A stretch of 64,000 nucleotides of DNA. Source: Bacteroidaceae bacterium. GTDB taxonomy: Bacteria; Bacteroidota; Bacteroidia; Bacteroidales; Bacteroidaceae. The DNA lies in the NCBI GenBank assembly GCA_045634305.1, contig JAZQZZ010000039.1, positions 3,818 to 67,817 on the forward strand. Reading direction: 5' to 3'. The notes beneath the pieces are model-generated. The model was given only the letters and a program-made list of their open reading frames with translations, searched no databases and was not told the DNA's origin. The position numbers were made by a program, and so were the translations under genes. Positions 1 to 64,000 of the stretch are shown piece by piece (within the stretch, counting starts at the first letter, position 1; each line of letters opens with the position of its first letter).

Positions 1-120
1 GCGAGTAAGAGAGAGCAGAGAAAAAGTATACTTTTACTTGCCGAGCGGGAGCAGGTTCAAGCGCACGGAGTGCGGTTAAAGCTGAAAACTGGTGAAAGCA
101 AGTGAGTCAAGACCTCATAT

Positions 121-156
121 ACGTTGAAAGGCAGCCTGTCGGCTGCCTTTCAACGT
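121..156. terminator. Perfect 16-bp-stem hairpin, bidirectional terminator candidate
   Basis: acgttgaaaggcagcc-tgtc-ggctgcctttcaacgt lies 16 nt beyond the stop of the minus-strand CDS 172..2901. Confidence 0.6.
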
Positions 157-171
157 ATTATTTAATAAGGT

Positions 172-2901
172 TTACTTTATAAAAACCTTCTTGCCATTCA
201 CAATATACATACCCTTTGTAGGGTTCTCAACCCTGCGACCGGCAAGGTCATAGATCTCGACCTCTCCGTTTTCATATTCACACTCCACTTCCTCAATTGC
301 AGTATTGTTGAGTTCCACAGCGCGGATACCCCAAGTCGCAGCACTGACAAGTTCAGTACCTGCATAGATGTTATAGTTATTCACATCCATTGTCAAGTAG
401 ACATCACCGCCCAAGGTTGTAAAGTAAACAGTTCCGTCATCGAGATAGTTTGCCTTGAACACCCAAGCCGACGCCTGATCACCGCCACTGCATGATACAC
501 CATTGCTTTCCATGTCATTGATGTAAAGACCATTCTTGTTCTTTATATAAAAGTGATGGGGAAGATTTGTACTCTCGAACATCCAACGCTTGTCGGGCGA
601 TGTATTGGCTGTCTGCGAAGCTGTGTTCGCCTTCAGGCCATACCTGTCATAACACAAGCTGTAGTTTCTCTTCTCACCATTTGTAAGTGTGTATACATCA
701 AGATCCTTTAGATAAGCACGCGCACTGGGATCGTTCTTCAAAGCCTGCATTTCCTTTTCAAGCAATGCAATCCACTCCTTGTAGCTGTGTTTGCTTGTAT
801 CCTTGTTGTCGGCAGCAGCCTTTGCCTCATTATAAAGCGCGTTGATAGCAGTCAGCGCACTCTTGTAGAAGTGCCCAATTTCCTTACCCGTTGTAGTTGT
901 CTTGCTTGTAAGGTTCTTCACTGTAGACAACACTGCATTCAACGCCTCCAGCTGCATCTCCTCATCATCGCTTTCCGCAACGTCGGGAATAACATAATCA
1001 GTACCATCAGCCTGTGCTGCAACAACCTTCAACGGAGCATTTGCATGTGCAACAGGCACTGTCAATTTATATTCATTGTTAAAGTCCAGCAGTTCACCGG
1101 TGTTCGCATTCAAGAGCTTGAAACCGAGAGCACCTTTTGCATCGGCAGACTTCTTGATTGAAATATTATTCTGACTTCTCGCAAAATAGTAACCCTGAGC
1201 CTTCACACTCTCGTCGATGTAGTCACTCCACTGTCCCGTGCTACCCATCTTGCCAATGACAAACTCATCGTTGAAATCAAGTCGGTTGCCGGCAACGCCG
1301 TCTGTTCTTGGCGATGGCTTTATACGGTCCTCAATAAAGAGCAGGTGACCACCTTTCTTTGCATAACGTTGCATACGTGCACGGCTTGCCTCGGCTTCCT
1401 CTTCGGTCAGGTTGACAATAAAGTTCTCATAATCGCCAACACCTGCATCGGTCATAGGCTCAAACAAGCCCCAAGCCTCAAAGAACTCACTCAAGTCCAT
1501 CTGCGCAACCTCGCAGCACACCTCGGCAAACCTCAGCTGGTCATCCTTTGCCTGTGTAAGCGATGTCCAGTTACGGTCTTTAGGTCCCTTGTCAAGCGGA
1601 TTCTTGCGCAGCGCCTCAAACACTCTTGGATAGAATGTCGTATCCTTGCCGGCTGCATGGAAATAGAGATAGAGTTGGAAGAACATTCTCGACTTTGCTA
1701 TGATGTCACTACCACGCAACGGGAACGGCACCCTATTGCTGAAATCCTCACGGCAAACACTCAAACCGTTACCACGTGTGGTTGTCTTTCCGGTGCGGAA
1801 AATCTGTGCATTGGCAAACAGGTTGTTGCTTGCCTCGGTACAAGAGACAATGTTTATTGTATTCTGGTTCACGTGACCTATTTCGTGAGCAGGTCCCCAC
1901 ATCTGTCCCGGGTCGGCATACACCTTAGCCCAAGGCAAGATATCGGGCAGCGTGTAATGCTCATAATAGGTATATGTCTCTGTGGCATACATGAACATGC
2001 CCTCATATCCGTCCTTTGCCAGAATGAGGTCGTTCCAACGGTCATAGTACTTGTCGGCACCCATCAATTCGTGTTGCCACTTCACACACTGGTCCCACCA
2101 CTTTATGGCATCGGTGATTGTGTTGGGGCAAGCAGCCAGTACATTCTTCAGCTCCATGTGGAACATCACCCTCTCGCCAAGCACCTGCACCGAGAAGTGC
2201 TTCATCATATTCTGTGTCATGTAGCGCCAATCTTCGTCTGTGTGACGTGAAAGGTCGAAATATCCATTTACATAACCACCCTCTATGTGGATTGGAACAT
2301 TTGGATAGTCGGCAAGTTTCTTGCTTGTAGCAGTGCTGTCGGTATCCACATAATATTGGATGAACAACATACGGTCATCGCCCTCGGTATCGGGGATTTT
2401 CACCACGTTCAAACCGTTTGTCAGCACATTGGTCATCAATGGACGGGGCATATTTCCTGCAACGGGCGAGAGCTCCAACCAAATGGAGTCGGGCAACTCG
2501 CTGCCCACAAAGATGAGCAAGTATTCATTGTCGGCGCTGATACCTGTGGGATTCTGCAGCTCGCTGTACTGTCTCACATTCATCAGGTACTTCCAGTTGT
2601 AGGAGTTGCTGTAAGGCTTTGCCTCGAACACGCGGAACTCCTTCTCGCGTTCTTCCCAAGCATTGTTCTTCACCTTGAGGGCAATGTTCACAAGTTCCTG
2701 GGGCATAGCGCTCATTGTTGTGCGTAACTGGTCGTCGGTCATTGCAGAGTATGGAACCTTAAGTTCAGTGCAGATGTCATCCACAAAGTAGTTCTTAAAC
2801 TCGGCATAATAGCGCTGTGCATTGTTCGGCGCCAACTGAGCATTGGCCGTAACAGCCAAGGCAAGCAACAAGAATGAAAGAAGTAGATTTCTTAATTTCA
2901 T
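172..2901 (-). CDS. M60-like (enhancin-type) zinc metallopeptidase, T9SS cargo
   Basis: 909-aa ORF with a Sec signal (MKLRNLLLSFLLLALAVTANA). Zincin motif PAHEIGHVNQ (HEIGH = 1873..1887 on minus strand). Flanking blocks MFFQLYLYFHAAGKDTTFYP and FAEVCCEVAQMDLSEFFEAWG are shared with the neighbouring paralogue. The C-terminus EIYDLAGRRVENPTKGMYIVNGKKVFIK looks like a T9SS sorting domain. Confidence 0.8.
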   Translation of the reverse strand: MKLRNLLLSFLLLALAVTANAQLAPNNAQRYYAEFKNYFVDDICTELKVPYSAMTDDQLRTTMSAMPQELVNIALKVKNNAWEEREKEFRVFEAKPYSNSYNWKYLMNVRQYSELQNPTGISADNEYLLIFVGSELPDSIWLELSPVAGNMPRPLMTNVLTNGLNVVKIPDTEGDDRMLFIQYYVDTDSTATSKKLADYPNVPIHIEGGYVNGYFDLSRHTDEDWRYMTQNMMKHFSVQVLGERVMFHMELKNVLAACPNTITDAIKWWDQCVKWQHELMGADKYYDRWNDLILAKDGYEGMFMYATETYTYYEHYTLPDILPWAKVYADPGQMWGPAHEIGHVNQNTINIVSCTEASNNLFANAQIFRTGKTTTRGNGLSVCREDFSNRVPFPLRGSDIIAKSRMFFQLYLYFHAAGKDTTFYPRVFEALRKNPLDKGPKDRNWTSLTQAKDDQLRFAEVCCEVAQMDLSEFFEAWGLFEPMTDAGVGDYENFIVNLTEEEAEASRARMQRYAKKGGHLLFIEDRIKPSPRTDGVAGNRLDFNDEFVIGKMGSTGQWSDYIDESVKAQGYYFARSQNNISIKKSADAKGALGFKLLNANTGELLDFNNEYKLTVPVAHANAPLKVVAAQADGTDYVIPDVAESDDEEMQLEALNAVLSTVKNLTSKTTTTGKEIGHFYKSALTAINALYNEAKAAADNKDTSKHSYKEWIALLEKEMQALKNDPSARAYLKDLDVYTLTNGEKRNYSLCYDRYGLKANTASQTANTSPDKRWMFESTNLPHHFYIKNKNGLYINDMESNGVSCSGGDQASAWVFKANYLDDGTVYFTTLGGDVYLTMDVNNYNIYAGTELVSAATWGIRAVELNNTAIEEVECEYENGEVEIYDLAGRRVENPTKGMYIVNGKKVFIK

Positions 2902-3140
2902 ATTTTCAGGTTTTATTATTCTGCAGAGTTATCCAATATAATATCGTCTCAAAAGTAGTGCATTTTAAGGAGATATACAATAATTGGTGCTGTTATATAT
3001 TATATTAAGGTATATGAGTTATCATATCGGCCGCAAGGGAGATATCTCTTTATTCGCGAATTTATAATTCTTCAAACTCCCTCTGCAACTTCGTTGCTCG
3101 TCCCTCTTTGCAAAGAAGGACAGTTTTTCAACATAAAAAA

Positions 3141-3231
3141 GAGATCCTTCACTGCGTTCAGAATGACAATACTCATGCAATGTCATTTCCGGGAAGCCCA
3201 AACAACCCGTCTGAACGTAGTGAAGAATCTC
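3141..3231. repeat. About 90-nt imperfect inverted repeat (Bacteroidetes intergenic junk-repeat type)
   Basis: gagatccttcactgcgttcag (3141..3161) pairs 19/21 with ctgaacgtagtgaagaatctc (3211..3231). An inner hairpin aatgaca...tgtcatt sits inside. A related half-copy ggatccttcacatcagttccggatgaca lies near 7332. Confidence 0.5.
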
Positions 3232-3280
3232 CGATATTATCCGCCCTCAATCACTCCCGCAGGAGGGATTGAGCAGAGTT

Positions 3281-6200
3281 TTACTTTACCAACACCTTTT
3301 TGCCACCCTGGATGAAGATACCTCTCTCAGGATTAACAACGCGGCGGCCGTTGAGGTCATAGATTACACCATCGGCATTAGCCTCGGGAATCACGCTCTC
3401 GATAGTTGTGATAATGTCAGCCACCTCCTTGTTATTCTCAATCAAGGCAATCTGCACTCTCCAATAAGACTTTGATGCCGACAGCTGGACTGCAGTGCCG
3501 CTGTCATAAATAACTTTCTCGGCAGCAGTGAGCAACAGACCTTCTTTCTCGGCATCGTAAGCCACTGTCACAGGAATATAATCCTCCTCGGCCGAAGTAT
3601 AGAGATAGTTCTTTGTACCCTGGCGGTATGCGAATCCCTTCTGTCCGGCATTGTAGAGTTTGTACTCACCGGCCTTACCTGTTGAAGCAAAGCTCCACAA
3701 AGCATCGTCAGTAACCTCGTCGCTCAACTCAACACGACCCTTGCGCGATGCCTGTGTACCATCATAGATACTTGCGAACTTCTCGCTCTTGTTGCTAATG
3801 ATGTAGTACCACACTACTCTCTCGCCCTTTGTGACTATAGGAGAAGTAACGATATACTTACCCTCGATGTCGGCAAGCTGCTTGCGCAATGTATTCACGT
3901 ACTTCTGCAACTGTGTAACGGCTGCGCCCTCCTTGTTGTCCGATACCTCGTAGTATGTATCGAGCAGGTTAAGCGCATAAGTATTGAGGTTGTTGTCCTT
4001 TACAATGATACCATCGTTGAATATGTTCATTGTCTGCAGGCTGTCAAGGTTCAGAACCTCGGTAATCTTCACGTTTGCCTCGGCCATCAGATCCTCAACT
4101 GCAGCAGTGTAGAATGCGAGTGAGTTGTCCTCAACAATATCCACGCGCCATTTTGCACCTGTCTCGTTGAGCGAAAGAACACCAAGCTGACCACCGTCAC
4201 TGAGACCGAATGTCTGCTCACTTCCGTCGGCGAGGATAAAGTTCACGCTACCGTCATCGGTATAACCGACTGTGAATTTGAGCGCGTCGGCCTGTTTCTT
4301 TGTCTCGAGGAATGCACCGGCAGTTGTAAGGTTTGTCAAATAGTAACCTGTAGAAGTTGACTTGAGGTAGTACTCACCCACCTTGCCGGCATACTCTATA
4401 GTCCAGTCGATATTTTGTGCACCACTCTTGTTGGTAGCCGAAGCTATAGGATATTCACCCACTGCATAGTAACCTCTATAAGGATTTAAAGCTCTTCTCA
4501 TTGTAAACACGGCACCCTCCTTGATTGTGATACGTGCATCCTCGTTGTTGAGTACCTTGCTGCACTCATCGTCGAGCATGATGCTCCACTCTGCAAAAGA
4601 GTACTTGCTTGTATCGTTAGCCTTATACGCTGCATTAGCCTCCTTGTACAAAGCCTCAAGGTCGGCAATGGCCTCGGGATAGTAATAACCCACGATTGTA
4701 TTTGCTGTAGCCTTCTTGTTGATGATGTCACTTGCACTCTTCAATGAACCGTCAAGAGCCTCCTTCTGCATTGACTCGGGACCCTGTGAAGCGTGAGGCA
4801 CAACATAGTCTGTACCGTCGGCCTGTGCGGCAACCACCTTCAATTTAGCACCGGATGCCGATACAGGAACATTCATCTCGTATCTGTTGGTGTATGAGAG
4901 CAACTCGCCAGTCTCGGCATTGTAAAGTTTGAAACCGAGCGCACCGCTTGCACCCTCAGCCTCCTTGATAACCACCTTACCCTTTGAAACGGCATAGTAG
5001 TAACCCTGAGCCTTCACAGACTCGTCAATGTAATCCATCCACTGGCCGAAGTTACCGACCGAACCGATTGTCTCGCCATCCCAGTCGGCATAGTTTGCAC
5101 GGTAACCTGTACCGTCGCAGAATGGGCTCTTCTTCCTTGGTGACTTACGCACGCGGTCCTCGAGGAACATCAAGTGACCGCCCTTCTTCTCATACTGCTG
5201 CATGCGCGCCTTGCTTGCCTGTGCCTCCTCCTCGAGCAGGTACACCCAGTGATGACCGTAGTCACCCACGAACGCATTCTTCATTGGGATAAAGAAGCCC
5301 CAAGCCTCGAAGAACTCGCTGAGGTCCATCTGTGCAATCTCACAGCAAGCCTCGGCAAACTTCAACTGGTCTTTCGCTGCATTTACAGAGTTCCTGTAGA
5401 AACCGTTCTCGTCAAGTTCGTCCCATGAACCTGTTGCCCAACCCGGCAGACGGTCGTAACGCAACTTCTCGAACAGACGTGGATAGAATGTGGTATCCTT
5501 GCCTGCTGCATGGAAGTAAAGGAACAACTGGAAGTACATACGTGTCATACTGAAGAGCTTTGAACCATACATACTCTCACCACGTACCACGTATGGAACC
5601 TTGTTCTCAAAGTCAAGAATCTGGTTCTGCATGTTGTTACCACGGCTCACGTGTGTACCCTGGTCAAAGATTGCAAAGTTTGTGAGCGCATTGTTGCTCA
5701 CCTCTGATGTACCTACAATCTGGAACGCATACTGGTTAGTGTGACCAATCTCGTGGTTAGGACCCCAAGAGCTGCCGGCATCGGCAATGAGCAGGTCATA
5801 ATTCACGATGGTGCTCAATGTATTGTTGTTGTAGTGTGTACGGTATGAACTTGCATCCATAAAGCCGTTGTCGTCACTCATGGCAAGTTGTTTGTTATTT
5901 CTCCACGCGTCATACTTGTCAAGAGCCATGTAGTGGTTCTGGCGGCTGTTCCAGAAATCCCAGAGACGCATAACGCCCTCAATGTTGTCGGGGCACTCCT
6001 TGAGGAACTCATATGTACGGAAGTTAAGTACGGTGAGGTCGCCGGCAGCCTGTACGGCAGTAGGGTTCTTGAACATATGGTCGCGCATGTACACCCAATC
6101 CTCGTTGGTGTGACCGCGCTCCTTGCTCCAGAAACCGTTCACGTAACCACCCTCAATGTGAATCTTCACAGTAGGATAGTCAGCCAGTTTCTTGCCATCG

Positions 6201-7228
6201 ATGGCAGTCTCGCAGATATAGCGGATGTAGAGCGAACCGTCCTTGTTGGCACAAGGAACAATGTTCAAGCCCTCCTTCAAACGTGTATCGTTACCCCAGA
6301 ACTTGGTGCTCGCCATCTCGGCAAGGTCAACTGTGGTACCTTCAGGGATATCCTCAACAAACACATAGATAAAGCTCTTTGAATCACTTGTGCTTATACC
6401 TGTAGGGTTGTTGATACGGTTGTAAGGACGTGTAAACAGACGGTCAGCCCAAACCTCGGGGTTGCTGTAAGGCTTGTAGTCATAGATGCGGAAATTCTTC
6501 TCCGAGAGGTTCTCGCGCGCAGCTGTTGCCCAACTGTCATTCTTCACCTTAAGGGCCATCTGCTGCAAGTCGGCAGGAACACCTTCCAATGCAGCAACAA
6601 CCTCGGCATCACTCTTTGCAGCCCATTCAGCCTTCATCACGGTGCATGCATTGTCCTCAAAGAGGGCCTGCACCTTGGAAGCGATGGATGTTGCATTGTC
6701 GAGAACCTTTGCATAGTCCTGATAAGCGGCTGCAGCGGCAGCAATCTCATCGGCACTTATGTTTACAAGTTCAAAAGTCCATTCTGTACCGGAAATCTCA
6801 TTGGTACCGTAGCTCCAAGGCACAATATTTCCGCTACCATCGCAATGGGCACCCCAATTCTTAGTCGGAGTGAGGTCGATGTTGTAGTACCCCTTCAGCG
6901 TAGGGTTCTCGGTAACTGTAAACTGTATCTCGGAAAGACCGGTTTGCCAAACGACGTTTCGGCCTGCCTCATACTGCATGTAACGCTGTGTATAGACGTT
7001 CTTGATTGTAAACTTGCCATCGCCGGCAGCATTAAACTGCCACATCTCGTGGTAGTCGGTAGCTGCGCCTTTCGATGCGCATGAGAGTGTGTGCAGGATT
7101 GGGCTTTCCGACATCACCGTACCATACTTGGCACTGACAATGCGATACACCTTCCCATCCTCAACCTGTGCCATTGCAAAGGTCGCAAGCATCACAAGGA
7201 ATGCTGTGAGTAAAGATTTCAGTTTCAT
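3281..7228 (-). CDS. M60-like zinc metallopeptidase with extra lectin-like modules, T9SS cargo (paralogue of 172..2901)
   Basis: 1315-aa ORF with a signal peptide. Motif PNHEIGHTNQ (HEIGH = 5741..5755 on minus strand). Shared blocks MYFQLFLYFHAAGKDTTFYP, FAEACCEIAQMDLSEFFEAWG, GQWMDYIDESVKAQGYYYA and KVVAAQADGTDYVVP. The C-terminus VIYDLNGRRVVNPERGIFIQGGKKVLVK is T9SS-CTD-like. Confidence 0.8.
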   Translation of the reverse strand: MKLKSLLTAFLVMLATFAMAQVEDGKVYRIVSAKYGTVMSESPILHTLSCASKGAATDYHEMWQFNAAGDGKFTIKNVYTQRYMQYEAGRNVVWQTGLSEIQFTVTENPTLKGYYNIDLTPTKNWGAHCDGSGNIVPWSYGTNEISGTEWTFELVNISADEIAAAAAAYQDYAKVLDNATSIASKVQALFEDNACTVMKAEWAAKSDAEVVAALEGVPADLQQMALKVKNDSWATAARENLSEKNFRIYDYKPYSNPEVWADRLFTRPYNRINNPTGISTSDSKSFIYVFVEDIPEGTTVDLAEMASTKFWGNDTRLKEGLNIVPCANKDGSLYIRYICETAIDGKKLADYPTVKIHIEGGYVNGFWSKERGHTNEDWVYMRDHMFKNPTAVQAAGDLTVLNFRTYEFLKECPDNIEGVMRLWDFWNSRQNHYMALDKYDAWRNNKQLAMSDDNGFMDASSYRTHYNNNTLSTIVNYDLLIADAGSSWGPNHEIGHTNQYAFQIVGTSEVSNNALTNFAIFDQGTHVSRGNNMQNQILDFENKVPYVVRGESMYGSKLFSMTRMYFQLFLYFHAAGKDTTFYPRLFEKLRYDRLPGWATGSWDELDENGFYRNSVNAAKDQLKFAEACCEIAQMDLSEFFEAWGFFIPMKNAFVGDYGHHWVYLLEEEAQASKARMQQYEKKGGHLMFLEDRVRKSPRKKSPFCDGTGYRANYADWDGETIGSVGNFGQWMDYIDESVKAQGYYYAVSKGKVVIKEAEGASGALGFKLYNAETGELLSYTNRYEMNVPVSASGAKLKVVAAQADGTDYVVPHASQGPESMQKEALDGSLKSASDIINKKATANTIVGYYYPEAIADLEALYKEANAAYKANDTSKYSFAEWSIMLDDECSKVLNNEDARITIKEGAVFTMRRALNPYRGYYAVGEYPIASATNKSGAQNIDWTIEYAGKVGEYYLKSTSTGYYLTNLTTAGAFLETKKQADALKFTVGYTDDGSVNFILADGSEQTFGLSDGGQLGVLSLNETGAKWRVDIVEDNSLAFYTAAVEDLMAEANVKITEVLNLDSLQTMNIFNDGIIVKDNNLNTYALNLLDTYYEVSDNKEGAAVTQLQKYVNTLRKQLADIEGKYIVTSPIVTKGERVVWYYIISNKSEKFASIYDGTQASRKGRVELSDEVTDDALWSFASTGKAGEYKLYNAGQKGFAYRQGTKNYLYTSAEEDYIPVTVAYDAEKEGLLLTAAEKVIYDSGTAVQLSASKSYWRVQIALIENNKEVADIITTIESVIPEANADGVIYDLNGRRVVNPERGIFIQGGKKVLVK

Positions 7229-7287
7229 ATTATTTAGTTTAAAAATTGTATTTTACAAATAGTAATAAGCTGTTGCCCCCATGCTTT

Positions 7288-7312
7288 GTCATGCTGAGCG
7301 AAGCGAAGCATC
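7288..7312. repeat. Short dispersed intergenic repeat (gtcatgctgagcgaagcgaagcatc)
   Basis: An approximately 80% similar copy lies in reverse orientation at 11827..11852 (gatgtatcgacttcgctcaacatgac). Confidence 0.4.
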
Positions 7313-7679
7313 TTTGTTTTGCGTAGTTATAGGATCCTTCACATCAGTTCCGGATGACAGTACCGTTCAGGATAACGGTTCTGCAATTACAACCTTTTTA
7401 TATTATATATAATCCAAGCAAATATAACACAAATTTTTCACACTGCCATACCCCCCCCAATTATTTTCATTTCAAGCCTAAAATTTTTAATTTTCACACA
7501 TTTTTCTTGCTATTTCAAATAATTATAACAACCTTTGCGTGATTAAATGCCACACATGCGCTCCTTTGCCCGCCAGACAAAGTGCAACACATTGGCAATT
7601 AACCGAATAACAGTAAAAAAGCTGTTACAACAACATATTTGGCTAATTTTTACTTTTTATATTTATTAATTTTTACGTT

Positions 7680-10600
7680 ATGAGAAAAAATTTATTTCTG
7701 ACTCTTGCTTTGGCATTTGCGTCATTCGTAGGTGCTAATGCTCAGGATTGGTCTCTCTCTATCGGAGCCGGTGACGGTCTTCCGGGCGAGAACGTGAAGA
7801 AAGGCACAACGACCGTCCAGGTTTACAAATCAGATGTCATCACTCCAAGTGAGCCTCTGAAAACTCTCCGTTTCACAGTCGCACAGAACTACAACGGTGA
7901 GGCGCCAAACGGCAACAACTTTGTAACCGCTCTCAGCGAGTTGGTTGTTTATGCAGCCGACGGCGAGACTGTTATCCCTTACACAGCTACTTCAAACGCT
8001 GACCACAACACACTTTCAGGTGGTGCTGACGGTGCTGGTCTTCCAGCGTTGAACGACGGCAACTGGAACAACTACTGGCACTCATGCTGGAGCGCAACAG
8101 GTGCTCAGGCGAACTATCACCACCTTGAGCTCACATTCGAGACAGAGGTTAGCGAGTTCGTTCTCGAGTGGGGTGCACGTCCCGGTAACCCGAAGAACGC
8201 TCCAATGCTCGTCGGTCTTACAAAGGGTGGCGTTGACTACGTTCCTTACAGCGACTGGGCATTCACAGTTGGCAGTCCTATCACATCAATGGATGCTCTT
8301 GAGAACGCACAGTACTTCGTAATGAAGAGCAACGTTCCTGTTGAGTACCACACATACGTAAACAACCACAACAGCACAGAGGGTGCATTCGGTACACAGA
8401 CAACCAAAGAGCCTAACGTAGGCCCCGGTCCTCTTTATGTTGCTCCCGGTGTTCAGGCCGATGCAGCAGCTCCTTCTTATGCTATCCAGCTTATCCCTAC
8501 CGATGGCGGTTACTACCTCTACTATGTAGCAGAGGGCAAGTTCCTCAGCGCCAACCCAAGCGACAACGCTTACAACGGTGCTAACGGTGGCCAGGGCAAG
8601 ACCGGTAAGATGAGCGATGCAGCCGTTGTAACAATCACAGAGACTGCAAACGGCCGTTTCGAGATGAGCTATATGATGGAGTACGAGGGCGAGGAGATTG
8701 AGATCCATGTTGGTGCAACACCTTCAACTGGTGGTTTCAAGAACGTAGACAAGGCTCGTTACGACTTCTACAAGGAGGGCCACCCCTACTGTTTGAACTA
8801 TGCTTACATCCTCGCTTTCGATTGGACACTCGAGGAGGTAACAATGAACTACCCTGTGAAGTATGCTTCAATTCCTGTCCGCAATGCAGTGAAGGAGGCA
8901 AAGAGCATCTACACATTCATGGACAGCGTTGCTGTTGAGGGTTACGAGTCTGCTTACGACGAGTTCATGATTGTTCTTGAAGAGTGCGAGAAGAGCCTTG
9001 CAAACGGCGCATACACAGACATCGCGAAGGTATTCGCTGATGTTGAGACATTGAACTACGCAATGGGTGCTTACGTTTACTCAAAGATTGAGTGGTACAA
9101 TGATGTTTACTTCTGGGAGCTCGAGGAGCAGTACTCTGACCTCTGCACACCTTCTACCAACCCACAGGATGGCATGTACACTACCGAGGCATATGACACA
9201 TACATTCAGGCAAACCTCATCAACGCGGTTTCTGAGTTGTACAACCTCGCAAGCGAAGACCCATACGCATACATCAGCCAGATGAAGACCTTCATCAACG
9301 GTGTACAGGGCAACATCGATGCATTCCTTGCTTCAAAGATTACATTCGTTACATTGCCAAAGGTTTACACAGCCGAGGATCCACACAACGTACCTCTCGG
9401 TGCATTGGTAAACAACAACCGCTACGACTGGGAGCAGCTTGTTGTACTTGAGGAAGGCAAGTCTGTTGACGGTATCCGTCTGACATTCCTTGAGACCAAC
9501 GTAGGTTCAGCAGCCAGCGACGGTAAGTACAAAGGTTACCCGATGCTTGCAATCTCAGGTCTTGAGATTCTTGATGCAGACGGCAACAAACTCGCACTTT
9601 CAGCTGCAAACATTTCAACAAACTCTTTGGAGACAACAGAGGGTTCAATCGACTACTTGTTCGACGACGATACTTCTACATACTACCACTCAATCTGGGG
9701 TAATGGTACATTCGATCCATTAGGTTACGTTTATCTTGACGTCAAGTTCCCAGAGGGCCAGGCACTCAGCACATTCACAATCAAGACCATCGGTCGTGAG
9801 AACAAGTCATTGGCTCCAGGTACAGTATGCGTCACAAAGTATGGCGAGGAGTATGACCCTGCAATCTTCCGTGAGAACCCATACAATGTTAATGGCGGCA
9901 CACAGATTACTGACGCTTCACAGTTGAAGGATGGCGGTATCTACATCATCAGCGGTAACCTCCGCGTTAAGACTCAGGAGGCAGCTCCACGCTACTATGC
10001 AGGTGTTGCACCTTACCACACAAACATCCAGGCAGCATTGAACGATCCTTGCGTTTACATGTTCAAGAAGACAGAAAATGGTTGGAACATCATCAGCCTT
10101 GCAAATGCACAGTACTGGGCATTGAACAAGGAGGTTCACGAGAACACTGACGAGGAGACTAACGAGACAACAACAAGCACAAGCTGGAGCACTGGTCTCA
10201 CAGTTTATCCTTCTAACGCAGCCGAGGTTAACTTCGTTAAGTCTGGTAACCTTGAGAACACATTCGCAATCTACAGCGAGATCGGTGACAACGAAATCAA
10301 CGCTTCATTCTCATGGACCAACCCTAACGACGAGACAGACGTTATCGAGGTTGCCGAGGGTAAGGTAAATGCAAACAAGTTCGTCTTCATGGATTGGGAC
10401 GGTAACCTTGCAGGTCGTCCTTGCGTAAGCGCAATCCCAGGCGAGTTCACATATGGTCTTGATGCTATCAGCGCTCACGCTAAGGCTCAGGAGATTATCG
10501 ACGGCGACGGTTACTCAGCCGGTGACTACCTCCACTTCAACAAGTCAAATGGTGAGGGTGAGTGGAACATCTACGAGGTAACAATGGACGATGCATACTA

Positions 10601-11474
10601 CTTGTGGGCTAACGGTATCGGTGAAACACTTTCTGCACTTGGTCTTGTTGTAGGTAAAGACCCAGGTTGCATCAGCGGCGACATCGCTGCTCTTGAGGCT
10701 GCAGTTGACGCAGTTGAGGCTGTGGTTGCCGAGGAGAACAAGGAAGGTGCACAGGCAGCCGTTGAGGCATTCGTTGCAAGCGTAGGTTTGGCACAGGATG
10801 CTGAGCGCGTTGAGGTAATGGACGGATACTACTATGCTATTGAGAGCGCATACAGCGAGTACTTCAAGCAGCAGGGTAAGATCAAGGCTATCTATGCCGA
10901 TGCAAACGGTCTCTCATGGATGAACGCTCCTGCAGCTTACCACCGTACAGAAACACCTGAGTTCGTATTCCAGTTCCAGCAGTACGATGGCGAGAACGAC
11001 CCTGACGGTCACGGTATCCCAGAGGCTGAGGTTAACAATGTATACAAGATTTACAGCGAGACTGTAGAGATGTATGCCGGCACAGGTGGCGGTGCAACAC
11101 AGGTTGCAATGGCCGACGACTTCGGCGCTGCTATTTACGTTGTTAAACCAATTGAGGCTAACATCTACACAATCTACGCTATCGGTTCAGATCCTCTCCA
11201 CACTGCAGGTCACGGTAGCGGTGCAGGTGCAAGCGGTACAATCGTTAACTGGACCGGTGGTGCAGGTACAGCATCTTCATGGACACTCCGTTTCGTAGAC
11301 GACGCTGAGGGTACATCAATCAACGACCTCGTTGTTGAGGGTGCTGAGGTTGTATCAGTAGCTTACTACACACCTGCAGGTGCTGCAATTCCTGCTCCTG
11401 TAAACGGTGTAAACATCGTGGTTACAGTTTACAGCAACGGTGTAATCGAGACCAAAAAGGTACTTGTCAAGTAA
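7680..11474 (+). CDS. Large secreted protein with two discoidin/F5-8-type-C-like modules, T9SS cargo
   Basis: 1264-aa ORF with a signal peptide (MRKNLFLTLALAFASFVGANA). Two carbohydrate-binding-module-like signatures: LNDGNWNNYWHSCW and LFDDDTSTYYHSIWGNG. The C-terminus VNIVVTVYSNGVIETKKVLVK is T9SS-CTD-like. Confidence 0.65.
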   Translation: MRKNLFLTLALAFASFVGANAQDWSLSIGAGDGLPGENVKKGTTTVQVYKSDVITPSEPLKTLRFTVAQNYNGEAPNGNNFVTALSELVVYAADGETVIPYTATSNADHNTLSGGADGAGLPALNDGNWNNYWHSCWSATGAQANYHHLELTFETEVSEFVLEWGARPGNPKNAPMLVGLTKGGVDYVPYSDWAFTVGSPITSMDALENAQYFVMKSNVPVEYHTYVNNHNSTEGAFGTQTTKEPNVGPGPLYVAPGVQADAAAPSYAIQLIPTDGGYYLYYVAEGKFLSANPSDNAYNGANGGQGKTGKMSDAAVVTITETANGRFEMSYMMEYEGEEIEIHVGATPSTGGFKNVDKARYDFYKEGHPYCLNYAYILAFDWTLEEVTMNYPVKYASIPVRNAVKEAKSIYTFMDSVAVEGYESAYDEFMIVLEECEKSLANGAYTDIAKVFADVETLNYAMGAYVYSKIEWYNDVYFWELEEQYSDLCTPSTNPQDGMYTTEAYDTYIQANLINAVSELYNLASEDPYAYISQMKTFINGVQGNIDAFLASKITFVTLPKVYTAEDPHNVPLGALVNNNRYDWEQLVVLEEGKSVDGIRLTFLETNVGSAASDGKYKGYPMLAISGLEILDADGNKLALSAANISTNSLETTEGSIDYLFDDDTSTYYHSIWGNGTFDPLGYVYLDVKFPEGQALSTFTIKTIGRENKSLAPGTVCVTKYGEEYDPAIFRENPYNVNGGTQITDASQLKDGGIYIISGNLRVKTQEAAPRYYAGVAPYHTNIQAALNDPCVYMFKKTENGWNIISLANAQYWALNKEVHENTDEETNETTTSTSWSTGLTVYPSNAAEVNFVKSGNLENTFAIYSEIGDNEINASFSWTNPNDETDVIEVAEGKVNANKFVFMDWDGNLAGRPCVSAIPGEFTYGLDAISAHAKAQEIIDGDGYSAGDYLHFNKSNGEGEWNIYEVTMDDAYYLWANGIGETLSALGLVVGKDPGCISGDIAALEAAVDAVEAVVAEENKEGAQAAVEAFVASVGLAQDAERVEVMDGYYYAIESAYSEYFKQQGKIKAIYADANGLSWMNAPAAYHRTETPEFVFQFQQYDGENDPDGHGIPEAEVNNVYKIYSETVEMYAGTGGGATQVAMADDFGAAIYVVKPIEANIYTIYAIGSDPLHTAGHGSGAGASGTIVNWTGGAGTASSWTLRFVDDAEGTSINDLVVEGAEVVSVAYYTPAGAAIPAPVNGVNIVVTVYSNGVIETKKVLVK

Positions 11475-11500
11475 TTGAACAAGTAAATCCATAAAAGACA

Positions 11501-11530
11501 ATGGCGGCCGCAAGGTCGCCATTTCTTTTT
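11501..11530 (+). terminator. Rho-independent terminator of 7680..11474
   Basis: Hairpin atggcggc-cgcaag-gtcgccat followed by tttcttttt. Confidence 0.6.
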
Positions 11531-11706
11531 GCAATAAACAGTATTGGGGATAAATGCCCAAAAGGGCGGACCGCGAGAAACCACAACGTAGGACACGACG
11601 TGCCGTATCCGACCTCAAAGCGTGAATAAAACAAAACAATATTGCTCCTCTTGAGTAAGAGGAGCTGGCGCGGAGCGACTGAGGAGATTGTAAAATCACG
11701 GACACC

Positions 11707-11732
11707 GGGCGAACACACCGGTTCGCCCCTAC
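11707..11732 (-). repeat. REP-like 26-nt palindromic element
   Basis: gggcgaacacaccggttcgcccctac. Its reverse complement is identical to the copy at 12753..12778. Confidence 0.7.
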
Positions 11733-11887
11733 AGGGTTGTCGGGACGAATATAAGGATTCCTGCATTATTCATTGTACAAACAGTAGAGACGCGGCATGA
11801 CGTATCCGGTTGTACACGAAAACAAAGATGTATCGACTTCGCTCAACATGACAAAATGTCTTTAGATATAAACAAGAACACCCGCAC

Positions 11888-11913
11888 GTAGGGGCGGACC
11901 AATGTGTCCGCCC
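11888..11913 (+). repeat. REP-like 26-nt palindromic element
   Basis: gtaggggcggaccaatgtgtccgccc, the same GTAGGGG-stem-loop-stem-CCC layout. Confidence 0.65.
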
Positions 11914-11953
11914 GTTACAAACGGAAACATCGGGCTTTCTCAATTCCATATAA

Positions 11954-12000
11954 CAACACTCCCTGCGGTTGCCCCAAAATGGCAACCGCAGGGAGTGTTG
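11954..12000. terminator. 20-bp-stem hairpin just 3' of the minus-strand CDS 12018..12638
   Basis: caacactccctgcggttgcc-ccaaaat-ggcaaccgcagggagtgttg. Confidence 0.5.
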
Positions 12001-12017
12001 TATCAGCATAATAAAAG

Positions 12018-12638
12018 TTACTGTTTCGGCATTACAAAGCGGTAGAGATTACAACCTATGAAATTACCTGCAACAAGGCAAGGATAGAGCAACAGGATAT
12101 CCCAAATGTGTTCACCTGTATAAGAGAGCGGTGTTGCCATGTAATAGAATGCATCGGCCAGACAGTGTGGGAAGCCGCAGTTGATGAAGAGAGGTACACC
12201 AAAAAGCAGAACCAAAGGCTTTCCCTCACGTGCAAAGGTCACAACCGTAGTCATGATGAAGCCGCAACCGATAGCCAACAGACCGGCCTTTACAGGGCCG
12301 ATAGCCAAACGGCTCGCAAGAATAGCCTGCGCCGAGGCGCCAAGTTCCATTGGCGATAAGCGTGTAAAGAGCGCAACAAGCATACAACCCATGACATTAC
12401 CGAAGAGGATGAACAACAGTTCACCAATGGCCTTGAGCCAACGGCTGCTGCCATCCTCGGCACGCAGAGCCACAAAACCTGCCGTACCGGTATACAACTT
12501 GAGTTTATAATTAACCACAGTCAACAGACCGAAAGAGAAGAGCACTGCGCCTATAATATCCTTATAGGCCAAATATCCCCAGCCGGCAATGCCGACCGCC
12601 ACTCCTGCCAAAAGTGCAGAACGAAAAGTGTTGTTCAT
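12018..12638 (-). CDS. Formate/nitrite transporter (FNT) family channel, short form
   Basis: 206-aa polytopic ORF with FNT-like blocks FGLLTVVNYKLKLYTGT, LFGNVMGC, FINCGFPHCLADAFYY and LVAGNFIGCNLY. Confidence 0.55.
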   Translation of the reverse strand: MNNTFRSALLAGVAVGIAGWGYLAYKDIIGAVLFSFGLLTVVNYKLKLYTGTAGFVALRAEDGSSRWLKAIGELLFILFGNVMGCMLVALFTRLSPMELGASAQAILASRLAIGPVKAGLLAIGCGFIMTTVVTFAREGKPLVLLFGVPLFINCGFPHCLADAFYYMATPLSYTGEHIWDILLLYPCLVAGNFIGCNLYRFVMPKQ

Positions 12639-12688
12639 ATATTATAGTTTTTATTTATTTCTTTTTATTTGTCAGCTTTATTTTCCCT

Positions 12689-12714
12689 GGGCAGACACAT
12701 TGGCCTGCCCCTAC
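12689..12714 (-). repeat. REP-like 26-nt palindromic element
   Basis: gggcagacacattggcctgcccctac. Confidence 0.6.
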
Positions 12715-12752
12715 CGTAAACATTTTTTACGTGCGGCTTCAACACACGCGAT

Positions 12753-12778
12753 GTAGGGGCGAACCGGTGTGTTCGCCC
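12753..12778 (+). repeat. REP-like 26-nt palindromic element
   Basis: gtaggggcgaaccggtgtgttcgccc, identical to the reverse complement of 11707..11732. Confidence 0.7.
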
Positions 12779-12793
12779 AACACACGTACATAC

Positions 12794-15481
12794 TCACAGC
12801 AACCTTGCGCTGTCGGCAATCATTGTGCGTACTGTATCGTTGAAGGCACGTTCCTGCATGAGCTGCTCAAGTGGTATGTGCATGCGGTAATTCCAGCAAT
12901 GGTCGCGGTTCGAGGGCACGTTGATGCGCTCATCGTCATAGCTGTCGCGGCGCAGACGCTCGTCCATAGCCATCCAGTCCTGCCATGCAAAGAGGGCAAA
13001 GGCCGATGGTGAAGCGAGATGTTGCGCAAGAATTGCCCGTGCTATGCGGCCGTCCATCTCAAGCGGAGCCTTGCCATCGAAGCCGAGCACGCAGTTGTAG
13101 AACTGCTGCGAGAGAGCCTCGTCCTCGCGCCACCAGCCACGCAAGGTGCTCATGTCGTGTGTCGACGGGGTTGCAACGGAGAGATAAGGGTAACACTCGG
13201 GACGTGCGAAAGTCTCGCCGTAAAGTTTCGGCATGCGCTGAATCTCGAGCGATAGCACCTGCAGGTTCTTCATCACCCAGGGCACACAAGCCGGTATCAT
13301 TCCCAAATCCTCGCCACAGGCAGTCATAGGCGTTGAAAGCAACAGCGGGGTAAGCTTGCGCATTCCCTCACGGTACCAGAACATTGTATGGCGGTTGTAG
13401 AAATAATCCTCATATATATGGTCATATGCTATACGCTCAGCCTGCGAAAGCTGTGCATAGGCCTCGGTATCGCCACCAAGAATACGCGGCACGAACATGG
13501 CAGGGTCGCCAAGGTCGCGCATGAAGAGCACATTGCCATAGATGCGTTGCACTGCGTCCTTCATCGCCTGCGGGAGCTTTGGCGTGCGCTCATATATGTA
13601 ATAGGCCAACAGGTTGGCATTCTCCATTTCGGGTTTGAAACGATAAGTGCCGTCGGGTCGTGCATCAAGGAAGGCCTCTACAATCTGCTTTACCTTGCGG
13701 GGGAAGTGTTTCTTGAGCAAAGCGTCATCGATATATGGTGCTGTGTGGCGCGCCTCGTCAAAAGCAAGACCTGCTGCAGCAATCTCATCGACCGACAATG
13801 GACGGTTAGGAGAGAAACTGCCGGCAAGGCCACTCTTGGCTGTGCGTGGGATTTCCCATATGCGGAAGAATCCGAGTATGTGGTCAATGCGATACGCATC
13901 GAAGAAGCACGACATATACTGCAGACGGCGGCGCCACCATGCGTAACCGTCACCGGCCATAACCTGCCAGTTGTATGTGGGGAAGCCCCAGTTCTGTCCA
14001 TCGGCTGCAAACATATCGGGCGGTGCACCTGCCGAAACCGAGAGGTTGAACTGCTCGCTGTCACACCACACATCGACACCGTTTGGAGCCACGCCAATGG
14101 GGATATCGCCCTTTAGCGCGACACCACGGCTGTTGGCATAGTCATGTGCTTGGGACAACTGCATGAAGAGCAGATACTGCACATAGCAGTGGAAACGCAT
14201 CTCTTTTACAGCATCGGGGTATTCAGCAACTACACGTTCCTCTGTTGTGCTGTCATAGTGCGAATACTCGCCCCAATCCCAAATGTTGCTGTGCAGACGC
14301 GACGAGAGGAAACGGAAGAGCGCATAGGGCCTGAGCCACTGCTGCTGTGCATCCTCAAAAGCACGATAGCCTTCGCTTGCAAGAACATCGCTGCCGACTT
14401 CGTCGAAGAGTTCGCGCAGGTAGTTTATCTTCAAGCGGTATACTTTTGCATAATCCACCGCCGGCAAAGCATTGAGTGTCTCGCGCTCCTTTTGGTAGAA
14501 AGCATTGCGGCGCGGCTTTGAAAGCGCGGGCAGCTGTGACATATCGGCGTATATGGGGTTCAACGCAAATACAGAAACGCAGTTGTAGGGATAGGAGTCC
14601 TCGCTACCGCCACGTACCGTGGTATCATTGACAGGCAACAGCTGGAGAATGTTCTGTCCCGTAGCCACCAACCAGTCGGTCATGAGTTTGATATCACCGA
14701 AATCGCCTATACCCCAACCATGAGCCGAACGCAGAGAGAAGAGCGGCATCACAGTACCGGCAATGCGTAACGAGGGTGCATCGAACGACAGAGCGTCGAG
14801 CTGATAGAAATAGTTTGTGCTCTGCTCGAAATCGGGTAGCAGGATATGACGGTTGTCGCCCGCCTCCCAACGCACATTGCCAGCCTCATCGATTGCTATG
14901 AACTTGTAGTTGAGCGCACCGCTCCACAACGTTGCCACGTCAAAAGTGACACTCCAACGGTTGGGTACACGTTGCTGCATCGGCAGAGCGCGTGCAGGTT
15001 CCCAAGCTCCGAGCACATCGGCATCGCCCACAAGATGAAGGCGCTCGCCGTTGCGCAGACCGGTCACATAGACCGAGAATGTGACACTGCGGTTATACCA
15101 GTTTATTGAAGGCTCGTCGAGCCTTGTCTCGTTCTTGTCAAAGAAACGGAAGAGATTTGTGCGACCATAACAGCCTGCAGGCGAATCGAGCCACATGTCG
15201 TACACGATATAATTGCGGTTCACACAATTGAAGCGTAGCGTGTGGGGTGTCCCGGCCCATTCGGTACACAGGCTCTTACCATCAAGGCGCAGTTCATAGC
15301 CGTAATTGATGTCGGCATAACGGTCTTCAACCTCGAGCGAGCATTGCCACCACCCTTTCTGCACCTGGCGCAACGGGAGTGAACTATCCACAATGTTGCC
15401 GTTATCACTTAGCCTGTAGCAAAGATGCACCGTAGCATCATCGCTGATATCGTATCTTATATTGAATTCTATAAAATGCAT
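12794..15481 (-). CDS. malQ: 4-alpha-glucanotransferase (GH77 amylomaltase) with long N-terminal extension
   Basis: 895-aa ORF with GH77 blocks LKGDIPIGV, SAGAPPDMFAADGQNWGFPTYNW, YRIDHILGFFRIWEIP, CGEDLGMIP and TPSTHDMSTLRGWW. Confidence 0.85.
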   Translation of the reverse strand: MHFIEFNIRYDISDDATVHLCYRLSDNGNIVDSSLPLRQVQKGWWQCSLEVEDRYADINYGYELRLDGKSLCTEWAGTPHTLRFNCVNRNYIVYDMWLDSPAGCYGRTNLFRFFDKNETRLDEPSINWYNRSVTFSVYVTGLRNGERLHLVGDADVLGAWEPARALPMQQRVPNRWSVTFDVATLWSGALNYKFIAIDEAGNVRWEAGDNRHILLPDFEQSTNYFYQLDALSFDAPSLRIAGTVMPLFSLRSAHGWGIGDFGDIKLMTDWLVATGQNILQLLPVNDTTVRGGSEDSYPYNCVSVFALNPIYADMSQLPALSKPRRNAFYQKERETLNALPAVDYAKVYRLKINYLRELFDEVGSDVLASEGYRAFEDAQQQWLRPYALFRFLSSRLHSNIWDWGEYSHYDSTTEERVVAEYPDAVKEMRFHCYVQYLLFMQLSQAHDYANSRGVALKGDIPIGVAPNGVDVWCDSEQFNLSVSAGAPPDMFAADGQNWGFPTYNWQVMAGDGYAWWRRRLQYMSCFFDAYRIDHILGFFRIWEIPRTAKSGLAGSFSPNRPLSVDEIAAAGLAFDEARHTAPYIDDALLKKHFPRKVKQIVEAFLDARPDGTYRFKPEMENANLLAYYIYERTPKLPQAMKDAVQRIYGNVLFMRDLGDPAMFVPRILGGDTEAYAQLSQAERIAYDHIYEDYFYNRHTMFWYREGMRKLTPLLLSTPMTACGEDLGMIPACVPWVMKNLQVLSLEIQRMPKLYGETFARPECYPYLSVATPSTHDMSTLRGWWREDEALSQQFYNCVLGFDGKAPLEMDGRIARAILAQHLASPSAFALFAWQDWMAMDERLRRDSYDDERINVPSNRDHCWNYRMHIPLEQLMQERAFNDTVRTMIADSARLL

Positions 15482-15671
15482 TTGTACATTATTTATAAAT
15501 CATGCGAAAATACAAAAAAAAGCATGTACTTCAATGCAGATTTTGATTTAAAGCCAAAAAATGTCAAATTTTCTTTAGGGACTTTGCCATTTATAATAAA
15601 TGAAGTACTTTTGTGGAAATTTTATCTGTTTTTGTATTTTTTGCAAAACAAAACAGAGGTTCCGATTGTTT

Positions 15672-16823
15672 ATGTTACATAGTCTCCACTATTTCAGAAT
15701 AGCATTCCTGTTCATGCTGCTCACATTGACCACTGCAAATACAATGGCACAGAAGAGCGGCAAGAAGCCGTTCACAGTTGTCATTGACGCCGGTCATGGC
15801 GGTGTGGACCCGGGTGCATTGGGAAGGAAATCACAGGAGAAAAACATAAACTTCGCGGTGTCCAACAGACTGGGCGAAATGATAAAGAAGGCATACCCCG
15901 AGGTTAAGGTAATGTACACACGTACCACCGACGTAAAGATTCCCCTTGCACGACGTGCCGACATCGCAAACAAGGCAAATGCAAACCTTTTCATCTCGAT
16001 ACACTCCAATGCAAGTAAAAACAAGAGTGCCAACGGATGCCAGACATTTACACTGGGAGCAGGCTTAGACGCCGAGGCGAAGGCTGCAGCGATGTACGAG
16101 AATGAGGTAATCCTTACCGAGGAGAATTTCGAGGAGACATATAAAGGTTTCGACCCACGTTCAAGCGAGAGCTATATCATTTTCGAGCTCATGCGAAGCC
16201 ACGACATGGAGCTTAGCGTCAAACTGGCCGAGATGGTGCAGAAAGGCATGCTGGGCAACACCACACTAAACGACAGGGGTGTTTCGGCTGCCGGTTTCCT
16301 TGTACTGCATCGCACCGTGATGCCAAGCATTCTTGTTGAATTGGGATTCATCACCAACAGCAAGGACGAGAGCATAATTGCATCAAAGGAAGGACAGGAG
16401 AAACTTGCAAAAGGAATCTTCAATGGCTTTGCCGAGTATTATGAGCTTTATGGCAAGAGCAAGGAAGAGAAAGAGAGCAAGAATGCAGCCACAAAGCCGG
16501 AAAGTACCGGCAAAAGCAAGGAAACAAAAGCCGGAAACAATGTCAGGGAGAATGGTAAGCCTGTATTCAAGATACAGATTATGACCGCCGACAGCAAACT
16601 GCCAAACAACGATAAAAGGTTCAAGGGACTTGAGACCGGTTGTTACAAGGAAAACGGAGTTTATAAATACACACACGGCGAGAGTGAGGATTACAACGAA
16701 ATTCTGCGACTGAAAAAGCAGATATCGGCAAAGTTCGGGGATGCATTCATTGTAGCATTCCTTAATGGGGAGAAAATCAACACACGCCAAGCGATAGAAA
16801 TATTTAAAAGAGGAGCAAAATGA
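15672..16823 (+). CDS. N-acetylmuramoyl-L-alanine amidase with C-terminal SPOR-like domain
   Basis: Start chosen at the ATG at 15672 (MLHSLHYFRIAFLFMLLTLTTANTMA signal). Blocks VVIDAGHGGVDPGA and FISIHSNA. The tail KPVFKIQIMTADSKL...FIVAFLNGEKIN is SPOR-like. The track ORF begins at 15600. Confidence 0.8.
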   Translation: MLHSLHYFRIAFLFMLLTLTTANTMAQKSGKKPFTVVIDAGHGGVDPGALGRKSQEKNINFAVSNRLGEMIKKAYPEVKVMYTRTTDVKIPLARRADIANKANANLFISIHSNASKNKSANGCQTFTLGAGLDAEAKAAAMYENEVILTEENFEETYKGFDPRSSESYIIFELMRSHDMELSVKLAEMVQKGMLGNTTLNDRGVSAAGFLVLHRTVMPSILVELGFITNSKDESIIASKEGQEKLAKGIFNGFAEYYELYGKSKEEKESKNAATKPESTGKSKETKAGNNVRENGKPVFKIQIMTADSKLPNNDKRFKGLETGCYKENGVYKYTHGESEDYNEILRLKKQISAKFGDAFIVAFLNGEKINTRQAIEIFKRGAK

Positions 16824-17722
16824 GCAAGATGAAATTTTCTCGCGAACTGATAGTCGGTCTGCTGGGACTGGCAGCAATGTTCGTAATCTATTTTCTTATC
16901 AACTTTTTCAAGAGCATAGACATCTTTGACGATACCGACAAATATCGCATAGAGTTTACCAACATCGGCGAGTTGACAAACTCGGCACCTGTCTATGTAA
17001 ACGGTTGCAAGGTGGGCAATGTAAGTTCAATTGAGCACAACTTCAACGAGAGCAACCTTGTGTATCTCACCGTGAGCATTGACAAAGGGATGAAGCTGCC
17101 CGAGGGAACTTATGCACAGATACACAACAAGCTCATGGGCGGTAGCACCATTTGCCTTGTCCTTGGAAACGGCGAGGGTGTCGTGGAGCCGGGAACAACA
17201 CTCAAGGGAGAACTTGAGGCGGGTGCAATGGGTGAAGTGGGCAACATGATACCACAGATTGAGGCAATGCTGCCCAAAGTGGATTCAATGCTTACATCGT
17301 TGAACAATATTGTATCGAACCCGGCCATAAACAACACCTTGAACAACCTTGAGGCGCTGAGCGGACAGCTGAACGCCACATCGGTGCAGCTGAACAACCT
17401 TGTAAACAACGAGATACCCACAGCACTGGACAAGGTGATAAAGATTGAGGACGATTTATTGAAAGTTTCGTCACAGCTGAGCGAGGTGGACTACGGCACA
17501 ATGATTGCCACTCTCGAGACATCGCTCAACAACATACAGCAGATTACCACTGCACTAAACGAGGGTAACGGAACTGTGGGAATGTTGCTGAAGGACACTA
17601 CCCTCTACGGTAAACTCAACGAGACATGTGAGGCGGCAAATGCCCTGCTCGAGGATTTGAAAGAGAATCCAAAGAGATATGTACACTTCTCGCTATTCGG
17701 CAACAAGGAGGAGAAGAAGTAA
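16820..17722 (+). CDS. MCE/MlaD-family membrane protein
   Basis: 300-aa ORF overlapping the amidase stop by 4 nt. N-terminal TM (LIVGLLGLAAMFVIYFLINFF), an MCE-like block VYVNGCKVGNVSSIE, and a helical C-terminal half. Confidence 0.65.
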   Translation: MSKMKFSRELIVGLLGLAAMFVIYFLINFFKSIDIFDDTDKYRIEFTNIGELTNSAPVYVNGCKVGNVSSIEHNFNESNLVYLTVSIDKGMKLPEGTYAQIHNKLMGGSTICLVLGNGEGVVEPGTTLKGELEAGAMGEVGNMIPQIEAMLPKVDSMLTSLNNIVSNPAINNTLNNLEALSGQLNATSVQLNNLVNNEIPTALDKVIKIEDDLLKVSSQLSEVDYGTMIATLETSLNNIQQITTALNEGNGTVGMLLKDTTLYGKLNETCEAANALLEDLKENPKRYVHFSLFGNKEEKK

Positions 17723-17735
17723 AAAGAATCAATTA

Positions 17736-17788
17736 AGCTATATATAAAAACGACGATTGGGGCCCAATCGTCGTTTTTATATATAGCT
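17736..17788. terminator. 53-nt near-perfect palindrome, bidirectional terminator between convergent genes
   Basis: agctatatataaaaacgacgattggg-g-cccaatcgtcgtttttatatatagct. The arms are 26 nt, with A- and T-runs on either side. Confidence 0.65.
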
Positions 17789-17793
17789 GTCAC

Positions 17794-17835
17794 CTTTCAG
17801 TTTTCCGCTTTCAGTTTTCCGCTTTCAGTTTTCAC
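17794..17835. repeat. 3 x 14-bp tandem repeat (ctttcagttttccg) abutting a stop codon
   Basis: Units at 17794..17807, 17808..17821 and 17822..17835; the last ends ..cac. Related motifs lie at 32303..32344 and 60531..60568, each directly 3' of a minus-strand stop. Confidence 0.8.
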
Positions 17836-17836
17836 A

Positions 17837-19561
17837 TTACCTCACAAACTCCACCTTGTGTAACGGTGCTCCATGGCGGTTGCGCACTGTAAGGGTGTAA
17901 CGTCCGGTTTCAAAACCCGACACATTGAATTCACGGCAATACCTGCCTGCATACACCTCGCGGCCATAGGTATCCTTTACAGCAATGCGTTGTCCCCACG
18001 AGCGTGGCTCGGGCAAAAGGATGACATCACCACGATGCATTCTGCCCCCGAATGCAGCCTGCACAAAAGCAGGCTCACTCTCCACACCGCAGGCATCCAC
18101 CGCAGTAACAGCCATTGTAATATTGTCGACACTGCGACAAGACCAGCGGAACAGCGTGTCATTCAGAGCTGTGGCAACAAGATTGTCAATGCGACAGATA
18201 TCGACTGTATCGCCTATAGCTGCATAGACATTATAATGTACAGTTGGAAAACCGGCGACAGGACGGACGGCATTCCACTTCAAGGAAACCCCACTTTCAT
18301 CACGCATGCAGCTTATTACCGACGGCGTCGACGGAGCATCGGCAATCCAATCCATCGGCGGCACAAGAGCGGGGGTATCATATATTTTTGTATAAATGTC
18401 GCGCACACCACCCGCATTGCCCAAAAGATGTGCCGTGCGGAACATCATGACACCGTTGGTGCCGGCACGGCGCGATGTGTGGAACTGTCTTTCAATCTCA
18501 ACCTGTGGCCAACCGCCATGCTCGGGCATCAGGCGATAGATACCTATTCCTGGCGCCACGTGACGGCCGTGGCGGTTCTCGCACCAGTCGAGCACGAAGG
18601 GATAGAAGTTGTTGCCATTGAAGTAGAGCATTGGGAAAAGGATATCCATGACACCATCATGCAACCACCCTTGAGCATCCTGATACACGGTGTTGTAGGC
18701 ATCCCATCCAAGCGAGCTGTAACGTGTGAGGTTGTCATACTTGCCAAGCGGCGCACAACTGACACGCACCCAAGGCTTCAGTTCCTTCACTGCCGAATAG
18801 ACCGATGTCACAATGCGGGTTATATTTGAACGGCGCCATGTTGCAAGTGACATGCGCCTGCCATGTCTCACAAAGAGTGAACCGTCGGGGTAACCCTCGA
18901 CACTATCAGGGTAACGTACATAATCGAGATGTATGCCGTCTACATCGTAGTTCCGAACTATCTCTTTGACAAGCGAAGCAATGTAGTCGGCCGTAGCAGG
19001 GTTGCCGGGTTCCATATACCATGCACCTTTGTAATGTGTACACAACGCTGAAGCCCTCCTTGGCAATGCACTCTTGCCCAGGCGCTTAACATACTCAACC
19101 TTGCCAAGCGGCATGGTAACCAGCCATGCGTGCAACTGCATGCCACGCTTGTGGCATTCATCAATGGCAAAGGCCAAGGGATCGTAGCCGGGTGATTTGC
19201 CGGTGATGCCGGTGAAGACATGCGAAAATGGTTCAATTGCCGATGGATATATGACATCGCCACGTACACGTGTCTGCAACAGCACGGTGTTGATGTGCAT
19301 GGCCCGTAAAGAATCAAGAATAACGGTGAGTTCCGCCTTCTGCTTTTCAACATCGGCCGGTGTCTTCACCTGCGAATGGGGCCAGTCAAGATTCTCTATT
19401 GTGGTGAGCCACACTGCACGGTATTCATATTTTGGCGAAGGGTGGCCCTTGCCATGATAATTCCCGATTTTGTATTCAAGTCCACTGTCATACACGCCAT
19501 TTTGCGCCACCGCAAAAAACGGCAGCAGCAGTAAAGTCATAAAACACAGCAACTTGTTCAT
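17837..19561 (-). CDS. Glycoside-hydrolase-like family 10 (YddW/DUF187-type) protein with T9SS-CTD-like tail
   Basis: Start chosen at the ATG at 19561 (MNKLLCFMTLLLLPFFAVAQ signal). Blocks YRAVWLTTIENLDWP and DVDGIHLDYVRYPD. The C-terminus RIAVKDTYGREVYAGRY...GRYTLTVRNRHGAPLHKVEFVR is sorting-domain-like. Confidence 0.6.
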   Translation of the reverse strand: MNKLLCFMTLLLLPFFAVAQNGVYDSGLEYKIGNYHGKGHPSPKYEYRAVWLTTIENLDWPHSQVKTPADVEKQKAELTVILDSLRAMHINTVLLQTRVRGDVIYPSAIEPFSHVFTGITGKSPGYDPLAFAIDECHKRGMQLHAWLVTMPLGKVEYVKRLGKSALPRRASALCTHYKGAWYMEPGNPATADYIASLVKEIVRNYDVDGIHLDYVRYPDSVEGYPDGSLFVRHGRRMSLATWRRSNITRIVTSVYSAVKELKPWVRVSCAPLGKYDNLTRYSSLGWDAYNTVYQDAQGWLHDGVMDILFPMLYFNGNNFYPFVLDWCENRHGRHVAPGIGIYRLMPEHGGWPQVEIERQFHTSRRAGTNGVMMFRTAHLLGNAGGVRDIYTKIYDTPALVPPMDWIADAPSTPSVISCMRDESGVSLKWNAVRPVAGFPTVHYNVYAAIGDTVDICRIDNLVATALNDTLFRWSCRSVDNITMAVTAVDACGVESEPAFVQAAFGGRMHRGDVILLPEPRSWGQRIAVKDTYGREVYAGRYCREFNVSGFETGRYTLTVRNRHGAPLHKVEFVR

Positions 19562-19631
19562 AATTAAAATTAAATTATCACAAAAGTAGTCATTTTTATG
19601 CCATTTTTTAAATGTATTTCCAAATATTTTG

Positions 19632-19639
19632 TACATTTG
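19632..19639 (+). promoter_or_regulatory. Bacteroidetes -7 box (TACATTTG) upstream of nifJ
   Basis: Matches the TAnnTTTG consensus 97 nt upstream of the ATG at 19736. Confidence 0.4.
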
Positions 19640-19735
19640 CGATTACGACCGCTTTATCAGCCACACATCATCAAACAAATACCATGGCAAAAAGCGTTTC
19701 ATTCAATGCAAAATAGACAAATAAATAATTGCTTT

Positions 19736-22700
19736 ATGACAAAGACTAAGAAATTCATTACTTGTGACGGAAATCAGGCAGCGGCACATGTCGCCTACAT
19801 GTTTTCCGAGGTAGCAGCCATCTACCCTATCACACCATCATCAACAATGGCTGAATATGTTGACGAATGGGCTGCCCAGGGCCGCAAGAACCTTTTCGGC
19901 GAGACCGTAATGGTGCAGGAGATGCAGTCAGAGGGTGGTGCCGTTGGTGCACTGCACGGTTCACTGCAGGCAGGTGCCTTGACAAACACCTTCACAGCTT
20001 CGCAGGGTCTGCTGCTCATGATTCCAAACATGTACAAGATTGCCGGCGAGAAGTTGCCAACTGTGTTCCACGTATCGGCACGTTCGCTTGCGGGTAACTC
20101 ACTCAGTATCTTCGGCGACCACATGGACGTTATGGCCTGCCGCCAGACAGGTTTTGCAATGCTGTGCGAGGGCTCGGTACAGGAGGTCATGGACCTTGCT
20201 CCGGTTGCACACCTTGCAACATTGAAGAGCCGCATCCCATTCCTCAACTTCTTCGACGGTTTCCGCACATCGCACGAGATTCAGAAGATCGAACTCCTTG
20301 AACAGGAGGACATCGCTCCACTCGTTGACTGGAAGTACATTCAGGAGTTCCGCGACAGAGCGTTGAGCCCTACACACCCCGTTGTACGCGGTACAGCCGA
20401 GAACCCCGAGACATTCTTCACACACAAGGAGAGCGAGAACCCATTCTACAACGCTGTTCCCGACATCGTTGCCGAATACATGGATAAGATTTCAGCCATC
20501 ACAGGCCGCAAATATGCTCCATTCACATACTATGGTGCCGAGGATGCCGACCGCGTAATCGTTGTCATGGGCTCTGCTACCGAGGCTATCAAGGAGGCTA
20601 TCGACTACATGATGGCACGTGGCGAGAAGGTTGGTCTGGTGAGCGTTCACCTCTACCGCCCATTCTCAGTGAAGTACCTTGCAGCCGTAATGCCAAAGAC
20701 AGTGAAGCGCATTGCAGTGCTCGACCGCACAAAAGAGCCGGGCAGCAACGGCGAGCCTTTGTACCTGGATGTTGTCGAGGCATTCTCAAGCACACCCGAA
20801 CTGAGAGAGCTTAACCCCACAATCGTGGGCGGACGTTTTGCATTGGCTTCAAACGACACAACCCCGGCCATCATCATGGGTGTATATGAGAACCTTGCAT
20901 TGCCCGAGCCAAAGAACCACTTTACAATCGGTATCGTTGACGACGTCACATTCCTTTCACTCCCCAAGAAAGAGGAGTTGGCGGTTGTTGACGGCATGTT
21001 CGAAGCCAAGTTCTATGGTCTTGGTGCCGACGGTACAGTGGGTGCAAACAAGAACTCTGTAAAAATCATTGGCGAGAACACACAGAAATATTGCCAGGCA
21101 TACTTCTCATACGACTCAAAAAAATCGGGCGGTTTCACCTGTTCGCACTTGCGTTTCGGCGACAAGCCAATCCGCAGCACATACCTTGTGAACACTCCTA
21201 ACTTTGTAGCTTGCCACGTACAGGCATACCTGAAGATGTACGATGTGACACGCGGTTTGCAGAACGGCGGTACATTCCTGCTGAACACCGTTTGGGAAGG
21301 CGAGGAGCTTGCAAAGAACCTGCCTAACAAGGTAAAGAGATGTTTTGCCGAGAAGAATATCAACGTATACTACATCAACGCAACCAAGATTGCACAGGAG
21401 ATTGGTTTGGGCAACCGCACCAACACAATCCTGCAGAGTGCATTCTTCCGCATCACAGGCGTCATCCCTGTAGAGCTTGCCGTTGAGCAGATGAAGAAGT
21501 TCATCGTGAAGTCTTATGGCAAGAAGGGCCAGGATGTGGTTGACAAGAACAATGCAGCCGTTGACCGCGGTGGCGAATACCAAAAGCTTGTCATTGACCC
21601 CGCATGGGCCAACCTGCCCAATGACGTCGAGGAAAAGCGCGACGAGCCCGAGTTCATCACAAAGATTGTGCGCACCATCAACGCACAGGAGGGTGACAAG
21701 CTCCCTGTATCGGCATTCAAGGGACTCGAGGACGGTACATGGCCTGTAGGCACATCGGCTTATGAGAAGCGCGGAGTGAGCGCATTCGTCCCCAGATGGA
21801 ATGCCCAGAACTGTATACAGTGTAACCGTTGTGCATTTGTCTGTCCACACGCATCCATCCGTCCAATAGTAATGGATGAGCAGGAGGCTGCCGGCATGAA
21901 TGCCGACATGATTGAGATGAAGGCACCTGCAGCCATGAAGGGCATGCACTTCCGCATTCAGGTGAGCGTGCTCGACTGTCTTGGTTGCGGCAACTGTGCC
22001 GACATCTGCCCCGGACATCCAAAGACCGGCAAGGCTCTTACAATGGTGCCGCTGGAGGAGGAGAGACACGAGGCTGCAAACTGGGATTACTGCGCGAAGA
22101 ACGTGAAGAGCAAGCAGCACCTTGTTGACGTGAAGAGCAACCCGAAGAACTCGCAGTTCGCTACTCCACTCTTTGAATTCTCGGGTGCTTGCTCGGGTTG
22201 TGGTGAGACACCATACGTCAAGTTGCTTACACAGCTCTTTGGTGACCGCGAGATTGTTGCCAACGCAACAGGCTGTTCTTCAATCTACACAGGTTCAGTA
22301 CCTTCAACACCTTATACAACCAACGAGAAGGGCGAAGGTCCTACATGGGCCAACTCATTGTTCGAGGACTTCTGCGAGTTCGGTTTGGGTATGAAGCTTG
22401 CCGAGAACAAAATGCGCGAGCGTCTTGAAAGACTCTTCACCGAGGTTCAGGCATGTGCCGGCTGCAGCGAGGAGCTCAAGGCTCTTGTACAGAGATGGAT
22501 TGAAAACAAGAACAACGCCGAGGTGACAAAGGAGGTTGCTCCTGCCATCATCGAGGCTTGCGAGGCTTGCGGTTGCGACACATGCAAACAGATTCTCGAC
22601 ATCAAGCAGTACATTGTCAAACGCTCACAGTGGATTATCGGTGGCGACGGTGCATCGTACGACATCGGTTACGGTGGTCTTGACCACGTCATCGCATCGG

Positions 22701-23296
22701 GCGAGGATGTGAACATCATTGTCCTTGACACCGAGGTTTACTCTAACACCGGTGGTCAGTCATCAAAGGCAACACCTCTTGGTGCAATTGCCAAATTTGC
22801 GGCATCGGGTAAGCGCATACGCAAGAAAGACCTTGGTATGATTGCCACAACATACGGCTATGTATACGTTGCACAGATTGCAATGGGTGCAAGCTACGAC
22901 CAGTGTCTCAAGGCTATCCGTGAGGCCGAGGCCTACCCCGGTCCATCATTGGTAATTGCATATGCTCCATGTATCAACCACGGTATCAAGCGCGGTATGG
23001 GCAAGGCACAGGCCGAGCAGGCTGCAGCCGTTGAGTGCGGTTACTGGCACTTGTGGCGCTACAACCCTGCATTGGAGGAAGAGGGCAAGAACCCATTCAC
23101 ACTCGACAGCAAGGAGCCACAGTGGGAGAAGTTCCAGGAGTTCCTGCAGGGCGAGGTGCGCTATGCTGCACTTGCAAAGCAGTTCCCAGCCGAGGCAAGC
23201 GAACTGTTCAATGCTGCCGAGGAGATGGCCAAAAAGCGCTACGCAAGCTATGAGCGCATGGCAAAGCTCGACTGGGGCAAGGAAGATGCTGAGTAA
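19736..23296 (+). CDS. nifJ: Pyruvate:ferredoxin (flavodoxin) oxidoreductase
   Basis: About 1186 aa from the ATG at 19736 (MTKTKKFITCDGNQAAAHVAY). Two 4Fe-4S motifs, CIQCNRCAFVCPH and CLGCGNCADICP. TPP region GGDGASYDIGYGGLDHV and VLDTEVYSNTGGQSSKATP. Confidence 0.9.
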   Translation: MTKTKKFITCDGNQAAAHVAYMFSEVAAIYPITPSSTMAEYVDEWAAQGRKNLFGETVMVQEMQSEGGAVGALHGSLQAGALTNTFTASQGLLLMIPNMYKIAGEKLPTVFHVSARSLAGNSLSIFGDHMDVMACRQTGFAMLCEGSVQEVMDLAPVAHLATLKSRIPFLNFFDGFRTSHEIQKIELLEQEDIAPLVDWKYIQEFRDRALSPTHPVVRGTAENPETFFTHKESENPFYNAVPDIVAEYMDKISAITGRKYAPFTYYGAEDADRVIVVMGSATEAIKEAIDYMMARGEKVGLVSVHLYRPFSVKYLAAVMPKTVKRIAVLDRTKEPGSNGEPLYLDVVEAFSSTPELRELNPTIVGGRFALASNDTTPAIIMGVYENLALPEPKNHFTIGIVDDVTFLSLPKKEELAVVDGMFEAKFYGLGADGTVGANKNSVKIIGENTQKYCQAYFSYDSKKSGGFTCSHLRFGDKPIRSTYLVNTPNFVACHVQAYLKMYDVTRGLQNGGTFLLNTVWEGEELAKNLPNKVKRCFAEKNINVYYINATKIAQEIGLGNRTNTILQSAFFRITGVIPVELAVEQMKKFIVKSYGKKGQDVVDKNNAAVDRGGEYQKLVIDPAWANLPNDVEEKRDEPEFITKIVRTINAQEGDKLPVSAFKGLEDGTWPVGTSAYEKRGVSAFVPRWNAQNCIQCNRCAFVCPHASIRPIVMDEQEAAGMNADMIEMKAPAAMKGMHFRIQVSVLDCLGCGNCADICPGHPKTGKALTMVPLEEERHEAANWDYCAKNVKSKQHLVDVKSNPKNSQFATPLFEFSGACSGCGETPYVKLLTQLFGDREIVANATGCSSIYTGSVPSTPYTTNEKGEGPTWANSLFEDFCEFGLGMKLAENKMRERLERLFTEVQACAGCSEELKALVQRWIENKNNAEVTKEVAPAIIEACEACGCDTCKQILDIKQYIVKRSQWIIGGDGASYDIGYGGLDHVIASGEDVNIIVLDTEVYSNTGGQSSKATPLGAIAKFAASGKRIRKKDLGMIATTYGYVYVAQIAMGASYDQCLKAIREAEAYPGPSLVIAYAPCINHGIKRGMGKAQAEQAAAVECGYWHLWRYNPALEEEGKNPFTLDSKEPQWEKFQEFLQGEVRYAALAKQFPAEASELFNAAEEMAKKRYASYERMAKLDWGKEDAE

Positions 23297-23320
23297 AGCA
23301 TAAAAGAGCCATAATATATG

Positions 23321-23358
23321 AACGAGGACGCATTTTTAGAAATGCGTCCTCGTTTTTT
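23321..23358 (+). terminator. nifJ Rho-independent terminator
   Basis: aacgaggacgcattt-ttag-aaatgcgtcctcgtt followed by tttt. Confidence 0.7.
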
Positions 23359-23478
23359 CCAATATCCAAACAACTGCTTGCCCAACCGCGTCCAAAAATC
23401 AAAATAATGGGCACATTGGAACATCTTTTTCTTGACAATCCAATACTTAAAGCTTATATTTACGGCGTGGTTAAATAA

Positions 23479-23676
23479 ATTCAAATAAACATTAATCACC
23501 CTAAATATGGCATATGGTTGGAGAAAACATCACATTCAAAAGAATCATATAAATACAACAAAAAATGGGAAAATTTATTTAAGGAATTTGAAAAAAACAA
23601 TAGCAAACCATCAACCGAAGAGATAGAACTCTTTATGAAACAGGTTATGAAAGAGACTTTCAATATTGACTTATAA
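23479..23676 (+). pseudogene. 3' remnant of a toxin tip, possibly HNH/AHH-type nuclease
   Basis: Start-less frame ..INHPKYGIWLEKTSHSKESYKYNKKWENLFKEFEKN..FNIDL-stop ends 14 nt before the next ATG. The G-x-W-L...H...Y pattern recalls the C-terminal half of HNH-superfamily toxins. Confidence 0.3.
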
Positions 23677-23690
23677 CTTATAATTGATTT

Positions 23691-24389
23691 ATGACACTTA
23701 AAGACTTTTACGAATTTAATAGCAGAAACTATTTGACAACATTTGCTGTAAAATCTGACATCTGGAAGGAAGCATTGAAGAGAAAGAACTCAGAATTGGC
23801 TAGGAAAATCAGCTGGGACCTTGAACTTGGTAACTACGAAGGATATGAATTCCCTATAGTATTCCGCGAGGTTGCCGGAGAAAGCGGCAAGCAAATGCGT
23901 GATGTTCTTGACAATCGCAATATTAGAACATACCTTATCTCGGACAGAATGAGAGATCTTCTTATTGACAACAACATTACCGGTTGGGAATGTTACGAGA
24001 TTGAGATGTATGATAAGAAGGGGAATATTGTTTCTGGATACAACGGCTTCTCTGTCACAGGTAAATGTAATGATATGGTAAAGATTGACTTTGAAAACAT
24101 AATTAAAGATAAAAAGAGGGACTATTTCGAGGCCAAGGGTGCTATGTTCGACATTGAAAAATGGGACGGCAGTGATATTTTCAGGGCTGGTGGATGGAGA
24201 ATCATTACAAAGAAAGTGTATGAACTGTTCAAAAAGCATAAAATAACTGCAATAGAAATGACCAGAATGACAGATTATACATGCTGGTTAGGCTACACCA
24301 AGGAGCAGGCACTCGAAAATTCAATCAGGGAGATAGAAAGGCAAAATGAACGTTGGGAAGAATTTAAAGCAGAGATGCATTTGGGGTGA
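23691..24389 (+). CDS. Immunity-protein-like ORF (DUF1629/Imm11-like by eye)
   Basis: 232 aa with no signal peptide. It sits directly after a toxin-tip remnant. The block WDGSDIFRAGGWRIITKKVYELFKKHKITAIEM resembles polymorphic-toxin immunity families. Confidence 0.4.
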   Translation: MTLKDFYEFNSRNYLTTFAVKSDIWKEALKRKNSELARKISWDLELGNYEGYEFPIVFREVAGESGKQMRDVLDNRNIRTYLISDRMRDLLIDNNITGWECYEIEMYDKKGNIVSGYNGFSVTGKCNDMVKIDFENIIKDKKRDYFEAKGAMFDIEKWDGSDIFRAGGWRIITKKVYELFKKHKITAIEMTRMTDYTCWLGYTKEQALENSIREIERQNERWEEFKAEMHLG

Positions 24390-24408
24390 AATCTAAATAA
24401 TTGTAAAG

Positions 24409-24540
24409 CAAGGACTATCTTGGCAGTATGCGCTCATTCCGCGATTCTCTACAATGGACCCGCTGGCCGAGAAGTACTATCACCTATCGCCCTACGCCTA
24501 CTGCGCCGGCGACCCGGTGAACCTTGTGGATCCGGACGGA
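24409..24540 (+). repeat. Rhs core-end homology block, copy 1
   Basis: The GC-richer 132 bp encode KDYLGSMRS (one frame) and DPLAEKYYHLSPYAYCAGDPVNLVDPDG (another frame). About 88% identical to 26466..26597. Confidence 0.75.
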
Positions 24541-24825
24541 ATGTGGTTTGTAAAGGTTAGCGCTTCGTCAAATAGGGGAAAAAATCCATATGCTTTATAT
24601 TCTGTTTATGATAGGCATGACAATTTGATATATAGAACTGTTGTAAAAGTTAGAGGAGCTAATGGCAGAGATAGAACTAAAACGAACTCAGATACCCCCA
24701 CTGGTAAATATCGAATTGTTGAATGGAGAAAAACTGGTAATGCAAATTATCCGATGAAATGGTGGCTTTTTGACATTAATAAATGTTATTCTAAAACAGT
24801 AATATTATGCATACTATTCTATTGA
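24454..24825 (+). CDS. Orphan Rhs-type C-terminal toxin tip (core-end motif plus about 95-aa variable domain), possibly truncated
   Basis: MDPLAEKYYHLSPYAYCAGDPVNLVDPDG is the canonical Rhs-associated core end (PxxxxDPxG). There is no upstream Rhs repeat body. The variable part contains TPTGKYRI. Confidence 0.6.
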   Translation: MDPLAEKYYHLSPYAYCAGDPVNLVDPDGMWFVKVSASSNRGKNPYALYSVYDRHDNLIYRTVVKVRGANGRDRTKTNSDTPTGKYRIVEWRKTGNANYPMKWWLFDINKCYSKTVILCILFY

Positions 24826-25376
24826 TATTGTATTGTTCTGTTATGATAGAGTATAATAATCCTATTAGATTTGATTTAGACAATCTTGACATAAAGATAG
24901 ATACTGTATATTGCAAACAAAATCAATATAGTGATTTTTTGCTAAAAGAACTTGGAAAGAATGCTAAGGATATGAATGATATGCAGCGTAGTGATTATGT
25001 GGTGAAGATGCTTGCTGTACCCGATAGCTCATTCTTGAAAGGTGAAGACTTTATTATATTTGTAAACTACTTGCAAGGAAAACGTTCTGAAGAGTACTCT
25101 GAAGGCATTGGATATTATCTTATGCGTATATACAAAGAGTATATACCGAAAATTAATGAAGTTGAAAAATGTGTGGATTTATTGCCTCTAAAGATGAAAG
25201 AGGAAGCTTTGAAAGGATTATGCGAGGTCTTGTTCTTTGAATATTCAATAGAAGAATCAATAAATGATACTATAAAAAGATGTGAAATTTATAAAGAACT
25301 ACCCATATTAAAGAAATATGAAAAGATGACAGAAGAAATAGCTCATCAGGCAGGGTATGTGCTAGTTGATAAATAA
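24807..25376 (+). CDS. Candidate cognate immunity protein (possible lipoprotein)
   Basis: 189 aa, overlapping the toxin-tip stop. The N-terminus MHTILLILYCS is lipoprotein-signal-like. AT-rich. Confidence 0.4.
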   Translation: MHTILLILYCSVMIEYNNPIRFDLDNLDIKIDTVYCKQNQYSDFLLKELGKNAKDMNDMQRSDYVVKMLAVPDSSFLKGEDFIIFVNYLQGKRSEEYSEGIGYYLMRIYKEYIPKINEVEKCVDLLPLKMKEEALKGLCEVLFFEYSIEESINDTIKRCEIYKELPILKKYEKMTEEIAHQAGYVLVDK

Positions 25377-25623
25377 TTAATGATTTTGATATTAAAGTTG
25401 ACAGGAACTTGAAAAATAGTCAAAGGCACGAGTTTGTCATTTTGAAGAATGACACATAAAGAAAATGTTCCAAAATGGGTTAGACAACGCTTTGCCGCTA
25501 CAATACAATATATGAATGAGAAAGGAACATCATGGATCTTTAAAAAGTTACAGGATTCTTAAAGTTTATTATATTGGATATGCCGTTAATCAATAGTTCG
25601 TTAATTTAAAGAAATGAATTAAT

Positions 25624-26394
25624 ATGAAACGTCTCGTTGCTTTTATAGTGACTATTGTGTTATTTTTACCTTATTCTAATGCTCAAAAAATGAGTACCAA
25701 GGATACAAAAGAAGCAATAATATCTGCAATAGAATTCTGCAATGGTATATCTACGCACGATGGATGCTTTTCATATAATATAGTAATGATATACGAAAGC
25801 TTTTTTAACGACAAAGTGGCCACAGACATTTTTGTTAATGAACTTAATAGAAATAAGTCGGATATATTTTTTTATAATTCCAGAAAAACTCTTAAGAAAA
25901 AGAACAAGGAAATTAAAAGAAGTTGGTTTATCTTCTATTATGGCGAGATTGACACTAACAGAATTGAGATAGTATTAAGTGATTGCATTTATAATGGGAA
26001 GAAGACCCTAATTAATCCAGATGGAGAAACTATTGTATGCAGTAAGTCTGCTATTACAGGTAAATGGCACATTGTACACCATTTTTTTATATACCGAATG
26101 GGACGTGAATTCCGTAATACAGATTACTCTTTATTAACGAGGCAACTATATGATAACCTATTGCATAAGAAACTTAAAACAGAGAACGATTATATGTTGC
26201 TTTTCAATTATCTTCGCAAGCGAGATGTTAGCGAATATTATATTAAAATAAAAGAGTTGCTTTGTAGCATAATAGACGAGAATCCAGAGGTTGCAGAACG
26301 TATTGACAACTATTTTTTCCTGTTTGCAAAATTTAGAATGATCGATGAGAGCACTTCTGTAATTGAAGGGAACTATAAAAATATAACTAAATAG
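25624..26394 (+). CDS. Exported hypothetical protein (orphan immunity candidate)
   Basis: 256 aa with signal peptide MKRLVAFIVTIVLFLPYSNAQ. No recognisable catalytic motif. Confidence 0.4.
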   Translation: MKRLVAFIVTIVLFLPYSNAQKMSTKDTKEAIISAIEFCNGISTHDGCFSYNIVMIYESFFNDKVATDIFVNELNRNKSDIFFYNSRKTLKKKNKEIKRSWFIFYYGEIDTNRIEIVLSDCIYNGKKTLINPDGETIVCSKSAITGKWHIVHHFFIYRMGREFRNTDYSLLTRQLYDNLLHKKLKTENDYMLLFNYLRKRDVSEYYIKIKELLCSIIDENPEVAERIDNYFFLFAKFRMIDESTSVIEGNYKNITK

Positions 26395-26420
26395 TGGAGA
26401 TAGCTACATATATATTTGCT

Positions 26421-26612
26421 GAATGACACCACTCTGCAGCCCGAGGTAAAACCATACTTCTTTGTCAAGGACTATCTTGGCAGTATGCGCTCATACCGCG
26501 TTTCTCCACCATTGACCCCTTGGCCGAGAAGTACTACCACCTCTCGCCCTACGCCTACTGCGCCGGAGACCCGGCGAACCTTGTAGACCCGGACGAGTTG
26601 ATAGGAATCTGA
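26421..26612 (+). pseudogene. Rhs core-end remnant lacking a toxin domain (contains homology block copy 2, 26466..26597)
   Basis: ..LQPEVKPYFFVKDYLGSMRSYR in one frame, then IDPLAEKYYHLSPYAYCAGDPANLVDPDELIGI-stop in another. The stop falls 4 codons after the DPD motif. Confidence 0.65.
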
Positions 26613-26692
26613 GAAATAACAAACAACATGAAATAGTTATCAAACAAAATGACCCGAATTCAATTTTTAAATCTATAATTATTAATTAATCT

Positions 26693-27268
26693 ATGATTCA
26701 ATGCGAACTTTATTTGGTTAAGAGCGATATTAACAAGGTTTTTGATTATTTTAAAGAGAGTGCACGAGGTCAGTGGGGATTCGAGTTTCAATACACGGAT
26801 GTTAATTTACATTTATGCTTACCTCTCGTTTCTCACTCTGTATATACAAAAATACTCTTGTGGGTACCTAAAGGACATAACGGAACAGTAATCTTTTCAA
26901 ATAGAGACATCTATACGTTGATTTATATCTTAAACAAAACTTATAATTTTGACATTACAGGAATAATGTTAGATTTGGATTTACCCGGCAAAGATCTTTA
27001 TTTACCATGTTATTATTTTCAGCATTGGGGAGTGGACAATAGTTTTAGAATAGTGAGAGTAATGTGTGATCCAAGATGGGTGTTCTATGAACAGGGAGAA
27101 AGCTTCCCTTTCGAACAGACCGACAAATACACCGAGCGAATAAAGAAAAAACGCCTTACAAACGATATGATAAAAGACTATGTAACAGCAATGGGATGGA
27201 ATATAAGAGATGAGGGATTCTTTGATTCGGATAACGAAGCCATTCTTATAACAATTAAAGGAAGGTGA
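26693..27268 (+). CDS. Hypothetical protein (orphan immunity candidate)
   Basis: 191 aa, cytoplasmic, AT-rich, directly after the tip-less Rhs remnant. Confidence 0.35.
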   Translation: MIQCELYLVKSDINKVFDYFKESARGQWGFEFQYTDVNLHLCLPLVSHSVYTKILLWVPKGHNGTVIFSNRDIYTLIYILNKTYNFDITGIMLDLDLPGKDLYLPCYYFQHWGVDNSFRIVRVMCDPRWVFYEQGESFPFEQTDKYTERIKKKRLTNDMIKDYVTAMGWNIRDEGFFDSDNEAILITIKGR

Positions 27269-27543
27269 AATTGTATAAAGAATGTTATTGGATAAAGTTC
27301 GACAACAGCAAATGGTCACGCGAAGCTGCGACAAAGTTGCAGCCACGTGGGTTGCAAAAAGTTGCTGTTGTCAAAGCTCGACTGGAGCAAAGAAGATGCT
27401 GAGTAAAGCATAAAAGAGCCATAACATATGGACTAGGACGCATTTTTTGAAATGTGTCCTAGTTAATTTTTGTAATACCGCAAACCAACGATACTGTAGC
27501 TGTGTTATCACTCATATTTCGTAACCTTTAAAACAGGATAACT

Positions 27544-29001
27544 ATGTCTACATTAACAAAAACCGTAAAAATGGGTGTGGCGACATTGGCAATCATGAAC
27601 GTCACAGCTGTCGTGTCGCTGCGCGGATTGCCAGCCGAGGCCGAATATGGAATTAGTTCGGCATTCTATTATCTGTTTGCTGCACTTGTGTTCCTTATTC
27701 CAACATCGTTTGTGGCAGCCGAACTTGCAGCAATGTTCCAGGACAAGCAAGGTGGTGTGTTCCGCTGGGTGGGCGAAGCGTTCGGCAAACGTCTAGGCTT
27801 TGTCGCCATATGGCTGCAGTGGGTTGAGAGTACCATATGGTACCCCACAGTATTGACCTTCGGTGCCGTGTCGCTCGCGTTCATTGGAATGAACGACACT
27901 GCCGACATGTCACTGGCGTCGAACAAGTTCTACACCCTTGTGGTGGTGCTTGCCATCTACTGGATTGCAACATACATCTCACTCAAGGGACTCGGTTGGG
28001 TGAGCAAGGTGGCAAAGGTGGGCGGTCTAATAGGTACCATCATACCGGCTGCGTTGCTTGTGTTGCTTGCCATCATCTACCTGATTGGCGGCGGCAAGTC
28101 GCAGATGGACTTCGGAGGTGACTTTTTCCCGGACATCACAAAACTCGACAACCTTGTGCTCGCATCGGGAATATTCCTTTTCTATGCCGGAATGGAGATG
28201 ACCGGTATTCACGTGAAGGACATGGAGAACCCCAGCAAGAACTACCCGAAGGCGGTGTTCTTGGGTGCCATAATAACAGTGCTCATCTTTGTACTTGGCA
28301 CATTCTCACTTGGCATCATCATTCCACAGAAGGACATAAACCTCACACAGAGCCTGCTCGTTGGCTTTGACAACTACTTCAAGTTCATAAGGATGTCGTG
28401 GTTGTCGCCAATCATTGCCATAGCGCTTGCATTCGGTGTGCTTGCGGGAGTGCTCACGTGGGTATCCGGTCCATCAAAAGGTATTTATGCTGTGGGAAAA
28501 GCCGGTTACCTGCCGCCGTTCATGCAAAAGAGCAACAAGCTTGGCGTGCAGAAGAACATCCTGCTCATTCAGGGCGGCGTGGTAACACTCTTGAGCCTGC
28601 TGTTCGTAATCATGCCATCGGTGCAGAGTTTCTATCAGATTCTGTCACAGCTCACAGTGCTGCTCTATCTTATAATGTACCTTCTTATGTTTGCTGCAGC
28701 CATCTATCTGCGCTATAATATGAAGGATGCACCACGCCCATTCCGTCTGGGCAAGAGCGGAAACGGCCTCATGTGGCTTGTTGCGGGTGTGGGATTCCTT
28801 GGCAGTTTGCTTGCCTTTGTGCTCAGTTTCATTCCACCGGCACAGATTGCCGTGGGAAGCAACGCGGTGTGGTATGCAGTACTCATAATAGGCTGTATTG
28901 TGGTGACAGGTGCACCGTTCGTCATCTATGCAATGCGTAAACCACATTGGGTTGACAAGGATTCACAGTTCGAGCCTTTCCATTTTGAGAAACAGAAATA
29001 A
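27544..29001 (+). CDS. APC-superfamily amino-acid permease (YjeM/GadC-like)
   Basis: 485 aa with about 12 TM segments. The N-terminal block AIMNVTAVVSLRGLPAEAEYG is typical of glutamate/GABA-antiporter-like APC members. Confidence 0.7.
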   Translation: MSTLTKTVKMGVATLAIMNVTAVVSLRGLPAEAEYGISSAFYYLFAALVFLIPTSFVAAELAAMFQDKQGGVFRWVGEAFGKRLGFVAIWLQWVESTIWYPTVLTFGAVSLAFIGMNDTADMSLASNKFYTLVVVLAIYWIATYISLKGLGWVSKVAKVGGLIGTIIPAALLVLLAIIYLIGGGKSQMDFGGDFFPDITKLDNLVLASGIFLFYAGMEMTGIHVKDMENPSKNYPKAVFLGAIITVLIFVLGTFSLGIIIPQKDINLTQSLLVGFDNYFKFIRMSWLSPIIAIALAFGVLAGVLTWVSGPSKGIYAVGKAGYLPPFMQKSNKLGVQKNILLIQGGVVTLLSLLFVIMPSVQSFYQILSQLTVLLYLIMYLLMFAAAIYLRYNMKDAPRPFRLGKSGNGLMWLVAGVGFLGSLLAFVLSFIPPAQIAVGSNAVWYAVLIIGCIVVTGAPFVIYAMRKPHWVDKDSQFEPFHFEKQK

Positions 29002-29081
29002 GGAAATAATAAGCAGTAAAAACGAGGCGTTTGCCTCGTTTTTCTTTTTTTGCTATCTTCGCAATCAACAACCCAAATACT

Positions 29082-31232
29082 ATGAAAAAGATTCTTTCAA
29101 CAATATGCGCGGCACTGCTTTGCATGAGTGCCACTGCACAGACCGACTACGCCTCATTGGTAAACCCACTCATAGGTACCGACGGCAAGGGCAACGTATA
29201 TCCAGGAGCACAGGCTCCGTTCGGTATGGTGCAGCTGAGCCCCGACAATGGACAGCCCGGTTGGGACTGGATTGCGGGATACTTCTACCCCGACAGCACC
29301 ATTGCAGGATTCAGCCACACACACCTTAGCGGTACGGGAGCAGGCGACCTCTACGATATCAGTTTCTTGCCAGTGACATTGCCGGTGAGAAAGGCCGATG
29401 CACCACTTGGGGTACACTCAATGTTCAGCCACGAGCGCGAGCTGTGCGAGGCAGGATATTACCGCGTACATCTTGACAGCTACGGCATTGATGTGGAGCT
29501 GACAGCAACTGAGCGTTGCGGAGTGCAGCGTTACACTTTCCCGGGTGAAGAGGGCACTGTGCTGCTGAACCTTGGCAAGGCAACAAACTGGGATGCCACA
29601 CAGGCCACCCACATTGCCATTGTTGACAGTTGTACAATAGAGGGCTACCGTCACTCGAACGGATGGGCACGCGGACAGGAGGTATATTTCCGCACAAGGT
29701 TCTCAAAGCCCATAGCGACATTTGAATGTGATTCAATACAAGTCATACGCGACGGCAATATACGGATTATGCCCGGTGTGGCAAAAATGACCTTTGACCT
29801 TGACCGCGACAGGGAGCTGACAATTGTCACAGCACTATCAGGAACAGGACTCGATGGCGCAGCAAAGAACCTTGCCGCAGAGGCACAGCACAACGACTTT
29901 GACCTTTACCGCGCAAAGACACAAGAACATTGGAACAATCGGCTGTCGTGCATAGAGGTAAAGGGCGGTACACGCGATGAGCAGGTATGCTTCTACACAG
30001 CCCTTTACCGTACCATGATTGCACCCACACTGTATTGCGATGTCGACGGCAAGTACCGTGGAGCCGACAAGCAGAACCACACTGCCGACGGATGGAAGAA
30101 TTTCTCGACGTTCTCACTGTGGGACACATTCCGCGCCGCGCACCCGCTTTTCACCCTCACCGCACCCGAGCTGGTAGATGACATGGTAAACTCATTCATT
30201 GCACACTATGAGCAGCATGGCCGTCTGCCGGTGTGGAACATGTGGGGAAGCGAGACCGACATGATGATTGGCTACCACTCCGTACCGGTGATTGCCGACG
30301 CCTACCTCAAGGGATTCCGTGGTTTCGATGCCGAGAAGGCACTTGCAGCCTGTGTTGCCACAGCAAACAGCGACGAATACCGCGGTATCGGGTTCTACAG
30401 AAATAACGGTTACGTGCCATATGATGTTGTAGACCCCTACAATGCCGACAACTGGGCAATGTCGCGCACCCTGGAATATGCCTATGACGACTACTGCATA
30501 GCGCGTATGGCACAGGCCATGGGAAACGACAGCATAGCAGCCGTATTCTACAAACGCGCGGAGAACTGGCGCAACCAGTATAACCCCGCCACAACATTCA
30601 TGCAACCACGCGACAGCAAGGGTGAGTTCCAGCCACAGTTCAGCCCCGACGAATATACCCAACATATTTGCGAGAGCAATGCATGGCACTATATGTGGAG
30701 CGTACAGCACGACATTGACGGACTTATAGAGTTGATGGGCAAGAAGCGCTTTGAGCAGAAGCTTGACAGCATGTTCACCTACTCGCCAAGCGAGAATGAC
30801 GAGCTGCCAATCTTCAGCACCGGAATGATTGGGCAGTATGCCCACGGCAACGAGCCGAGCCATCACGTGGCATACCTGTTCAACCATATTGGAAAGCCGG
30901 AGAAGACAAGGCAATATGTGCAACAGATTATGCGTGAGATGTACCGCAACAGCCCCGACGGCGTTTGTGGCAACGAGGACTGCGGACAGATGTCGGCATG
31001 GTATGTGATGAGTGCTATGGGTTTCTACCCTGTCAACCCATGCGGCGGAGAATATGAGCTTGGCATGCCGCTATTCCCCGAGGTGAAACTGCACCTTGCG
31101 GATGGGAATACGTTTACCGTAAAAGCCAACAATGGAAATAGAAACATTAAACCCAGCCTCGACGGCAAGCGCGTTAAAGGCACCACAATTTCACACAAGG
31201 ATATAATTGAAGGCGGAGTGCTGGAATTTTAG
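29082..31232 (+). CDS. GH92 alpha-mannosidase
   Basis: Start chosen at 29082 (MKKILSTICAALLCMSATAQ). Blocks NVYPGAQAPFGMVQLSPD, GFSHTHLSGTG, GNEPSHHVAYLF and GNEDCGQMSAWYV. Confidence 0.85.
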   Translation: MKKILSTICAALLCMSATAQTDYASLVNPLIGTDGKGNVYPGAQAPFGMVQLSPDNGQPGWDWIAGYFYPDSTIAGFSHTHLSGTGAGDLYDISFLPVTLPVRKADAPLGVHSMFSHERELCEAGYYRVHLDSYGIDVELTATERCGVQRYTFPGEEGTVLLNLGKATNWDATQATHIAIVDSCTIEGYRHSNGWARGQEVYFRTRFSKPIATFECDSIQVIRDGNIRIMPGVAKMTFDLDRDRELTIVTALSGTGLDGAAKNLAAEAQHNDFDLYRAKTQEHWNNRLSCIEVKGGTRDEQVCFYTALYRTMIAPTLYCDVDGKYRGADKQNHTADGWKNFSTFSLWDTFRAAHPLFTLTAPELVDDMVNSFIAHYEQHGRLPVWNMWGSETDMMIGYHSVPVIADAYLKGFRGFDAEKALAACVATANSDEYRGIGFYRNNGYVPYDVVDPYNADNWAMSRTLEYAYDDYCIARMAQAMGNDSIAAVFYKRAENWRNQYNPATTFMQPRDSKGEFQPQFSPDEYTQHICESNAWHYMWSVQHDIDGLIELMGKKRFEQKLDSMFTYSPSENDELPIFSTGMIGQYAHGNEPSHHVAYLFNHIGKPEKTRQYVQQIMREMYRNSPDGVCGNEDCGQMSAWYVMSAMGFYPVNPCGGEYELGMPLFPEVKLHLADGNTFTVKANNGNRNIKPSLDGKRVKGTTISHKDIIEGGVLEF

Positions 31233-31251
31233 GATTACAGGGTGTAAAAAA

Positions 31252-31277
31252 GGGTAGACGCACCGGTCTACCCCTAC
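31252..31277 (-). repeat. REP-like 26-nt palindromic element between convergent genes
   Basis: gggtagacgcaccggtctacccctac, the same family as 11707/11888/12689/12753. Confidence 0.6.
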
Positions 31278-31293
31278 AAGTCTAAATCCTAAA

Positions 31294-32262
31294 TCAAAAA
31301 GCGGACACGGCACGCACATTGTCGTCGCTGAACTTATTGCAGTCGATGGTGCCGCCATACTTCATACCGACATTCCACGCACAAAACTCTTTATTAGATT
31401 CCGTAGAAGACCATAAGAAACGTCCTAATGTTACAGCCTTAATTTTACTCAAGCTTTCATTTATTATATCACGCTTTTCGCATATGGACAGAAGCTCTTC
31501 TTTTGCCGGTAAATACCAACCTTCGCCTTTAGTAGCACACCAAGCAAAAGCAGGATAATTTGTTTCCCAATTGGATTGTTTTTTTATCTTGTTAAAGTTA
31601 CTCATTCCATCGTCATGGGATGTTGCATCAGTTTTTCTTTTATAAACATCCACTACTGCCCATGACAAGCCTTTACTCTCATCAAGGCTTACAATCTTTC
31701 CATGCTTGCCATCGGCAGTAACATCAAAGACTATGCCCTGTTTGCCGTTTTCATCATACAAGTCACCTATTTTATAGGTTTTCGAAGCAGTGTGAACATC
31801 AACCTTCTTGGTTGTCTTTCTTTCGTTATTCAGCAATGCTTCACCGATAAAAGATTCAGAACCATACCAATCCCCGATATTACGGAGCAGTTTGTCGTAC
31901 TGCATCGGGACTTTTATATCAATATAATCGACCGACCCGAAGAAGAAGAGGAACCAACCACGCAGTTTACCGCCATCAACAACCACCGGAACAATTTTCT
32001 TGCCAGTATTACGCGCATAGTCTATTTCTCTTCTTGCGAACTCCGATGCCATGGAATTGTCCGACAAGATAAACAGTACTGTATCTACTCTATCAATGGC
32101 ATTTATAATGACGTCGACAAACTGGTCGCCACTTTCAATACCATTCCAATCCACCCAGCAACGGGCATTCGTCTTTTCGTGGATATCATCGACCAAGCAC
32201 TTTACAACATCCATGTCGGCACGGCTGTAACTTACAAAAATGTCGTATTTTTCATTTCTCAT
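31294..32262 (-). CDS. TIR-domain protein fused to a DUF1566 (Lcl C-terminal-like) domain
   Basis: 322 aa. The N-terminus YDIFVSYSRADMDVV...ILSDNSMASEFARREIDYA is a classic bacterial TIR. The C-terminus GWYLPAKEELLSI...LWSSTES...AWNV...VRAVSAF matches DUF1566. Visibly AT-rich single-gene insertion. Confidence 0.75.
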   Translation of the reverse strand: MRNEKYDIFVSYSRADMDVVKCLVDDIHEKTNARCWVDWNGIESGDQFVDVIINAIDRVDTVLFILSDNSMASEFARREIDYARNTGKKIVPVVVDGGKLRGWFLFFFGSVDYIDIKVPMQYDKLLRNIGDWYGSESFIGEALLNNERKTTKKVDVHTASKTYKIGDLYDENGKQGIVFDVTADGKHGKIVSLDESKGLSWAVVDVYKRKTDATSHDDGMSNFNKIKKQSNWETNYPAFAWCATKGEGWYLPAKEELLSICEKRDIINESLSKIKAVTLGRFLWSSTESNKEFCAWNVGMKYGGTIDCNKFSDDNVRAVSAF

Positions 32263-32346
32263 GGTTCAATGTTTGATGATGTAGTAATTCGCTTATTCGC
32301 AACTTTAACCTTTTAGATTTCCGCTTTAACCTTTCCGTTTTCACTT

Positions 32347-34362
32347 TTAATGTGTCTCACCACCCTCTACCTTGTAGCCACTTGGATATATGAGCATGAT
32401 ACTTGTGTCTTGATAATCGCGTTGCAACTGCACGAAGATGTGGTCGAGTGATGGGCGGAAGGAGATTGAACCCTTGCGTGCGCTTACAATGATGAGCAGA
32501 TGGTCTTTATGTATCACCTGTGCAAGGCGTTTGAGGTCGTTGCCGCCGTCGGTTTCAAAGTATGAGGCATCTACAGGCGCATGTTTCTTGAGTTCAACTT
32601 TAATCTTATCCATTGTATCGGGGTGCCCGTGATACATAATCCTGCAACCAAGGCCGCTTGCCATGCGCGCGGTCTCCTCGACCCAATAGGGGAAACCGGC
32701 CTCGAACTCGGCCTTTGCGGGGAAGGTTATGTGAATCATGCGCACGGTGTTCAATGGAATGTTCATGCGTGCCATGAGAACCTGACAATCGAGTGAGTTA
32801 AGCACCTCGGGCAACACATTACCCAAGAAACTGTCGTTGGCAGTCTCCTTCTTGTGGAAACCGAGAATAAGTTCGCGATAGTCGTTCTCCTTGACCTCGT
32901 GCACAATACCATGCGCAAGGTTGGTTGTGAGACGCATTTTGGTGAGCAGCGGCACATTTACCGACGCAGCTATGTTGGCAGCCTGGTCGAGAACCTTGCT
33001 GCCATCGTGCCGACGTTGTTTGTCCTCGTCGAGCACAACATTGATGGCCGAGAGTGGAATCTGGCTGTTCTCCTTGCGCACAAGCAGCGCCAAGTCCATA
33101 AGACGGTCGACCATGCCCGGATTGGCAAGCGCCAGAAGAGTCTTTTTAGAAGATACCCCGGCGGGTGCATTGAGTGCCTTGCCCGAAAGAATGAGCTTGC
33201 GTGATGCCCTGTCGGCAACAATTGAACTGACAACGCAGGTCACCAGAATAAGCAGGATGGTTCCGTTGAGCACATCGTCGTTCAACAGCCCTATCTTGTT
33301 ACCCACAATGGCTGCAGCCAACGTTGCGGCGGCCTGCGAGGTACTCAAGCCGAACATGAGATTACGTTCACCCGACGACATGCGGTATACCTTTGACACC
33401 AGGAACGATGCTATCCATTTGCCCACCAGTGCTGTAGAAACCATTACACCGGCCACAACAAGCGAGTTACCTCCCTTGAAGAGCACGCTTACGTCAATCA
33501 TCATTCCCACACCAATGAGGAAGAACGGTATGAAGATTGCATTGCCCACAAAGTCTATGCGTCGCATGAGCGGAGATGAGTGAGGTATGAGCCTGTTGAG
33601 CACCAATCCGGTGATGAAGGCTCCAAGAATGCCTTCCATGCCTGCAAGTTTCATCAATCCCGCGCCAAGGAACAGCAGCATCATTACAAAGATGTACTGT
33701 ATGACACTGTCGTTGTAGTTGCGGAAGAAGTAACGTGCAATGCGTGGGAAAAAGAAAATTATTATTGCACCGACTGCTATCAATTTCACGAACATCAGCA
33801 GCACAAACCACACATTGGCTTCGCCACGGGATATTCCCACAATTATAGCCAGCACAAAAAGTGTGAGTGTGTCGGTAATCACCGTTCCGCCCACCACAAA
33901 ATTGACACAGCGCAGGCGTGAGAGACCATAACGCGCCACAATGGGGTACGATATGAGAGTATAGGACGCATACATACTCGCCAGCAGCAACGATGTCATG
34001 AAATTGTCGTACTTGAGTATGAAGGTGTTTGCCAGCAGACCGAGTGCGATGGGTATTGCAAAGACAGCAAGTCCCATGAGCAATGCACCACCCTTTGCCT
34101 GCTTCATCTCCTGCATGTTTATTTCGAGGCTGGCAAGGAACATTATGTAAAAGAGTCCCACCTCGCCAAAGAGTTCAAAGCTGTCGTCACGGTCAAGGAT
34201 ATTCAATCCGTTAGGGCCTATGAGCAATCCGGCCAATATCATTCCAATGATGTGCGGCAGGCGCAGCCTGTTGAACAGCAACGGTGCAAAAAGCACAATA
34301 GACAGCACTCCAAGATATATCCAGGTGGGTTCGGTAACTGGGAACAACGTACTGAAATTCAT
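32347..34362 (-). CDS. CPA2-type cation:proton antiporter with C-terminal soluble regulatory domain
   Basis: 671 aa. The N-terminal roughly 400 aa are polytopic (PHIIGMILAGLLIGPNGLN, Na+/H+ exchanger-like). The C-terminal roughly 270 aa are soluble. Confidence 0.75.
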   Translation of the reverse strand: MNFSTLFPVTEPTWIYLGVLSIVLFAPLLFNRLRLPHIIGMILAGLLIGPNGLNILDRDDSFELFGEVGLFYIMFLASLEINMQEMKQAKGGALLMGLAVFAIPIALGLLANTFILKYDNFMTSLLLASMYASYTLISYPIVARYGLSRLRCVNFVVGGTVITDTLTLFVLAIIVGISRGEANVWFVLLMFVKLIAVGAIIIFFFPRIARYFFRNYNDSVIQYIFVMMLLFLGAGLMKLAGMEGILGAFITGLVLNRLIPHSSPLMRRIDFVGNAIFIPFFLIGVGMMIDVSVLFKGGNSLVVAGVMVSTALVGKWIASFLVSKVYRMSSGERNLMFGLSTSQAAATLAAAIVGNKIGLLNDDVLNGTILLILVTCVVSSIVADRASRKLILSGKALNAPAGVSSKKTLLALANPGMVDRLMDLALLVRKENSQIPLSAINVVLDEDKQRRHDGSKVLDQAANIAASVNVPLLTKMRLTTNLAHGIVHEVKENDYRELILGFHKKETANDSFLGNVLPEVLNSLDCQVLMARMNIPLNTVRMIHITFPAKAEFEAGFPYWVEETARMASGLGCRIMYHGHPDTMDKIKVELKKHAPVDASYFETDGGNDLKRLAQVIHKDHLLIIVSARKGSISFRPSLDHIFVQLQRDYQDTSIMLIYPSGYKVEGGETH

Positions 34363-34404
34363 GATGGTATACTGTCTATTGTGAATATTTTTCTAAATCG
34401 GTTC

Positions 34405-35691
34405 TTACCAAGCGTAGGCAACGCCAAGTGTGAAGAGTTCCTTCAACTGCCAGAACTTCCACTCATCGTGCATGGTCACACTGTCGTCGAAGCGTGCGTT
34501 GAGCATCAATGAAGCGGTGAAGTACTTGCTGAGGGCCACATTGAACTTGGTCTCCCACTGGAAGAATGCACGGTGGTAGTTGGTGTAGTACTCAAGACGT
34601 GAATATACATCGAGGAACGATGTAAGCTGGTAAGTAGGGATTGTAACCACAAGCTGGGTACCATAGTCGTGTCTTGCACGGCCACGGCCGATGTCAAAGC
34701 CATTATCCTCGTTCACGCCAAGCGAACCGGCCAAGCGCTCATAGTGCACATAGCGGAAGTTATATGCCGAAAGCGGAGCAAGGAAGACCTCGAGCTTGAA
34801 GTTTCCGAGATTCGGTTTGAAGTTGAAACCGATTGAGGCATTCGCGTCGAGCGGAGCAAGGCAGTTAGAGATGAAATCGGCTGTATTCACAGGGTAGTTG
34901 GGCAACATCTGTGACTCAACCTTCAGCTTTGCAGCAAGGTCAAGGTTCTTCACGATCTTGTAACCGAATGTCGACTCAAGGCGCAACTTGTCGGTGTTTG
35001 ACCTGAAGGTGTGAAGCGTATCGGCCTGTGAGGTTGCAAAACCAAGGTCAAGGTCAAAGTGGTTTGTCCATGTGATGCGGTCCTTGTCGTCATAGTTCAT
35101 GTCGAGGTCAATTGTCGCAAGCATTGCGTAGTTGCTTTCACCACCCTGATACCAGTTCTCAGAGATGAAGTTCTGTGTAAAGGTCAACGATGTACGGCCC
35201 GAGAATTTCCAGTTGCTTGGTTTCTTAACGGTGGTCTTCATGCCGCCGGCCACGTCGTCGGGTATTTCAAGCTTTGCAAACTTGAGGTCGGGAGCAGCCG
35301 CCTTTGAGACGTTGGCCGGAACAAACTTCTCGCTGCGGAGTTCGGCCTCGGTCATCTGCACCTTCTCGGGAGCAGTGCGGTAAAGTCCCATCATAACGTT
35401 TTCAACAACTGCCTCGCGCTCGGCATCCATAGCCTTTACATCGCTCTCCGCAACGTCGTCATTGCCGGCAAATGCGCCATTCACAACCGACTCATACAGC
35501 ACCGGTGTGGCGAACAGTTTGGCATATACGGGGTTTGCATCTTCGGTATCCTCGCCGTCGACAACAGTTGAGGCAGCAACAGCCTCATCAATCTTGCTGT
35601 TGAAATAATCATACACTTCTGAATTGTTCTGCGCAGTCGCCACAGACAACGCGAACAAAGAGAACAAAGAAATAGTCAATTTTGTTTTCAT
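34405..35691 (-). CDS. Outer-membrane beta-barrel protein (DUF3078-like)
   Basis: 428 aa with a signal peptide. The C-terminal half has alternating beta patterns and an aromatic terminus ..GVAYAW. Confidence 0.5.
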   Translation of the reverse strand: MKTKLTISLFSLFALSVATAQNNSEVYDYFNSKIDEAVAASTVVDGEDTEDANPVYAKLFATPVLYESVVNGAFAGNDDVAESDVKAMDAEREAVVENVMMGLYRTAPEKVQMTEAELRSEKFVPANVSKAAAPDLKFAKLEIPDDVAGGMKTTVKKPSNWKFSGRTSLTFTQNFISENWYQGGESNYAMLATIDLDMNYDDKDRITWTNHFDLDLGFATSQADTLHTFRSNTDKLRLESTFGYKIVKNLDLAAKLKVESQMLPNYPVNTADFISNCLAPLDANASIGFNFKPNLGNFKLEVFLAPLSAYNFRYVHYERLAGSLGVNEDNGFDIGRGRARHDYGTQLVVTIPTYQLTSFLDVYSRLEYYTNYHRAFFQWETKFNVALSKYFTASLMLNARFDDSVTMHDEWKFWQLKELFTLGVAYAW

Positions 35692-35811
35692 AGCTTTATG
35701 TTTGATGTGCGAAGATAATACTTTTTAACAATAAATGCGCGTAACGGACATAATAAATACAAAGTTTGCATTTTAACCGCCTCACAAACGATGAATATTG
35801 TTATTTTTTCC

Positions 35812-35819
35812 TATCTTTG
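35812..35819 (+). promoter_or_regulatory. Bacteroidetes -7 box (TATCTTTG) upstream of yidC
   Basis: TAnnTTTG match 52 nt upstream of the ATG at 35871. Confidence 0.4.
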
Positions 35820-35870
35820 CAAGTCTATTGCGAAAACAGATTGAATTATAAACTACTTACAAAATAAAAA

Positions 35871-37790
35871 ATGAACAAAAAAACCATTATCGCATACGTA
35901 CTTATAGGACTCGTAATCATTGGTTTCTTCAAATTCAACCAGAAGAGTCCCGAGGACATACAGCGAGAGAAAGCACGCCAGGAACGCATTGCCCAGAAGA
36001 AGATTCAGGACCAGATTATCGAGCAGGAGCGCGCCGAATATGCAAAGAAACAGTTCGAGAACATCAAGAACGACACCGCAAGCATTTTCCACAACGTGTA
36101 TAACGGTGTAGCGACACCGGTCGTTTTGACAAATGACAAGGTCAGTGTCACCATCAATACACTTGGCGGACGCATAACAAGCGCATCTCTCAAGGAATAC
36201 AAGGACCAGCAGGGTGGCGATGTGATACTCTTTGACAGCAATGACAAGCTGAAGAACAGCAGACCCGGCAACAGAATGGCCTATACATTCAAGATGAAGC
36301 CACAATACGGCGACCTCAACACCGAGCAGTGCTACTTTGCATTGCAGGAGGCTACAGCCGACAAGGCCGTACTGCGCCTCGACTTCAAGGAAGGACGTTA
36401 CATAGACTTCATCTACCGTCTGCGCCCCGACAGCTACATTACCGACCTTTACATCAAGGCAAACAACATGGGCGACCTGCTCAGCTCAAGCGAGTCGGTT
36501 GACATCATGTGGAAGCAGCTTCTGCGCCAGCAGGAGCCCGGTTACGACTTCGAGCAGCGTTTCACCAACCTCACATACAAGCTGACAGACGACGACACCG
36601 ACAATCTCAACGAGATGAAGAACGACAGCGAGTCACTCACCGAGAGTGTAAACTGGGTTGCATACAAGAACCAGTTCTTCTCGACAATAATGATTGCCGG
36701 CGGAAACTTCAACAATACAAAGGTAAGCTCAACAAGCATTCCCGAGGGTGAGAACATGCTCAAGGAGTGCACAACAACCGCAGCCACACAGTTCGACCCG
36801 ACAGGCGTTGTTGCAACAGGCCTCCAGTTCTACTTCGGCCCCAACAAGTTCAGCGCACTCAAGGACGCAAGTGACGAGGCTCTCAACCCCGAGAGCGACC
36901 TCGAACTTGAGGAAATCATATACTTCGGTTGGCCAATCGTGCGCTGGATTAACCGCTACTTCATCATGTACCTGTTCGACATTCTCTCAAGCACAGGTCT
37001 CAACATGGGTATCGTGCTGCTGTTGCTCACACTCATCGTGAAGTTGTGTGTATATCCTTTCACAAAGAAATCATACGTTTCATCGGCAAAGATGCGTGCC
37101 CTCAAGCCATATCTCGATGAACTGAACGTCAAATACCCCAAGCAGGAGGATGCACTGAAGAAACAGCAGGAGATGATGGCTATATACCAGAAGTATGGCG
37201 CAAGCCCAATGGGCGGTTGCTTGCCTATGCTCATACAGATGCCTATCTTCATCGCCCTCTTCAACTTTGTGCCAAACGCCATCGAATTGCGCCAGGAGAG
37301 TTTCCTTTGGGCACACGACCTTTCGGCGTTCGACGCACTACTCAGTTGGAACAAGGATCTGTGGCTCATAGGTGACCACATCAGCATTTTCTGTCTCTTG
37401 TTCTCGGTGACACAGATTATCAACACATACTACACCAGCAAGCTCCAGGCACCTGCAATGAATACACCGGAGATGGAGCAGCAGCAGAAGATGATGCGCT
37501 GGATGATGTATCTGATGCCGGTAATCTTCTTCTTCGTGTTCAACGACTACTCTGCTGGTTTGAACTACTACTACTTCCTCTCAACCCTGTTCAGCATCAT
37601 CATCGCTCTCTATTTGAGAAAGAGCATCAAGGAAGATGAGCTTCTGAATAAGATGGAGGCATATGCCGAGAAGAACAAGGACTCAGTAGCAAAGCAGACC
37701 AACATGATGACACGCCTTGAGGCACTGCAGGAACAGCAGAAAAAGCTACTAGAGGAGCGTGAGAGAATCAAGAACAACCGCAAGAAATAA
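35871..37790 (+). CDS. yidC: Membrane protein insertase YidC
   Basis: 639 aa with an N-terminal TM and a large periplasmic domain. Blocks YFGWPIVRWINRYF and GCLPMLIQMPIFIALF. Confidence 0.9.
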   Translation: MNKKTIIAYVLIGLVIIGFFKFNQKSPEDIQREKARQERIAQKKIQDQIIEQERAEYAKKQFENIKNDTASIFHNVYNGVATPVVLTNDKVSVTINTLGGRITSASLKEYKDQQGGDVILFDSNDKLKNSRPGNRMAYTFKMKPQYGDLNTEQCYFALQEATADKAVLRLDFKEGRYIDFIYRLRPDSYITDLYIKANNMGDLLSSSESVDIMWKQLLRQQEPGYDFEQRFTNLTYKLTDDDTDNLNEMKNDSESLTESVNWVAYKNQFFSTIMIAGGNFNNTKVSSTSIPEGENMLKECTTTAATQFDPTGVVATGLQFYFGPNKFSALKDASDEALNPESDLELEEIIYFGWPIVRWINRYFIMYLFDILSSTGLNMGIVLLLLTLIVKLCVYPFTKKSYVSSAKMRALKPYLDELNVKYPKQEDALKKQQEMMAIYQKYGASPMGGCLPMLIQMPIFIALFNFVPNAIELRQESFLWAHDLSAFDALLSWNKDLWLIGDHISIFCLLFSVTQIINTYYTSKLQAPAMNTPEMEQQQKMMRWMMYLMPVIFFFVFNDYSAGLNYYYFLSTLFSIIIALYLRKSIKEDELLNKMEAYAEKNKDSVAKQTNMMTRLEALQEQQKKLLEERERIKNNRKK

Positions 37791-37842
37791 CACTCCGGTT
37801 TTATAATATAAAAGGAATAATAACTGATAAAGAAGTTCAATA

Positions 37843-38478
37843 ATGGGATTTTTTAATTTTTTCAAGAAGAAAGACAAAAACGCCGAGCATCGCATTGGCG
37901 GCATGGAGGACTTCATGACCCTCATACGCGTATACTATCAGGCAGCCATGGCAGCTAACATTGGTATAACCAACATCAACATGTTGCCCGACCTTGCAAC
38001 CTTCAAGCGTACCCTGAAGGTGCCCACACAGAACAACAAGCTTGGCGTGGGCGAGCGTAGCAAGTGCAAGAAGATGCTCGAGCAGCTATACAAACTCGAC
38101 GAGAGTTTCTTCAAGGAGATTGACAACTCAATAAAGAAGAACTGCAAGAAGATACAGGATGCACAGCCATTCCTCTTTGCATTCCAGGGCTTCAACAATG
38201 ACCTCATGATGCTTGTGGGCAACCTGCTCAAGTGGAAGTTCCGCGTGCCGGGCTTCATGCACAAGCTCCTGCACAGCATGACCGAGAAGATTGTCAACGA
38301 CATCTTCACCAAGAACAACTGGAAGGATGAGGCCACATTCCGCACGGTATACTCGGTGCGCAACTACAACGATAAACTCGGCTACTCACAGGCATGGATT
38401 ACAGAGTACGTGTACAAAATCATCACACTCGCCAAGAAAGAGCCACGCAAGAACATGGAGGACACCGAAAAGAAATGA
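37843..38478 (+). CDS. Hypothetical cytoplasmic protein
   Basis: 211-aa ORF with good coding character, followed by a strong terminator. No motif recognised. Confidence 0.5.
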   Translation: MGFFNFFKKKDKNAEHRIGGMEDFMTLIRVYYQAAMAANIGITNINMLPDLATFKRTLKVPTQNNKLGVGERSKCKKMLEQLYKLDESFFKEIDNSIKKNCKKIQDAQPFLFAFQGFNNDLMMLVGNLLKWKFRVPGFMHKLLHSMTEKIVNDIFTKNNWKDEATFRTVYSVRNYNDKLGYSQAWITEYVYKIITLAKKEPRKNMEDTEKK

Positions 38479-38484
38479 CATTGG

Positions 38485-38517
38485 CAGAGGCTCAAAATTT
38501 TGAGCCTCTGTTTTTTT
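38485..38517 (+). terminator. Rho-independent terminator
   Basis: cagaggctca-aaattt-tgagcctctg followed by ttttttt. Confidence 0.75.
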
Positions 38518-38530
38518 AGCAAAGAACAGC

Positions 38531-39715
38531 ATGACAAAATTCCTATACTCATTCAACTGGTGCATCGACACCAGAATAAAGTCCGAATACAAATCAAAGC
38601 CGCTGGGCTCCTTCACGCCGGTACAGACAGAGCATGGCACAATAACTGCAGTAGACAACCCCTACGACTCCTATACCAAAGGGCTCACTGCAATGTTGCG
38701 CATTGCCCTCAATAAAGAGAGCGTGGCAAGAATTCTGGGCGGAATGGAATTGCGCACATGCATGGTCGAAGAGATAAACCTCTATGCCGGATTCTGCGGA
38801 ATGCTCACCATTGAGATATTCGGTTCGGCCGGAGACACAGCCGCCGGCAATTTCAAGGAGTGCTACAACAGTGACATGATATCGTTCGCCACACAACTGC
38901 CAAGCAGCACAGGACATATTGCCGAACTGCTTGCCCCACTTGCCGACTACACCGACAAGACCGACGGATACCTGTGGGGACAACCCGAGACACTCCCCCA
39001 GTCGGGACTCACCGATGCCAGCGAGAGCTATATATACACCTATAACCTGTTCACCGACAGCGAAAGCGAATGTGCCTCATTGCTTGACACATTCGGCATT
39101 ACCGGCAACGCGCTGAGCATTGGCGGCAACAAGGTTTGGCAAGTATTTGCCAACTACATATGGCACACAGGCTGCAAGGCCGACTCCGCAGTGACTCATG
39201 AGCTGAATTTCTCCTACATCCCCGCGGCATGGGAAGTTCTCATATACGACTCGGGCACCATCTGTTGCAAGAACTTCCTCAGGAGCATCAATGATGACGT
39301 CGATGTCAAACCGGCTGTGATACGTGACATGATTTCACGTGACAACCTTATGTTGCTTGAAGTTGAACTATCAGAGCGCGAACAGGACTACGAGAAACAC
39401 CAGCTCACACAACGCTCGAAAAAGGAGTACGGCGCCGAACAGCGCAAATCCTCGTTTGTCAACTCACAGGAAATGCTCAAATACGCAATCAACGGCATGG
39501 AGTCAAAGAAACAGCAATATATATCACGCCTCACCGGTATCATACTTGCGTTCCTCACAGCCCTGTCGGTATATTCCGTTTTCAGTGACATATACGCTCT
39601 GATTACATCAAATGAAAAGACTATACATTTCAACAGCATATCCACAATGATGCTGTCTGCAGCAACGGTAATAATGGTAGCCGTGCTCTACCTCACCACG
39701 CGCAAAGAGAAATAA
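38531..39715 (+). CDS. Hypothetical membrane-anchored protein (soluble N-domain, coiled coil, two C-terminal TM helices)
   Basis: 394 aa. TM candidates are LTGIILAFLTALSVYSVF and ISTMMLSAATVIMVAVLYL. No catalytic motif recognised. Confidence 0.5.
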   Translation: MTKFLYSFNWCIDTRIKSEYKSKPLGSFTPVQTEHGTITAVDNPYDSYTKGLTAMLRIALNKESVARILGGMELRTCMVEEINLYAGFCGMLTIEIFGSAGDTAAGNFKECYNSDMISFATQLPSSTGHIAELLAPLADYTDKTDGYLWGQPETLPQSGLTDASESYIYTYNLFTDSESECASLLDTFGITGNALSIGGNKVWQVFANYIWHTGCKADSAVTHELNFSYIPAAWEVLIYDSGTICCKNFLRSINDDVDVKPAVIRDMISRDNLMLLEVELSEREQDYEKHQLTQRSKKEYGAEQRKSSFVNSQEMLKYAINGMESKKQQYISRLTGIILAFLTALSVYSVFSDIYALITSNEKTIHFNSISTMMLSAATVIMVAVLYLTTRKEK

Positions 39716-39736
39716 CCAACCCCAACCCGCAAAGTT

Positions 39737-42700
39737 ATGAAAAGATATGCCATCGCACTGTTGATGCTTTTTGCATCGCTCGGTACCACAGCACAAGTAA
39801 CAAACAATGCCATCAGTTTCGAGAGAAACGGCCGAGTATCATTGGGTACGCCACACAACAGCGGAGCAAACGTTACCACCTTGCAGCTATGGATCAACCC
39901 GCAACACTGGATTCCCGGAGCAAACATCATCACCTGGGGCAACAGCCTCAACATGCAGTTGGGAACACCAGGTGAGCTTATAATAGAAAGCAATGGCGAC
40001 ACTCTTTCATTCAGCGATACCAAGCTGACAACCGGCAATTGGGCGCATATCACGTTGCTTCTCGACGGCAACAGCCTCAGTATGCTTGTAAACAATGCCA
40101 ACCGACAGGACCGCACTCTGTCGGCAGCATTCGCCACACCCACAGCAGAGCCCATGTTGCTTGGTGGCGGTTTCCTTGGACGTATGGACGAGGTACGCAT
40201 GTGGGATTTCATACTCCCTGCCGACTACAACCGGTTCTGGAACAACACAATCGACAGTTTCAACCCACTGTGGAGCCACCTGACAGGCTACTGGAAATTC
40301 GACCAGACACGCCTTGAGAGTAACGTCTACGACTATAGCGGCAAAGGACATAACGGAACATTCAGTGCAAGCGGTGTTGAACGCACTCCGGTCACCGATA
40401 ACCCCGACTTCGTCTACCGCCGCAATCTCGCATACGCCGATTGCAGCCGTTTCTTTGACCGCGGCGTGCAGCATGGTCAGTACCTCAAAAGCAACGTCAT
40501 AAGCATTATTGGAGCAACTGCGCAAGCCGACGGCTCATTGAAATATAAGCAACCCGACAACAAGGGCAGCATCACCGGCGGTATCTACCTTGCCGAACAC
40601 AACGGACGCACTGGTGTGCTTGACCTTGCAGGCAATGGTGCACAGATGAACGTTGGTAAAGATGCACTCATCGCCTACAACAACAGCAACTATCTTGCAA
40701 GCACCACGGCCTACACCTTCATGACATGGCTATCTATTGACACATGGACACCGGGCGCATATCTTTTAATTAAAGAAAGTGACACAAACAACGGCATCTC
40801 ATTACGCATGGGTAATGCACAAGGCGAATTCATCTTGCGTTGCAACGGCTTGGAATTCACATATGCCACCACACTACAACTTAACAAATGGCATCACATA
40901 GGTTTCTCTACCAATGCAACCACACTTGGCAACGAGTTTGTCGTTGTATTTGACGAAACGATTGTCACACCTACCTACAGCCACACTACCGCAGCCACTA
41001 CCACGCTCACCGGTTTGCGCTCAACCGACTGCATCATTGGCGCAGGCATTGACGGCAAGCTCGACGAGACAATCACATGGTCGCAGAAGTTCGGTGCAAG
41101 CGACATTGTTGCACAGGGCAATACACCTGTTGAACCAGGCATTGGAAAAGCCATAACCGGAGCCTATTCACGCAGTGTCGATGGCATGTGGAAATATGAC
41201 ATTGCCGAGGACCTAGGACGCGACAGTTACTCAACCCCCGAGTGGTTCAGAATGATAAAGGCCACCTTCGAGGGTTACGAAGGAGCCCACGTAACCATAA
41301 GCATCGACAAATGGTCCGACGAGTTCTTTACCAAGATAAACAACAATGCCCAATACCGGGAAGCACTTGCCAACGCTATTTCACAGATGGGCAACGAGCC
41401 GTTCCTCGACGGTGTCGACTACGATTTCGAGTGGAACAACAACTGGAGCGGCATTGGTACCCTGTGCCAACTGGTACGCGCCAAACTGCACGACGGCAAG
41501 ATACAAGCCGTGTCGCCACATGAGCTCTACTACAACTTCCCTACCGACAAGATGCAGTATGTCGACTATTTCAACTTCCAGGACTATGGCCCCGGAAACA
41601 AGAACATATTCAACTTCAACAACTACAAGAACTTCTTTACCAAGGCAAAGAGCTACGGTTACCCTGTTGAAAAGATAATGCTCTCATATGCAACCACCAC
41701 AAGCGGTGCCATGTACAGCAACGGCAGCCGCCCGGCAAACACACATCCCGAATTCTACCCCACAGGCTGGCGTTCAATGCCATATGAAACATTCGAGTAC
41801 AGCCAGAACAGCTACGACGTAGGCGATGGACTTACACGCTACTTTACCGGCATGGAACAGGTATGGCTACGCAGTGAATATATGAACAACAACGGCTGCG
41901 CAGGAATATTCTATTGGGACATGGGCAACGACACACGCGATTGCAACGACCCGCGCTCACTTGCCACATATGCATCGTTTGCCATAAACAGCAACGTACA
42001 GAAAATTGTTGAAAAGATTGAAACTGCAGCCGAAGCCCCTGCAGAATATGAATATGAAGAGAGTGCCACCGGATACTATCGCATACGCGGAGCCGGTGAC
42101 GGACACACAACGCACTATCTCTACCAGAACGGCGACGAACTCTATTCCGGCGAAAAAGGAGGCGAGGTGCGCAGCATATTCTGCTTTGAGGAGGCAGCCG
42201 AAAGCAACACGTTCTATCTGAAAGCCAACGACGGCCGTTACATCCAGGACCGCAGCAAGTTGCAGACAAAGCAATCCATCTACCGCTTCGATACCACCCC
42301 TGTATCATACAGCATCAAGGGCGAGGAATACGACTACCCCGAGGGACATTACTGCCTTGAGCAGACCTACTATACCCCCGGCAAACCCGATTTCACCGAC
42401 GTGCAGCGATGCCTCAAATGCAACGGCAACAACGAGGGCGCATCAACCTGGGGACCTTGGACTGCGGCATCACATTGGGCAATAGAGCCTGTCTATGGAT
42501 ATGACGTCTACACTGTTACACTGGCAGACATCGATGCCATCACATGTCTCATTCCCGGCTACACCGGCAGCAACATGATATACAACGGAGGTTTCATAGT
42601 CCTGACTGCTGGAGGAGAGATAACAGCCGATGAGATAGCCGCGGCCAGTGGCGAGGAGATAACCGTTAGCATTGACAAGAACGCAAAGAGCATTGCCGTT

Positions 42701-42844
42701 GCAGCCGGCGCTACAGGCATTGACAGGATGACTGAGCAAAGAACAGAGAGCACAGAGATTCACGACCTCACAGGCCGCCGTGTAGAAACCATCACAGCTC
42801 CCGGCGTTTACATTATAAATGGGAAAAAGAGAGTTGTAAAGTAA
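39737..42844 (+). CDS. LamG-domain / GH18-like glycosidase, T9SS cargo
   Basis: 1035 aa with a signal peptide. LamG-type block GNWAHITLLLDGNSLSMLVNN...GRMDEVRMW. GH18 catalytic motif DGVDYDFEW (DxxDxDxE; Glu codon at 41429..41431). The C-terminus EIHDLTGRRVETITAPGVYIINGKKRVVK is T9SS-CTD-like. Confidence 0.7.
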   Translation: MKRYAIALLMLFASLGTTAQVTNNAISFERNGRVSLGTPHNSGANVTTLQLWINPQHWIPGANIITWGNSLNMQLGTPGELIIESNGDTLSFSDTKLTTGNWAHITLLLDGNSLSMLVNNANRQDRTLSAAFATPTAEPMLLGGGFLGRMDEVRMWDFILPADYNRFWNNTIDSFNPLWSHLTGYWKFDQTRLESNVYDYSGKGHNGTFSASGVERTPVTDNPDFVYRRNLAYADCSRFFDRGVQHGQYLKSNVISIIGATAQADGSLKYKQPDNKGSITGGIYLAEHNGRTGVLDLAGNGAQMNVGKDALIAYNNSNYLASTTAYTFMTWLSIDTWTPGAYLLIKESDTNNGISLRMGNAQGEFILRCNGLEFTYATTLQLNKWHHIGFSTNATTLGNEFVVVFDETIVTPTYSHTTAATTTLTGLRSTDCIIGAGIDGKLDETITWSQKFGASDIVAQGNTPVEPGIGKAITGAYSRSVDGMWKYDIAEDLGRDSYSTPEWFRMIKATFEGYEGAHVTISIDKWSDEFFTKINNNAQYREALANAISQMGNEPFLDGVDYDFEWNNNWSGIGTLCQLVRAKLHDGKIQAVSPHELYYNFPTDKMQYVDYFNFQDYGPGNKNIFNFNNYKNFFTKAKSYGYPVEKIMLSYATTTSGAMYSNGSRPANTHPEFYPTGWRSMPYETFEYSQNSYDVGDGLTRYFTGMEQVWLRSEYMNNNGCAGIFYWDMGNDTRDCNDPRSLATYASFAINSNVQKIVEKIETAAEAPAEYEYEESATGYYRIRGAGDGHTTHYLYQNGDELYSGEKGGEVRSIFCFEEAAESNTFYLKANDGRYIQDRSKLQTKQSIYRFDTTPVSYSIKGEEYDYPEGHYCLEQTYYTPGKPDFTDVQRCLKCNGNNEGASTWGPWTAASHWAIEPVYGYDVYTVTLADIDAITCLIPGYTGSNMIYNGGFIVLTAGGEITADEIAAASGEEITVSIDKNAKSIAVAAGATGIDRMTEQRTESTEIHDLTGRRVETITAPGVYIINGKKRVVK

Positions 42845-42891
42845 CACAGTCCCAAACAAGGAGCCCCTCTCCACCTGAACGCAACAGCCCC

Positions 42892-43479
42892 ATGAACAAC
42901 ATCAGCGAAAAGCACCCGTTGGAGCCATTCCTGCCACAGAATGCAAGGATTCTGATGCTTGGCAGTTTCCCGCCGCCGCAAGCCAAATGGTCAATGCACT
43001 TCTTCTACCCTAACTGGATAAACGACATGTGGCGCGTGATGGGATTGCTGTTCTTCGGCGACAGACACCATTTTGAGCTGAAAGACGAAAAACGTTTCGA
43101 CAAAGAAGCTGTTGTGGAGTTCTGTACCCGGCAGGGAATAGCACTCTACGACACAGCGTGCGAGGTTGTGAGACTAAAGGAAAACGCATCCGACAAATTC
43201 CTTGAGATAAAGACAGCGACCGACATTGCAGCCCTGCTCACCAAACTGCCACAATGCACAGCCATTGTCACCACAGGGCAGAAAGCCACCGACACCATCG
43301 TGGAGAAATTTGGCTGCGTCACACCACTGATGGGCGACAGAACCACCCTGCACATTGCGGGACGCGAGTACAATTTCTGGCGCATGCCATCAACCTCCCG
43401 CGCCTATCCCCTCGCCCTAGAAAAGAAAGCCGCCCACTACCTCAAAATGCTAAAATTTGAAGGCATATCAAGCCTTTAA
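42892..43479 (+). CDS. Uracil-DNA glycosylase superfamily protein (family-6 / deoxyinosine glycosylase-like)
   Basis: 195 aa. The block RILMLGSFPPPQAKWSMHFFYPNWINDMWRVMG is typical of this UDG family. Confidence 0.6.
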   Translation: MNNISEKHPLEPFLPQNARILMLGSFPPPQAKWSMHFFYPNWINDMWRVMGLLFFGDRHHFELKDEKRFDKEAVVEFCTRQGIALYDTACEVVRLKENASDKFLEIKTATDIAALLTKLPQCTAIVTTGQKATDTIVEKFGCVTPLMGDRTTLHIAGREYNFWRMPSTSRAYPLALEKKAAHYLKMLKFEGISSL

Positions 43480-43497
43480 AATAAAAAATAACAAAGT

Positions 43498-43530
43498 TTT
43501 GCATTTATTATGTTTTTTTCTTTATATTTG
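43498..43530 (+). promoter_or_regulatory. Bacteroidetes sigma-A-type promoter of the five-gene operon
   Basis: TTTG (43498..43501), a 21-nt spacer, then TATATTTG (43523..43530), about 100 nt upstream of the ATG at 43629. Confidence 0.55.
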
Positions 43531-43628
43531 CGTATTGGCAATGTTGCACCCCGATATGCAAGGTTGCCAACATTTTGATTGTCAAACCATTAGAATCATT
43601 TCAAAGTATAAAAACATTATTTGATAAT

Positions 43629-44147
43629 ATGAGAAACTATTTCTACATCATTGCCATTTTGTCGCTTATGGTTTCATGTACATCCACTCTATCTGAACCA
43701 TCAAACAAGAAAGAATATATTGAGGATGCACGTAATTTCTACAATCAGGTAGAGGATAACAAGAACACCATCAATCACAAGCTTTGGAGCGAATATAAGA
43801 ACATGAATGATAAGATTATTGGAGAGTACTATCTTCGTTTCAGAGAAGAACTTGTAGCCAGGGAGATTGTATTCATTGGCAACCAGAACAAGAAATTCAA
43901 AAAATATTATTCTGACTACAAAACGCGATATGATTTGGTTGATGAATCTCTAAAAAACGATGGTGATTCAATCAAGATTGCAAGGAAAATTAAGAAATAC
44001 CATGAAAATGGGCAAGAAAATGAATTAACTCAATATCTTGAGGATGCCATTGCTTTGGGTGGCAAAACCAAGATTTATCCCAAAGCAATACTTTTTGACC
44101 TTGAAATTGACGAAGAATACAGCTACCTTTGGGGAGAAGAATGGTAA
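43629..44147 (+). CDS. Small lipoprotein, function unknown (operon gene 1)
   Basis: Start chosen at the ATG at 43629. MRNYFYIIAILSLMVSCTS is a lipoprotein signal with Cys. The remainder is Lys/Glu-rich and helical. The track ORF starts at a TTG at 43575. Confidence 0.55.
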   Translation: MRNYFYIIAILSLMVSCTSTLSEPSNKKEYIEDARNFYNQVEDNKNTINHKLWSEYKNMNDKIIGEYYLRFREELVAREIVFIGNQNKKFKKYYSDYKTRYDLVDESLKNDGDSIKIARKIKKYHENGQENELTQYLEDAIALGGKTKIYPKAILFDLEIDEEYSYLWGEEW

Positions 44148-44171
44148 TAACAAACTAATAAAAAATAATAT

Positions 44172-45287
44172 ATGAATTATAAAGCTATTATCGCAATTCT
44201 GTCACTGTGCTTTGCTGCGCCCACAATAACTGTAAATGCGCAAGAGACGAACGACAAGCAGTTTTATGTCTATCTTTGGGATGTGACACTCTCTATGCTT
44301 GGTCCAGAAAGAGGAGGTGTAGAGGATGTCTGGGACAGCACCAAAGAGTGGCTGATAAACGAAATCAAGTCTAGAAAGACTAACCCTGGCGACACAATCG
44401 TCGTTTGCCCTTTCCAAGAGTGCATTATCAGTGGTGATACAGGTTTGAAAAGGATCGATGCAAAAACCGTCGTGCCAAGACCATACGTATCCGATGCAAC
44501 AGGTGAACCAATGACTTATGACTCCCCATGGAAATTTCCGGCAACTCCCAACGGCAAGCGCGAACTTATAAAGAAAATTGAATCGTTCGTGCAACCGCAT
44601 CACGGCAAAACGAACCTTTATGACCCATTAATGGATGCAAAAAGGGATTATGTCGACATGACCAAGCATAGTACAACCATATACATGCTTACAGATGGTA
44701 TAGATGATTTCAATGAGAATACAGACAAGTCATTCATCAAGGAAATAAATGAAAAATGGAGTAAAAGAGACCCGTTGCTTATCTATATCCGTTTAACAGA
44801 TGCTGCATGCGCCGACATAAAACCTAGTGACAATGTTGAGATAATCAATCCCAAAGAAAGGCTAATTGAAATTTCGGCAACAGTAGCCGGTAAATATAAT
44901 TTTATTGACGCTGTAAAAGAAAACAGAAAGACACAAACAATCAACATCAATCAGGTACAAAAAAACTATGAGCTACCTGAAGGCATAAAAATAAAAGTGA
45001 CATCAGACAATAATCCTTATGTCAAGATTGACGATGTATGCGAAGTCGTTGACGGAAAAATCGACGTCAAACTCAAATACAACCAACAGACTGTTGACGA
45101 AAACATATACAGCAACAGCACCATTGACCTGAACTTCAATGTTGTCAACGACAAGTTGATTAGCGATGATGGATATGTTTATATCATCTCTCTCTCAAAT
45201 ACAAGTTCAAAGACACTTGAGTTGGTAAACAAAGTTCAAAAGACTTTGAAAATCAAGCTTAGAAAAGCTGAACCCATTGAAGAATAA
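44172..45287 (+). CDS. Exported von Willebrand factor A (vWA) domain protein with MIDAS motif (operon gene 2)
   Basis: 371 aa with signal peptide MNYKAIIAILSLCFAAPTITVNAQ. MIDAS elements: FYVYLWDVTLSM (DxTxS, 44280..44294), HHGKTNLYDPL and TIYMLTDGIDD (Asp175 codon at 44694..44696). C-terminal beta-rich domain. Confidence 0.7.
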   Translation: MNYKAIIAILSLCFAAPTITVNAQETNDKQFYVYLWDVTLSMLGPERGGVEDVWDSTKEWLINEIKSRKTNPGDTIVVCPFQECIISGDTGLKRIDAKTVVPRPYVSDATGEPMTYDSPWKFPATPNGKRELIKKIESFVQPHHGKTNLYDPLMDAKRDYVDMTKHSTTIYMLTDGIDDFNENTDKSFIKEINEKWSKRDPLLIYIRLTDAACADIKPSDNVEIINPKERLIEISATVAGKYNFIDAVKENRKTQTININQVQKNYELPEGIKIKVTSDNNPYVKIDDVCEVVDGKIDVKLKYNQQTVDENIYSNSTIDLNFNVVNDKLISDDGYVYIISLSNTSSKTLELVNKVQKTLKIKLRKAEPIEE

Positions 45288-45302
45288 ATAAAAAAGATAA
45301 AA

Positions 45303-46208
45303 ATGAAAGCATTACTTCGTATTATACCACTTTTAGTGATAGCAATACTCGTTTCTTGTGGTCAGGACAAAGACAGGTATGCATTGTTCGGTGAGACCAA
45401 AGCCTATGAGTCATGGGGATGGCACGAATACACTCCCCAGAAAATGGAGCGTTATCTGGATCTTGAATGGAACGATGCCTGCAAGAATTGGCTCAAGGAC
45501 AAGCCAATTACAATAGCAGTGTATACCACTGATGATTATGGTGACGAGATTCCCGCAGAAGACGTAAAGATTTACAAGAACGATGTACTTTGTGAAGGAA
45601 ATAGTTTCACTGTCACCACAGATGAGACCGAAGTAAAATTCGCACTTGAGTTCAAGAAAAGTGCAAAGGACGGTGAACACATTTACTCTTTGAAATACAT
45701 ACCCGAAGGGGGAGAAACAGAGATTCTTGACGAGATTTCTTTCGAAAGTTTCGGTGATGACAACAAGATGATGGCCGACAAAGAGACCATTATGAACCCA
45801 TTGAAAGAAAAAGTCATATGGGCAACATGTATTTTCTTGACTGTTAGTATATTATGGTATATTCTGTCACGTTTTGTATTTTGGCGTAAAACACCATTCT
45901 CAAAGGTTACAATCACATACGAGAACGGTTCAGAAAGAACTATCAGAATGAAGGGTGGCAACAGCCTTGTATGTACAGCAAACACAAAGACCAAGGATTC
46001 TTTCTTTGCAAAGCTTTTCAAAGGAAGCAGACCATACGAATATCACGATTTCTGGACGTCACCGGTTACTATCGGCCGCGGCACAAGAAGCAACAGCATA
46101 TCGTTCACCGGAACAAGACGATATTCAATAAATGGTGAAAGGATACGACGTAGTCCAATTGAAATAATAAACGAGAACGGCGAAAAAGCTACAATACAAA
46201 CAACGTAA
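45303..46208 (+). CDS. Bitopic membrane protein: lipoprotein-type signal, about 150-aa outside domain, one TM, about 107-aa cytoplasmic tail (operon gene 3)
   Basis: 301 aa. MKALLRIIPLLVIAILVSCG signal. TM VIWATCIFLTVSILWYILSRFVFW (45813..45884). The tail contains PVTIGRGTRSNSISF...YSINGERI. Confidence 0.55.
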   Translation: MKALLRIIPLLVIAILVSCGQDKDRYALFGETKAYESWGWHEYTPQKMERYLDLEWNDACKNWLKDKPITIAVYTTDDYGDEIPAEDVKIYKNDVLCEGNSFTVTTDETEVKFALEFKKSAKDGEHIYSLKYIPEGGETEILDEISFESFGDDNKMMADKETIMNPLKEKVIWATCIFLTVSILWYILSRFVFWRKTPFSKVTITYENGSERTIRMKGGNSLVCTANTKTKDSFFAKLFKGSRPYEYHDFWTSPVTIGRGTRSNSISFTGTRRYSINGERIRRSPIEIINENGEKATIQTT

Positions 46209-46245
46209 TCAACAAAAAAATAATAACAACTTAATTCATTTAACT

Positions 46246-49179
46246 ATGGCAAGATTAGTTATAAGACCATCAATTTATATCGGCCTTGGCGGCACCGGTA
46301 TATTGGCGATTTCGCAGACAAAGAAAATGTACGAACAGGAGTTTGGTGAGGGCAATATCCCCAGACAGATTGCTTTCATTGCAATTGACTTTGACACAAC
46401 CGCTCCCAAAAATTCAAATCTGGCAACAGATATAAGCACAGATTTCATGCAAATACCTGATGGTATTGATCCATTGGGTTTCTATCAGGAAGGGCTGGAA
46501 CAGGGCGAGTACAAATGGATGTTCCCCTGCAACGCAGGCTACATCGCACGTAAGATTGTTGATGGTGCAAGCCAGGTAAGAACAACCGGCCGTTTGTATA
46601 CAGAGCTAATCTATTCACACATTGAAGCAAGAATCAGAAACAGCTTTAACAGAGTACAGAACATTGCAAACGAGACAACTGGTGGTGTCGTAGATGTACA
46701 CATGGCAATGTCTATTGCCGGTGGTACAGGTGCCGGTTCATTCATGACAGTTGCGCACATCATCAAGGAGGCATATCCAACGAATGTGAACCTTTATGGC
46801 TATGGTGTAAATTGGGGGGTATTCAGAGCGATGGACCCAAGCGGAAACAAGACACCACGTGTAATTTCAAATTCCTATGCCGCAATTATGGATATTGATT
46901 ACACAATGCATGCTACACCAGCAGAGCCCAAGAAATTGTCTCTCAATAATGAAGAGAAAACAATCAAGAGACCTATTTTTGACACATTCTATGTTATTGA
47001 CAACAAGACAAACCAGGGCGGTGTTGTAAACAGCGTGACAGAGTTGTGCGAAGTTGTTGGTACAAGCATGTATCTATCCGGAAATAAATTGGGTAACAAC
47101 ATTGCATCAATTGCAAGCAACGTTGGTTGGTCAAATGGCTCATATAATATAAAGAACAAGAAAGGTTGGGTACACGGTTTAGGTGCTTGTCAGGTAGTAT
47201 ATAAAGGCGATGAACTTGCAAAAGTATACAAATACAAAGTAGCAAAAGTTCTTATCCAGAAGTTGATTTCACAGGGATTTGAAATTGAGCAGGCTGCTAT
47301 CAACTGGACCATGCTGAGCGATGTAATGATTCGAGAGGATGGCGACCAGTTCAACTACCTCATTGATTCTATTTACCTTGGATCTGAAATCAATAGGCTG
47401 AAAGCTCCTCAGCTCGACATTAATGACACTGACGCCAAGACAAAGGACAATGCTGAAAAATACATCAATGACATGAGCGGCTTCACAAGCGAAGAGAAAA
47501 TCAAGGCTCGCAAAGTCGCTATTGAAGAAGCATTGAAAAAGGAAGTAGAGAAGTATCTTAAAGAAGAGAACGGAATTGGCAATGCAATCACATTCCTTAC
47601 CAAACTTACTTCACTTTGCGCACAATACAAGAATGAAATGCAGGATGAGTACCTTACCATTGACAAGAAAATAACCGATCTTCATAAAAAGCTCGAAGAG
47701 GGATACAAAGAGTATGAGGATAAGAGAAATGGATTTAAATGGAAATTCAGAAGTCTCGAGACAAAAGAAGCCATTCTTGAGGAGTGCATTACTGTAACAG
47801 CAAATACAATCCTTAAACAGAAATTCGAGGCACAGCGCCGCAGAGTAGCCGAGAGTATCTTCAATGAACTTATTGAGTTGATTAAGACATTGAAGACAGG
47901 TGTTGAAAACACAATGACAACACTTAACAACATTGCATTATCATACAGCAATGAATTGGAAAAACTTCAGAAGGACACAACATCTGCACGTCAGTTTGAG
48001 TACGACCTATCTCAAATAGAGCGCGTAAACATGACACTTACTGCTGAGGATGCGGCAAGTTTGCTCGTCAGCGACTTCGTTAGTACACTCAACAAATCCG
48101 TTTCTGAGTACTCACAACATGATTTGTCAGAAGCAATCCTTACATACACTGATACTCTTGAAAGAACAAAGAGATATCGCGAGACACTTGTACTTGATGT
48201 AATCGACAAGTTGAGTGAAGTGGAATGGGAGAATTTGATAGAGACAATCACATGCAAATCAGGTCTATTGCTTGACATTAACAACAAGGGTCAGAAGATT
48301 GCCGGTTCACCAGCAAACCAGAAGATGGTATCCAACTTCATGGTTGCATACTATGGCAAGGACAACGCAACCCTTACGCGTTTCCAGAAAGACCCGGCAT
48401 TCATGCACAATATATTGAACAAACATTGGGTTTCAATGGATACCGACATCATGAGACAGAGGGTAATCTTCTACCGAGTTGATGGTGCTATTATCCCTTA
48501 CTGTCTGAATGAGTTCCCTGATCATGTAATCGAATCCGGCTACAACAAGGATGTACGCAACAAGCATACATTCAACCCACACTACGATAGCACCATCTTT
48601 GATTGGATGCAAGCCAATGACTTCAAGTTGAAACCAGAAATGTCTAACGAGGCTATGTTCTATTGGGTATGCGGTCACATCTTCGGTTGGGACGATATCA
48701 CAGAAACAGAGAGAATCATGGAAAAGGATGAACGCGGTGTTGTTGTCAAAGAGATAGACAAAGAGAACAAGCCTCATAGAAAGTTTATCAGTTGCCAGAA
48801 GGGAAGCTACTTCTATTGGGATGAAGAGACAATGTCACGTCCAGGCACAAAGAAGTGGGTTCCACTTGAAGAAGCTGGAACAAAACGTCGTGATACAGCG
48901 TTCAACTACTTCAAGACACGAGTTCTCCCCGAGAAGAAGGACCTATTCTATTCACTTATCAAGAGTGAAGTCAGCAGTAAGGGTATCAGCTACTATCAGG
49001 GTATTATTGATGGCATCGTAAGTCGCGGCATTGATGACTATATCAACCAGCTCGTATGTTCAGACAAGAGCAGCATCACATACTCTCAAAAGGGCAACGG
49101 TGGTGAGTTGCAAGCTATCATGGCTGAATTTGAATATTTGAGCAGAGATTTGAAGAACACATTGAGCAATCTTAATTAA
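46246..49179 (+). CDS. Tubulin/FtsZ-superfamily GTPase-like protein with long C-terminal extension (operon gene 4)
   Basis: 977 aa with no signal or TM. IGLGGTG (46279..46299). AGGTGAGS (46717..46740) matches the tubulin signature [SAG]GGTG[SA]G. DGASQVRTTGR lies between them. The C-terminal roughly 600 aa are coiled-coil-rich and unassigned. Confidence 0.7.
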   Translation: MARLVIRPSIYIGLGGTGILAISQTKKMYEQEFGEGNIPRQIAFIAIDFDTTAPKNSNLATDISTDFMQIPDGIDPLGFYQEGLEQGEYKWMFPCNAGYIARKIVDGASQVRTTGRLYTELIYSHIEARIRNSFNRVQNIANETTGGVVDVHMAMSIAGGTGAGSFMTVAHIIKEAYPTNVNLYGYGVNWGVFRAMDPSGNKTPRVISNSYAAIMDIDYTMHATPAEPKKLSLNNEEKTIKRPIFDTFYVIDNKTNQGGVVNSVTELCEVVGTSMYLSGNKLGNNIASIASNVGWSNGSYNIKNKKGWVHGLGACQVVYKGDELAKVYKYKVAKVLIQKLISQGFEIEQAAINWTMLSDVMIREDGDQFNYLIDSIYLGSEINRLKAPQLDINDTDAKTKDNAEKYINDMSGFTSEEKIKARKVAIEEALKKEVEKYLKEENGIGNAITFLTKLTSLCAQYKNEMQDEYLTIDKKITDLHKKLEEGYKEYEDKRNGFKWKFRSLETKEAILEECITVTANTILKQKFEAQRRRVAESIFNELIELIKTLKTGVENTMTTLNNIALSYSNELEKLQKDTTSARQFEYDLSQIERVNMTLTAEDAASLLVSDFVSTLNKSVSEYSQHDLSEAILTYTDTLERTKRYRETLVLDVIDKLSEVEWENLIETITCKSGLLLDINNKGQKIAGSPANQKMVSNFMVAYYGKDNATLTRFQKDPAFMHNILNKHWVSMDTDIMRQRVIFYRVDGAIIPYCLNEFPDHVIESGYNKDVRNKHTFNPHYDSTIFDWMQANDFKLKPEMSNEAMFYWVCGHIFGWDDITETERIMEKDERGVVVKEIDKENKPHRKFISCQKGSYFYWDEETMSRPGTKKWVPLEEAGTKRRDTAFNYFKTRVLPEKKDLFYSLIKSEVSSKGISYYQGIIDGIVSRGIDDYINQLVCSDKSSITYSQKGNGGELQAIMAEFEYLSRDLKNTLSNLN

Positions 49180-49187
49180 TTGACAAA

Positions 49188-52100
49188 ATGAACTATTGCG
49201 TACATTTCTTCGTTGGTAAGGAATTTGAGACATTATTGGAAGGCATTGCATACGACCTTCTCAAAAACGACCTTTCGGCACTTAAATTCAACAAGTATTA
49301 CTTAATTGAATCAGGAGTAGATGGTCATTTGAATTATCGCGAACTAAAAGTTTGTGTTAAAGACAGTAAAGAAGAAGGAAACGTTGAATTCACAACAATA
49401 GATTGTCTTAACAACAATATTGCCTTATCCTGGGCTAACGTTGAACAGGGCAATAGTAATGATAAAGAGAATTTGTTTACTGGTATTTTCGACAGTGTAC
49501 TTACTGTCGAAAATGCCAGAAAACAAAGCTTGCTCAACACTTTTATATACTTCCCATTATACAAGGAAGAAAGCATCGGCCTAGTAGGCAACCTGTGCAA
49601 AAATATCACGACTTCCTCAAAAAGTAATCTGACAGAAGTTACATTCATTACATTTGGTGATGACATGTGCAAGGTTATTGAAGAGGATTACAAGACAAAG
49701 CCTACAACAACCAAAAACCTTGACAAATTTGACAAGATTCGCAATGAATTGGGTCTCGTTGAACAGAAAAGCCACCTTGTATTCATGCACGACAGTACCA
49801 CTAGCGGTTTGGCGCTTGGTATGGACAAGGCCAAGTTTACAGACATGTTGGCACAGCTTGCAATTCTGATGTCAACATCGTACAAGGAGATTTTCCCAAT
49901 GATAAACAGCGAGGCAGAGGCTACATGTATCGGTTTCTCTTCGCTTTACTTCAGTGAATATCTATTCATCAATTACCTTGTCAATAAGGCAACACTCGCT
50001 GCAATAGACAGTGCATCGGTAAATGACGAAAAGATAGATATAAACAAGACATTCCAGACAACTAATGAAATGTTGAGAAGACGAGACAACATTCTCTCAA
50101 CATTCCTCAACAAGCACAAGACCGATTGTGCAGAAGGTAGCCACAAGGAAATAGCAGAGGAGATAGAAGACATCCTGAAATCAGTTTCTGCCAAATTCCA
50201 GGAGACAAAGAATATGACAGAAAAAGCAGCTATACTTGCAGCACTGCTTTCAAAAACCGATTATGAATTGTTTGCAAACGCTGTATACAATTCAGAAAAC
50301 ATCAACCTCAGTGACTTGTACAACGAGGCTATCGAATTCTTCATCACAGAGGACGTTGCAAAATTCTATAAGGAGGGGGAAGATGAACTTATCAACCCAT
50401 TAAAGGAGTTGAAAATCATTAATCAGAAAATTCTTAACTCATCGAGCCAGATACGCGAACTTGAAAAGAGTTCTTCAGAACTTGAAAAACTCATCGACGA
50501 GAGTGGCAAAGCACAGGAGTGTTTTGTAAGCAATGAGATTACCATTGACGACAAAAAATTCCGTTTGCTTCCATCTGTTGAAGAAGAACCCCTACAGGAA
50601 TGCTACGAAGAACATGAAGTAAGCATTGAGAGTATCGACTTGAGAGGAAACTTCAGCCCAATAAAGAGCCAGGGACAGCAGGGCTCATGCGTTGCGTTCA
50701 CATTGACATCTATTTTTGAATATATGATGAAAGTGAGCAAGCAGGAAGATTGCGACCTCAGCGAAGCCTTCCTGTATTACAACGCCAGACATCTTGACCA
50801 GGCAGATGACGTGAGCACACAAGAGGATAGCGGTTCACGCTACAAACCATCGATGGATTCTCTTGTCAAATATGGTATCGCCCTGGAAAAAGTGTGGCCA
50901 TACCATGAGGAGATATATACACAAAAGCCATCGAACGAAGCATACGAAGATGCAGGCAAGAGAAAACTCAGAAAAGCATTGAGCGTAAAGCTTAATTCAG
51001 ACGCAATAAAATCGGCATTGTCAGACGGCTACCCTGTTGCAGGTAGTTTTGCATTGTTCCCCAGCTTTTTTGAAGCCGGAGCATATATCCCCATACCTTC
51101 ACAGGAGGAGATTGAGCAAACAAAGGCAAATGCCAACAACCCCGAGAAGCAACTAAAGCATGGACATCACGCCATGGCCATTGTAGGTTTCAGCGACCAG
51201 TTGAACATGTTCCTTGTCCGTAACTCATGGGGCGAGGATTGGGGTGATAAAGGATATTGCTACATACCATATGCTTATATCAACAATCCCGAGCTATTCA
51301 CTTTTGCTGCTATTATTACAGAAGTGGATTCCCTTGAGACAAAGATGCCCGAGCTGCGTGAAATTCCCGCACTCAAGATTGACAGTGACGATATTCTTAT
51401 CCGTTTCTATATTACAAAGGCTGCGCTTGACAACGAAAGACGTGCACTATGCTTGTACAAGAAACAGAGGGATGAATGGCAGGCATATTTCGAGGCTTTG
51501 AAAATAAAATATGCAAATTCCAATGACAATAGAAGATTCGTCAATGCTAACACTGAATTCCACAACAATGAAATTGTTAGGTTGGAGAATGAAAACAAAG
51601 AGGCAGAAACCAGACTCGAAGGTATAAAGAAAGAGCTTAACAAATCTAATTTGATAGCCATCATCAAAATGATAGCTTTTGTTGTTCTGACATTCGTTGG
51701 CGGAATAGCTATTAACAAATGGCTGGTTAGTATACATAACAATGCAAAGGACAAACTGCTCAGCGCAATCAGTAATGACAATTATGGTGGTTTCGCAGAA
51801 AAGGTTGTAAAATTCCTTGACGCTGAAAACGGTGGTACAATCCAATTGAGCTGGTGGGTAATGATACTCATTTCTGCTGTTATAATCGGATTTATCATCT
51901 ATAGGCAAAGTTCAAAATGGAAGGTCTGGAGAGAAGAACGCGATACATTGTATGTAAAGATTGAGAGAAACGAAAAAGAGATTGCCACAAGAAAGAGCAC
52001 AATAAAGACACTGAAATTCTCGGCATTCGCAGCATGGACAGTAATAACAAACCTTACAACCATGCAAGAGAAATTGCTGAAGATGTACAACAGTATCATA

Positions 52101-52691
52101 TCACTGATAAACAATTTGAGAGTTTGGTACAAGGAAGTTGAACAGAACAACAATAAGATTAGCCTTGCTTCAACATTCTCTAACATATCACTCTTATCAG
52201 AGGATATTCTTGACAACTATTTCAACAACACTTTAAAGAATACTGGTGAATGCGATGTTGACCTATGTGAAGAGATTGACAAGTTTGCAATTGACGCAGA
52301 ATTCCTTGCAAACTTTAAGCAACAGCTACGCAATAAGATCATCACTAAGTTACAGGAACATCTGGAACGTAAGGAGTTCTCTGTAACAGAGCATATGGTC
52401 AAGAATACATATAGCGACATCGCCATAAAGGTCGACTATGATATAATAAGCGATTTACAAAGGAACTCGAACCTATTTGCATACGTTGAAACTTTGAAAC
52501 AAGATGCAAAGGCAGCCATTGCACCAGACTTAGAGAACTACAGACACGATGTGTTGGACAAATTAGCACCAGGCACCACATTGTTAGAGTCAACAAACAA
52601 ATACCGAATGCAAGTCGTAAATGTACGCCTTCTCAAGTACAGCGAGATTGTTGCCTTCAGAGGAGCTACTGTAAGCGGCAAAAAGAAATGA
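49188..52691 (+). CDS. Membrane-anchored papain-family (C1) cysteine protease with large N- and C-terminal unknown domains (operon gene 5)
   Basis: 1167 aa. IDLRGNFSPIKSQGQQGSCVAFT (Gln495, Cys501 codon at 50688..50690). KHGHHAMAIVGF (His661 at 51168..51170). LVRNSWGEDWGDKGYCYIPY (Asn679 at 51222..51224). TM hairpin LIAIIKMIAFVVLTFVGGIAI / LSWWVMILISAVIIGFIIY (about 51649..51903). No signal peptide. Confidence 0.8.
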   Translation: MNYCVHFFVGKEFETLLEGIAYDLLKNDLSALKFNKYYLIESGVDGHLNYRELKVCVKDSKEEGNVEFTTIDCLNNNIALSWANVEQGNSNDKENLFTGIFDSVLTVENARKQSLLNTFIYFPLYKEESIGLVGNLCKNITTSSKSNLTEVTFITFGDDMCKVIEEDYKTKPTTTKNLDKFDKIRNELGLVEQKSHLVFMHDSTTSGLALGMDKAKFTDMLAQLAILMSTSYKEIFPMINSEAEATCIGFSSLYFSEYLFINYLVNKATLAAIDSASVNDEKIDINKTFQTTNEMLRRRDNILSTFLNKHKTDCAEGSHKEIAEEIEDILKSVSAKFQETKNMTEKAAILAALLSKTDYELFANAVYNSENINLSDLYNEAIEFFITEDVAKFYKEGEDELINPLKELKIINQKILNSSSQIRELEKSSSELEKLIDESGKAQECFVSNEITIDDKKFRLLPSVEEEPLQECYEEHEVSIESIDLRGNFSPIKSQGQQGSCVAFTLTSIFEYMMKVSKQEDCDLSEAFLYYNARHLDQADDVSTQEDSGSRYKPSMDSLVKYGIALEKVWPYHEEIYTQKPSNEAYEDAGKRKLRKALSVKLNSDAIKSALSDGYPVAGSFALFPSFFEAGAYIPIPSQEEIEQTKANANNPEKQLKHGHHAMAIVGFSDQLNMFLVRNSWGEDWGDKGYCYIPYAYINNPELFTFAAIITEVDSLETKMPELREIPALKIDSDDILIRFYITKAALDNERRALCLYKKQRDEWQAYFEALKIKYANSNDNRRFVNANTEFHNNEIVRLENENKEAETRLEGIKKELNKSNLIAIIKMIAFVVLTFVGGIAINKWLVSIHNNAKDKLLSAISNDNYGGFAEKVVKFLDAENGGTIQLSWWVMILISAVIIGFIIYRQSSKWKVWREERDTLYVKIERNEKEIATRKSTIKTLKFSAFAAWTVITNLTTMQEKLLKMYNSIISLINNLRVWYKEVEQNNNKISLASTFSNISLLSEDILDNYFNNTLKNTGECDVDLCEEIDKFAIDAEFLANFKQQLRNKIITKLQEHLERKEFSVTEHMVKNTYSDIAIKVDYDIISDLQRNSNLFAYVETLKQDAKAAIAPDLENYRHDVLDKLAPGTTLLESTNKYRMQVVNVRLLKYSEIVAFRGATVSGKKK

Positions 52692-52745
52692 GAAAGTATA
52701 AATAAATGCGCAATGTTTGCAAACTGATAGGCGCAACAACATCAC

Positions 52746-52776
52746 GGGACCGGCTTTATAAAGCCGGTCCCCTTTT
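52746..52776 (+). terminator. Rho-independent terminator of the five-gene operon
   Basis: gggaccggcttt-at-aaagccggtccc followed by ctttt. Confidence 0.7.
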
Positions 52777-52825
52777 GTTATAGGCAAAAAACCGTAAACG
52801 AGTCACATATTCAATAAAATAATAA

Positions 52826-52833
52826 TATATTTG
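52826..52833 (+). promoter_or_regulatory. Bacteroidetes -7 box (TATATTTG) for 52879..53721
   Basis: TAnnTTTG match 46 nt upstream of the ATG. Confidence 0.4.
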
Positions 52834-52878
52834 CGCAAGGATAGAAATTTTAGACTGAACGCATAAACACAAGCACAT

Positions 52879-53721
52879 ATGTCACTATTCAATTGGTTAA
52901 AAGGACTTTTTAGTGGAAAGTCGATAAAAGGGAGCAACTCTACGAGCACAAAGACTATAACTCCGCAGCCAAAGGAGCGCAATATTACGCCATCACACCA
53001 TGCAAGGCACAAGGAGTACAACGCCGGTTCGGCAAAACGTCTGTCGGGGAGCATATATGTGCTTGCGGTATTTGCCGGTGACGGGCATTGGAGCAGAGCC
53101 GGGAAGGAGAAGTTGCTTAACGAGCTGTACAAGGCCGAAAAATGGATAAGGAAAGAGGCTGCACGCTATGGCAAGAGCGTGAGTTTCAAACATGGGACAT
53201 ACGGTCTCGACAAGACCATCAACGTGCATGTTGCTCCGGGACATGGTACCGGCAACGAGGATTGCCGTGTCGCGCACAAGGTTCTCGGTGCTGCAGGATA
53301 CAAGAGCATTGGGCAGTTCTATGAGTGGTTCAGGAAGAACGAGCAGTGCGACAATTGCCTGGTCATAGTCTTTGCACAGGGACGGGGACGTTCATATGCC
53401 GTACCCTACACTCCTGAATATAACGCGGACTATTTTACCGAGAGTTGTATAATCTACGAGGCTTACGAGGATGGCACGCCGCAAATTGCCTTTGGCATGG
53501 CACACGAGATGCTCCACTGCTTTGGTGCCGAAGACTTGTACGAAACGTTCGAAAAGCCACAGATTGTTGAGCAGGAGGCAAAGAAACGTTATGGCAACGA
53601 CGTGATGCACAGGTTCGACTATGAACTCGACAACCTTAAGATTGACGAGTTCACAGCATGGTGTGTGGGACTTACCGATACATGGAAGGATGAGTTCAAC
53701 ATTTTCCTGAAGAAGAAATGA
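52879..53721 (+). CDS. Putative cytoplasmic zinc metalloprotease (HExxH...GAEDxY)
   Basis: 280 aa with no signal peptide. Motif FGMAHEMLHCFGAEDLY (HEMLH = 53503..53517), reminiscent of the HExxHxxGxxDEY layout of M64-like zincins. It has its own promoter box, and its composition resembles the core genome. Confidence 0.5.
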   Translation: MSLFNWLKGLFSGKSIKGSNSTSTKTITPQPKERNITPSHHARHKEYNAGSAKRLSGSIYVLAVFAGDGHWSRAGKEKLLNELYKAEKWIRKEAARYGKSVSFKHGTYGLDKTINVHVAPGHGTGNEDCRVAHKVLGAAGYKSIGQFYEWFRKNEQCDNCLVIVFAQGRGRSYAVPYTPEYNADYFTESCIIYEAYEDGTPQIAFGMAHEMLHCFGAEDLYETFEKPQIVEQEAKKRYGNDVMHRFDYELDNLKIDEFTAWCVGLTDTWKDEFNIFLKKK

Positions 53722-53795
53722 GCTACCGGGAGAATAAAAAAACATATTCACCGACAAAAAAAGCATTAAATCTTTTACATTTCGCAAAAATCTTC

Positions 53796-53803
53796 TAAAT
53801 TTG
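53796..53803 (+). promoter_or_regulatory. Bacteroidetes -7 box (TAAATTTG) upstream of the zapA operon
   Basis: TAnnTTTG match 51 nt upstream of the ATG at 53854. Confidence 0.4.
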
Positions 53804-53853
53804 CGGGAAATCACAAAACAGAACACTTTTGTTTGTGAAAAGTGTGTTGTACT

Positions 53854-54156
53854 ATGACCGAGCAAGACAGAAATGCAATGACAACTTTTGAGGAGAAGCT
53901 CCACCGCCTTGTGTATGAGCACAAGCAGCTGAAGGAGCAGAACCGTGAGTTGTTGCGCACAATTGAGGAGAAGGACAATTCCCTCATTGAACTGCAAAAG
54001 CACTGTGACGCACTCGAGAGCAATTACAACAACCTTAAGCAAGCCAAGATAATAAGCCTTAGCGATAACGGAATAGAGAACGCAAAGGAGAGAATATCGA
54101 GGCTGGTGCGTGAAATCGACCGATGCATTGAGTCGCTAAAGAAACAGCCGGAATAA
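53854..54156 (+). CDS. Small coiled-coil protein (ZapB-like position upstream of zapA)
   Basis: About 100 aa from the ATG at 53854. Heptad-rich sequence LVYEHKQLKEQNRELLRTIEEKDNSLIELQ. Function inferred only from position. Confidence 0.45.
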   Translation: MTEQDRNAMTTFEEKLHRLVYEHKQLKEQNRELLRTIEEKDNSLIELQKHCDALESNYNNLKQAKIISLSDNGIENAKERISRLVREIDRCIESLKKQPE

Positions 54157-54163
54157 ACTGCAT

Positions 54164-54454
54164 ATGGAAGATAGAGAACTGGGAATAAACCTTATAATAG
54201 ATGGTACATCGTACCCGCTGACAATAAAGGCTAGCGATGAGCCTTCGTACAGGCAAGCCGCAAGAATTGTCAACGATACGCTGTCAAGATATAAAGACCT
54301 CTTTTCGGGCGAAGGTGGCGTGAGAGTGATGACAATGGTCGCACTCGACATTGCCTATCACGCCGTGAGCGGTTCAAATGGGGTTACATCGGACGAGGTG
54401 AGACGTAAGATTGCCGAGCTCACACGTCTGGTAGATGACTCCCTGAAGGCATAA
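54164..54454 (+). CDS. zapA: Cell division protein ZapA
   Basis: 96 aa. INLIIDGTSYPLTIKASDEPSYRQAARIVNDTL is ZapA-like. It has the conserved position before rny in Bacteroidetes. Confidence 0.7.
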   Translation: MEDRELGINLIIDGTSYPLTIKASDEPSYRQAARIVNDTLSRYKDLFSGEGGVRVMTMVALDIAYHAVSGSNGVTSDEVRRKIAELTRLVDDSLKA

Positions 54455-54573
54455 GACTGACTCAACAGTTTTTTACAGAAGTTTCACGCATTGCAATATT
54501 CACCTGCACCGGCACACACCGGTAAAGGGATATGGCGGTGCGTTTTATTATATATTAAAAATTTATAACTATT

Positions 54574-56115
54574 ATGAATGTTACAACATTAATCATCGGA
54601 CTGGCAGTCGGATTGGCAATAGGCTTCCTGGTCCAACTTTTGATAAACAAGACCGCCTTGAAGGCTAAACACCAGCGCATCATTGACGACGCACACAAAG
54701 AGGCCGAGGTAATCAAAAAGAACAAATTGCTTGAGGTCAAGGAGAAGTTCCTCAACAAGAAGGCAGAACTTGAGAAGGAGATTTCGCAGCGCAACAACAA
54801 GATACAGCAAGCCGAGCACCAGCTCAAGCAGCGCGAGATACAATACAATCAGCGCAACGAGGACCTGCAGCGCCGCAAGAACGAGCTCGACACAGTAAAG
54901 GAGAACCTTGAGGCACAGCGTGCCGTACTTGAGCGCCGCCAGGAGGAACTTGACAAGATGCACGCACAGGAGCGCGAGAAGCTTGAGGCTATCAGCGGTC
55001 TGTCGGCCGACGAGGCAAAGGAGCGCCTCATCGAGTCACTAAAGGAGGAGGCAAAGAGCGAAGCTGCATCATACATCAACGACATCATTGACGATGCGAA
55101 GATGACCGCCAACAAGGAGGCAAAGAAGATTGTGATACAGACCATCCAGCGCGTGGCAACAGAAACAGCAATAGAGAACTCGGTGACCGTGTTCCACATT
55201 GACAGCGATGAGATGAAGGGCCGCATCATTGGCCGCGAGGGACGCAACATCCGCGCATTGGAGGCTGCTACCGGTGTTGAGATTGTTGTCGACGACACCC
55301 CCGAGGCTATCGTGCTGAGCGCATTCGACCCTGTTCGCCGCGAGATTGCACGCCTTGCTTTACACCAACTTGTTGCCGACGGCCGCATACACCCTGCACG
55401 CATTGAGGAGGTTGTTGCCAAGGTGAAGAAACAGATCGAGGAGGAAATTATCGAAACAGGTAAGCGAACCACCATAGACCTGGGTATTCACGGCATGCAT
55501 CCCGAGCTCATCCGCATCATAGGTAAGATGAAGTACCGTTCATCATATGGCCAGAACCTGTTGCAGCACGCACGTGAGACAGCAAACCTCTGTGCCGTTA
55601 TGGCTGCCGAGCTTGGCCTCAACCCCAAGAAGGCTAAACGCGCCGGCTTGCTGCACGATATCGGTAAGGTACCCGATGAAGAGACCGAATTGCCACATGC
55701 AGAGTATGGTATGAAGATTGCCGAGAAGTACAAGGAGAAACCCGATATCTGCAATGCCATCGGTGCTCACCACGACGAGGTAGAGATGACAAGCCTCATC
55801 GCCCCAATCGTACAGGTATGCGACGCCATCTCGGGCGCACGTCCCGGCGCTCGCCGCGAGATTGTAGAGGCATACATAAAGCGTCTGCACGACCTTGAGC
55901 AGCTTGCAATGTCATACCCGGGCGTAACAAAGACATATGCCATCCAGGCCGGTCGCGAGCTGCGTGTGATTGTCGGTGCCGACAAGATCGACGACAAGCA
56001 GACCGAGCTTCTCTCTGGCGAGATTGCAAAGAAGATTCAGGACGAGATGACATATCCCGGCCAGGTGAAGATTACCGTCATCCGCGAGACACGTGCAGTG
56101 AACTACGCACGATAA
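54574..56115 (+). CDS. rny: Ribonuclease Y
   Basis: 513 aa with an N-terminal TM, a coiled coil, KH block [19 protein letters not shown] and HD block GLLHDIGK. Confidence 0.92.
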
Positions 56116-56131
56116 TCCAAGACATAACAAC

Positions 56132-56166
56132 AAGTGCGGTATATGAAAATATATCGCACTTTTTTA
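56132..56166 (+). terminator. rny terminator
   Basis: aagtgcggtatat-gaaa-atatatcgcactt (one mismatch) followed by ttttt. Confidence 0.6.
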
Positions 56167-56176
56167 TTGCCACAAA

Positions 56177-56824
56177 ATGGACAAGCCACATCTTTCAGCA
56201 GAACTCATAAATCATATAGAAGGCGAAATATTGCCACGATATGAAGCCTTTGACAAGGCACATGACCGCAGGCATGCCTTTATGGTAATGTCGAACAGTC
56301 TAAGGCTGGCACAGCACTACGATGTTGATATGCAGATGGTATATACAATTGCCGCATATCACGACCTGGGACTGGAAGCAGGCCGGGAACAACATCACAC
56401 TGTATCGGCACGCATAGTACGCGGAGATAAGAGGCTTAAAAAGTTTTTCACAAGCGAACAGATAGAGATTATGGCCGACGCGGTTGAAGACCACCGTGCA
56501 TCCTGCAGCAATCCGCCACGCACCATATATGGCAAGATAGTTGCCGAGGCCGACCGCATTATCGACTCAGAAACAATAATGAGGCGCACAATACAATACG
56601 GTTTGTCGCACTACCCTACGCTTACAGCATCAGAACATATTGAACGTGCTGTGGCGCACATCAGAGAAAAATATGGCGAAAGCGGATACCTGAAACTATG
56701 GATACCGGAGTCGGACAACGCTGCAAAACTGCATGAGTTCCGCGCCCTCATAAGCAATGAGGCACAGTTAACCGAAAGCCTGAAAAGGATATACGACGAA
56801 GAAAGCTGCACCAATCACACATAG
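56177..56824 (+). CDS. HD-domain phosphohydrolase
   Basis: 215 aa. HD signature IAAYHDLG and a downstream DAVEDH. Confidence 0.65.
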   Translation: MDKPHLSAELINHIEGEILPRYEAFDKAHDRRHAFMVMSNSLRLAQHYDVDMQMVYTIAAYHDLGLEAGREQHHTVSARIVRGDKRLKKFFTSEQIEIMADAVEDHRASCSNPPRTIYGKIVAEADRIIDSETIMRRTIQYGLSHYPTLTASEHIERAVAHIREKYGESGYLKLWIPESDNAAKLHEFRALISNEAQLTESLKRIYDEESCTNHT

Positions 56825-58227
56825 CTGTGCAGTCCGCCAAGCAGCAAGTTCACGCCGAAGAAGGTGAACAACACCGCCAGGAAGGCCACAATACAGAATA
56901 TGTGGAATGCAATAGGCTTTGAGATGAAGCGCAGCGAGCGCGAGTGGAAGCCCATGGAACATACAAGCAGTGTCACCAACGCCCACACCTCTTTGGGGTC
57001 CCATCCCCAATAGCGTCCCCACGAGAGATTTGCCCACACGGCACCAATAAAAATTCCACACGCAAGCAGCATTGTGGCCGGATAGAGCAACAAGCGCCCG
57101 AGCTGTGCCTGTTGCGCTTTTCTTTTTTCATCCTTTGTACACAGTGCAATGATAGCATTCACGGCCGTGCAGGCAAGCAGTGCATAGGCTATTATTATTG
57201 TTGTTACATGAATGCCCAATAGAGGTGTGCGCAGTATTGGCTGCACATCACTGTCGCCGTCAAGGCCGATCGCGGCAACAACAAAAAACATAGCGGCAAC
57301 AAGAACGAGCAATCGACTCAATAGCACGAAACGTTTCTTGCGTCCCAAAGCAACAGCAAGCAACATAACAAAAAGAACAAGCAACATAAGAGCCTCGGCA
57401 CCATTGGTCGCCGGGAAAACGCCACGCCCGCACCATAGTACGCACAAAAACAAAAAAGACACCGGCAGTGCTACCCACATTCTCCGGGCAAGAATACTTA
57501 GAGACATGACATCACTCTCTTTTTTTACAGAAGCCTTTATACTCTTCCCGTTTTTCCCTCTCATCTGTTGCAGCAAGGCTTTGAAACCGCTCTGTCTGTC
57601 AAAGAACAGTAGCAGGAACGAGATTAACACCATCGCATATCCGGCGTAACTTATCGGGCGCCCATATGGGTCATATGAGACAAGCAACGATACACCTGCC
57701 TCATCCACTCCTTTTATGCAGAATTGGTAACCGTTGATTTTGGCCGGGGCATTCAACGAGATAAGGAACTCTGCCTGCACGGCTTTGTCATCGGCAACAA
57801 CACGTACAACGTAATCGTTTGGTGCTTCGCCATCGCCATTGAGAGTGTCGATATCCACCAATTGCAGGCGAAAAGGCAGTTTCTGCAACGTGCCGTCACT
57901 CATTTCAAACATCGAAGCAGGTGCACCACCCTGTGAAATTGCCATATCCCCACGCTTTGAGGTGAGGAACGACACAAATGCGCCAAGCAGCACCACCACA
58001 AAAGATGCATGCAACAGAATTAGTGAGCCGCGCCTTTGGGTGCGCAGTATATATGCAGTGGCTGCCACAGCAAGCAGTGCCCACATGGCAATGAACCACC
58101 ACGAATGGTAGATGTTTTCAATGGCAAATGCCGAGCCGAAAAGTTTCTCGAGAATGGTGGCGACAACAAGCACCGGAACAATTACACCGGCGGCACCAAA
58201 AGAGATTGTTTTCAGCAGCCTTTTCAT
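56815..58227 (-). CDS. ccsA: Cytochrome c biogenesis protein (CcsB-CcsA fusion type)
   Basis: 470 aa, polytopic. Trp-rich haem-handling motif WANLSWGRYWGWDPKEVWALV. Confidence 0.75.
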   Translation of the reverse strand: MKRLLKTISFGAAGVIVPVLVVATILEKLFGSAFAIENIYHSWWFIAMWALLAVAATAYILRTQRRGSLILLHASFVVVLLGAFVSFLTSKRGDMAISQGGAPASMFEMSDGTLQKLPFRLQLVDIDTLNGDGEAPNDYVVRVVADDKAVQAEFLISLNAPAKINGYQFCIKGVDEAGVSLLVSYDPYGRPISYAGYAMVLISFLLLFFDRQSGFKALLQQMRGKNGKSIKASVKKESDVMSLSILARRMWVALPVSFLFLCVLWCGRGVFPATNGAEALMLLVLFVMLLAVALGRKKRFVLLSRLLVLVAAMFFVVAAIGLDGDSDVQPILRTPLLGIHVTTIIIAYALLACTAVNAIIALCTKDEKRKAQQAQLGRLLLYPATMLLACGIFIGAVWANLSWGRYWGWDPKEVWALVTLLVCSMGFHSRSLRFISKPIAFHIFCIVAFLAVLFTFFGVNLLLGGLHSYV

Positions 58228-58230
58228 CCG

Positions 58231-58806
58231 TCATGCAGTGAGATGTTCAAACAGCACTCTGCAACCTATGAGCACAAGGATAATACCACCACACATTTCT
58301 GCACGCAGTTTCTTTGCGAATCCGTTACCGCATTTAAGGCCAAGCGCAAGGCCAAGAATAGTCATCGCAAACGACACAAGGAAAATCACTGCCAGAGGAT
58401 AGCACAACGATGCTGCACTCACATAGCCCATGCACGAGAACGAGATACCCACCGCCAGTGCATCAATGCTTGTGGCTATGGCAAGCGTGAATATTACCTT
58501 GTAACGGCGTGGGTTGAAACGCTTCTTCTCCTCTTCCTTGAACGACTCTGCAATCATCCTCGCACCCATGAATCCCAGAATGCCGAACGCCAGCCAATGG
58601 TCTACACTCTCAATGAGTGTACGGCATTGGTCTGTGCCCCACCAACCAAGGAAAGGATTCAGCGCCTGAAAGAAACCAAAGAGGAATGCCATTGTCAACA
58701 TTGGCTTCCAGTAAACTTTTTTAAAGAATATTCCGCTTGCTATGGCAACCGCAAAGCAATCCATGGCAAGAGCCAATGCCATCAGCCAAACTTCTATGTG
58801 TGTCAT
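58231..58806 (-). CDS. mntP: Manganese efflux pump MntP
   Basis: 191 aa. Duplicated DUF204-type halves LALAMDCFAVAIASG and LAIATSIDALAVGISF. Confidence 0.75.
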   Translation of the reverse strand: MTHIEVWLMALALAMDCFAVAIASGIFFKKVYWKPMLTMAFLFGFFQALNPFLGWWGTDQCRTLIESVDHWLAFGILGFMGARMIAESFKEEEKKRFNPRRYKVIFTLAIATSIDALAVGISFSCMGYVSAASLCYPLAVIFLVSFAMTILGLALGLKCGNGFAKKLRAEMCGGIILVLIGCRVLFEHLTA

Positions 58807-58883
58807 GCTGTGTGAGATATTTTATGCAAAAATACATTATTTATTATATATCGGCCGTAAAAAACATAAAAAGAATTAAAGCT

Positions 58884-58915
58884 GTTGCAAAAACAAAAAA
58901 AAGCCTATACCTTTG
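58884..58915 (+). promoter_or_regulatory. ssrA promoter
   Basis: GTTG (58884..58887), a 20-nt spacer, then TACCTTTG (58908..58915), 16 nt before the tmRNA 5' end. Confidence 0.45.
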
Positions 58916-58930
58916 TGCACTCTTACAATC

Positions 58931-59325
58931 GGGGCTATCTGGATTTGACAGCGGGTAGAAAAGGTATGTAAGCACGCAGTGCATTGCCGGTTCGCACTAT
59001 AATATGAGCAGGCAAAAATTTATCTGGCAACAATAACTACGCTCTTGCTGCTTAATCGAAGTATAGTAGATTAGCTTAATCCCTGCACCAGGTGCGGGGA
59101 CGAGACATCACCCGGACGCTGTTGTTCCGAAGCAATCCGATATGGTGGTGCAGGCAAATCGGAACTAACCATTGCAGGCCTCGATGCAATGGCGACATTT
59201 TAGAGGATAAGGCGCAGGTTGGCGGTCGCGGTCTTGCCTGTGCTCGAAAAACCCACCGATGACTAAGCGTGTAGAAAGCATATTGTTTCCCTGTTTGGAC
59301 GAGGGTTCGACTCCCTCTAGCTCCA
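58931..59325 (+). ncRNA. ssrA: tmRNA (transfer-messenger RNA)
   Basis: The 5' ggggcta pairs with the 3' tagctcc acceptor end. T-arm ggacgagggttcgactccctc. Tag ORF ggcaacaataactacgctcttgctgcttaa = GNNNYALAA-stop (59025..59053). CCA is not fully encoded (caa). Confidence 0.92.
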
Positions 59326-59347
59326 CAAAGAAAACTACATTTCAAAA

Positions 59348-59387
59348 CAGAACTGCAAATTTCACCGATTGGCAGTTCTGTTTTTTT
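59348..59387 (+). terminator. ssrA terminator
   Basis: cagaactgc-N15-gcagttctg followed by ttttttt. Confidence 0.65.
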
Positions 59388-59492
59388 ATTCTCAATGCTA
59401 CTGGCGACCGATTATCGCTAATATTAATTACAAAAACTGTACTTTTTGTACACATTTGTACCTTTATGTTTTGTATTATTGCTTATTTTGAC

Positions 59493-59500
59493 TACTTTTG
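59493..59500 (+). promoter_or_regulatory. Bacteroidetes -7 box (TACTTTTG) upstream of the AraC-family gene
   Basis: TAnnTTTG match 38 nt upstream of the ATG at 59538. Confidence 0.4.
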
Positions 59501-59537
59501 CACATATTTTCAAAATAGACACAAACAATAGAACATA

Positions 59538-60404
59538 ATGAACAACGTATATTTGAAAAAACTACCGTTGCAAGGATTTGCCACTACACAATCGTCATTG
59601 CAACAATTTGTGCAGCACGTTTACCAAATGCAGCACACATCAATATTCTTCTGTGTCAGCGGCGAAGCGCTATTCACCATAGACGGACAGAAATACCGCT
59701 TCACCCCCGGACAGATAATCATTTGCCCCACAGGTTCAAACATTCTGTTGCTCGACATTACAAGCGACTTCTCATCGCGTCTGCTCGGTCTCTCAAAACA
59801 CATATGGCTTGCAGCACGCAGCTCCATGAGCCCAGAGACCATACAGGCCATAGAGTGCCGCACACATCAGGGTGGGAACAGCAACTTGGAGAAAGAGTTC
59901 CTGAACAACATTTTCCGACAAATTGATATCCTTGATATTGAGGCCGGCAGCAACGACGAAAACATGGACTACTGCCGACAGAACATCATACTTGCCGTGA
60001 ACTCACTGTTGCTCTACATACAGCGCATAAGCAAGACACACAACACATTGACAAAGGAGAATATCAGCGAGAACAAAGACAAACTGTTCCACGAGTTCAG
60101 GGTACTGCTCACCAATAATTTCCGCGAAGAGAGATCGGTACAGTTCTATGCAGACAAGATGCGCATCTCCACACGCCACCTGAATTCAATATGCCAACGT
60201 GCCAGCGGACAGAATGCAAAGGAGATAATAGACCACTTCACAATCATAGAATTGGAAGTCAGTCTCATATACACGCACAAGAGTTTCCAGGAACTTGTCA
60301 ATGAATTCCACTTCCCCGACCAGAGCTACCTGAACCGTTACTTCAAGCGCCACACTGGCTTCTCACTGTCGGAGTTCCGCTCAAACGGAGTGATGGTTGA
60401 TTGA
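59538..60404 (+). CDS. AraC-family transcriptional regulator
   Basis: 288 aa. N-terminal cupin-like region. C-terminal double HTH SVQFYADKMRISTRHLNSICQ...SYLNRYFKRHTGFSLSEFR. Confidence 0.8.
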   Translation: MNNVYLKKLPLQGFATTQSSLQQFVQHVYQMQHTSIFFCVSGEALFTIDGQKYRFTPGQIIICPTGSNILLLDITSDFSSRLLGLSKHIWLAARSSMSPETIQAIECRTHQGGNSNLEKEFLNNIFRQIDILDIEAGSNDENMDYCRQNIILAVNSLLLYIQRISKTHNTLTKENISENKDKLFHEFRVLLTNNFREERSVQFYADKMRISTRHLNSICQRASGQNAKEIIDHFTIIELEVSLIYTHKSFQELVNEFHFPDQSYLNRYFKRHTGFSLSEFRSNGVMVD

Positions 60405-60568
60405 AAACGGAAGGCGAAGTTTCGATAATCCAGAATGTTGATAAACACAAAAAAGTAATGACGGGCATTGCTCGTCATTACTTTTTGTCAATGTAAGGTA
60501 TTACGTTTGAGTGTGTTATTATCGAAGCCTACGGATTTCAGCTCTGACTTTTCCGATTTCCGTTGTTC

Positions 60569-60871
60569 TTACGCTTCTACCTTAAAAGGAGCCCCCGGCG
60601 CATATCCTCCCCGCTCGGGCAGACGAATCTCGCCGAACTGCGCCTCGTACTTCATGAGGTTATCCTGCAAAGCAAGCGCAAGACGCTTGGCATGCTCGGG
60701 AGTCATTACAATACGTGACTTGACTTTTGCCTTGCTCACACCGGGCATCATACGCACAAAATCGAGCACGAATTCCGATGTTGAATGGGCTATGATTGCA
60801 AGGTTGGCATATGTACCCTCGGCAATATCCTCCTTGAGTTCTATCTGCAGTTGATTATCCTTTAGTTCCAT
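60569..60871 (-). CDS. DUF3467-family small protein
   Basis: 100 aa. LKEDIAEGTYANLAIIAHSTSEFVLDFVRMMPG matches my memory of DUF3467. Confidence 0.55.
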   Translation of the reverse strand: MELKDNQLQIELKEDIAEGTYANLAIIAHSTSEFVLDFVRMMPGVSKAKVKSRIVMTPEHAKRLALALQDNLMKYEAQFGEIRLPERGGYAPGAPFKVEA

Positions 60872-60880
60872 AACAAGAGT

Positions 60881-61459
60881 TTAACGATAAAATGAGACAA
60901 GATTTATGTCGAATATCAATGTCGAGTAAGCAGGAATGGAAGCCGACATCTTCTCGCCATAACCAAGCTGATAAGGGATATAGACTTTCCAGACATCACC
61001 ATCGACCATGTGCTGCAACGCAGTACTGAATCCGGGGACGGTACCTGCCAAAGGCATACCTACAGGTACATTGAAAGAGGGGTTGAATTCACCTTTGTAG
61101 CTACTGTCGAACTGATATCCGTCGGGATATGTTGCCGATGGCATAAGGCGGCCGCGATAATTCACAAGTACACTGTCAGTGAAGAGCGGGTGCTCTGTTC
61201 CAGTACCATTTTCAATTATCCGGCAATATACATAGCACTCGTTACCCCATTGTTTTTGGGGGTCAAGGCCATTTACCAGGAAGACCTTCCAATCATCATA
61301 GGTATTAGCGTGCGCAACAGCGGCTATTGAATCAATGAACTGGATATTGCGGTTCTGCCAGTTGTCGAACTCGCCGGCCTCGGTTGTCTCCTCGCACGAT
61401 GTCAGTCCAAAAAGGACCGACAAAGTGAGAGCAAAGAATATTCTGATATTTTTCATCAT
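60881..61459 (-). CDS. FKBP-type peptidyl-prolyl cis-trans isomerase (lipoprotein)
   Basis: 192 aa with a signal ending ..GLTSC. Blocks VNYRGRL, QFDSSY, GFSTALQHMVDGDVWKVYIPYQLGYG and STLIFDINLV. Confidence 0.8.
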   Translation of the reverse strand: MMKNIRIFFALTLSVLFGLTSCEETTEAGEFDNWQNRNIQFIDSIAAVAHANTYDDWKVFLVNGLDPQKQWGNECYVYCRIIENGTGTEHPLFTDSVLVNYRGRLMPSATYPDGYQFDSSYKGEFNPSFNVPVGMPLAGTVPGFSTALQHMVDGDVWKVYIPYQLGYGEKMSASIPAYSTLIFDINLVSFYR

Positions 61460-61465
61460 CTGTTT

Positions 61466-63007
61466 TTATGACAATTTCTTCAGAAGTGATGTAATGCTTA
61501 CATTATCCTGAATGATGTTGCGCAAATCGCTTATAGCTACACGGCGCTGCTCCATTGTGTCGCGCTCACGGAGTGTTACCATGCCGTCCTCCAAAGTCTG
61601 GTGGTCAACTGTAACACAGTAAGGAGTACCGATTGCATCCATACGACGGTAACGTTTGCCGATAGAGTCCTTCTCCTCGTAATAACAGTTGAAGTTGAAC
61701 TTGAGTTCGTTCATGATTTCACGAGCCTTCTCGGGCAGACCATCCTTCTTCACCAAAGGCAACACAGCCAACTTAACCGGTGCAAGGGCTGCAGGCAAAC
61801 GCAATACAACGCGTGTCTCGCCATTCTCGAGTTTCTCCTCGCAGTACGATGCACACATTACGCTGAGGAACATACGGTCTACACCGATTGATGTCTCAAT
61901 AACATATGGAGTGTAGCTCTCGTTTGTCTCGGGATCGAAGTACTTGATGTTCTTGCCAGAATATACCTGGTGCTGGCCAAGGTCGAAATCGGTACGTGAG
62001 TGGATACCCTCGACCTCCTTGAATCCGAATGGCATACGGAACTCAATGTCGGTAGCGGCGTTTGCATAGTGAGCAAGTTTCTCGTGATCGTGGTAGCGGT
62101 AAGCATCGTCGCCGAAGCCAAGAGCCTTGTGCCATGCAAGACGTGTCTCCTTCCACTTGTTGAACCACTCGAGTTCGCTGCCGGGGCGTACGAAGAACTG
62201 CATCTCCATCTGCTCGAACTCACGCATACGGAAGATGAACTGACGTGCAACAATCTCGTTACGGAAAGCCTTACCAATCTGTGCAATACCGAAAGGAACA
62301 CGCATGCGTCCGGTCTTCTGCACGTTGAGGTAGTTCACAAAGATACCCTGTGCAGTCTCGGGACGGAGGTAAACCTTCATCGCACCGTCGGCTGTCGAAC
62401 CCATCTCGGTTGAGAACATGAGGTTGAACTGGCGAACCTCGGTCCAGTTACGTGTACCGGAGATTGGACATACGATCTCCTCGTCGATGATAATCTGGCG
62501 GAGTTCCTCAAGGTTCATATCGTTGAGAGCCTTAGCAAAACGCGCCTGCAATGCATCGCGTTTCTCCTTCTCGGCAAGAACCTTAGGGTTTGTCTCCATG
62601 AAGAGTTCACGGTTGAATGAGTCGCCGAAACGCTTTGCAGCCTTTGCAGCCTCCTTCTCCATCTTCTCCTCGTATTTTGCTATCTGCTCCTCGATGAGAA
62701 CATCGGCACGGTAGCGCTTCTTTGAGTCACGGTTGTCAATGAGGGGGTCATTGAACGCATCGACGTGACCCGAAGCCTTCCAAATTGTAGGATGCATGAA
62801 GATAGCCGAGTCGATACCGACGATATTGTCATGGAGCAACACCATGCTCTGCCACCAATAGGTCTTTATATTATTCTTGAGCTCAACACCCATCTGTCCG
62901 TAATCGTACACTGCACCCAAGCCATCATAAATATCGCTTGAAGGGAACACGAAACCATACTCTTTGCAATGCGCAACTACTTTCTTAAAAACATCTTCTT
63001 GTGCCAT
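61466..63007 (-). CDS. glyQS: Glycine--tRNA ligase (dimeric GlyQS type)
   Basis: 513 aa. Blocks FPSSDIYDGLGAVYDYGQMGVELKNNIK, RPETAQGIFVNY and FRMREFEQMEMQFF. Confidence 0.92.
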   Translation of the reverse strand: MAQEDVFKKVVAHCKEYGFVFPSSDIYDGLGAVYDYGQMGVELKNNIKTYWWQSMVLLHDNIVGIDSAIFMHPTIWKASGHVDAFNDPLIDNRDSKKRYRADVLIEEQIAKYEEKMEKEAAKAAKRFGDSFNRELFMETNPKVLAEKEKRDALQARFAKALNDMNLEELRQIIIDEEIVCPISGTRNWTEVRQFNLMFSTEMGSTADGAMKVYLRPETAQGIFVNYLNVQKTGRMRVPFGIAQIGKAFRNEIVARQFIFRMREFEQMEMQFFVRPGSELEWFNKWKETRLAWHKALGFGDDAYRYHDHEKLAHYANAATDIEFRMPFGFKEVEGIHSRTDFDLGQHQVYSGKNIKYFDPETNESYTPYVIETSIGVDRMFLSVMCASYCEEKLENGETRVVLRLPAALAPVKLAVLPLVKKDGLPEKAREIMNELKFNFNCYYEEKDSIGKRYRRMDAIGTPYCVTVDHQTLEDGMVTLRERDTMEQRRVAISDLRNIIQDNVSITSLLKKLS

Positions 63008-63352
63008 AGTTTTATTTAAGTTTATATTATATTCTGCAATTATCTCGCGAAGATAGCAATTTTCAGGGAAAAAGTTTGACTAATTCGGCTGTTTATTGCA
63101 AAAACATTAAAATATAATGACAAATAAACGAGAATAATGGGTGTACTCAGCCATTTTTCAAAGCAAGAGCCTTTTTCTGACCGCGCGACGGAAGACCCCG
63201 AGAAGCTTGCCTTGCCTGGCGCGAAACGTTATCAATAAGCCCAAAATCAATCAAAATTTCATTATTTCGTTAATTTTGTGTATATTCGCAGATTAATTGA
63301 TACAACATCCTAAAACCGAACAACAGCAGAGCATACAGCTCATTGCAAGACT

Positions 63353-64000
63353 ATGGATTACAACGACGAATTTGACGAGAATATCAACGACGTGAACGCC
63401 GGCGAGAACACCGCTGCAAGCGCAGATGGTGAGACTGCCGAACATAGCCAGTACCACGAGACTGACGGCATTAGGCACAAGTTGACAGGCATGTACCGCA
63501 ACTGGTTCCTGGACTATGCCTCATACGTTATCCTTGAGCGCGCGGTACCACACCTTTACGACGGTTTGAAGCCTGTGCAGCGACGCATTCTGCACGCAAT
63601 GCGCGAACTCGACGACGGACGCTACAACAAGGTAGCGAACGTTGTGGGACACACCATGCAGTACCACCCGCACGGCGATGCATCTATTGCCGGTGCATTG
63701 GTGCAGATGGGACAGAAGGACTATCTCATTGACTGCCAGGGAAACTGGGGTAACATACTCACCGGTGACTCGGCTGCTGCACCCCGATACATAGAGGCAC
63801 GCCTGTCGCACTTTGCACACGATGTGGTGTTCAACCCCAAGACTACGGAGTGGAAACTGTCGTACGACGGCCGCAACAAGGAGCCAATCACCCTGCCTGT
63901 GAAATTCCCGTTGCTGTTGGTACATGGCGTCGAGGGTATTGCCGTGGGCCTGTCGTCAAAGATTCTGCCGCATAACTTCAACGAAGTGTGCGACGCAGCC
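63353..64000 (+). CDS. parC: DNA topoisomerase IV subunit A (type IIA A-subunit), 5' partial
   Basis: An open frame from the ATG at 63353 runs off the window (216 codons). Blocks WFLDYASYVILERAVPHLYDGLKPVQRRILHAM, GHTMQYHPHGDAS, QGNWGN and AAPRYIEARL. Not in the ORF track because no stop is reached. Confidence 0.8.
   Translation, partial: MDYNDEFDENINDVNAGENTAASADGETAEHSQYHETDGIRHKLTGMYRNWFLDYASYVILERAVPHLYDGLKPVQRRILHAMRELDDGRYNKVANVVGHTMQYHPHGDASIAGALVQMGQKDYLIDCQGNWGNILTGDSAAAPRYIEARLSHFAHDVVFNPKTTEWKLSYDGRNKEPITLPVKFPLLLVHGVEGIAVGLSSKILPHNFNEVCDAA

Follow-up and report, generated by a model that had tools for sequence, protein, structure and literature searches.

The 977-aa protein at the center of this window, the whole 64,000-nucleotide stretch of DNA that was analyzed, is, judged from profile matches and its predicted structure, a true but very divergent FtsZl1 (Tubulin_2, PF13809) member of the tubulin/FtsZ superfamily. 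It adds one more member to an already described, uncharacterized family, and its gene lies in a conserved cassette with genes for a secreted vWA-domain protein, a lipoprotein with one transmembrane (TM) helix and a papain-family cysteine protease. The FtsZl1-protease pairing was already on record for Bacteroides; the cassette that also contains the vWA and lipoprotein-TM genes is recognized here. We give roughly even odds (about 0.5) to the reading that combines this identity and this cassette with a switch that spans the envelope and places the protease under the control of GTP-dependent assembly of FtsZl1. The cassette probably has a role in defense or conflict. Coordinates are collected in Table 1.

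Table 1. Coordinates of the FtsZl1 gene, its cassette partners and nearby features in the window
Feature	Position	Strand	Basis
Small predicted lipoprotein, optional fifth cassette gene	43575..44147	+	hydrophobic N-terminus with LMVSC
Secreted vWA-domain protein, 371 aa	44172..45287	+	signal-type segment, MIDAS residues, vWA profile matches
Lipoprotein with one TM helix, 301 aa	45303..46208	+	lipobox, TM segment
FtsZl1 / Tubulin_2 gene, 977 aa	46246..49179	+	ATG start; PF13809 match
Tubulin/FtsZ-like GTPase domain, residues 10-337	46273..47256	+	Pfam, invariant residues, Foldseek
T1-like loop IGLGGTG, residues 12-18	46279-46299	+	translation
T3-like segment DGASQVRTTGR, residues 106-116	46561-46593	+	translation
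T4 signature AGGTGAG, residues 158-164	46717-46737	+	translation
Helical/coiled-coil stalk, about residues 416-576	47491..47973	+	AF2 DSSP
C-terminal alpha/beta region, about residues 585-977	47998..49176	+	AF2 secondary structure; no known family
Membrane-anchored papain-family cysteine protease, 1167 aa	49188..52691	+	PF00112, AF2/Foldseek
Protease N-terminal alpha/beta domain, residues 1-300	49188..50087	+	no family assigned
Papain-like catalytic domain, about residues 482-713	50631..51326	+	Pfam stretch 482-694, Foldseek
Catalytic Cys501 codon of protease	50688-50690	+	invariant residue
Two-helix membrane hairpin of protease, residues 822-847 and 887-905	51651..51902	+	hydropathy scan
Intrinsic-terminator-like hairpin	52746..52771	+	closes transcription unit
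ZapA gene	54164-54454		

Family and fold of the tubulin-like protein

The assignment to FtsZl1 rests on the PF13809 match, the tubulin-fold structural matches, the invariant residues of the T1, T3 and T4 segments and the matching architecture. PF13809 scores 172.5 bits against the protein (cut-off 27, E 1.9e-50), and the match to residues 10-337 covers profile positions 1-355 of 356. The profile comparison proposed in the preliminary description included PF00091 as well, which reaches only 20.9 bits, below its cut-off of 33, and is limited to residues 137-180 around the T4 loop. A canonical FtsZ was rejected on this score, on the absence of an FtsZ_C domain in the Pfam search, and on an hhalign comparison with canonical Bacteroidales FtsZ in which just 23 columns, around T4, could be aligned. 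Pfam detects no domain besides the tubulin-like one. Homologs are numerous (232 at E <= 1e-5), and PF13809 is carried by all 120 of 120 among the matches listed; as a single query the protein finds about 1260 representative clusters (50% identity) at E <= 1e-3, out of 1.84 billion. A literature search found no characterized member of the family, and no solved structure for it is detectable by sequence in the PDB. The combination of a GTPase-like domain, a coiled coil and a C-terminal domain is how FtsZl1 was defined (Makarova and Koonin 2010, Biol Direct 5:33), and Tubulin_2 has been equated with that family (PMC9871819). The earlier call of a divergent Tubulin_2/FtsZ-like protein therefore agrees with both the profile score and the architecture.

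Structural prediction leads to the same family. In a Foldseek search with the AF2 model (pLDDT 85 overall), the top 50 PDB matches were all FtsZ, tubulin, gamma-tubulin, CetZ or TubZ, each with a probability of 1.00 and 326-370 aligned columns, at modest TM-scores (0.31-0.49 on target) and high rmsd. Significant or near-significant matches in BFVD included a phage FtsZ, a phage tubulin and PhuZ, with E <= 0.001 only for the first. The open reading frame and its three glycine-containing motifs are exactly as first described. The T4 motif satisfies the classical signature [SAG]GGTG[SA]G (PROSITE-type). A six-frame translation of the whole window contains this signature a single time (nt 46717), against about 0.0013 occurrences expected from composition. 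Across 36 homologs of 40-92% identity, invariant residues are found in T1 (G13, G15, G16, T17, G18), in the T3-like segment (G107, R112, T113, G115, R116) and in T4 (G159, G160, G162, G164).

A Rossmann-type dinucleotide-binding fold could in principle hold the GGTGAG loop, in which case the 977-aa protein would not have a tubulin fold. Rossmann folds also carry glycine-rich loops following a beta strand, and at the sequence level it is only the T4 loop that aligns with canonical FtsZ. Against this stand the full-length PF13809 match, the uniform superfamily membership of the top 50 structural matches, and the invariant T1, T3-like and T4 motifs, which are ordered and spaced as they are elsewhere in the superfamily. 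This reading, already named as the one that would overturn the tubulin assignment, is extremely improbable and is refuted as far as prediction can go; given the tubulin-fold matches and PF13809, neither a missing tubulin fold nor a Rossmann site is what was found.

The preliminary description also divided the protein into a GTPase-like region of about 340 aa and some 630 aa of coiled-coil and unassigned sequence, a layout that holds up well. The predicted stalk consists of helices 416-438, 443-494 and 504-576, all at pLDDT >90 by AF2 DSSP, of which the last two are very long and make up the coiled-coil part; in sequence searches the stalk gave only weak, coiled-coil-type noise matches (TIGR04523 and apolipoprotein A-I). 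The C-terminal 640 residues have no sequence match in Pfam, NCBIfam or PDB. The invariant positions of the C-terminal region among the 36 homologs include P751, Y752, C753, H779, D781, W807, G810 and C938. The stretch between about residue 800 and residue 977 is peculiar to the present subgroup, and paralogs of about 790 aa and relatives of about 915-945 aa align only to about residue 800-815.

The T7 loop is less clear. The putative T7 segment is the stretch after the presumed core helix (residues 264-278). Within residues 279-308 no acidic residue is shared by all homologs; at position 281 this protein has K where most homologs have D or E. The T6-H7 region of the family was likewise not alignable by Makarova and Koonin (2010, Biol Direct 5:33). 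Because there is no invariant acidic T7 candidate, filament-coupled hydrolysis by FtsZl1 is uncertain.

The cassette and its neighborhoods

The order vWA gene, lipoprotein-TM gene, FtsZl1 gene and C1 protease gene is found in every locus with enough flanking sequence, and it is kept down to relatives of 22% identity (22-28%). Intergenic gaps within the cassette are 8-37 nt. The terminator-like hairpin beyond the protease gene, whose 11-bp stem contains 8 G-C pairs and precedes CTTTTGTTAT, is the sole such site on the + strand between 42800 and 53900. The four genes are probably co-transcribed.

The vWA protein has a signal-type hydrophobic segment at its N-terminus and a beta-rich region C-terminal to the vWA domain. 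Its MIDAS residues, D37 and S41 (WDVTLS), T147, and T174-D175-G176 (LTDG), are invariant in 15 homologs. PF00092 matches 6 of 15 members weakly, and in a PDB profile search six of seven matches were vWA proteins (PTMP1, three TRAP chains, sporozoite surface protein 2 and ITIH1); a faint precomputed VWA match is on record for the Alistipes homologs. Wherever the flank is long enough, the gene precedes the tubulin-like gene, and the lipoprotein-TM gene is always between the two. The lipoprotein-TM protein has a lipobox cysteine, Cys19, that is invariant in 21 homologs and a TM helix at residues 171-193 in the hydropathy scan. By hydropathy, its N-domain is predicted to be periplasmic and its conserved, beta-rich C-domain cytoplasmic. 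Profile searches including Pfam, PADLOC-DB and NCBIfam gave no family match for this protein, nor for the small lipoprotein whose gene ends 24 nt upstream of the vWA gene. The latter has 190 aa from a TTG start or 172 aa from the ATG at 43629, and has homologs at the same position in three other loci only (L004, L005 and L027). Its C-terminal AIALGGKT is the only Walker A match in the cassette and is probably not a real P-loop; a motif scan finds no Walker A motif in any of the four conserved proteins. Pfam and NCBIfam detect no P-loop GTPase or FN3 domain in the cassette, where very divergent versions may escape such searches, and no PADLOC-DB v2 family matched any of the seven proteins tested at E <= 0.01.

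The gene that starts 8 nt past the FtsZl1 stop codon had been called a protease, and PF00112 (Peptidase_C1) bears this out with 60.7 bits (cut-off 20.7, E 2.8e-16). Residues Q495, C501, H661, N679 and W681 are invariant in a set of 12 homologs and in one of 34. The AF2 model (pLDDT 82) finds xylellain and cathepsins K, L and S in Foldseek at TM 0.7-0.79, with xylellain (3ois) as the best structural match (TM 0.76, 25% identity, 281 columns). The two TM segments lie inside very long predicted helices (778-862 and 889-990), and the hydropathy scan shows no N-terminal signal sequence. A two-helix inner-membrane hairpin together with the lack of a signal sequence argues that the protease domain and the C-terminal domain are cytoplasmic, a predicted topology that comes from hydropathy alone.

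It is possible, though doubtful, that the first ~300 residues of the protease are a degenerate FtsZl1 tubulin-like copy that has lost its T1 and T4 loops, which would place the protease within an FtsZl1 filament or at its cap. The hhalign comparison of the two N-domains is not significant (E 0.09-0.22), its score was reached by 3 of 60 column shuffles, and the protease domain is devoid of glycine loops. The alignment falls in the same register with two different template profiles, and 62% of the aligned positions have the same secondary structure in independent predictions, a value that drops to 25-40% when the alignment is slid by at least 7 residues.

The cassette occurs in unrelated genomic neighborhoods: L002 has it between the leu operon and prmA, L001 in a mobile/defense region, and L032-36 near AbiE or DRT genes. 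About 4 of 8 independent contexts have AbiEi/AbiEii, PDC-M62A/B or DRT UG26 genes no more than 10 kb away, a count made without a matched background and among loci several of which are not independent. The context is chromosomal. At the zapA/rny site shared with L009, the flanks are 79-94% identical and the cassette proteins 28-38% identical; of a pair of genomes with 87% DNA identity, one carries a related paralog and the other lacks it. Neither the IMG/VR viral contigs nor the Bacteroidota plasmids yielded a copy, and the only plasmid FtsZl1 matches, on Meiothermus, Thermus and Azospirillum megaplasmids, are other members of the family. The preliminary description set the gene apart from division and partition, and correctly so: no FtsA/ZipA-binding tail and no TubR- or tubC-like partner were found, and zapA is elsewhere. 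What it overlooked is the family-typical pair of vWA and TM lipoprotein genes upstream.

Proposed mechanism and its rivals

In the preferred reading, the four cassette proteins would form one envelope-spanning signaling unit. The periplasmic vWA/MIDAS protein would bind a ligand or sense envelope perturbation, and the single-pass lipoprotein would pass the signal on to the cytoplasm. There FtsZl1 would answer with GTP-dependent self-assembly, using contacts supplied by its coiled-coil stalk and C-terminal domain, and this assembly would cluster or unlock the membrane-tethered protease, which would then be free to cut cytoplasmic or membrane targets. GTP binding, hydrolysis, polymerization and contacts between the cassette proteins are all putative. 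The earlier suggestion that FtsZl1 may be a polymerizing switch or scaffold for the downstream protease is backed by the strict conservation of the gene pair. Since the cassette is mobile, patchy in distribution, fast-diverging and adjacent to defense genes, the evidence suggests that its output is a conflict or abortive-infection type of response rather than housekeeping membrane shaping. The tubulin-containing conflict systems of Kaur et al. (2020), compared below, point the same way. Counting against the overall reading are the putative T7 segment, the modest TM-scores with their high rmsd, the lack of any PADLOC-DB v2 match and the lack of copies among IMG/VR contigs and Bacteroidota plasmids.

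Membrane shaping is nonetheless the oldest proposal for the family. FtsZl1 polymers, tethered by the transmembrane partners, could bend the inner membrane or constrict it (to form vesicles, for instance), with the protease processing or recycling components. FtsZ and tubulin relatives generally act by polymerization, and the cassette is rich in membrane-associated proteins: the lipoprotein-TM protein, the protease with its TM hairpin, and the secreted vWA protein. Makarova and Koonin (2010) proposed remodeling for FtsZl1 from gene context. However, Pfam and NCBIfam reveal no ESCRT-III, dynamin, BAR-like or OmpA-type component in the cassette, and its fixed partner is an active-looking protease, not a membrane-shaping protein. 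Patchy spread, insertion at unrelated places and, where the site is shared, extreme divergence would also be unusual for housekeeping morphogenesis, and we regard remodeling as unlikely. Equally improbable, in our estimate, is a variant of the switch in which the tubulin fold regulates the protease as a GTP/GDP conformational switch or dimerizer and forms no filaments. It would fit a putative T7 segment with no invariant acidic residue and the modest TM-scores, but the Foldseek alignments extend over about the length of both FtsZ subdomains, and the long coiled-coil stalk and large conserved C-terminal domain suggest higher-order assembly.

An accessory role in cell division is a very remote prospect. 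It could be read from the position of the cassette beside a zapB-like gene, zapA and rny, with zapA 1.2-1.5 kb downstream in the window, L004 and L009, and from a canonical ftsA-ftsZ pair 4 kb from the cassette in L030. Elsewhere, however, the cassette has the leu operon/prmA, mobile/defense or AbiE/DRT neighbors described above, a terminator and a separate gene lie between cassette and zapA, and the protein fails the PF00091 threshold and lacks FtsZ_C. Most FtsZ-bearing genomes are also without the cassette, as the cluster count given above indicates.

No branch of the tubulin/FtsZ superfamily is more divergent than FtsZl1, and 15 years after its description no structure, biochemistry or phenotype has been reported for it. 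The Bacteroidales cassette is compact, with four genes, a clear predicted topology and a protease active site that can be mutated, and is therefore a good experimental entry point. It poses two questions, the first being whether signal-controlled assembly of a tubulin-fold GTPase can serve to switch an effector, the second whether FtsZl1 systems are defense modules or membrane-remodeling machines, and it does so in gut Bacteroidales, where phage defense draws current interest. If the protease N-domain is tubulin-like, the result would be a tubulin-filament-gated protease at the inner membrane. A vWA sensor outside the cytoplasm would then set off cytoskeletal-type polymerization and so turn on the protease as effector, giving a bacterial immune or stress switch that uses a tubulin-fold polymer as others use STAND or TIR filaments.

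Comparison with known systems

The closest precedents are other FtsZl1 operons. As in the family described by Makarova and Koonin (2010), the gene here shares its operon with genes for a vWA protein and for membrane proteins and coexists with a canonical FtsZ (seen in L030), and as in Bacteroides a large cysteine protease gene is directly downstream; in B. caccae, FtsZl1 BACCAC_02057 (913 aa) is beside the cysteine protease BACCAC_02058 (1152 aa) (their Additional file 5). The present subgroup differs from the B. caccae size class (~915-945 aa) in its 977 aa, with about 160 extra conserved residues (about 815-977), and in its upstream partner: B. caccae encodes a single 535-aa protein, and here there are two, the 371-aa vWA protein and the 301-aa lipoprotein. 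For the C-terminal region a mixed alpha/beta structure is predicted, whereas the family definition has it mostly alpha-helical, and the protein kinase, P-loop GTPase and OmpA partners of other FtsZl1 operons are missing.

FtsZ itself has the same GTPase-domain fold and, like FtsZl1, a T4 signature of the GGTG type. In addition to the profile differences noted above, FtsZl1 departs from FtsZ in having no C-terminal FtsA/ZipA-binding peptide, no identified conserved T7 acidic residue, about 640 extra residues, and a location outside the dcw cluster. The real FtsZ encoded near the cassette in L030 likewise shows that FtsZl1 is not the division FtsZ. TubZ and PhuZ are, like FtsZl1, divergent prokaryotic members of the superfamily that work outside cell division, and TubZ (4ei7) and PhuZ are among the structural matches. 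FtsZl1 is much larger than either and is coupled to a protease. A TubZ-type plasmid partition system was rejected: the neighbors are vWA, lipoprotein and protease genes rather than a TubR- or tubC-like partner, and the locus is chromosomal with no IMG/VR match.

Tubulin and vWA operons of Firmicutes and Actinobacteria have been classed independently as conflict systems, and were read as NTP-dependent, threshold-setting assemblies (Kaur, Burroughs, Iyer and Aravind 2020, eLife 9:e52696). Like the cassette described here, these GAP1-N2 conflict systems encode a tubulin-family protein fused to a C-terminal coiled-coil/alpha-helical domain, together with vWA proteins, one of which is extracytoplasmic. 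They are centered, however, on the GAP1-N2 TRAFAC GTPase and FNIII-repeat proteins, and membership was rejected when the Walker A scan, Pfam and NCBIfam turned up neither component; a fixed papain-family protease partner, in turn, is a feature of the present cassette and not of theirs. For that protease the nearest relatives are xylellain and other bacterial C1A enzymes, with which it shares the catalytic Gln, Cys, His and Asn. The alignment to xylellain is longer than those to mature cathepsins. Unlike these enzymes, the 1167-aa protein surrounds its catalytic domain with further parts, namely an N-terminal region of 440 residues, a long stalk of helices, the TM hairpin and a C-terminal domain.

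Fold and family of the tubulin-like protein

The three motifs quoted in the preliminary description are all present, at the residues it had assigned to them, in the 977-aa product that we call FtsZl1 (see the table). The tubulin signature [SAG]GGTG[SA]G occurs only once in a six-frame translation of the 64-kb window, compared to about 0.0013 occurrences expected from composition. Furthermore, the glycines of both loops are invariant in 36 FtsZl1 homologues (40-92% identity), as are residues G107, R112, T113, G115 and R116. The motif set is real, and chance occurrence is ruled out.

Membership in the tubulin/FtsZ superfamily, proposed earlier from these motifs, is borne out by both profile and structure comparisons. 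The Pfam profile PF13809 (Tubulin_2), which represents the FtsZl1 family (PMC9871819), matches residues 10-337 over nearly its entire length, with an E-value of 1.9e-50 and a score (172.5 bits) far above the cut-off of 27. The general profile PF00091 reaches 20.9 bits, under its cut-off of 33, with a match confined to the surroundings of the T4 loop. Scans of FtsZl1 against NCBIfam and PADLOC gave no match, and Tubulin_2 and Peptidase_C1 are the sole families recognised among the cassette proteins by PADLOC, NCBIfam and Pfam. An AlphaFold2 (AF2) model built from the 36-sequence alignment (mean pLDDT 85, pTM 0.68) was compared to the PDB with Foldseek, and the top 50 matches were all FtsZ, alpha-, beta- or gamma-tubulin, CetZ or TubZ, each with probability 1.00 over 326-370 aligned columns at 11-18% identity and with modest TM-scores (0.31-0.49 on target). 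The two contrary outcomes named in the preliminary description, absence of a tubulin fold or a Rossmann-type dinucleotide site, were thus not what these matches revealed. In the viral BFVD library, phage FtsZ alone was matched at E <= 0.001, while phage tubulin and PhuZ appeared at weaker E-values, interspersed with unrelated proteins.

The protein is a distant member of the superfamily. When FtsZl1 was aligned to canonical Bacteroidales FtsZ with hhalign, only 23 columns aligned, all around the T4 loop. A PDB sequence-profile search with the full-length alignment found no solved relative, returning only apolipoprotein-type coiled-coil noise, and there is therefore no solved structure in this branch. 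In the segment following the presumed core helix (264-278), no acidic position that might provide a T7-type catalytic residue is invariant in the homologue alignment; FtsZl1 and its closest relatives have K at position 281, where most other homologues have D or E. When 1.84 billion representative proteins were searched, 1260 clusters matched at E <= 1e-3, with 407 of them reaching 1e-10 and 154 reaching 1e-30. These relatives fall into three size classes: one of about 975 aa that matches over the full length, one of about 790 aa that matches residues 5-800, and one of about 915-945 aa, the class of the Bacteroides caccae FtsZl1, that matches residues 6-815 at 25-30% identity. The smaller classes stop at about 800-815, and FtsZl1 residues ~815-977 are therefore subgroup-specific.

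Features of the cassette, of FtsZl1 and of the genes 3' of the cassette
Feature	Position	Strand	Description
Small lipoprotein gene	43575-44147	+	5' of the cassette in few genomes only
vWA protein gene	44172-45287	+	371 aa, N-terminal signal-type segment
Lipoprotein-TM gene	45303-46208	+	301 aa, invariant lipobox Cys, TM helix 171-193, conserved predicted cytoplasmic tail domain
FtsZl1 ORF	46246-49179	+	ATG start, 977 residues
IGLGGTG loop	FtsZl1 residues 12-18		
DGASQVRTTGR segment	FtsZl1 residues 106-116		
AGGTGAG (T4)	FtsZl1 residues 158-164		
FtsZl1 alpha/beta domain	to ~residue 345		AF2 secondary structure
FtsZl1 coiled-coil stalk	helices 416-438, 443-494, 504-576		AF2, pLDDT >90
FtsZl1 C-terminal mixed alpha/beta region	~585-977		AF2; numerous invariant residues in alignment
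C1 protease gene	49188-52691	+	1167 aa; start 8 nt past FtsZl1 stop
zapB-like coiled-coil gene	53854-54156	+	
zapA	54164-54454	+	PF05164, E 5e-12
RNase Y gene	54574-56115	+	

The cassette and its protease

The FtsZl1 gene is the third of four genes separated by gaps of 8-37 nt, and the single strong terminator on the + strand between 42800 and 53900 (52746-52771) lies directly 3' of the protease gene. A sigma-70 promoter scan (35 found, 27 expected) was uninformative, and its model is not valid for Bacteroidota promoters. To analyze conservation of the cassette, the window proteins were compared by tblastn and blastp to 29 loci from one genome and metagenomes, along with the gene tables of further contigs. 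Every locus with enough flank keeps the order vWA, lipoprotein-TM, FtsZl1, C1 protease, including relatives (L020-L025) whose FtsZl1 is only 22-28% identical. The closest genome locus, in the Bacteroidaceae MAG contig JAZREN010000008.1, shows 90% protein identity. The genome-contig scan used a single protein and yielded one close locus, L004, so that taxonomic breadth rests on the metagenome loci and protein searches.

The first cassette protein carries a MIDAS pattern that is invariant in 15 homologues, consisting of D37 and S41 (WDVTLS), T147, and T174-D175-G176 (LTDG). PF00092 matched 6 of these 15 homologues weakly, and a PDB profile search returned seven matches, all but one of which are vWA proteins (PTMP1, three TRAP chains, sporozoite surface protein 2 and ITIH1). 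In the Alistipes-type locus L032 (7054-8076), and also in L033 and L034, the vWA gene is immediately preceded by genes for a DUF6565 protein and a small PqiA-like membrane protein. They take the place that the small lipoprotein gene has in the window, and the 5' end of the cassette may thus be an accessory slot of variable content. Just 5' of the cassette, the window also encodes a 195-aa protein (42892-43479, +) that is conserved in L004 only and has a sub-threshold likeness to the hypoxanthine-DNA glycosylase family TIGR04274 (43.9 bits, cut-off 80).

The last cassette protein contains a Peptidase_C1 domain at residues 482-694 (Pfam), in which the papain set Q495, C501, H661, N679 and W681 is invariant among homologues. 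Structural matches of its AF2 model (pLDDT 82) include xylellain (TM 0.76) and cathepsins K, L and S, and the 50 matches listed by Foldseek for the whole model are all to the papain domain. Xylellain is the best structural match and aligns over more columns than mature cathepsins, and the conserved segment 443-481 ahead of the catalytic domain may, by conjecture, play a propeptide-like role. Two hydrophobic helices (822-847 and 887-905) lie within very long helices according to hydropathy and AF2, and no signal peptide was found on the protein. From these two features we infer that all three parts of the protein (N-domain, protease and C-terminal domain) lie in the cytoplasm, anchored at the inner membrane.

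The protease protein begins with an alpha/beta domain (residues 1 to ~300) without a family match, and several comparisons addressed its likeness to the N-domain of FtsZl1. Full-length hhalign alignment of the two families left the N-domains unmatched, and a weak match between helical regions (probability 6%) was discounted. With trimmed N-domains, hhalign gave an E-value of 0.09 against an A1-derived FtsZl1 profile, a score reached by 3 of 60 column shuffles; the same alignments gave 0.11 under other settings, and a broader 121-sequence FtsZl1 profile gave 0.22. This likeness is not significant on its own. The register is identical with both template profiles, pairing VFIHFPLYK of the protease with VDIHxAMSLAGGTGAG of FtsZl1, FVGYxxDMxxxIEP with LYGYGVxxxVFRTMDP, IxIQNRTxxG with YVIDNxTENG, and GIGFSSLYF with GLGACQVVY. 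When independently predicted DSSP strings were compared along the sequence-only alignment they agreed at 62% of positions, compared to 25-40% at slides of at least 7 residues, and from residue 109 on strands and helices follow one another in near-identical order. A word-indexed search with the protease N-domain profile gave one uninformative fragment and no intermediates bearing PF13809. The modelled domain is consistent with a tubulin-like domain lacking the glycine loops that could co-assemble with FtsZl1, a reading for which the evidence is insufficient.

Genomic settings and neighbouring genes

The cassette occupies many different sites. It lies between the leu operon and prmA in L002, between serS and corA in L030 (with the canonical ftsA-ftsZ pair 4 kb away), among HTH_17, DUF3876 and ATPase genes in L001, near AbiE in L035/36, and upstream of a reverse transcriptase in L032-34. 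PADLOC identified AbiEi/AbiEii in L009 (immediately upstream) and L035, PDC-M62A/B in L001 and the DRT reverse transcriptase UG26 in L032, and related loci contained more copies of UG26 and AbiEii. Defence neighbours thus accompany about 4 of 8 independent cassette contexts, a count that is suggestive only, having no matched control.

The cassettes of the window, L004 and L009 share a site 5' of a zapB-like gene, zapA and rny. This adjacency is limited to these three related genomes and is therefore probably positional rather than functional, and an accessory role in cell division was rejected given the many unrelated cassette sites. When the window (44172-52691) is compared to L009 (1679-10164), the flanks are 79-94% identical and the cassette proteins only 28-38%, which reflects either very fast evolution or allele exchange at a hotspot. 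The cassette had no match in IMG/VR contigs, and plasmids gave N-domain matches only, to FtsZl1 proteins of Meiothermus, Thermus and Azospirillum megaplasmids. A tblastn search of a phage database with FtsZl1 gave one marginal match (22% identity over 28% of the query), in which residues 5-276 align at E 3e-6 to positions 6931-7773 of MT836542.1, an unannotated 9.8-kb 'Bacteriophage sp.' contig from human faeces.

A second tubulin-like gene is found in L004, which is 87% identical to the window in DNA sequence and collinear with it on both sides of an additional 2.4-kb gene (L004:16581-18972). The gene sits exactly where the window has 52692-52878, with ~24 nt in its place there. It encodes a 790-aa Tubulin_2 paralogue (PF13809, E 7.7e-41) that is 34% identical to the 977-aa protein and is missing the last ~180 residues; in L009 and L011, too, the paralogue comes after the cassette. 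In the window, the next gene (52879-53721, +) encodes a 280-aa protein that contains the motif HEMLH (HExxH) and matches no family. Its L004 homologue (70% identity) lies directly 3' of the paralogue, and L009 has only fragments of it. The two could form a second tubulin-like/protease pair in which a metalloprotease replaces the papain-like enzyme; on that reading, the window could retain a candidate protease gene without its Tubulin_2 partner.

Two further genes in the window are also of interest. The first, 12 kb 5' of the cassette (31294-32262, -), encodes a 322-aa protein that combines an N-terminal TIR domain (TIR_2, E 7e-19; ThsB-like PADLOC matches weak) with an Lcl_C-type domain at its C-terminus; this may be a defence-type gene standing on its own. 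A 123-aa ORF (24454-24825, +), beginning MDPLAEKYYHLSPYAYCAGDPVNLVDPDGM and followed by small ORFs, had no Pfam match; its sequence looks like the last part of an Rhs/YD-repeat core with a short variable tail, and together with the small ORFs may be an orphan toxin-immunity module.

Possible function and relation to known systems

The cassette can be modelled as a signalling path across the inner membrane. The periplasmic vWA protein would act as sensor and the single-pass lipoprotein-TM as relay, cytoplasmic FtsZl1 would assemble in a GTP-dependent manner, and the activity of the membrane-tethered protease would depend on that assembly. The genomic behaviour of the cassette, namely its unrelated sites, its defence neighbours and its divergence at a shared site, leads us to prefer conflict or defence as its output, rather than housekeeping membrane remodelling. 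Membrane remodelling is a live rival: it is the role that Makarova and Koonin suggested for FtsZl1, whose usual operon partners are a vWA protein and membrane proteins (PMC2875224). A switch that does not polymerise is also a live rival to GTP-dependent assembly. The same authors could not align the T6-H7 region of FtsZl1, and noted that filaments might form by a new mechanism or not at all (PMC2875224).

FtsZl1 was defined by Makarova and Koonin in 2010 as a family of ~1000-aa proteins found in many bacterial phyla and some archaea, always along with a normal FtsZ (PMC2875224). Their Additional file 5 lists, for B. caccae ATCC 43185, BACCAC_02056 (535 aa), BACCAC_02057 (FtsZl1, 913 aa) and, beside the latter, BACCAC_02058 (1152 aa), a COG4870 cysteine protease (PMC2875224). 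The pairing of FtsZl1 with a protease is therefore already on record, though without discussion there. A full-text literature search found no experimental study of any FtsZl1 protein, the sole exception being a Synechocystis interactome paper in which a Tubulin_2 protein is mentioned. Both the family and the protease pairing have thus been described computationally, and the family is experimentally untouched. What is new here is the four-gene anatomy with its predicted topology and deep conservation, the suggestive evidence of mobile, defence-adjacent behaviour, and the pseudo-tubulin lead in the protease N-domain. Neighbourhoods with tubulin and vWA genes in Firmicutes and Actinobacteria were described by Kaur et al. 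in 2020 as belonging to GTPase-centred conflict systems (PMC7159879).

Follow-up and report, generated by a model that had tools for sequence, protein, structure and literature searches.

A papain-fold protease inserted in a membrane-hairpin scaffold of a Bacteroidales variant of the FtsZl1-vWA operons

The window, a 64,000-nucleotide stretch of a Bacteroidaceae genome, carries a Bacteroidales version of the FtsZl1-vWA operons, and the last gene of this cassette encodes a modular inner-membrane scaffold protein with an inserted C1 (papain-family) cysteine protease and with all globular parts facing the cytoplasm. New in this description are the adaptor g2, a hairpin scaffold carrying an inserted C1 domain, a topology that spans the envelope and the spread of the cassette across Bacteroidales. 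We consider the best explanation to be the scaffold anatomy, a triggered-protease mechanism and a role in conflict or envelope stress taken jointly, and we give this combination an even chance of being correct.

The scaffold protein and its protease domain

The scaffold protein is encoded on the + strand by a single ORF with an ATG start (49188–52691, 1167 aa), the last gene of a five-gene low-GC operon. In the AF2 model (mean pLDDT 82.5), the chain begins with an alpha/beta domain, passes from the C1 domain into a pair of very long helices that run through both hydrophobic segments of the protein, and ends in another alpha/beta domain.

The protease domain (residues 482–715, 50631–51332, + strand) was assigned as a xylellain-type C1A papain-fold cysteine protease using Pfam, PDB and Foldseek searches. 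A sequence-only reading of this DNA had described a complete C1 catalytic set, and inspection of the codons on the + strand confirmed Q495 (50670–50672), C501 (50688–50690), H661 (51168–51170) and N679 (51222–51224) at the residues it gave. The corresponding motifs start at residues 483 (IDLRGNFSPIK), 494 (SQGQQGSCVAF), 658 (HGHHAMAIVGF) and 677 (VRNSWGEDWG), and the four residues are kept in 222–223 of the 223 distinct family members. The oxyanion-hole Gln stands six residues ahead of the catalytic Cys and the orienting Asn is present, as in C1A enzymes. The Pfam comparison which that reading had proposed returned PF00112 (Peptidase_C1) over residues 482–694 with E = 2.8e-16 and 60.7 bits versus a cut-off of 20.7, a sequence match far beyond chance. 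In the PDB sequence search the best match to the protease domain was 3ois (E = 1.2e-20). The AF2 model likewise retrieved 3OIS with Foldseek (E = 3.7e-14, TM 0.77), with cathepsins K, L and S as the next matches (TM 0.70–0.75), so the papain-like fold expected by the sequence-only reading is also that of the modelled domain. Assignment to C1B, the bleomycin hydrolase/PepC type, failed at the levels of both sequence and fold, with a PF03051 match limited to residues 657–710 and a TM of 0.28 against Gal6 in Foldseek. With its catalytic residues conserved and its fold matching xylellain and the cathepsins, the protease is very probably active.

The closest relatives of the catalytic domain in both sequence and structure are the xylellain-type short bacterial and viral C1A enzymes (3OIS; Kordis 2023, PMC10380794), and intracellular bacterial C1A enzymes without a signal peptide are known (PMC10380794). 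Neither the C1 protein nor the xylellain-type enzymes carry a signal peptide or a cathepsin-type propeptide, and in both a short N-extension precedes the DLR entry strand. They are stand-alone proteins of ~250–290 aa, whereas the C1 domain studied here is an insert within a membrane scaffold of 1167 aa, and because of this embedding the C1 protein is not itself of the short type.

Features of cathepsin-type zymogens are absent from the protein, which shows no ERFNIN or GNFD pattern, no I29 Pfam match and no hydrophobic N-terminus. The earlier statement that there is no prodomain thus holds for an I29-type propeptide; it does not extend to a conserved segment of about 40 residues directly before the protease (residues 440–481, 50505–50630, + strand), which column conservation marks as a candidate latency or pro-region-like element. 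With the consensus C-x-[IV]-D-DG-F-x-F-x-DKKFRLLP-x3-EEPL-x-ETY and a mean column identity of 0.60, this segment is outranked only by the C1 domain. The alignment with xylellain covers 282 columns on a 268-residue target and exceeds the catalytic domain, and several viral short C1 homologues begin to align at residue ~447 of the C1 protein; in sequence, residues 440–481 resemble the N-extensions of the viral enzymes and of xylellain only weakly. The active site of xylellain is reportedly blocked by part of its own N-terminus. Given the length of the xylellain alignment and the strong conservation of residues 440–481, it is plausible that this segment serves as a built-in latency element, and the description of the protease as unguarded becomes doubtful for the same reasons.

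The N-terminal domain (residues 1–400, 49188–50387, + strand) is cytoplasmic and, by AF2 secondary structure, alpha/beta and Rossmann-like, with uncertain affinity. It has no P-loop, the P-loop and MIDAS positions being degenerate, and Foldseek gave weak matches at best to vWA domains, small GTPases, G-alpha and CENP-M (E ≥ 4e-3); the modelled fold may at best be called GTPase- or vWA-like. Alignment of the domain with FtsZl1, g1 and g2 by hhalign gave no significant match. We also considered the N-terminal ~440 aa as a second, degenerate FtsZl1/tubulin domain and rejected this, as the best hhalign result was E = 0.032 over 64 columns and a Foldseek search with an N-domain-only model returned weak generic alpha/beta folds, with no FtsZ or tubulin among them. 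An exhaustive phmmer search across 1.84 billion representatives found no case of effector swapping, that is, of the N-domain fused to other effectors: the domain is restricted to the C1-scaffold architecture, and C1 is present in all 114 of the 114 full-length representatives. The C-terminal alpha/beta domain (residues 991–1167, 52158–52691, + strand; AF2 model), also cytoplasmic, has no sequence relatives in Pfam or the PDB and is retained in 113 of the same 114 proteins and in 4 of 5 protease-less variants.

Between the protease and the C-terminal domain, residues 736–990 (51393–52157, + strand) form two long antiparallel helices with hydrophobic tips, a membrane hairpin according to both AF2 and hydropathy. 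The helices of this stalk comprise residues 736–862 and 889–990 in the model, and hydropathy places TM1 at about residues 819–849 (nt 51642–51734, + strand) and TM2 at about residues 882–909 (nt 51831–51914, + strand). The position of the hairpin is common to family members. Its periplasmic loop (residues 850–881) is variable, with a column identity of 0.11 and, among 55 members, an inter-TM length of 2–89 aa (median 12 aa). Across these 55 members the density of K+R is 0.29 in the outer flanks versus 0.10 in the inter-TM loop, which by the positive-inside rule corresponds to an N-in/C-in orientation. The N-terminus contains neither a signal peptide nor a hydrophobic segment, and ~820 soluble residues precede TM1. 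A cytoplasm-facing protease tethered by a two-helix hairpin is therefore the supported prediction, and the sequence-only reading had it right on the missing signal peptide, on the hairpin and further domain that follow the protease, and on its membrane-tethered cytoplasmic location.

The operon and its exported half

The operon consists, in order, of g0 (a DUF6565 lipoprotein), g1 (an exported vWA protein), the g2 adaptor, the FtsZl1 GTPase and the C1 protein. Its spacers measure 8–37 bp, the gap between FtsZl1 and C1 being 8 bp, and it ends in a single intrinsic terminator (52746–52771, + strand; an 11-bp stem, 8 of its pairs being G-C, and then a T tract), the sole strong + strand terminator within 43300–53000. 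A 280-aa ORF at 52879–53721 was considered as a cassette member or a remnant of the second FtsZl1 paralogue and was rejected: its GC3 is host-like, it lies past the terminator, and its orthologue at locus L006 sits after the extra paralogue. The cassette has a foreign composition (GC 0.40 versus 0.48; GC3 0.37–0.46 versus 0.50–0.66). We conclude from these sequence features that the operon is co-transcribed and horizontally acquired.

The small lipoprotein g0 (43629–44147, + strand) has a hydrophobic N-terminus, and its true start is probably the ATG at 43629, which would give a signal peptide and the lipobox MRNYFYIIAILSLMVSC. Its family was recognized through a cluster member at locus L010 that matches Pfam DUF6565 (E = 2.9e-9) and to which g0 is 27% identical (BLASTP, E = 1e-8). 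In 15 loci the main DUF6565 cluster adjoins the cassette, and 5 further loci have a second DUF6565-like cluster in that position; g0 (GC 0.335) is an accessory gene that accompanies the cassette sporadically.

The second gene, g1 (44172–45287, + strand), encodes a vWA-domain protein that is exported to the periplasm and retains an intact MIDAS (D37-x-T39-x-S41, T147, D175). In 22 of 22 aligned orthologues its Sec signal peptide ends at an A-Q junction and the MIDAS residues are invariant; the orthologue at locus L003 matches PF00092 (VWA, E = 1.4e-8), and the g1 profile matches vWA chains of the PDB, including 4cn8 (E = 5e-7) and the integrin alpha-L I-domain. The product of g2 (45303–46208, + strand) is a lipoprotein/single-TM adaptor, delineated from the alignment, hydropathy and N-termini at about 75 loci: a lipoprotein signal with an invariant Cys19 precedes an ectodomain of ~140 aa, a strongly hydrophobic TM (about residues 170–194) and a conserved cytoplasmic tail of ~110 aa. 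It has no Pfam or PDB match. In about 20 loci g1 and g2 are fused, giving proteins of 575–680 aa.

The neighboring GTPase invoked by the sequence-only reading is a tubulin-like protein of the FtsZl1 (Tubulin_2) family (46246–49179, + strand; PF13809, E = 1.9e-50), which was defined by Makarova and Koonin in 2010 (PMC2875224). Its nucleotide loops T1 (GLGGTG, residues 13–18) and T4 (GGTGAG, residues 159–164) are conserved in 86 sequences, and it continues into a helical/coiled-coil tail of ~640 aa. The protein contains no hydrophobic segment or TM and is cytoplasmic. With g0, g1 and the g2 ectodomain exported, the cassette as a whole spans the inner membrane and envelope. This exported half of the system had been overlooked in the sequence-only reading.

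Distribution, variants and closest known systems

About 80 loci share the gene order g1-g2-FtsZl1-C1, and no fewer than 574 species genomes, nearly all of them from gut or rumen Bacteroidales, contain this four-gene core, with variable flanking genes. Identity amounts to 24–27% for the periplasmic parts versus 40–45% for the cytoplasmic parts, and the former thus evolve faster. Flanks are unrelated between lineages and consist mostly of housekeeping genes; comparison of the window with L006 shows stable inheritance of the locus. In the window's lineage alone, zapA and rny adjoin the cassette, and a Pkinase gene lies close to locus L001 alone. One locus has an ICE-like, defence-like neighborhood, and one other has AbiEii nearby; at L168, response-regulator/GerE genes stand directly upstream. 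The variable accessory genes, among them a signal-peptide-bearing nuclease, comprise Endonuclease_NS, a second FtsZl1 and DUF6565. An accessory or mobile character of the cassette is supported by its GC and GC3, its unrelated flanks, its variable accessory genes and the ICE-like and AbiEii loci.

Loss of the protease, in 5 clusters, is the only alternative to this architecture, and these rare protease-less variants retain an otherwise identical operon. The protease is therefore better viewed as an inserted module, a near-universal add-on, than as an indispensable core component, and proteolysis is inessential to the basic function of the system; the earlier designation of the protease as the likely effector needs revision accordingly.

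In searches for the cassette on phages and plasmids, IMG/VR yielded nothing beyond stand-alone short C1 domains, and PLSDB nothing beyond distant FtsZl1-vWA pairs, on replicons of Thermus, Meiothermus and Azospirillum. Looking further afield for FtsZl1 relatives followed by different genes led back to same-clade proteins only. None of the 8 proteins tested matched PADLOC-DB v2 (E ≤ 0.01), and the literature searched reports no phenotype of the cassette.

The FtsZl1-vWA operons resemble the cassette in combining a Tubulin_2/FtsZl1 protein with a coiled-coil tail, a MIDAS-bearing vWA protein and membrane-associated partners, whereas the further partners frequently described for such operons (PMC2875224), namely OmpA-like proteins, a Ser/Thr kinase and a diverged P-loop GTPase, are absent from the Bacteroidales core. 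The supplement of Makarova and Koonin lists B. caccae BACCAC_02056-02058 with a 1152-aa 'COG4870 cysteine protease', unremarked; no protease is mentioned in their text (Biol Direct 5:33; PMC2875224).

A conflict role was predicted for tubulin-coiled-coil plus vWA systems by Kaur, Burroughs, Iyer and Aravind in 2020 (eLife 9:e52696; PMC7159879, sections 27-29). Like the cassette, their DO-GTPase/GAP1-N2 systems contain a tubulin-coiled-coil fusion, sometimes as two paralogues, together with extracytoplasmic vWA domains, and both are membrane-proximal with variable accessory genes (PMC7159879). Unlike the cassette, these systems were found in Firmicutes and Actinobacteria, not in Bacteroidetes, and have no described C1 peptidase partner. 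DO-GTPase/GAP1 systems are defined by a TRAFAC GTPase with a Walker-B Glu and by GAP1-N/M/C, to which the N2 type adds an FNIII-repeat protein (PMC7159879). No DO-GTPase, GAP1 or FNIII match was found in the cassette proteins with a Pfam copy that may be without GAP1 models (E ≤ 0.01-1).

Proposed function and significance

A role in conflict or the envelope-stress response is most likely, with the protease as its usual, not obligatory, output module. In the mechanism that we propose, the periplasmic vWA/g2 module would bind a ligand or sense envelope perturbation, and the TM and tail of g2, with the scaffold hairpin, would carry the signal across the membrane. FtsZl1 would then assemble in a GTP-dependent manner on or with the scaffold, and the resulting clustering or conformational change might displace the pre-protease segment and switch on the latent protease, which would cut targets in the cytoplasm, whether proteins of the host or of an invader or parts of the system itself. 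Triggered immune protease effectors (caspase-like/CHAT, Lon- and trypsin-like) likewise use a latent cytoplasmic protease as output, and Zorya and Kiwa have envelope-embedded sensors that relay to cytoplasmic effectors. The resemblance is by analogy only: the cassette shares no homology with them, its protease belongs to a different clan and its tubulin-superfamily NTPase is unrelated. A defence-effector role of the C1 protease is plausible, and the conflict system proposed by the sequence-only reading keeps the standing of an inference, set against the lack of PADLOC matches, the mostly housekeeping flanks and the lack of a phenotype in the literature. Stated in full, as a new kind of envelope-spanning immune or stress sensor in which detection of an invader- or damage-derived ligand in the periplasm by the vWA protein leads to FtsZl1 polymerisation on the hairpin scaffold and thereby to proximity activation of a latent papain-fold protease, the proposal is unlikely to hold in every part.

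Membrane remodelling, the role given to FtsZl1-vWA operons on context grounds (PMC2875224), is the foremost alternative, although we rate it as somewhat unlikely. Here FtsZl1 filaments and the hairpin scaffold would shape or repair the inner membrane as a housekeeping or conditional machine for remodelling or envelope maintenance, and the protease would be a regulatory or processing enzyme, for instance in FtsZl1 turnover or g2 tail cleavage, not an anti-invader effector. The modelled long helical stalk with its hydrophobic hairpin tip would suit a membrane-shaping protein; the protease-less variants, the mostly housekeeping flanks, the stable inheritance between the window and L006 and the lack of PADLOC matches are also consistent with this role. 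It is less easily reconciled with the patchy distribution and foreign composition of the cassette, the ICE-like context at one locus, accessory genes that vary and include a nuclease with a signal peptide, and the fast divergence of the periplasmic parts, and the cassette has no tie to division or envelope genes except the chance adjacency of zapA and rny in one lineage.

The same architecture of periplasmic sensor, TM relay and cytoplasmic protease might instead serve trans-envelope signalling by regulated proteolysis, the substrates being only system components or a dedicated regulator and the protease not a toxic effector. The regulatory genes upstream at L168 fit this, and the conserved pre-protease segment could be a cleavage site; yet the cassette has no conserved transcription factor or anti-sigma factor, C1A enzymes usually have broad specificity and the tubulin-like GTPase is left unexplained, which makes this alternative quite improbable. 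Export of the protease domain to the periplasm or surface for nutrition or virulence, as for most characterised C1A peptidases, which are secreted, would agree with the export of g0 and g1, but is highly improbable given the lack of a signal peptide, the ~820 soluble residues before TM1, the N-in/C-in charge pattern of 55 members, the cytoplasmic FtsZl1 partner and the known intracellular C1A enzymes mentioned above.

Within the tubulin/FtsZ superfamily, FtsZl1 forms a deeply diverged branch for which we found no experimentally established function in the literature searched; proposals so far have been computational, as a membrane remodeller (2010) or as part of a conflict system (2020). The cassette is compact, with four core genes, very widespread in human and animal gut microbiota and available in culture through B. 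caccae ATCC 43185. Since it also has an enzymatic output with known catalytic residues, FtsZl1 function becomes directly testable, and a single C501A mutation offers a clean test. Should the protease be a triggered effector, dominant gut commensals would have in the cassette a new protease-based architecture for defence or stress; otherwise, the cassette would nonetheless be a new envelope-spanning cytoskeletal module. If the full sensor proposal were true, the cassette would be a tubulin-driven analogue of inflammasome/caspase activation and would give the orphan FtsZl1 branch its first function.

Protease domain, topology and candidate latency segment

The gene at 49188-52691 (+ strand) is a single reading frame of 1167 amino acids, whose product, here called the C1 protein, comprises an N-terminal domain, a pre-protease segment, a C1 protease, a transmembrane (TM) hairpin and a C-terminal domain (CTD). 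The sequence-only reading had assigned it to the papain family; all the motifs it quoted were found at their residues, the catalytic codons were checked, and Pfam Peptidase_C1 (PF00112) matches residues 482-694 (E=2.8e-16). Among solved structures, the Xylella cysteine protease 3OIS (E=1.2e-20) is the nearest by sequence, with cathepsin K next. An AlphaFold2 model generated from 36 homologues (mean pLDDT 82.5) is predicted to have the papain fold: Foldseek matched it to xylellain (E=3.7e-14, target-normalised TM 0.77) and, at TM 0.70-0.75, to cathepsins K, L, and S. The presence of a papain-type protease in this reading frame is confirmed, far beyond chance.

Residues Q495, C501, H661, and N679 were invariant among the first 36 homologues, at identities down to 21%. 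We then counted them in 223 distinct full-length members aligned to the domain profile, which were collected by searching 1.84 billion representatives exhaustively and from 80 genome loci. The catalytic Gln and the catalytic Cys were each present in 222 of the 223, and the His, the Asn, and the Trp that follows the Asn in every one. This pattern argues for an enzyme under purifying selection rather than a pseudo-enzyme.

The N-terminus is not hydrophobic, in agreement with the earlier claim that a signal peptide is missing, and the two hydrophobic segments (about 819-849 and 882-909), which correspond to the proposed TM hairpin, come only after about 820 soluble residues. Among the 55 family members showing two clear hydrophobic segments, the density of Lys and Arg was 0.29 in the 15-residue outer flanks versus 0.10 in the intervening loop (median length 12 residues, range 2-89), a distribution that indicates a hairpin with an N-in/C-in orientation. 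In the AlphaFold2 model, very long helices (736-862 and 889-990) pass straight through the hydrophobic segments, and the two would form a helical stalk with its tip inserted in the membrane. Taken together, the missing signal peptide, the charge bias, and the predicted stalk indicate that the protease and the CTD face the cytoplasm, as had been proposed for the protease.

The same reading had called the protease unguarded. Neither an ERFNIN nor a GNFD propeptide motif was found in the C1 protein, but a conserved segment ahead of the protease is a candidate latency element. Mean column identity over residues 440-481 is 0.60, exceeded only by the catalytic domain (0.71) and compared with 0.47 for the N-domain and 0.46 for the CTD. 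The Foldseek alignment to xylellain spans 282 columns (target 268 residues), which is longer than the catalytic domain, and several short viral C1 enzymes align from residue ~447 of the C1 protein and have an N-terminal extension of their own. The N-terminus of xylellain reportedly blocks its own active site. On this basis, a built-in latency segment ahead of the protease appears plausible. The viral sequences come from 140 IMG/VR contigs (loci L088-L167), some labelled GVMAG (giant-virus MAGs), with stand-alone short C1 peptidases that are 29-38% identical to the catalytic domain; a conserved N-terminal extension, YGW-x4-PD-x-RD, is common to several of the viral short ORFs examined (248-280 aa).

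Organization of the cassette in the window

The C1 gene is preceded, after an 8-bp spacer, by a gene for an FtsZ-like protein, FtsZl1 (46246-49179, + strand; Tubulin_2, PF13809, E=1.9e-50), of the family described by Makarova & Koonin 2010 (PMC2875224). Its nucleotide-binding loops T1 (GLGGTG) and T4 (GGTGAG) are kept in 86 sequences, and a search of the cassette's FtsZl1 for a TM segment found none. Upstream on the same strand lie g1 (44172-45287) and g2 (45303-46208). A Sec signal peptide with an A|Q end and the MIDAS residues D37-x-T39-x-S41, T147, and D175 were found in all 22 aligned g1 orthologues; one orthologue matches Pfam VWA and the g1 profile matches vWA domains in the PDB; g1 is an exported vWA protein. 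The adaptor g2 combines a lipoprotein signal, whose Cys is invariant, with an ectodomain of ~140 aa, one very hydrophobic TM segment, and a conserved tail of ~110 aa. A small DUF6565 lipoprotein, g0 (+ strand, probable start 43629), is encoded upstream of both.

Spacers within the cassette measure 8-37 bp, and the only strong + strand terminator (52746-52771) lies 3' of the C1 gene. The GC content of the cassette is 0.40 versus 0.48 for the remaining window, and its GC3 is 0.37-0.46 versus 0.50-0.66 for the flanking genes. These features mark it as a co-transcribed, compositionally foreign unit, and it spans the inner membrane.

Next to the cassette, a 280-aa ORF (52879-53721, + strand) carrying an HExxH motif (AHEMLHCFGAEDLY) has no match in Pfam, NCBIfam, or PADLOC and may be an uncharacterised metallopeptidase. 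Its only orthologue is in L006, a Bacteroidaceae relative, and we rejected it as a cassette member because its GC3 (0.59) is host-like and the cassette's terminator lies ahead of it. The GC content is even lower (0.30-0.44) in a second patch at ~23000-27500, possibly a further acquired island, which is flanked by genes for a pyruvate:ferredoxin oxidoreductase (19598-23296) and an amino-acid permease (27544-29001). Its four ORFs, of 232, 189, 256, and 191 aa, have no Pfam match.

Distribution and variation among loci

Scanning one genome per species, we found a relative in at least 574 genomes, almost all of them from Bacteroidales of the gut or rumen (Bacteroidaceae, Muribaculaceae, Rikenellaceae/Alistipes, Prevotellaceae, Paludibacteraceae); one, from a Bacteroidaceae MAG (L006), is 93% identical. 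The order g1, g2, FtsZl1, C1 is kept in about 80 loci wherever the flank suffices. A single fused protein (signal peptide, vWA, ectodomain, TM, tail) replaces separate g1 and g2 in about 20 loci, an arrangement that speaks for their physical interaction. In one pair of loci the periplasmic components share 24-27% identity versus 40-45% for FtsZl1 and the C1 protein, suggesting that the periplasmic parts evolve faster.

Flanks of the cassette are unrelated from lineage to lineage, and most loci sit amid housekeeping genes; AbiEii lies near the cassette at one locus. On contig ctg94888c of a 6.35-Mb genome (L168:1-22952), the cassette looks like integrative-element cargo, lying among HTH_17 excisionase-like genes, DUF3876 (conjugative transposon), and DUF5712; an AAA_15/AAA_21 ATPase gene, two response-regulator/GerE genes, and a UvrD helicase gene are also present.

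Accessory genes vary as well, occurring sporadically. A second, shorter FtsZl1 paralogue occurs in about 10 of 80 loci, including L006 (13678-16011, 777 aa, PF13809 E=7e-41), where it separates the C1 gene from the gene that follows; this 2.4-kb gene is missing at window 52692-52878, with colinearity on either side. Another indel near the cassette affects a 394-aa gene (no Pfam match) and a 1035-aa Laminin_G_3/GH18-like gene (window 38531-42844), both largely absent or replaced in L006:1165-3708. Directly downstream of the C1 gene, 12 loci (including L027:8320-9105) encode a DNA/RNA non-specific endonuclease of ~261 aa with a signal peptide (Endonuclease_NS, PF01223, E=1e-54). This enzyme may serve the system as an accessory output, or its position may be coincidental.

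The N-domain is confined to the C1-protein architecture, with the C1 domain in all 114 full-length representatives and the CTD in 113. Five further clusters (P0088, P0135, P0166, P0169, P0175; 824-866 aa) have the N-domain, coiled coil, and two-TM hairpin and no protease, and four of them match the CTD profile. One of these, P0169, follows a g1-g2 fusion and FtsZl1 on metagenome contig Ga0181612_172358 (L086:133-7266), in the same operon layout. Such variants indicate that FtsZl1 has its conserved partner in the scaffold, whereas the C1 domain is a near-universal inserted module and not the core.

Proposed function

The C1 protein is a xylellain-type C1A protease that looks active, faces the cytoplasm, and is anchored by a hairpin; it belongs to a conserved envelope-spanning FtsZl1-vWA cassette. 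We propose that the vWA/g2 module would sense a periplasmic event and relay a signal across the membrane, that FtsZl1 would assemble with the scaffold in a GTP-dependent manner, and that this assembly would release the latent protease onto cytoplasmic targets.

We favour a role in conflict or envelope stress, because the cassette is foreign in composition and patchy in distribution, its accessory genes vary, its exported parts evolve fast, and its neighbourhood is occasionally of a mobile or defence type. Kaur et al. 2020 (PMC7159879) also predicted a conflict role for systems with tubulin-coiled-coil plus vWA genes. Against a conflict role, PADLOC models gave no match to the cassette components and the literature searched contained no experimental study of the cassette. 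A less probable alternative is membrane remodelling, the 2010 reading of FtsZl1-vWA operons. The cassette has both defining features of those operons, but the GTPase, kinase, and OmpA partners usual in them are missing. The sequence-only reading of a triggered effector is partly supported: the active-looking protease facing the cytoplasm fits it, whereas the conflict role is a prediction and protease-less variants share the same layout.

B. caccae BACCAC_02056-02058 already appears in the supplement of the 2010 paper, with a 'COG4870 cysteine protease' that is discussed neither in the text of that paper nor in the later literature searched. What is new is the hairpin scaffold that carries the C1 domain, the g2 adaptor, the topology across the envelope, the spread throughout the Bacteroidales, and the existence of variants that lack the protease. 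Built of parts from recognised families, the cassette is an uncharacterised system that is widespread in gut commensals and readily testable.
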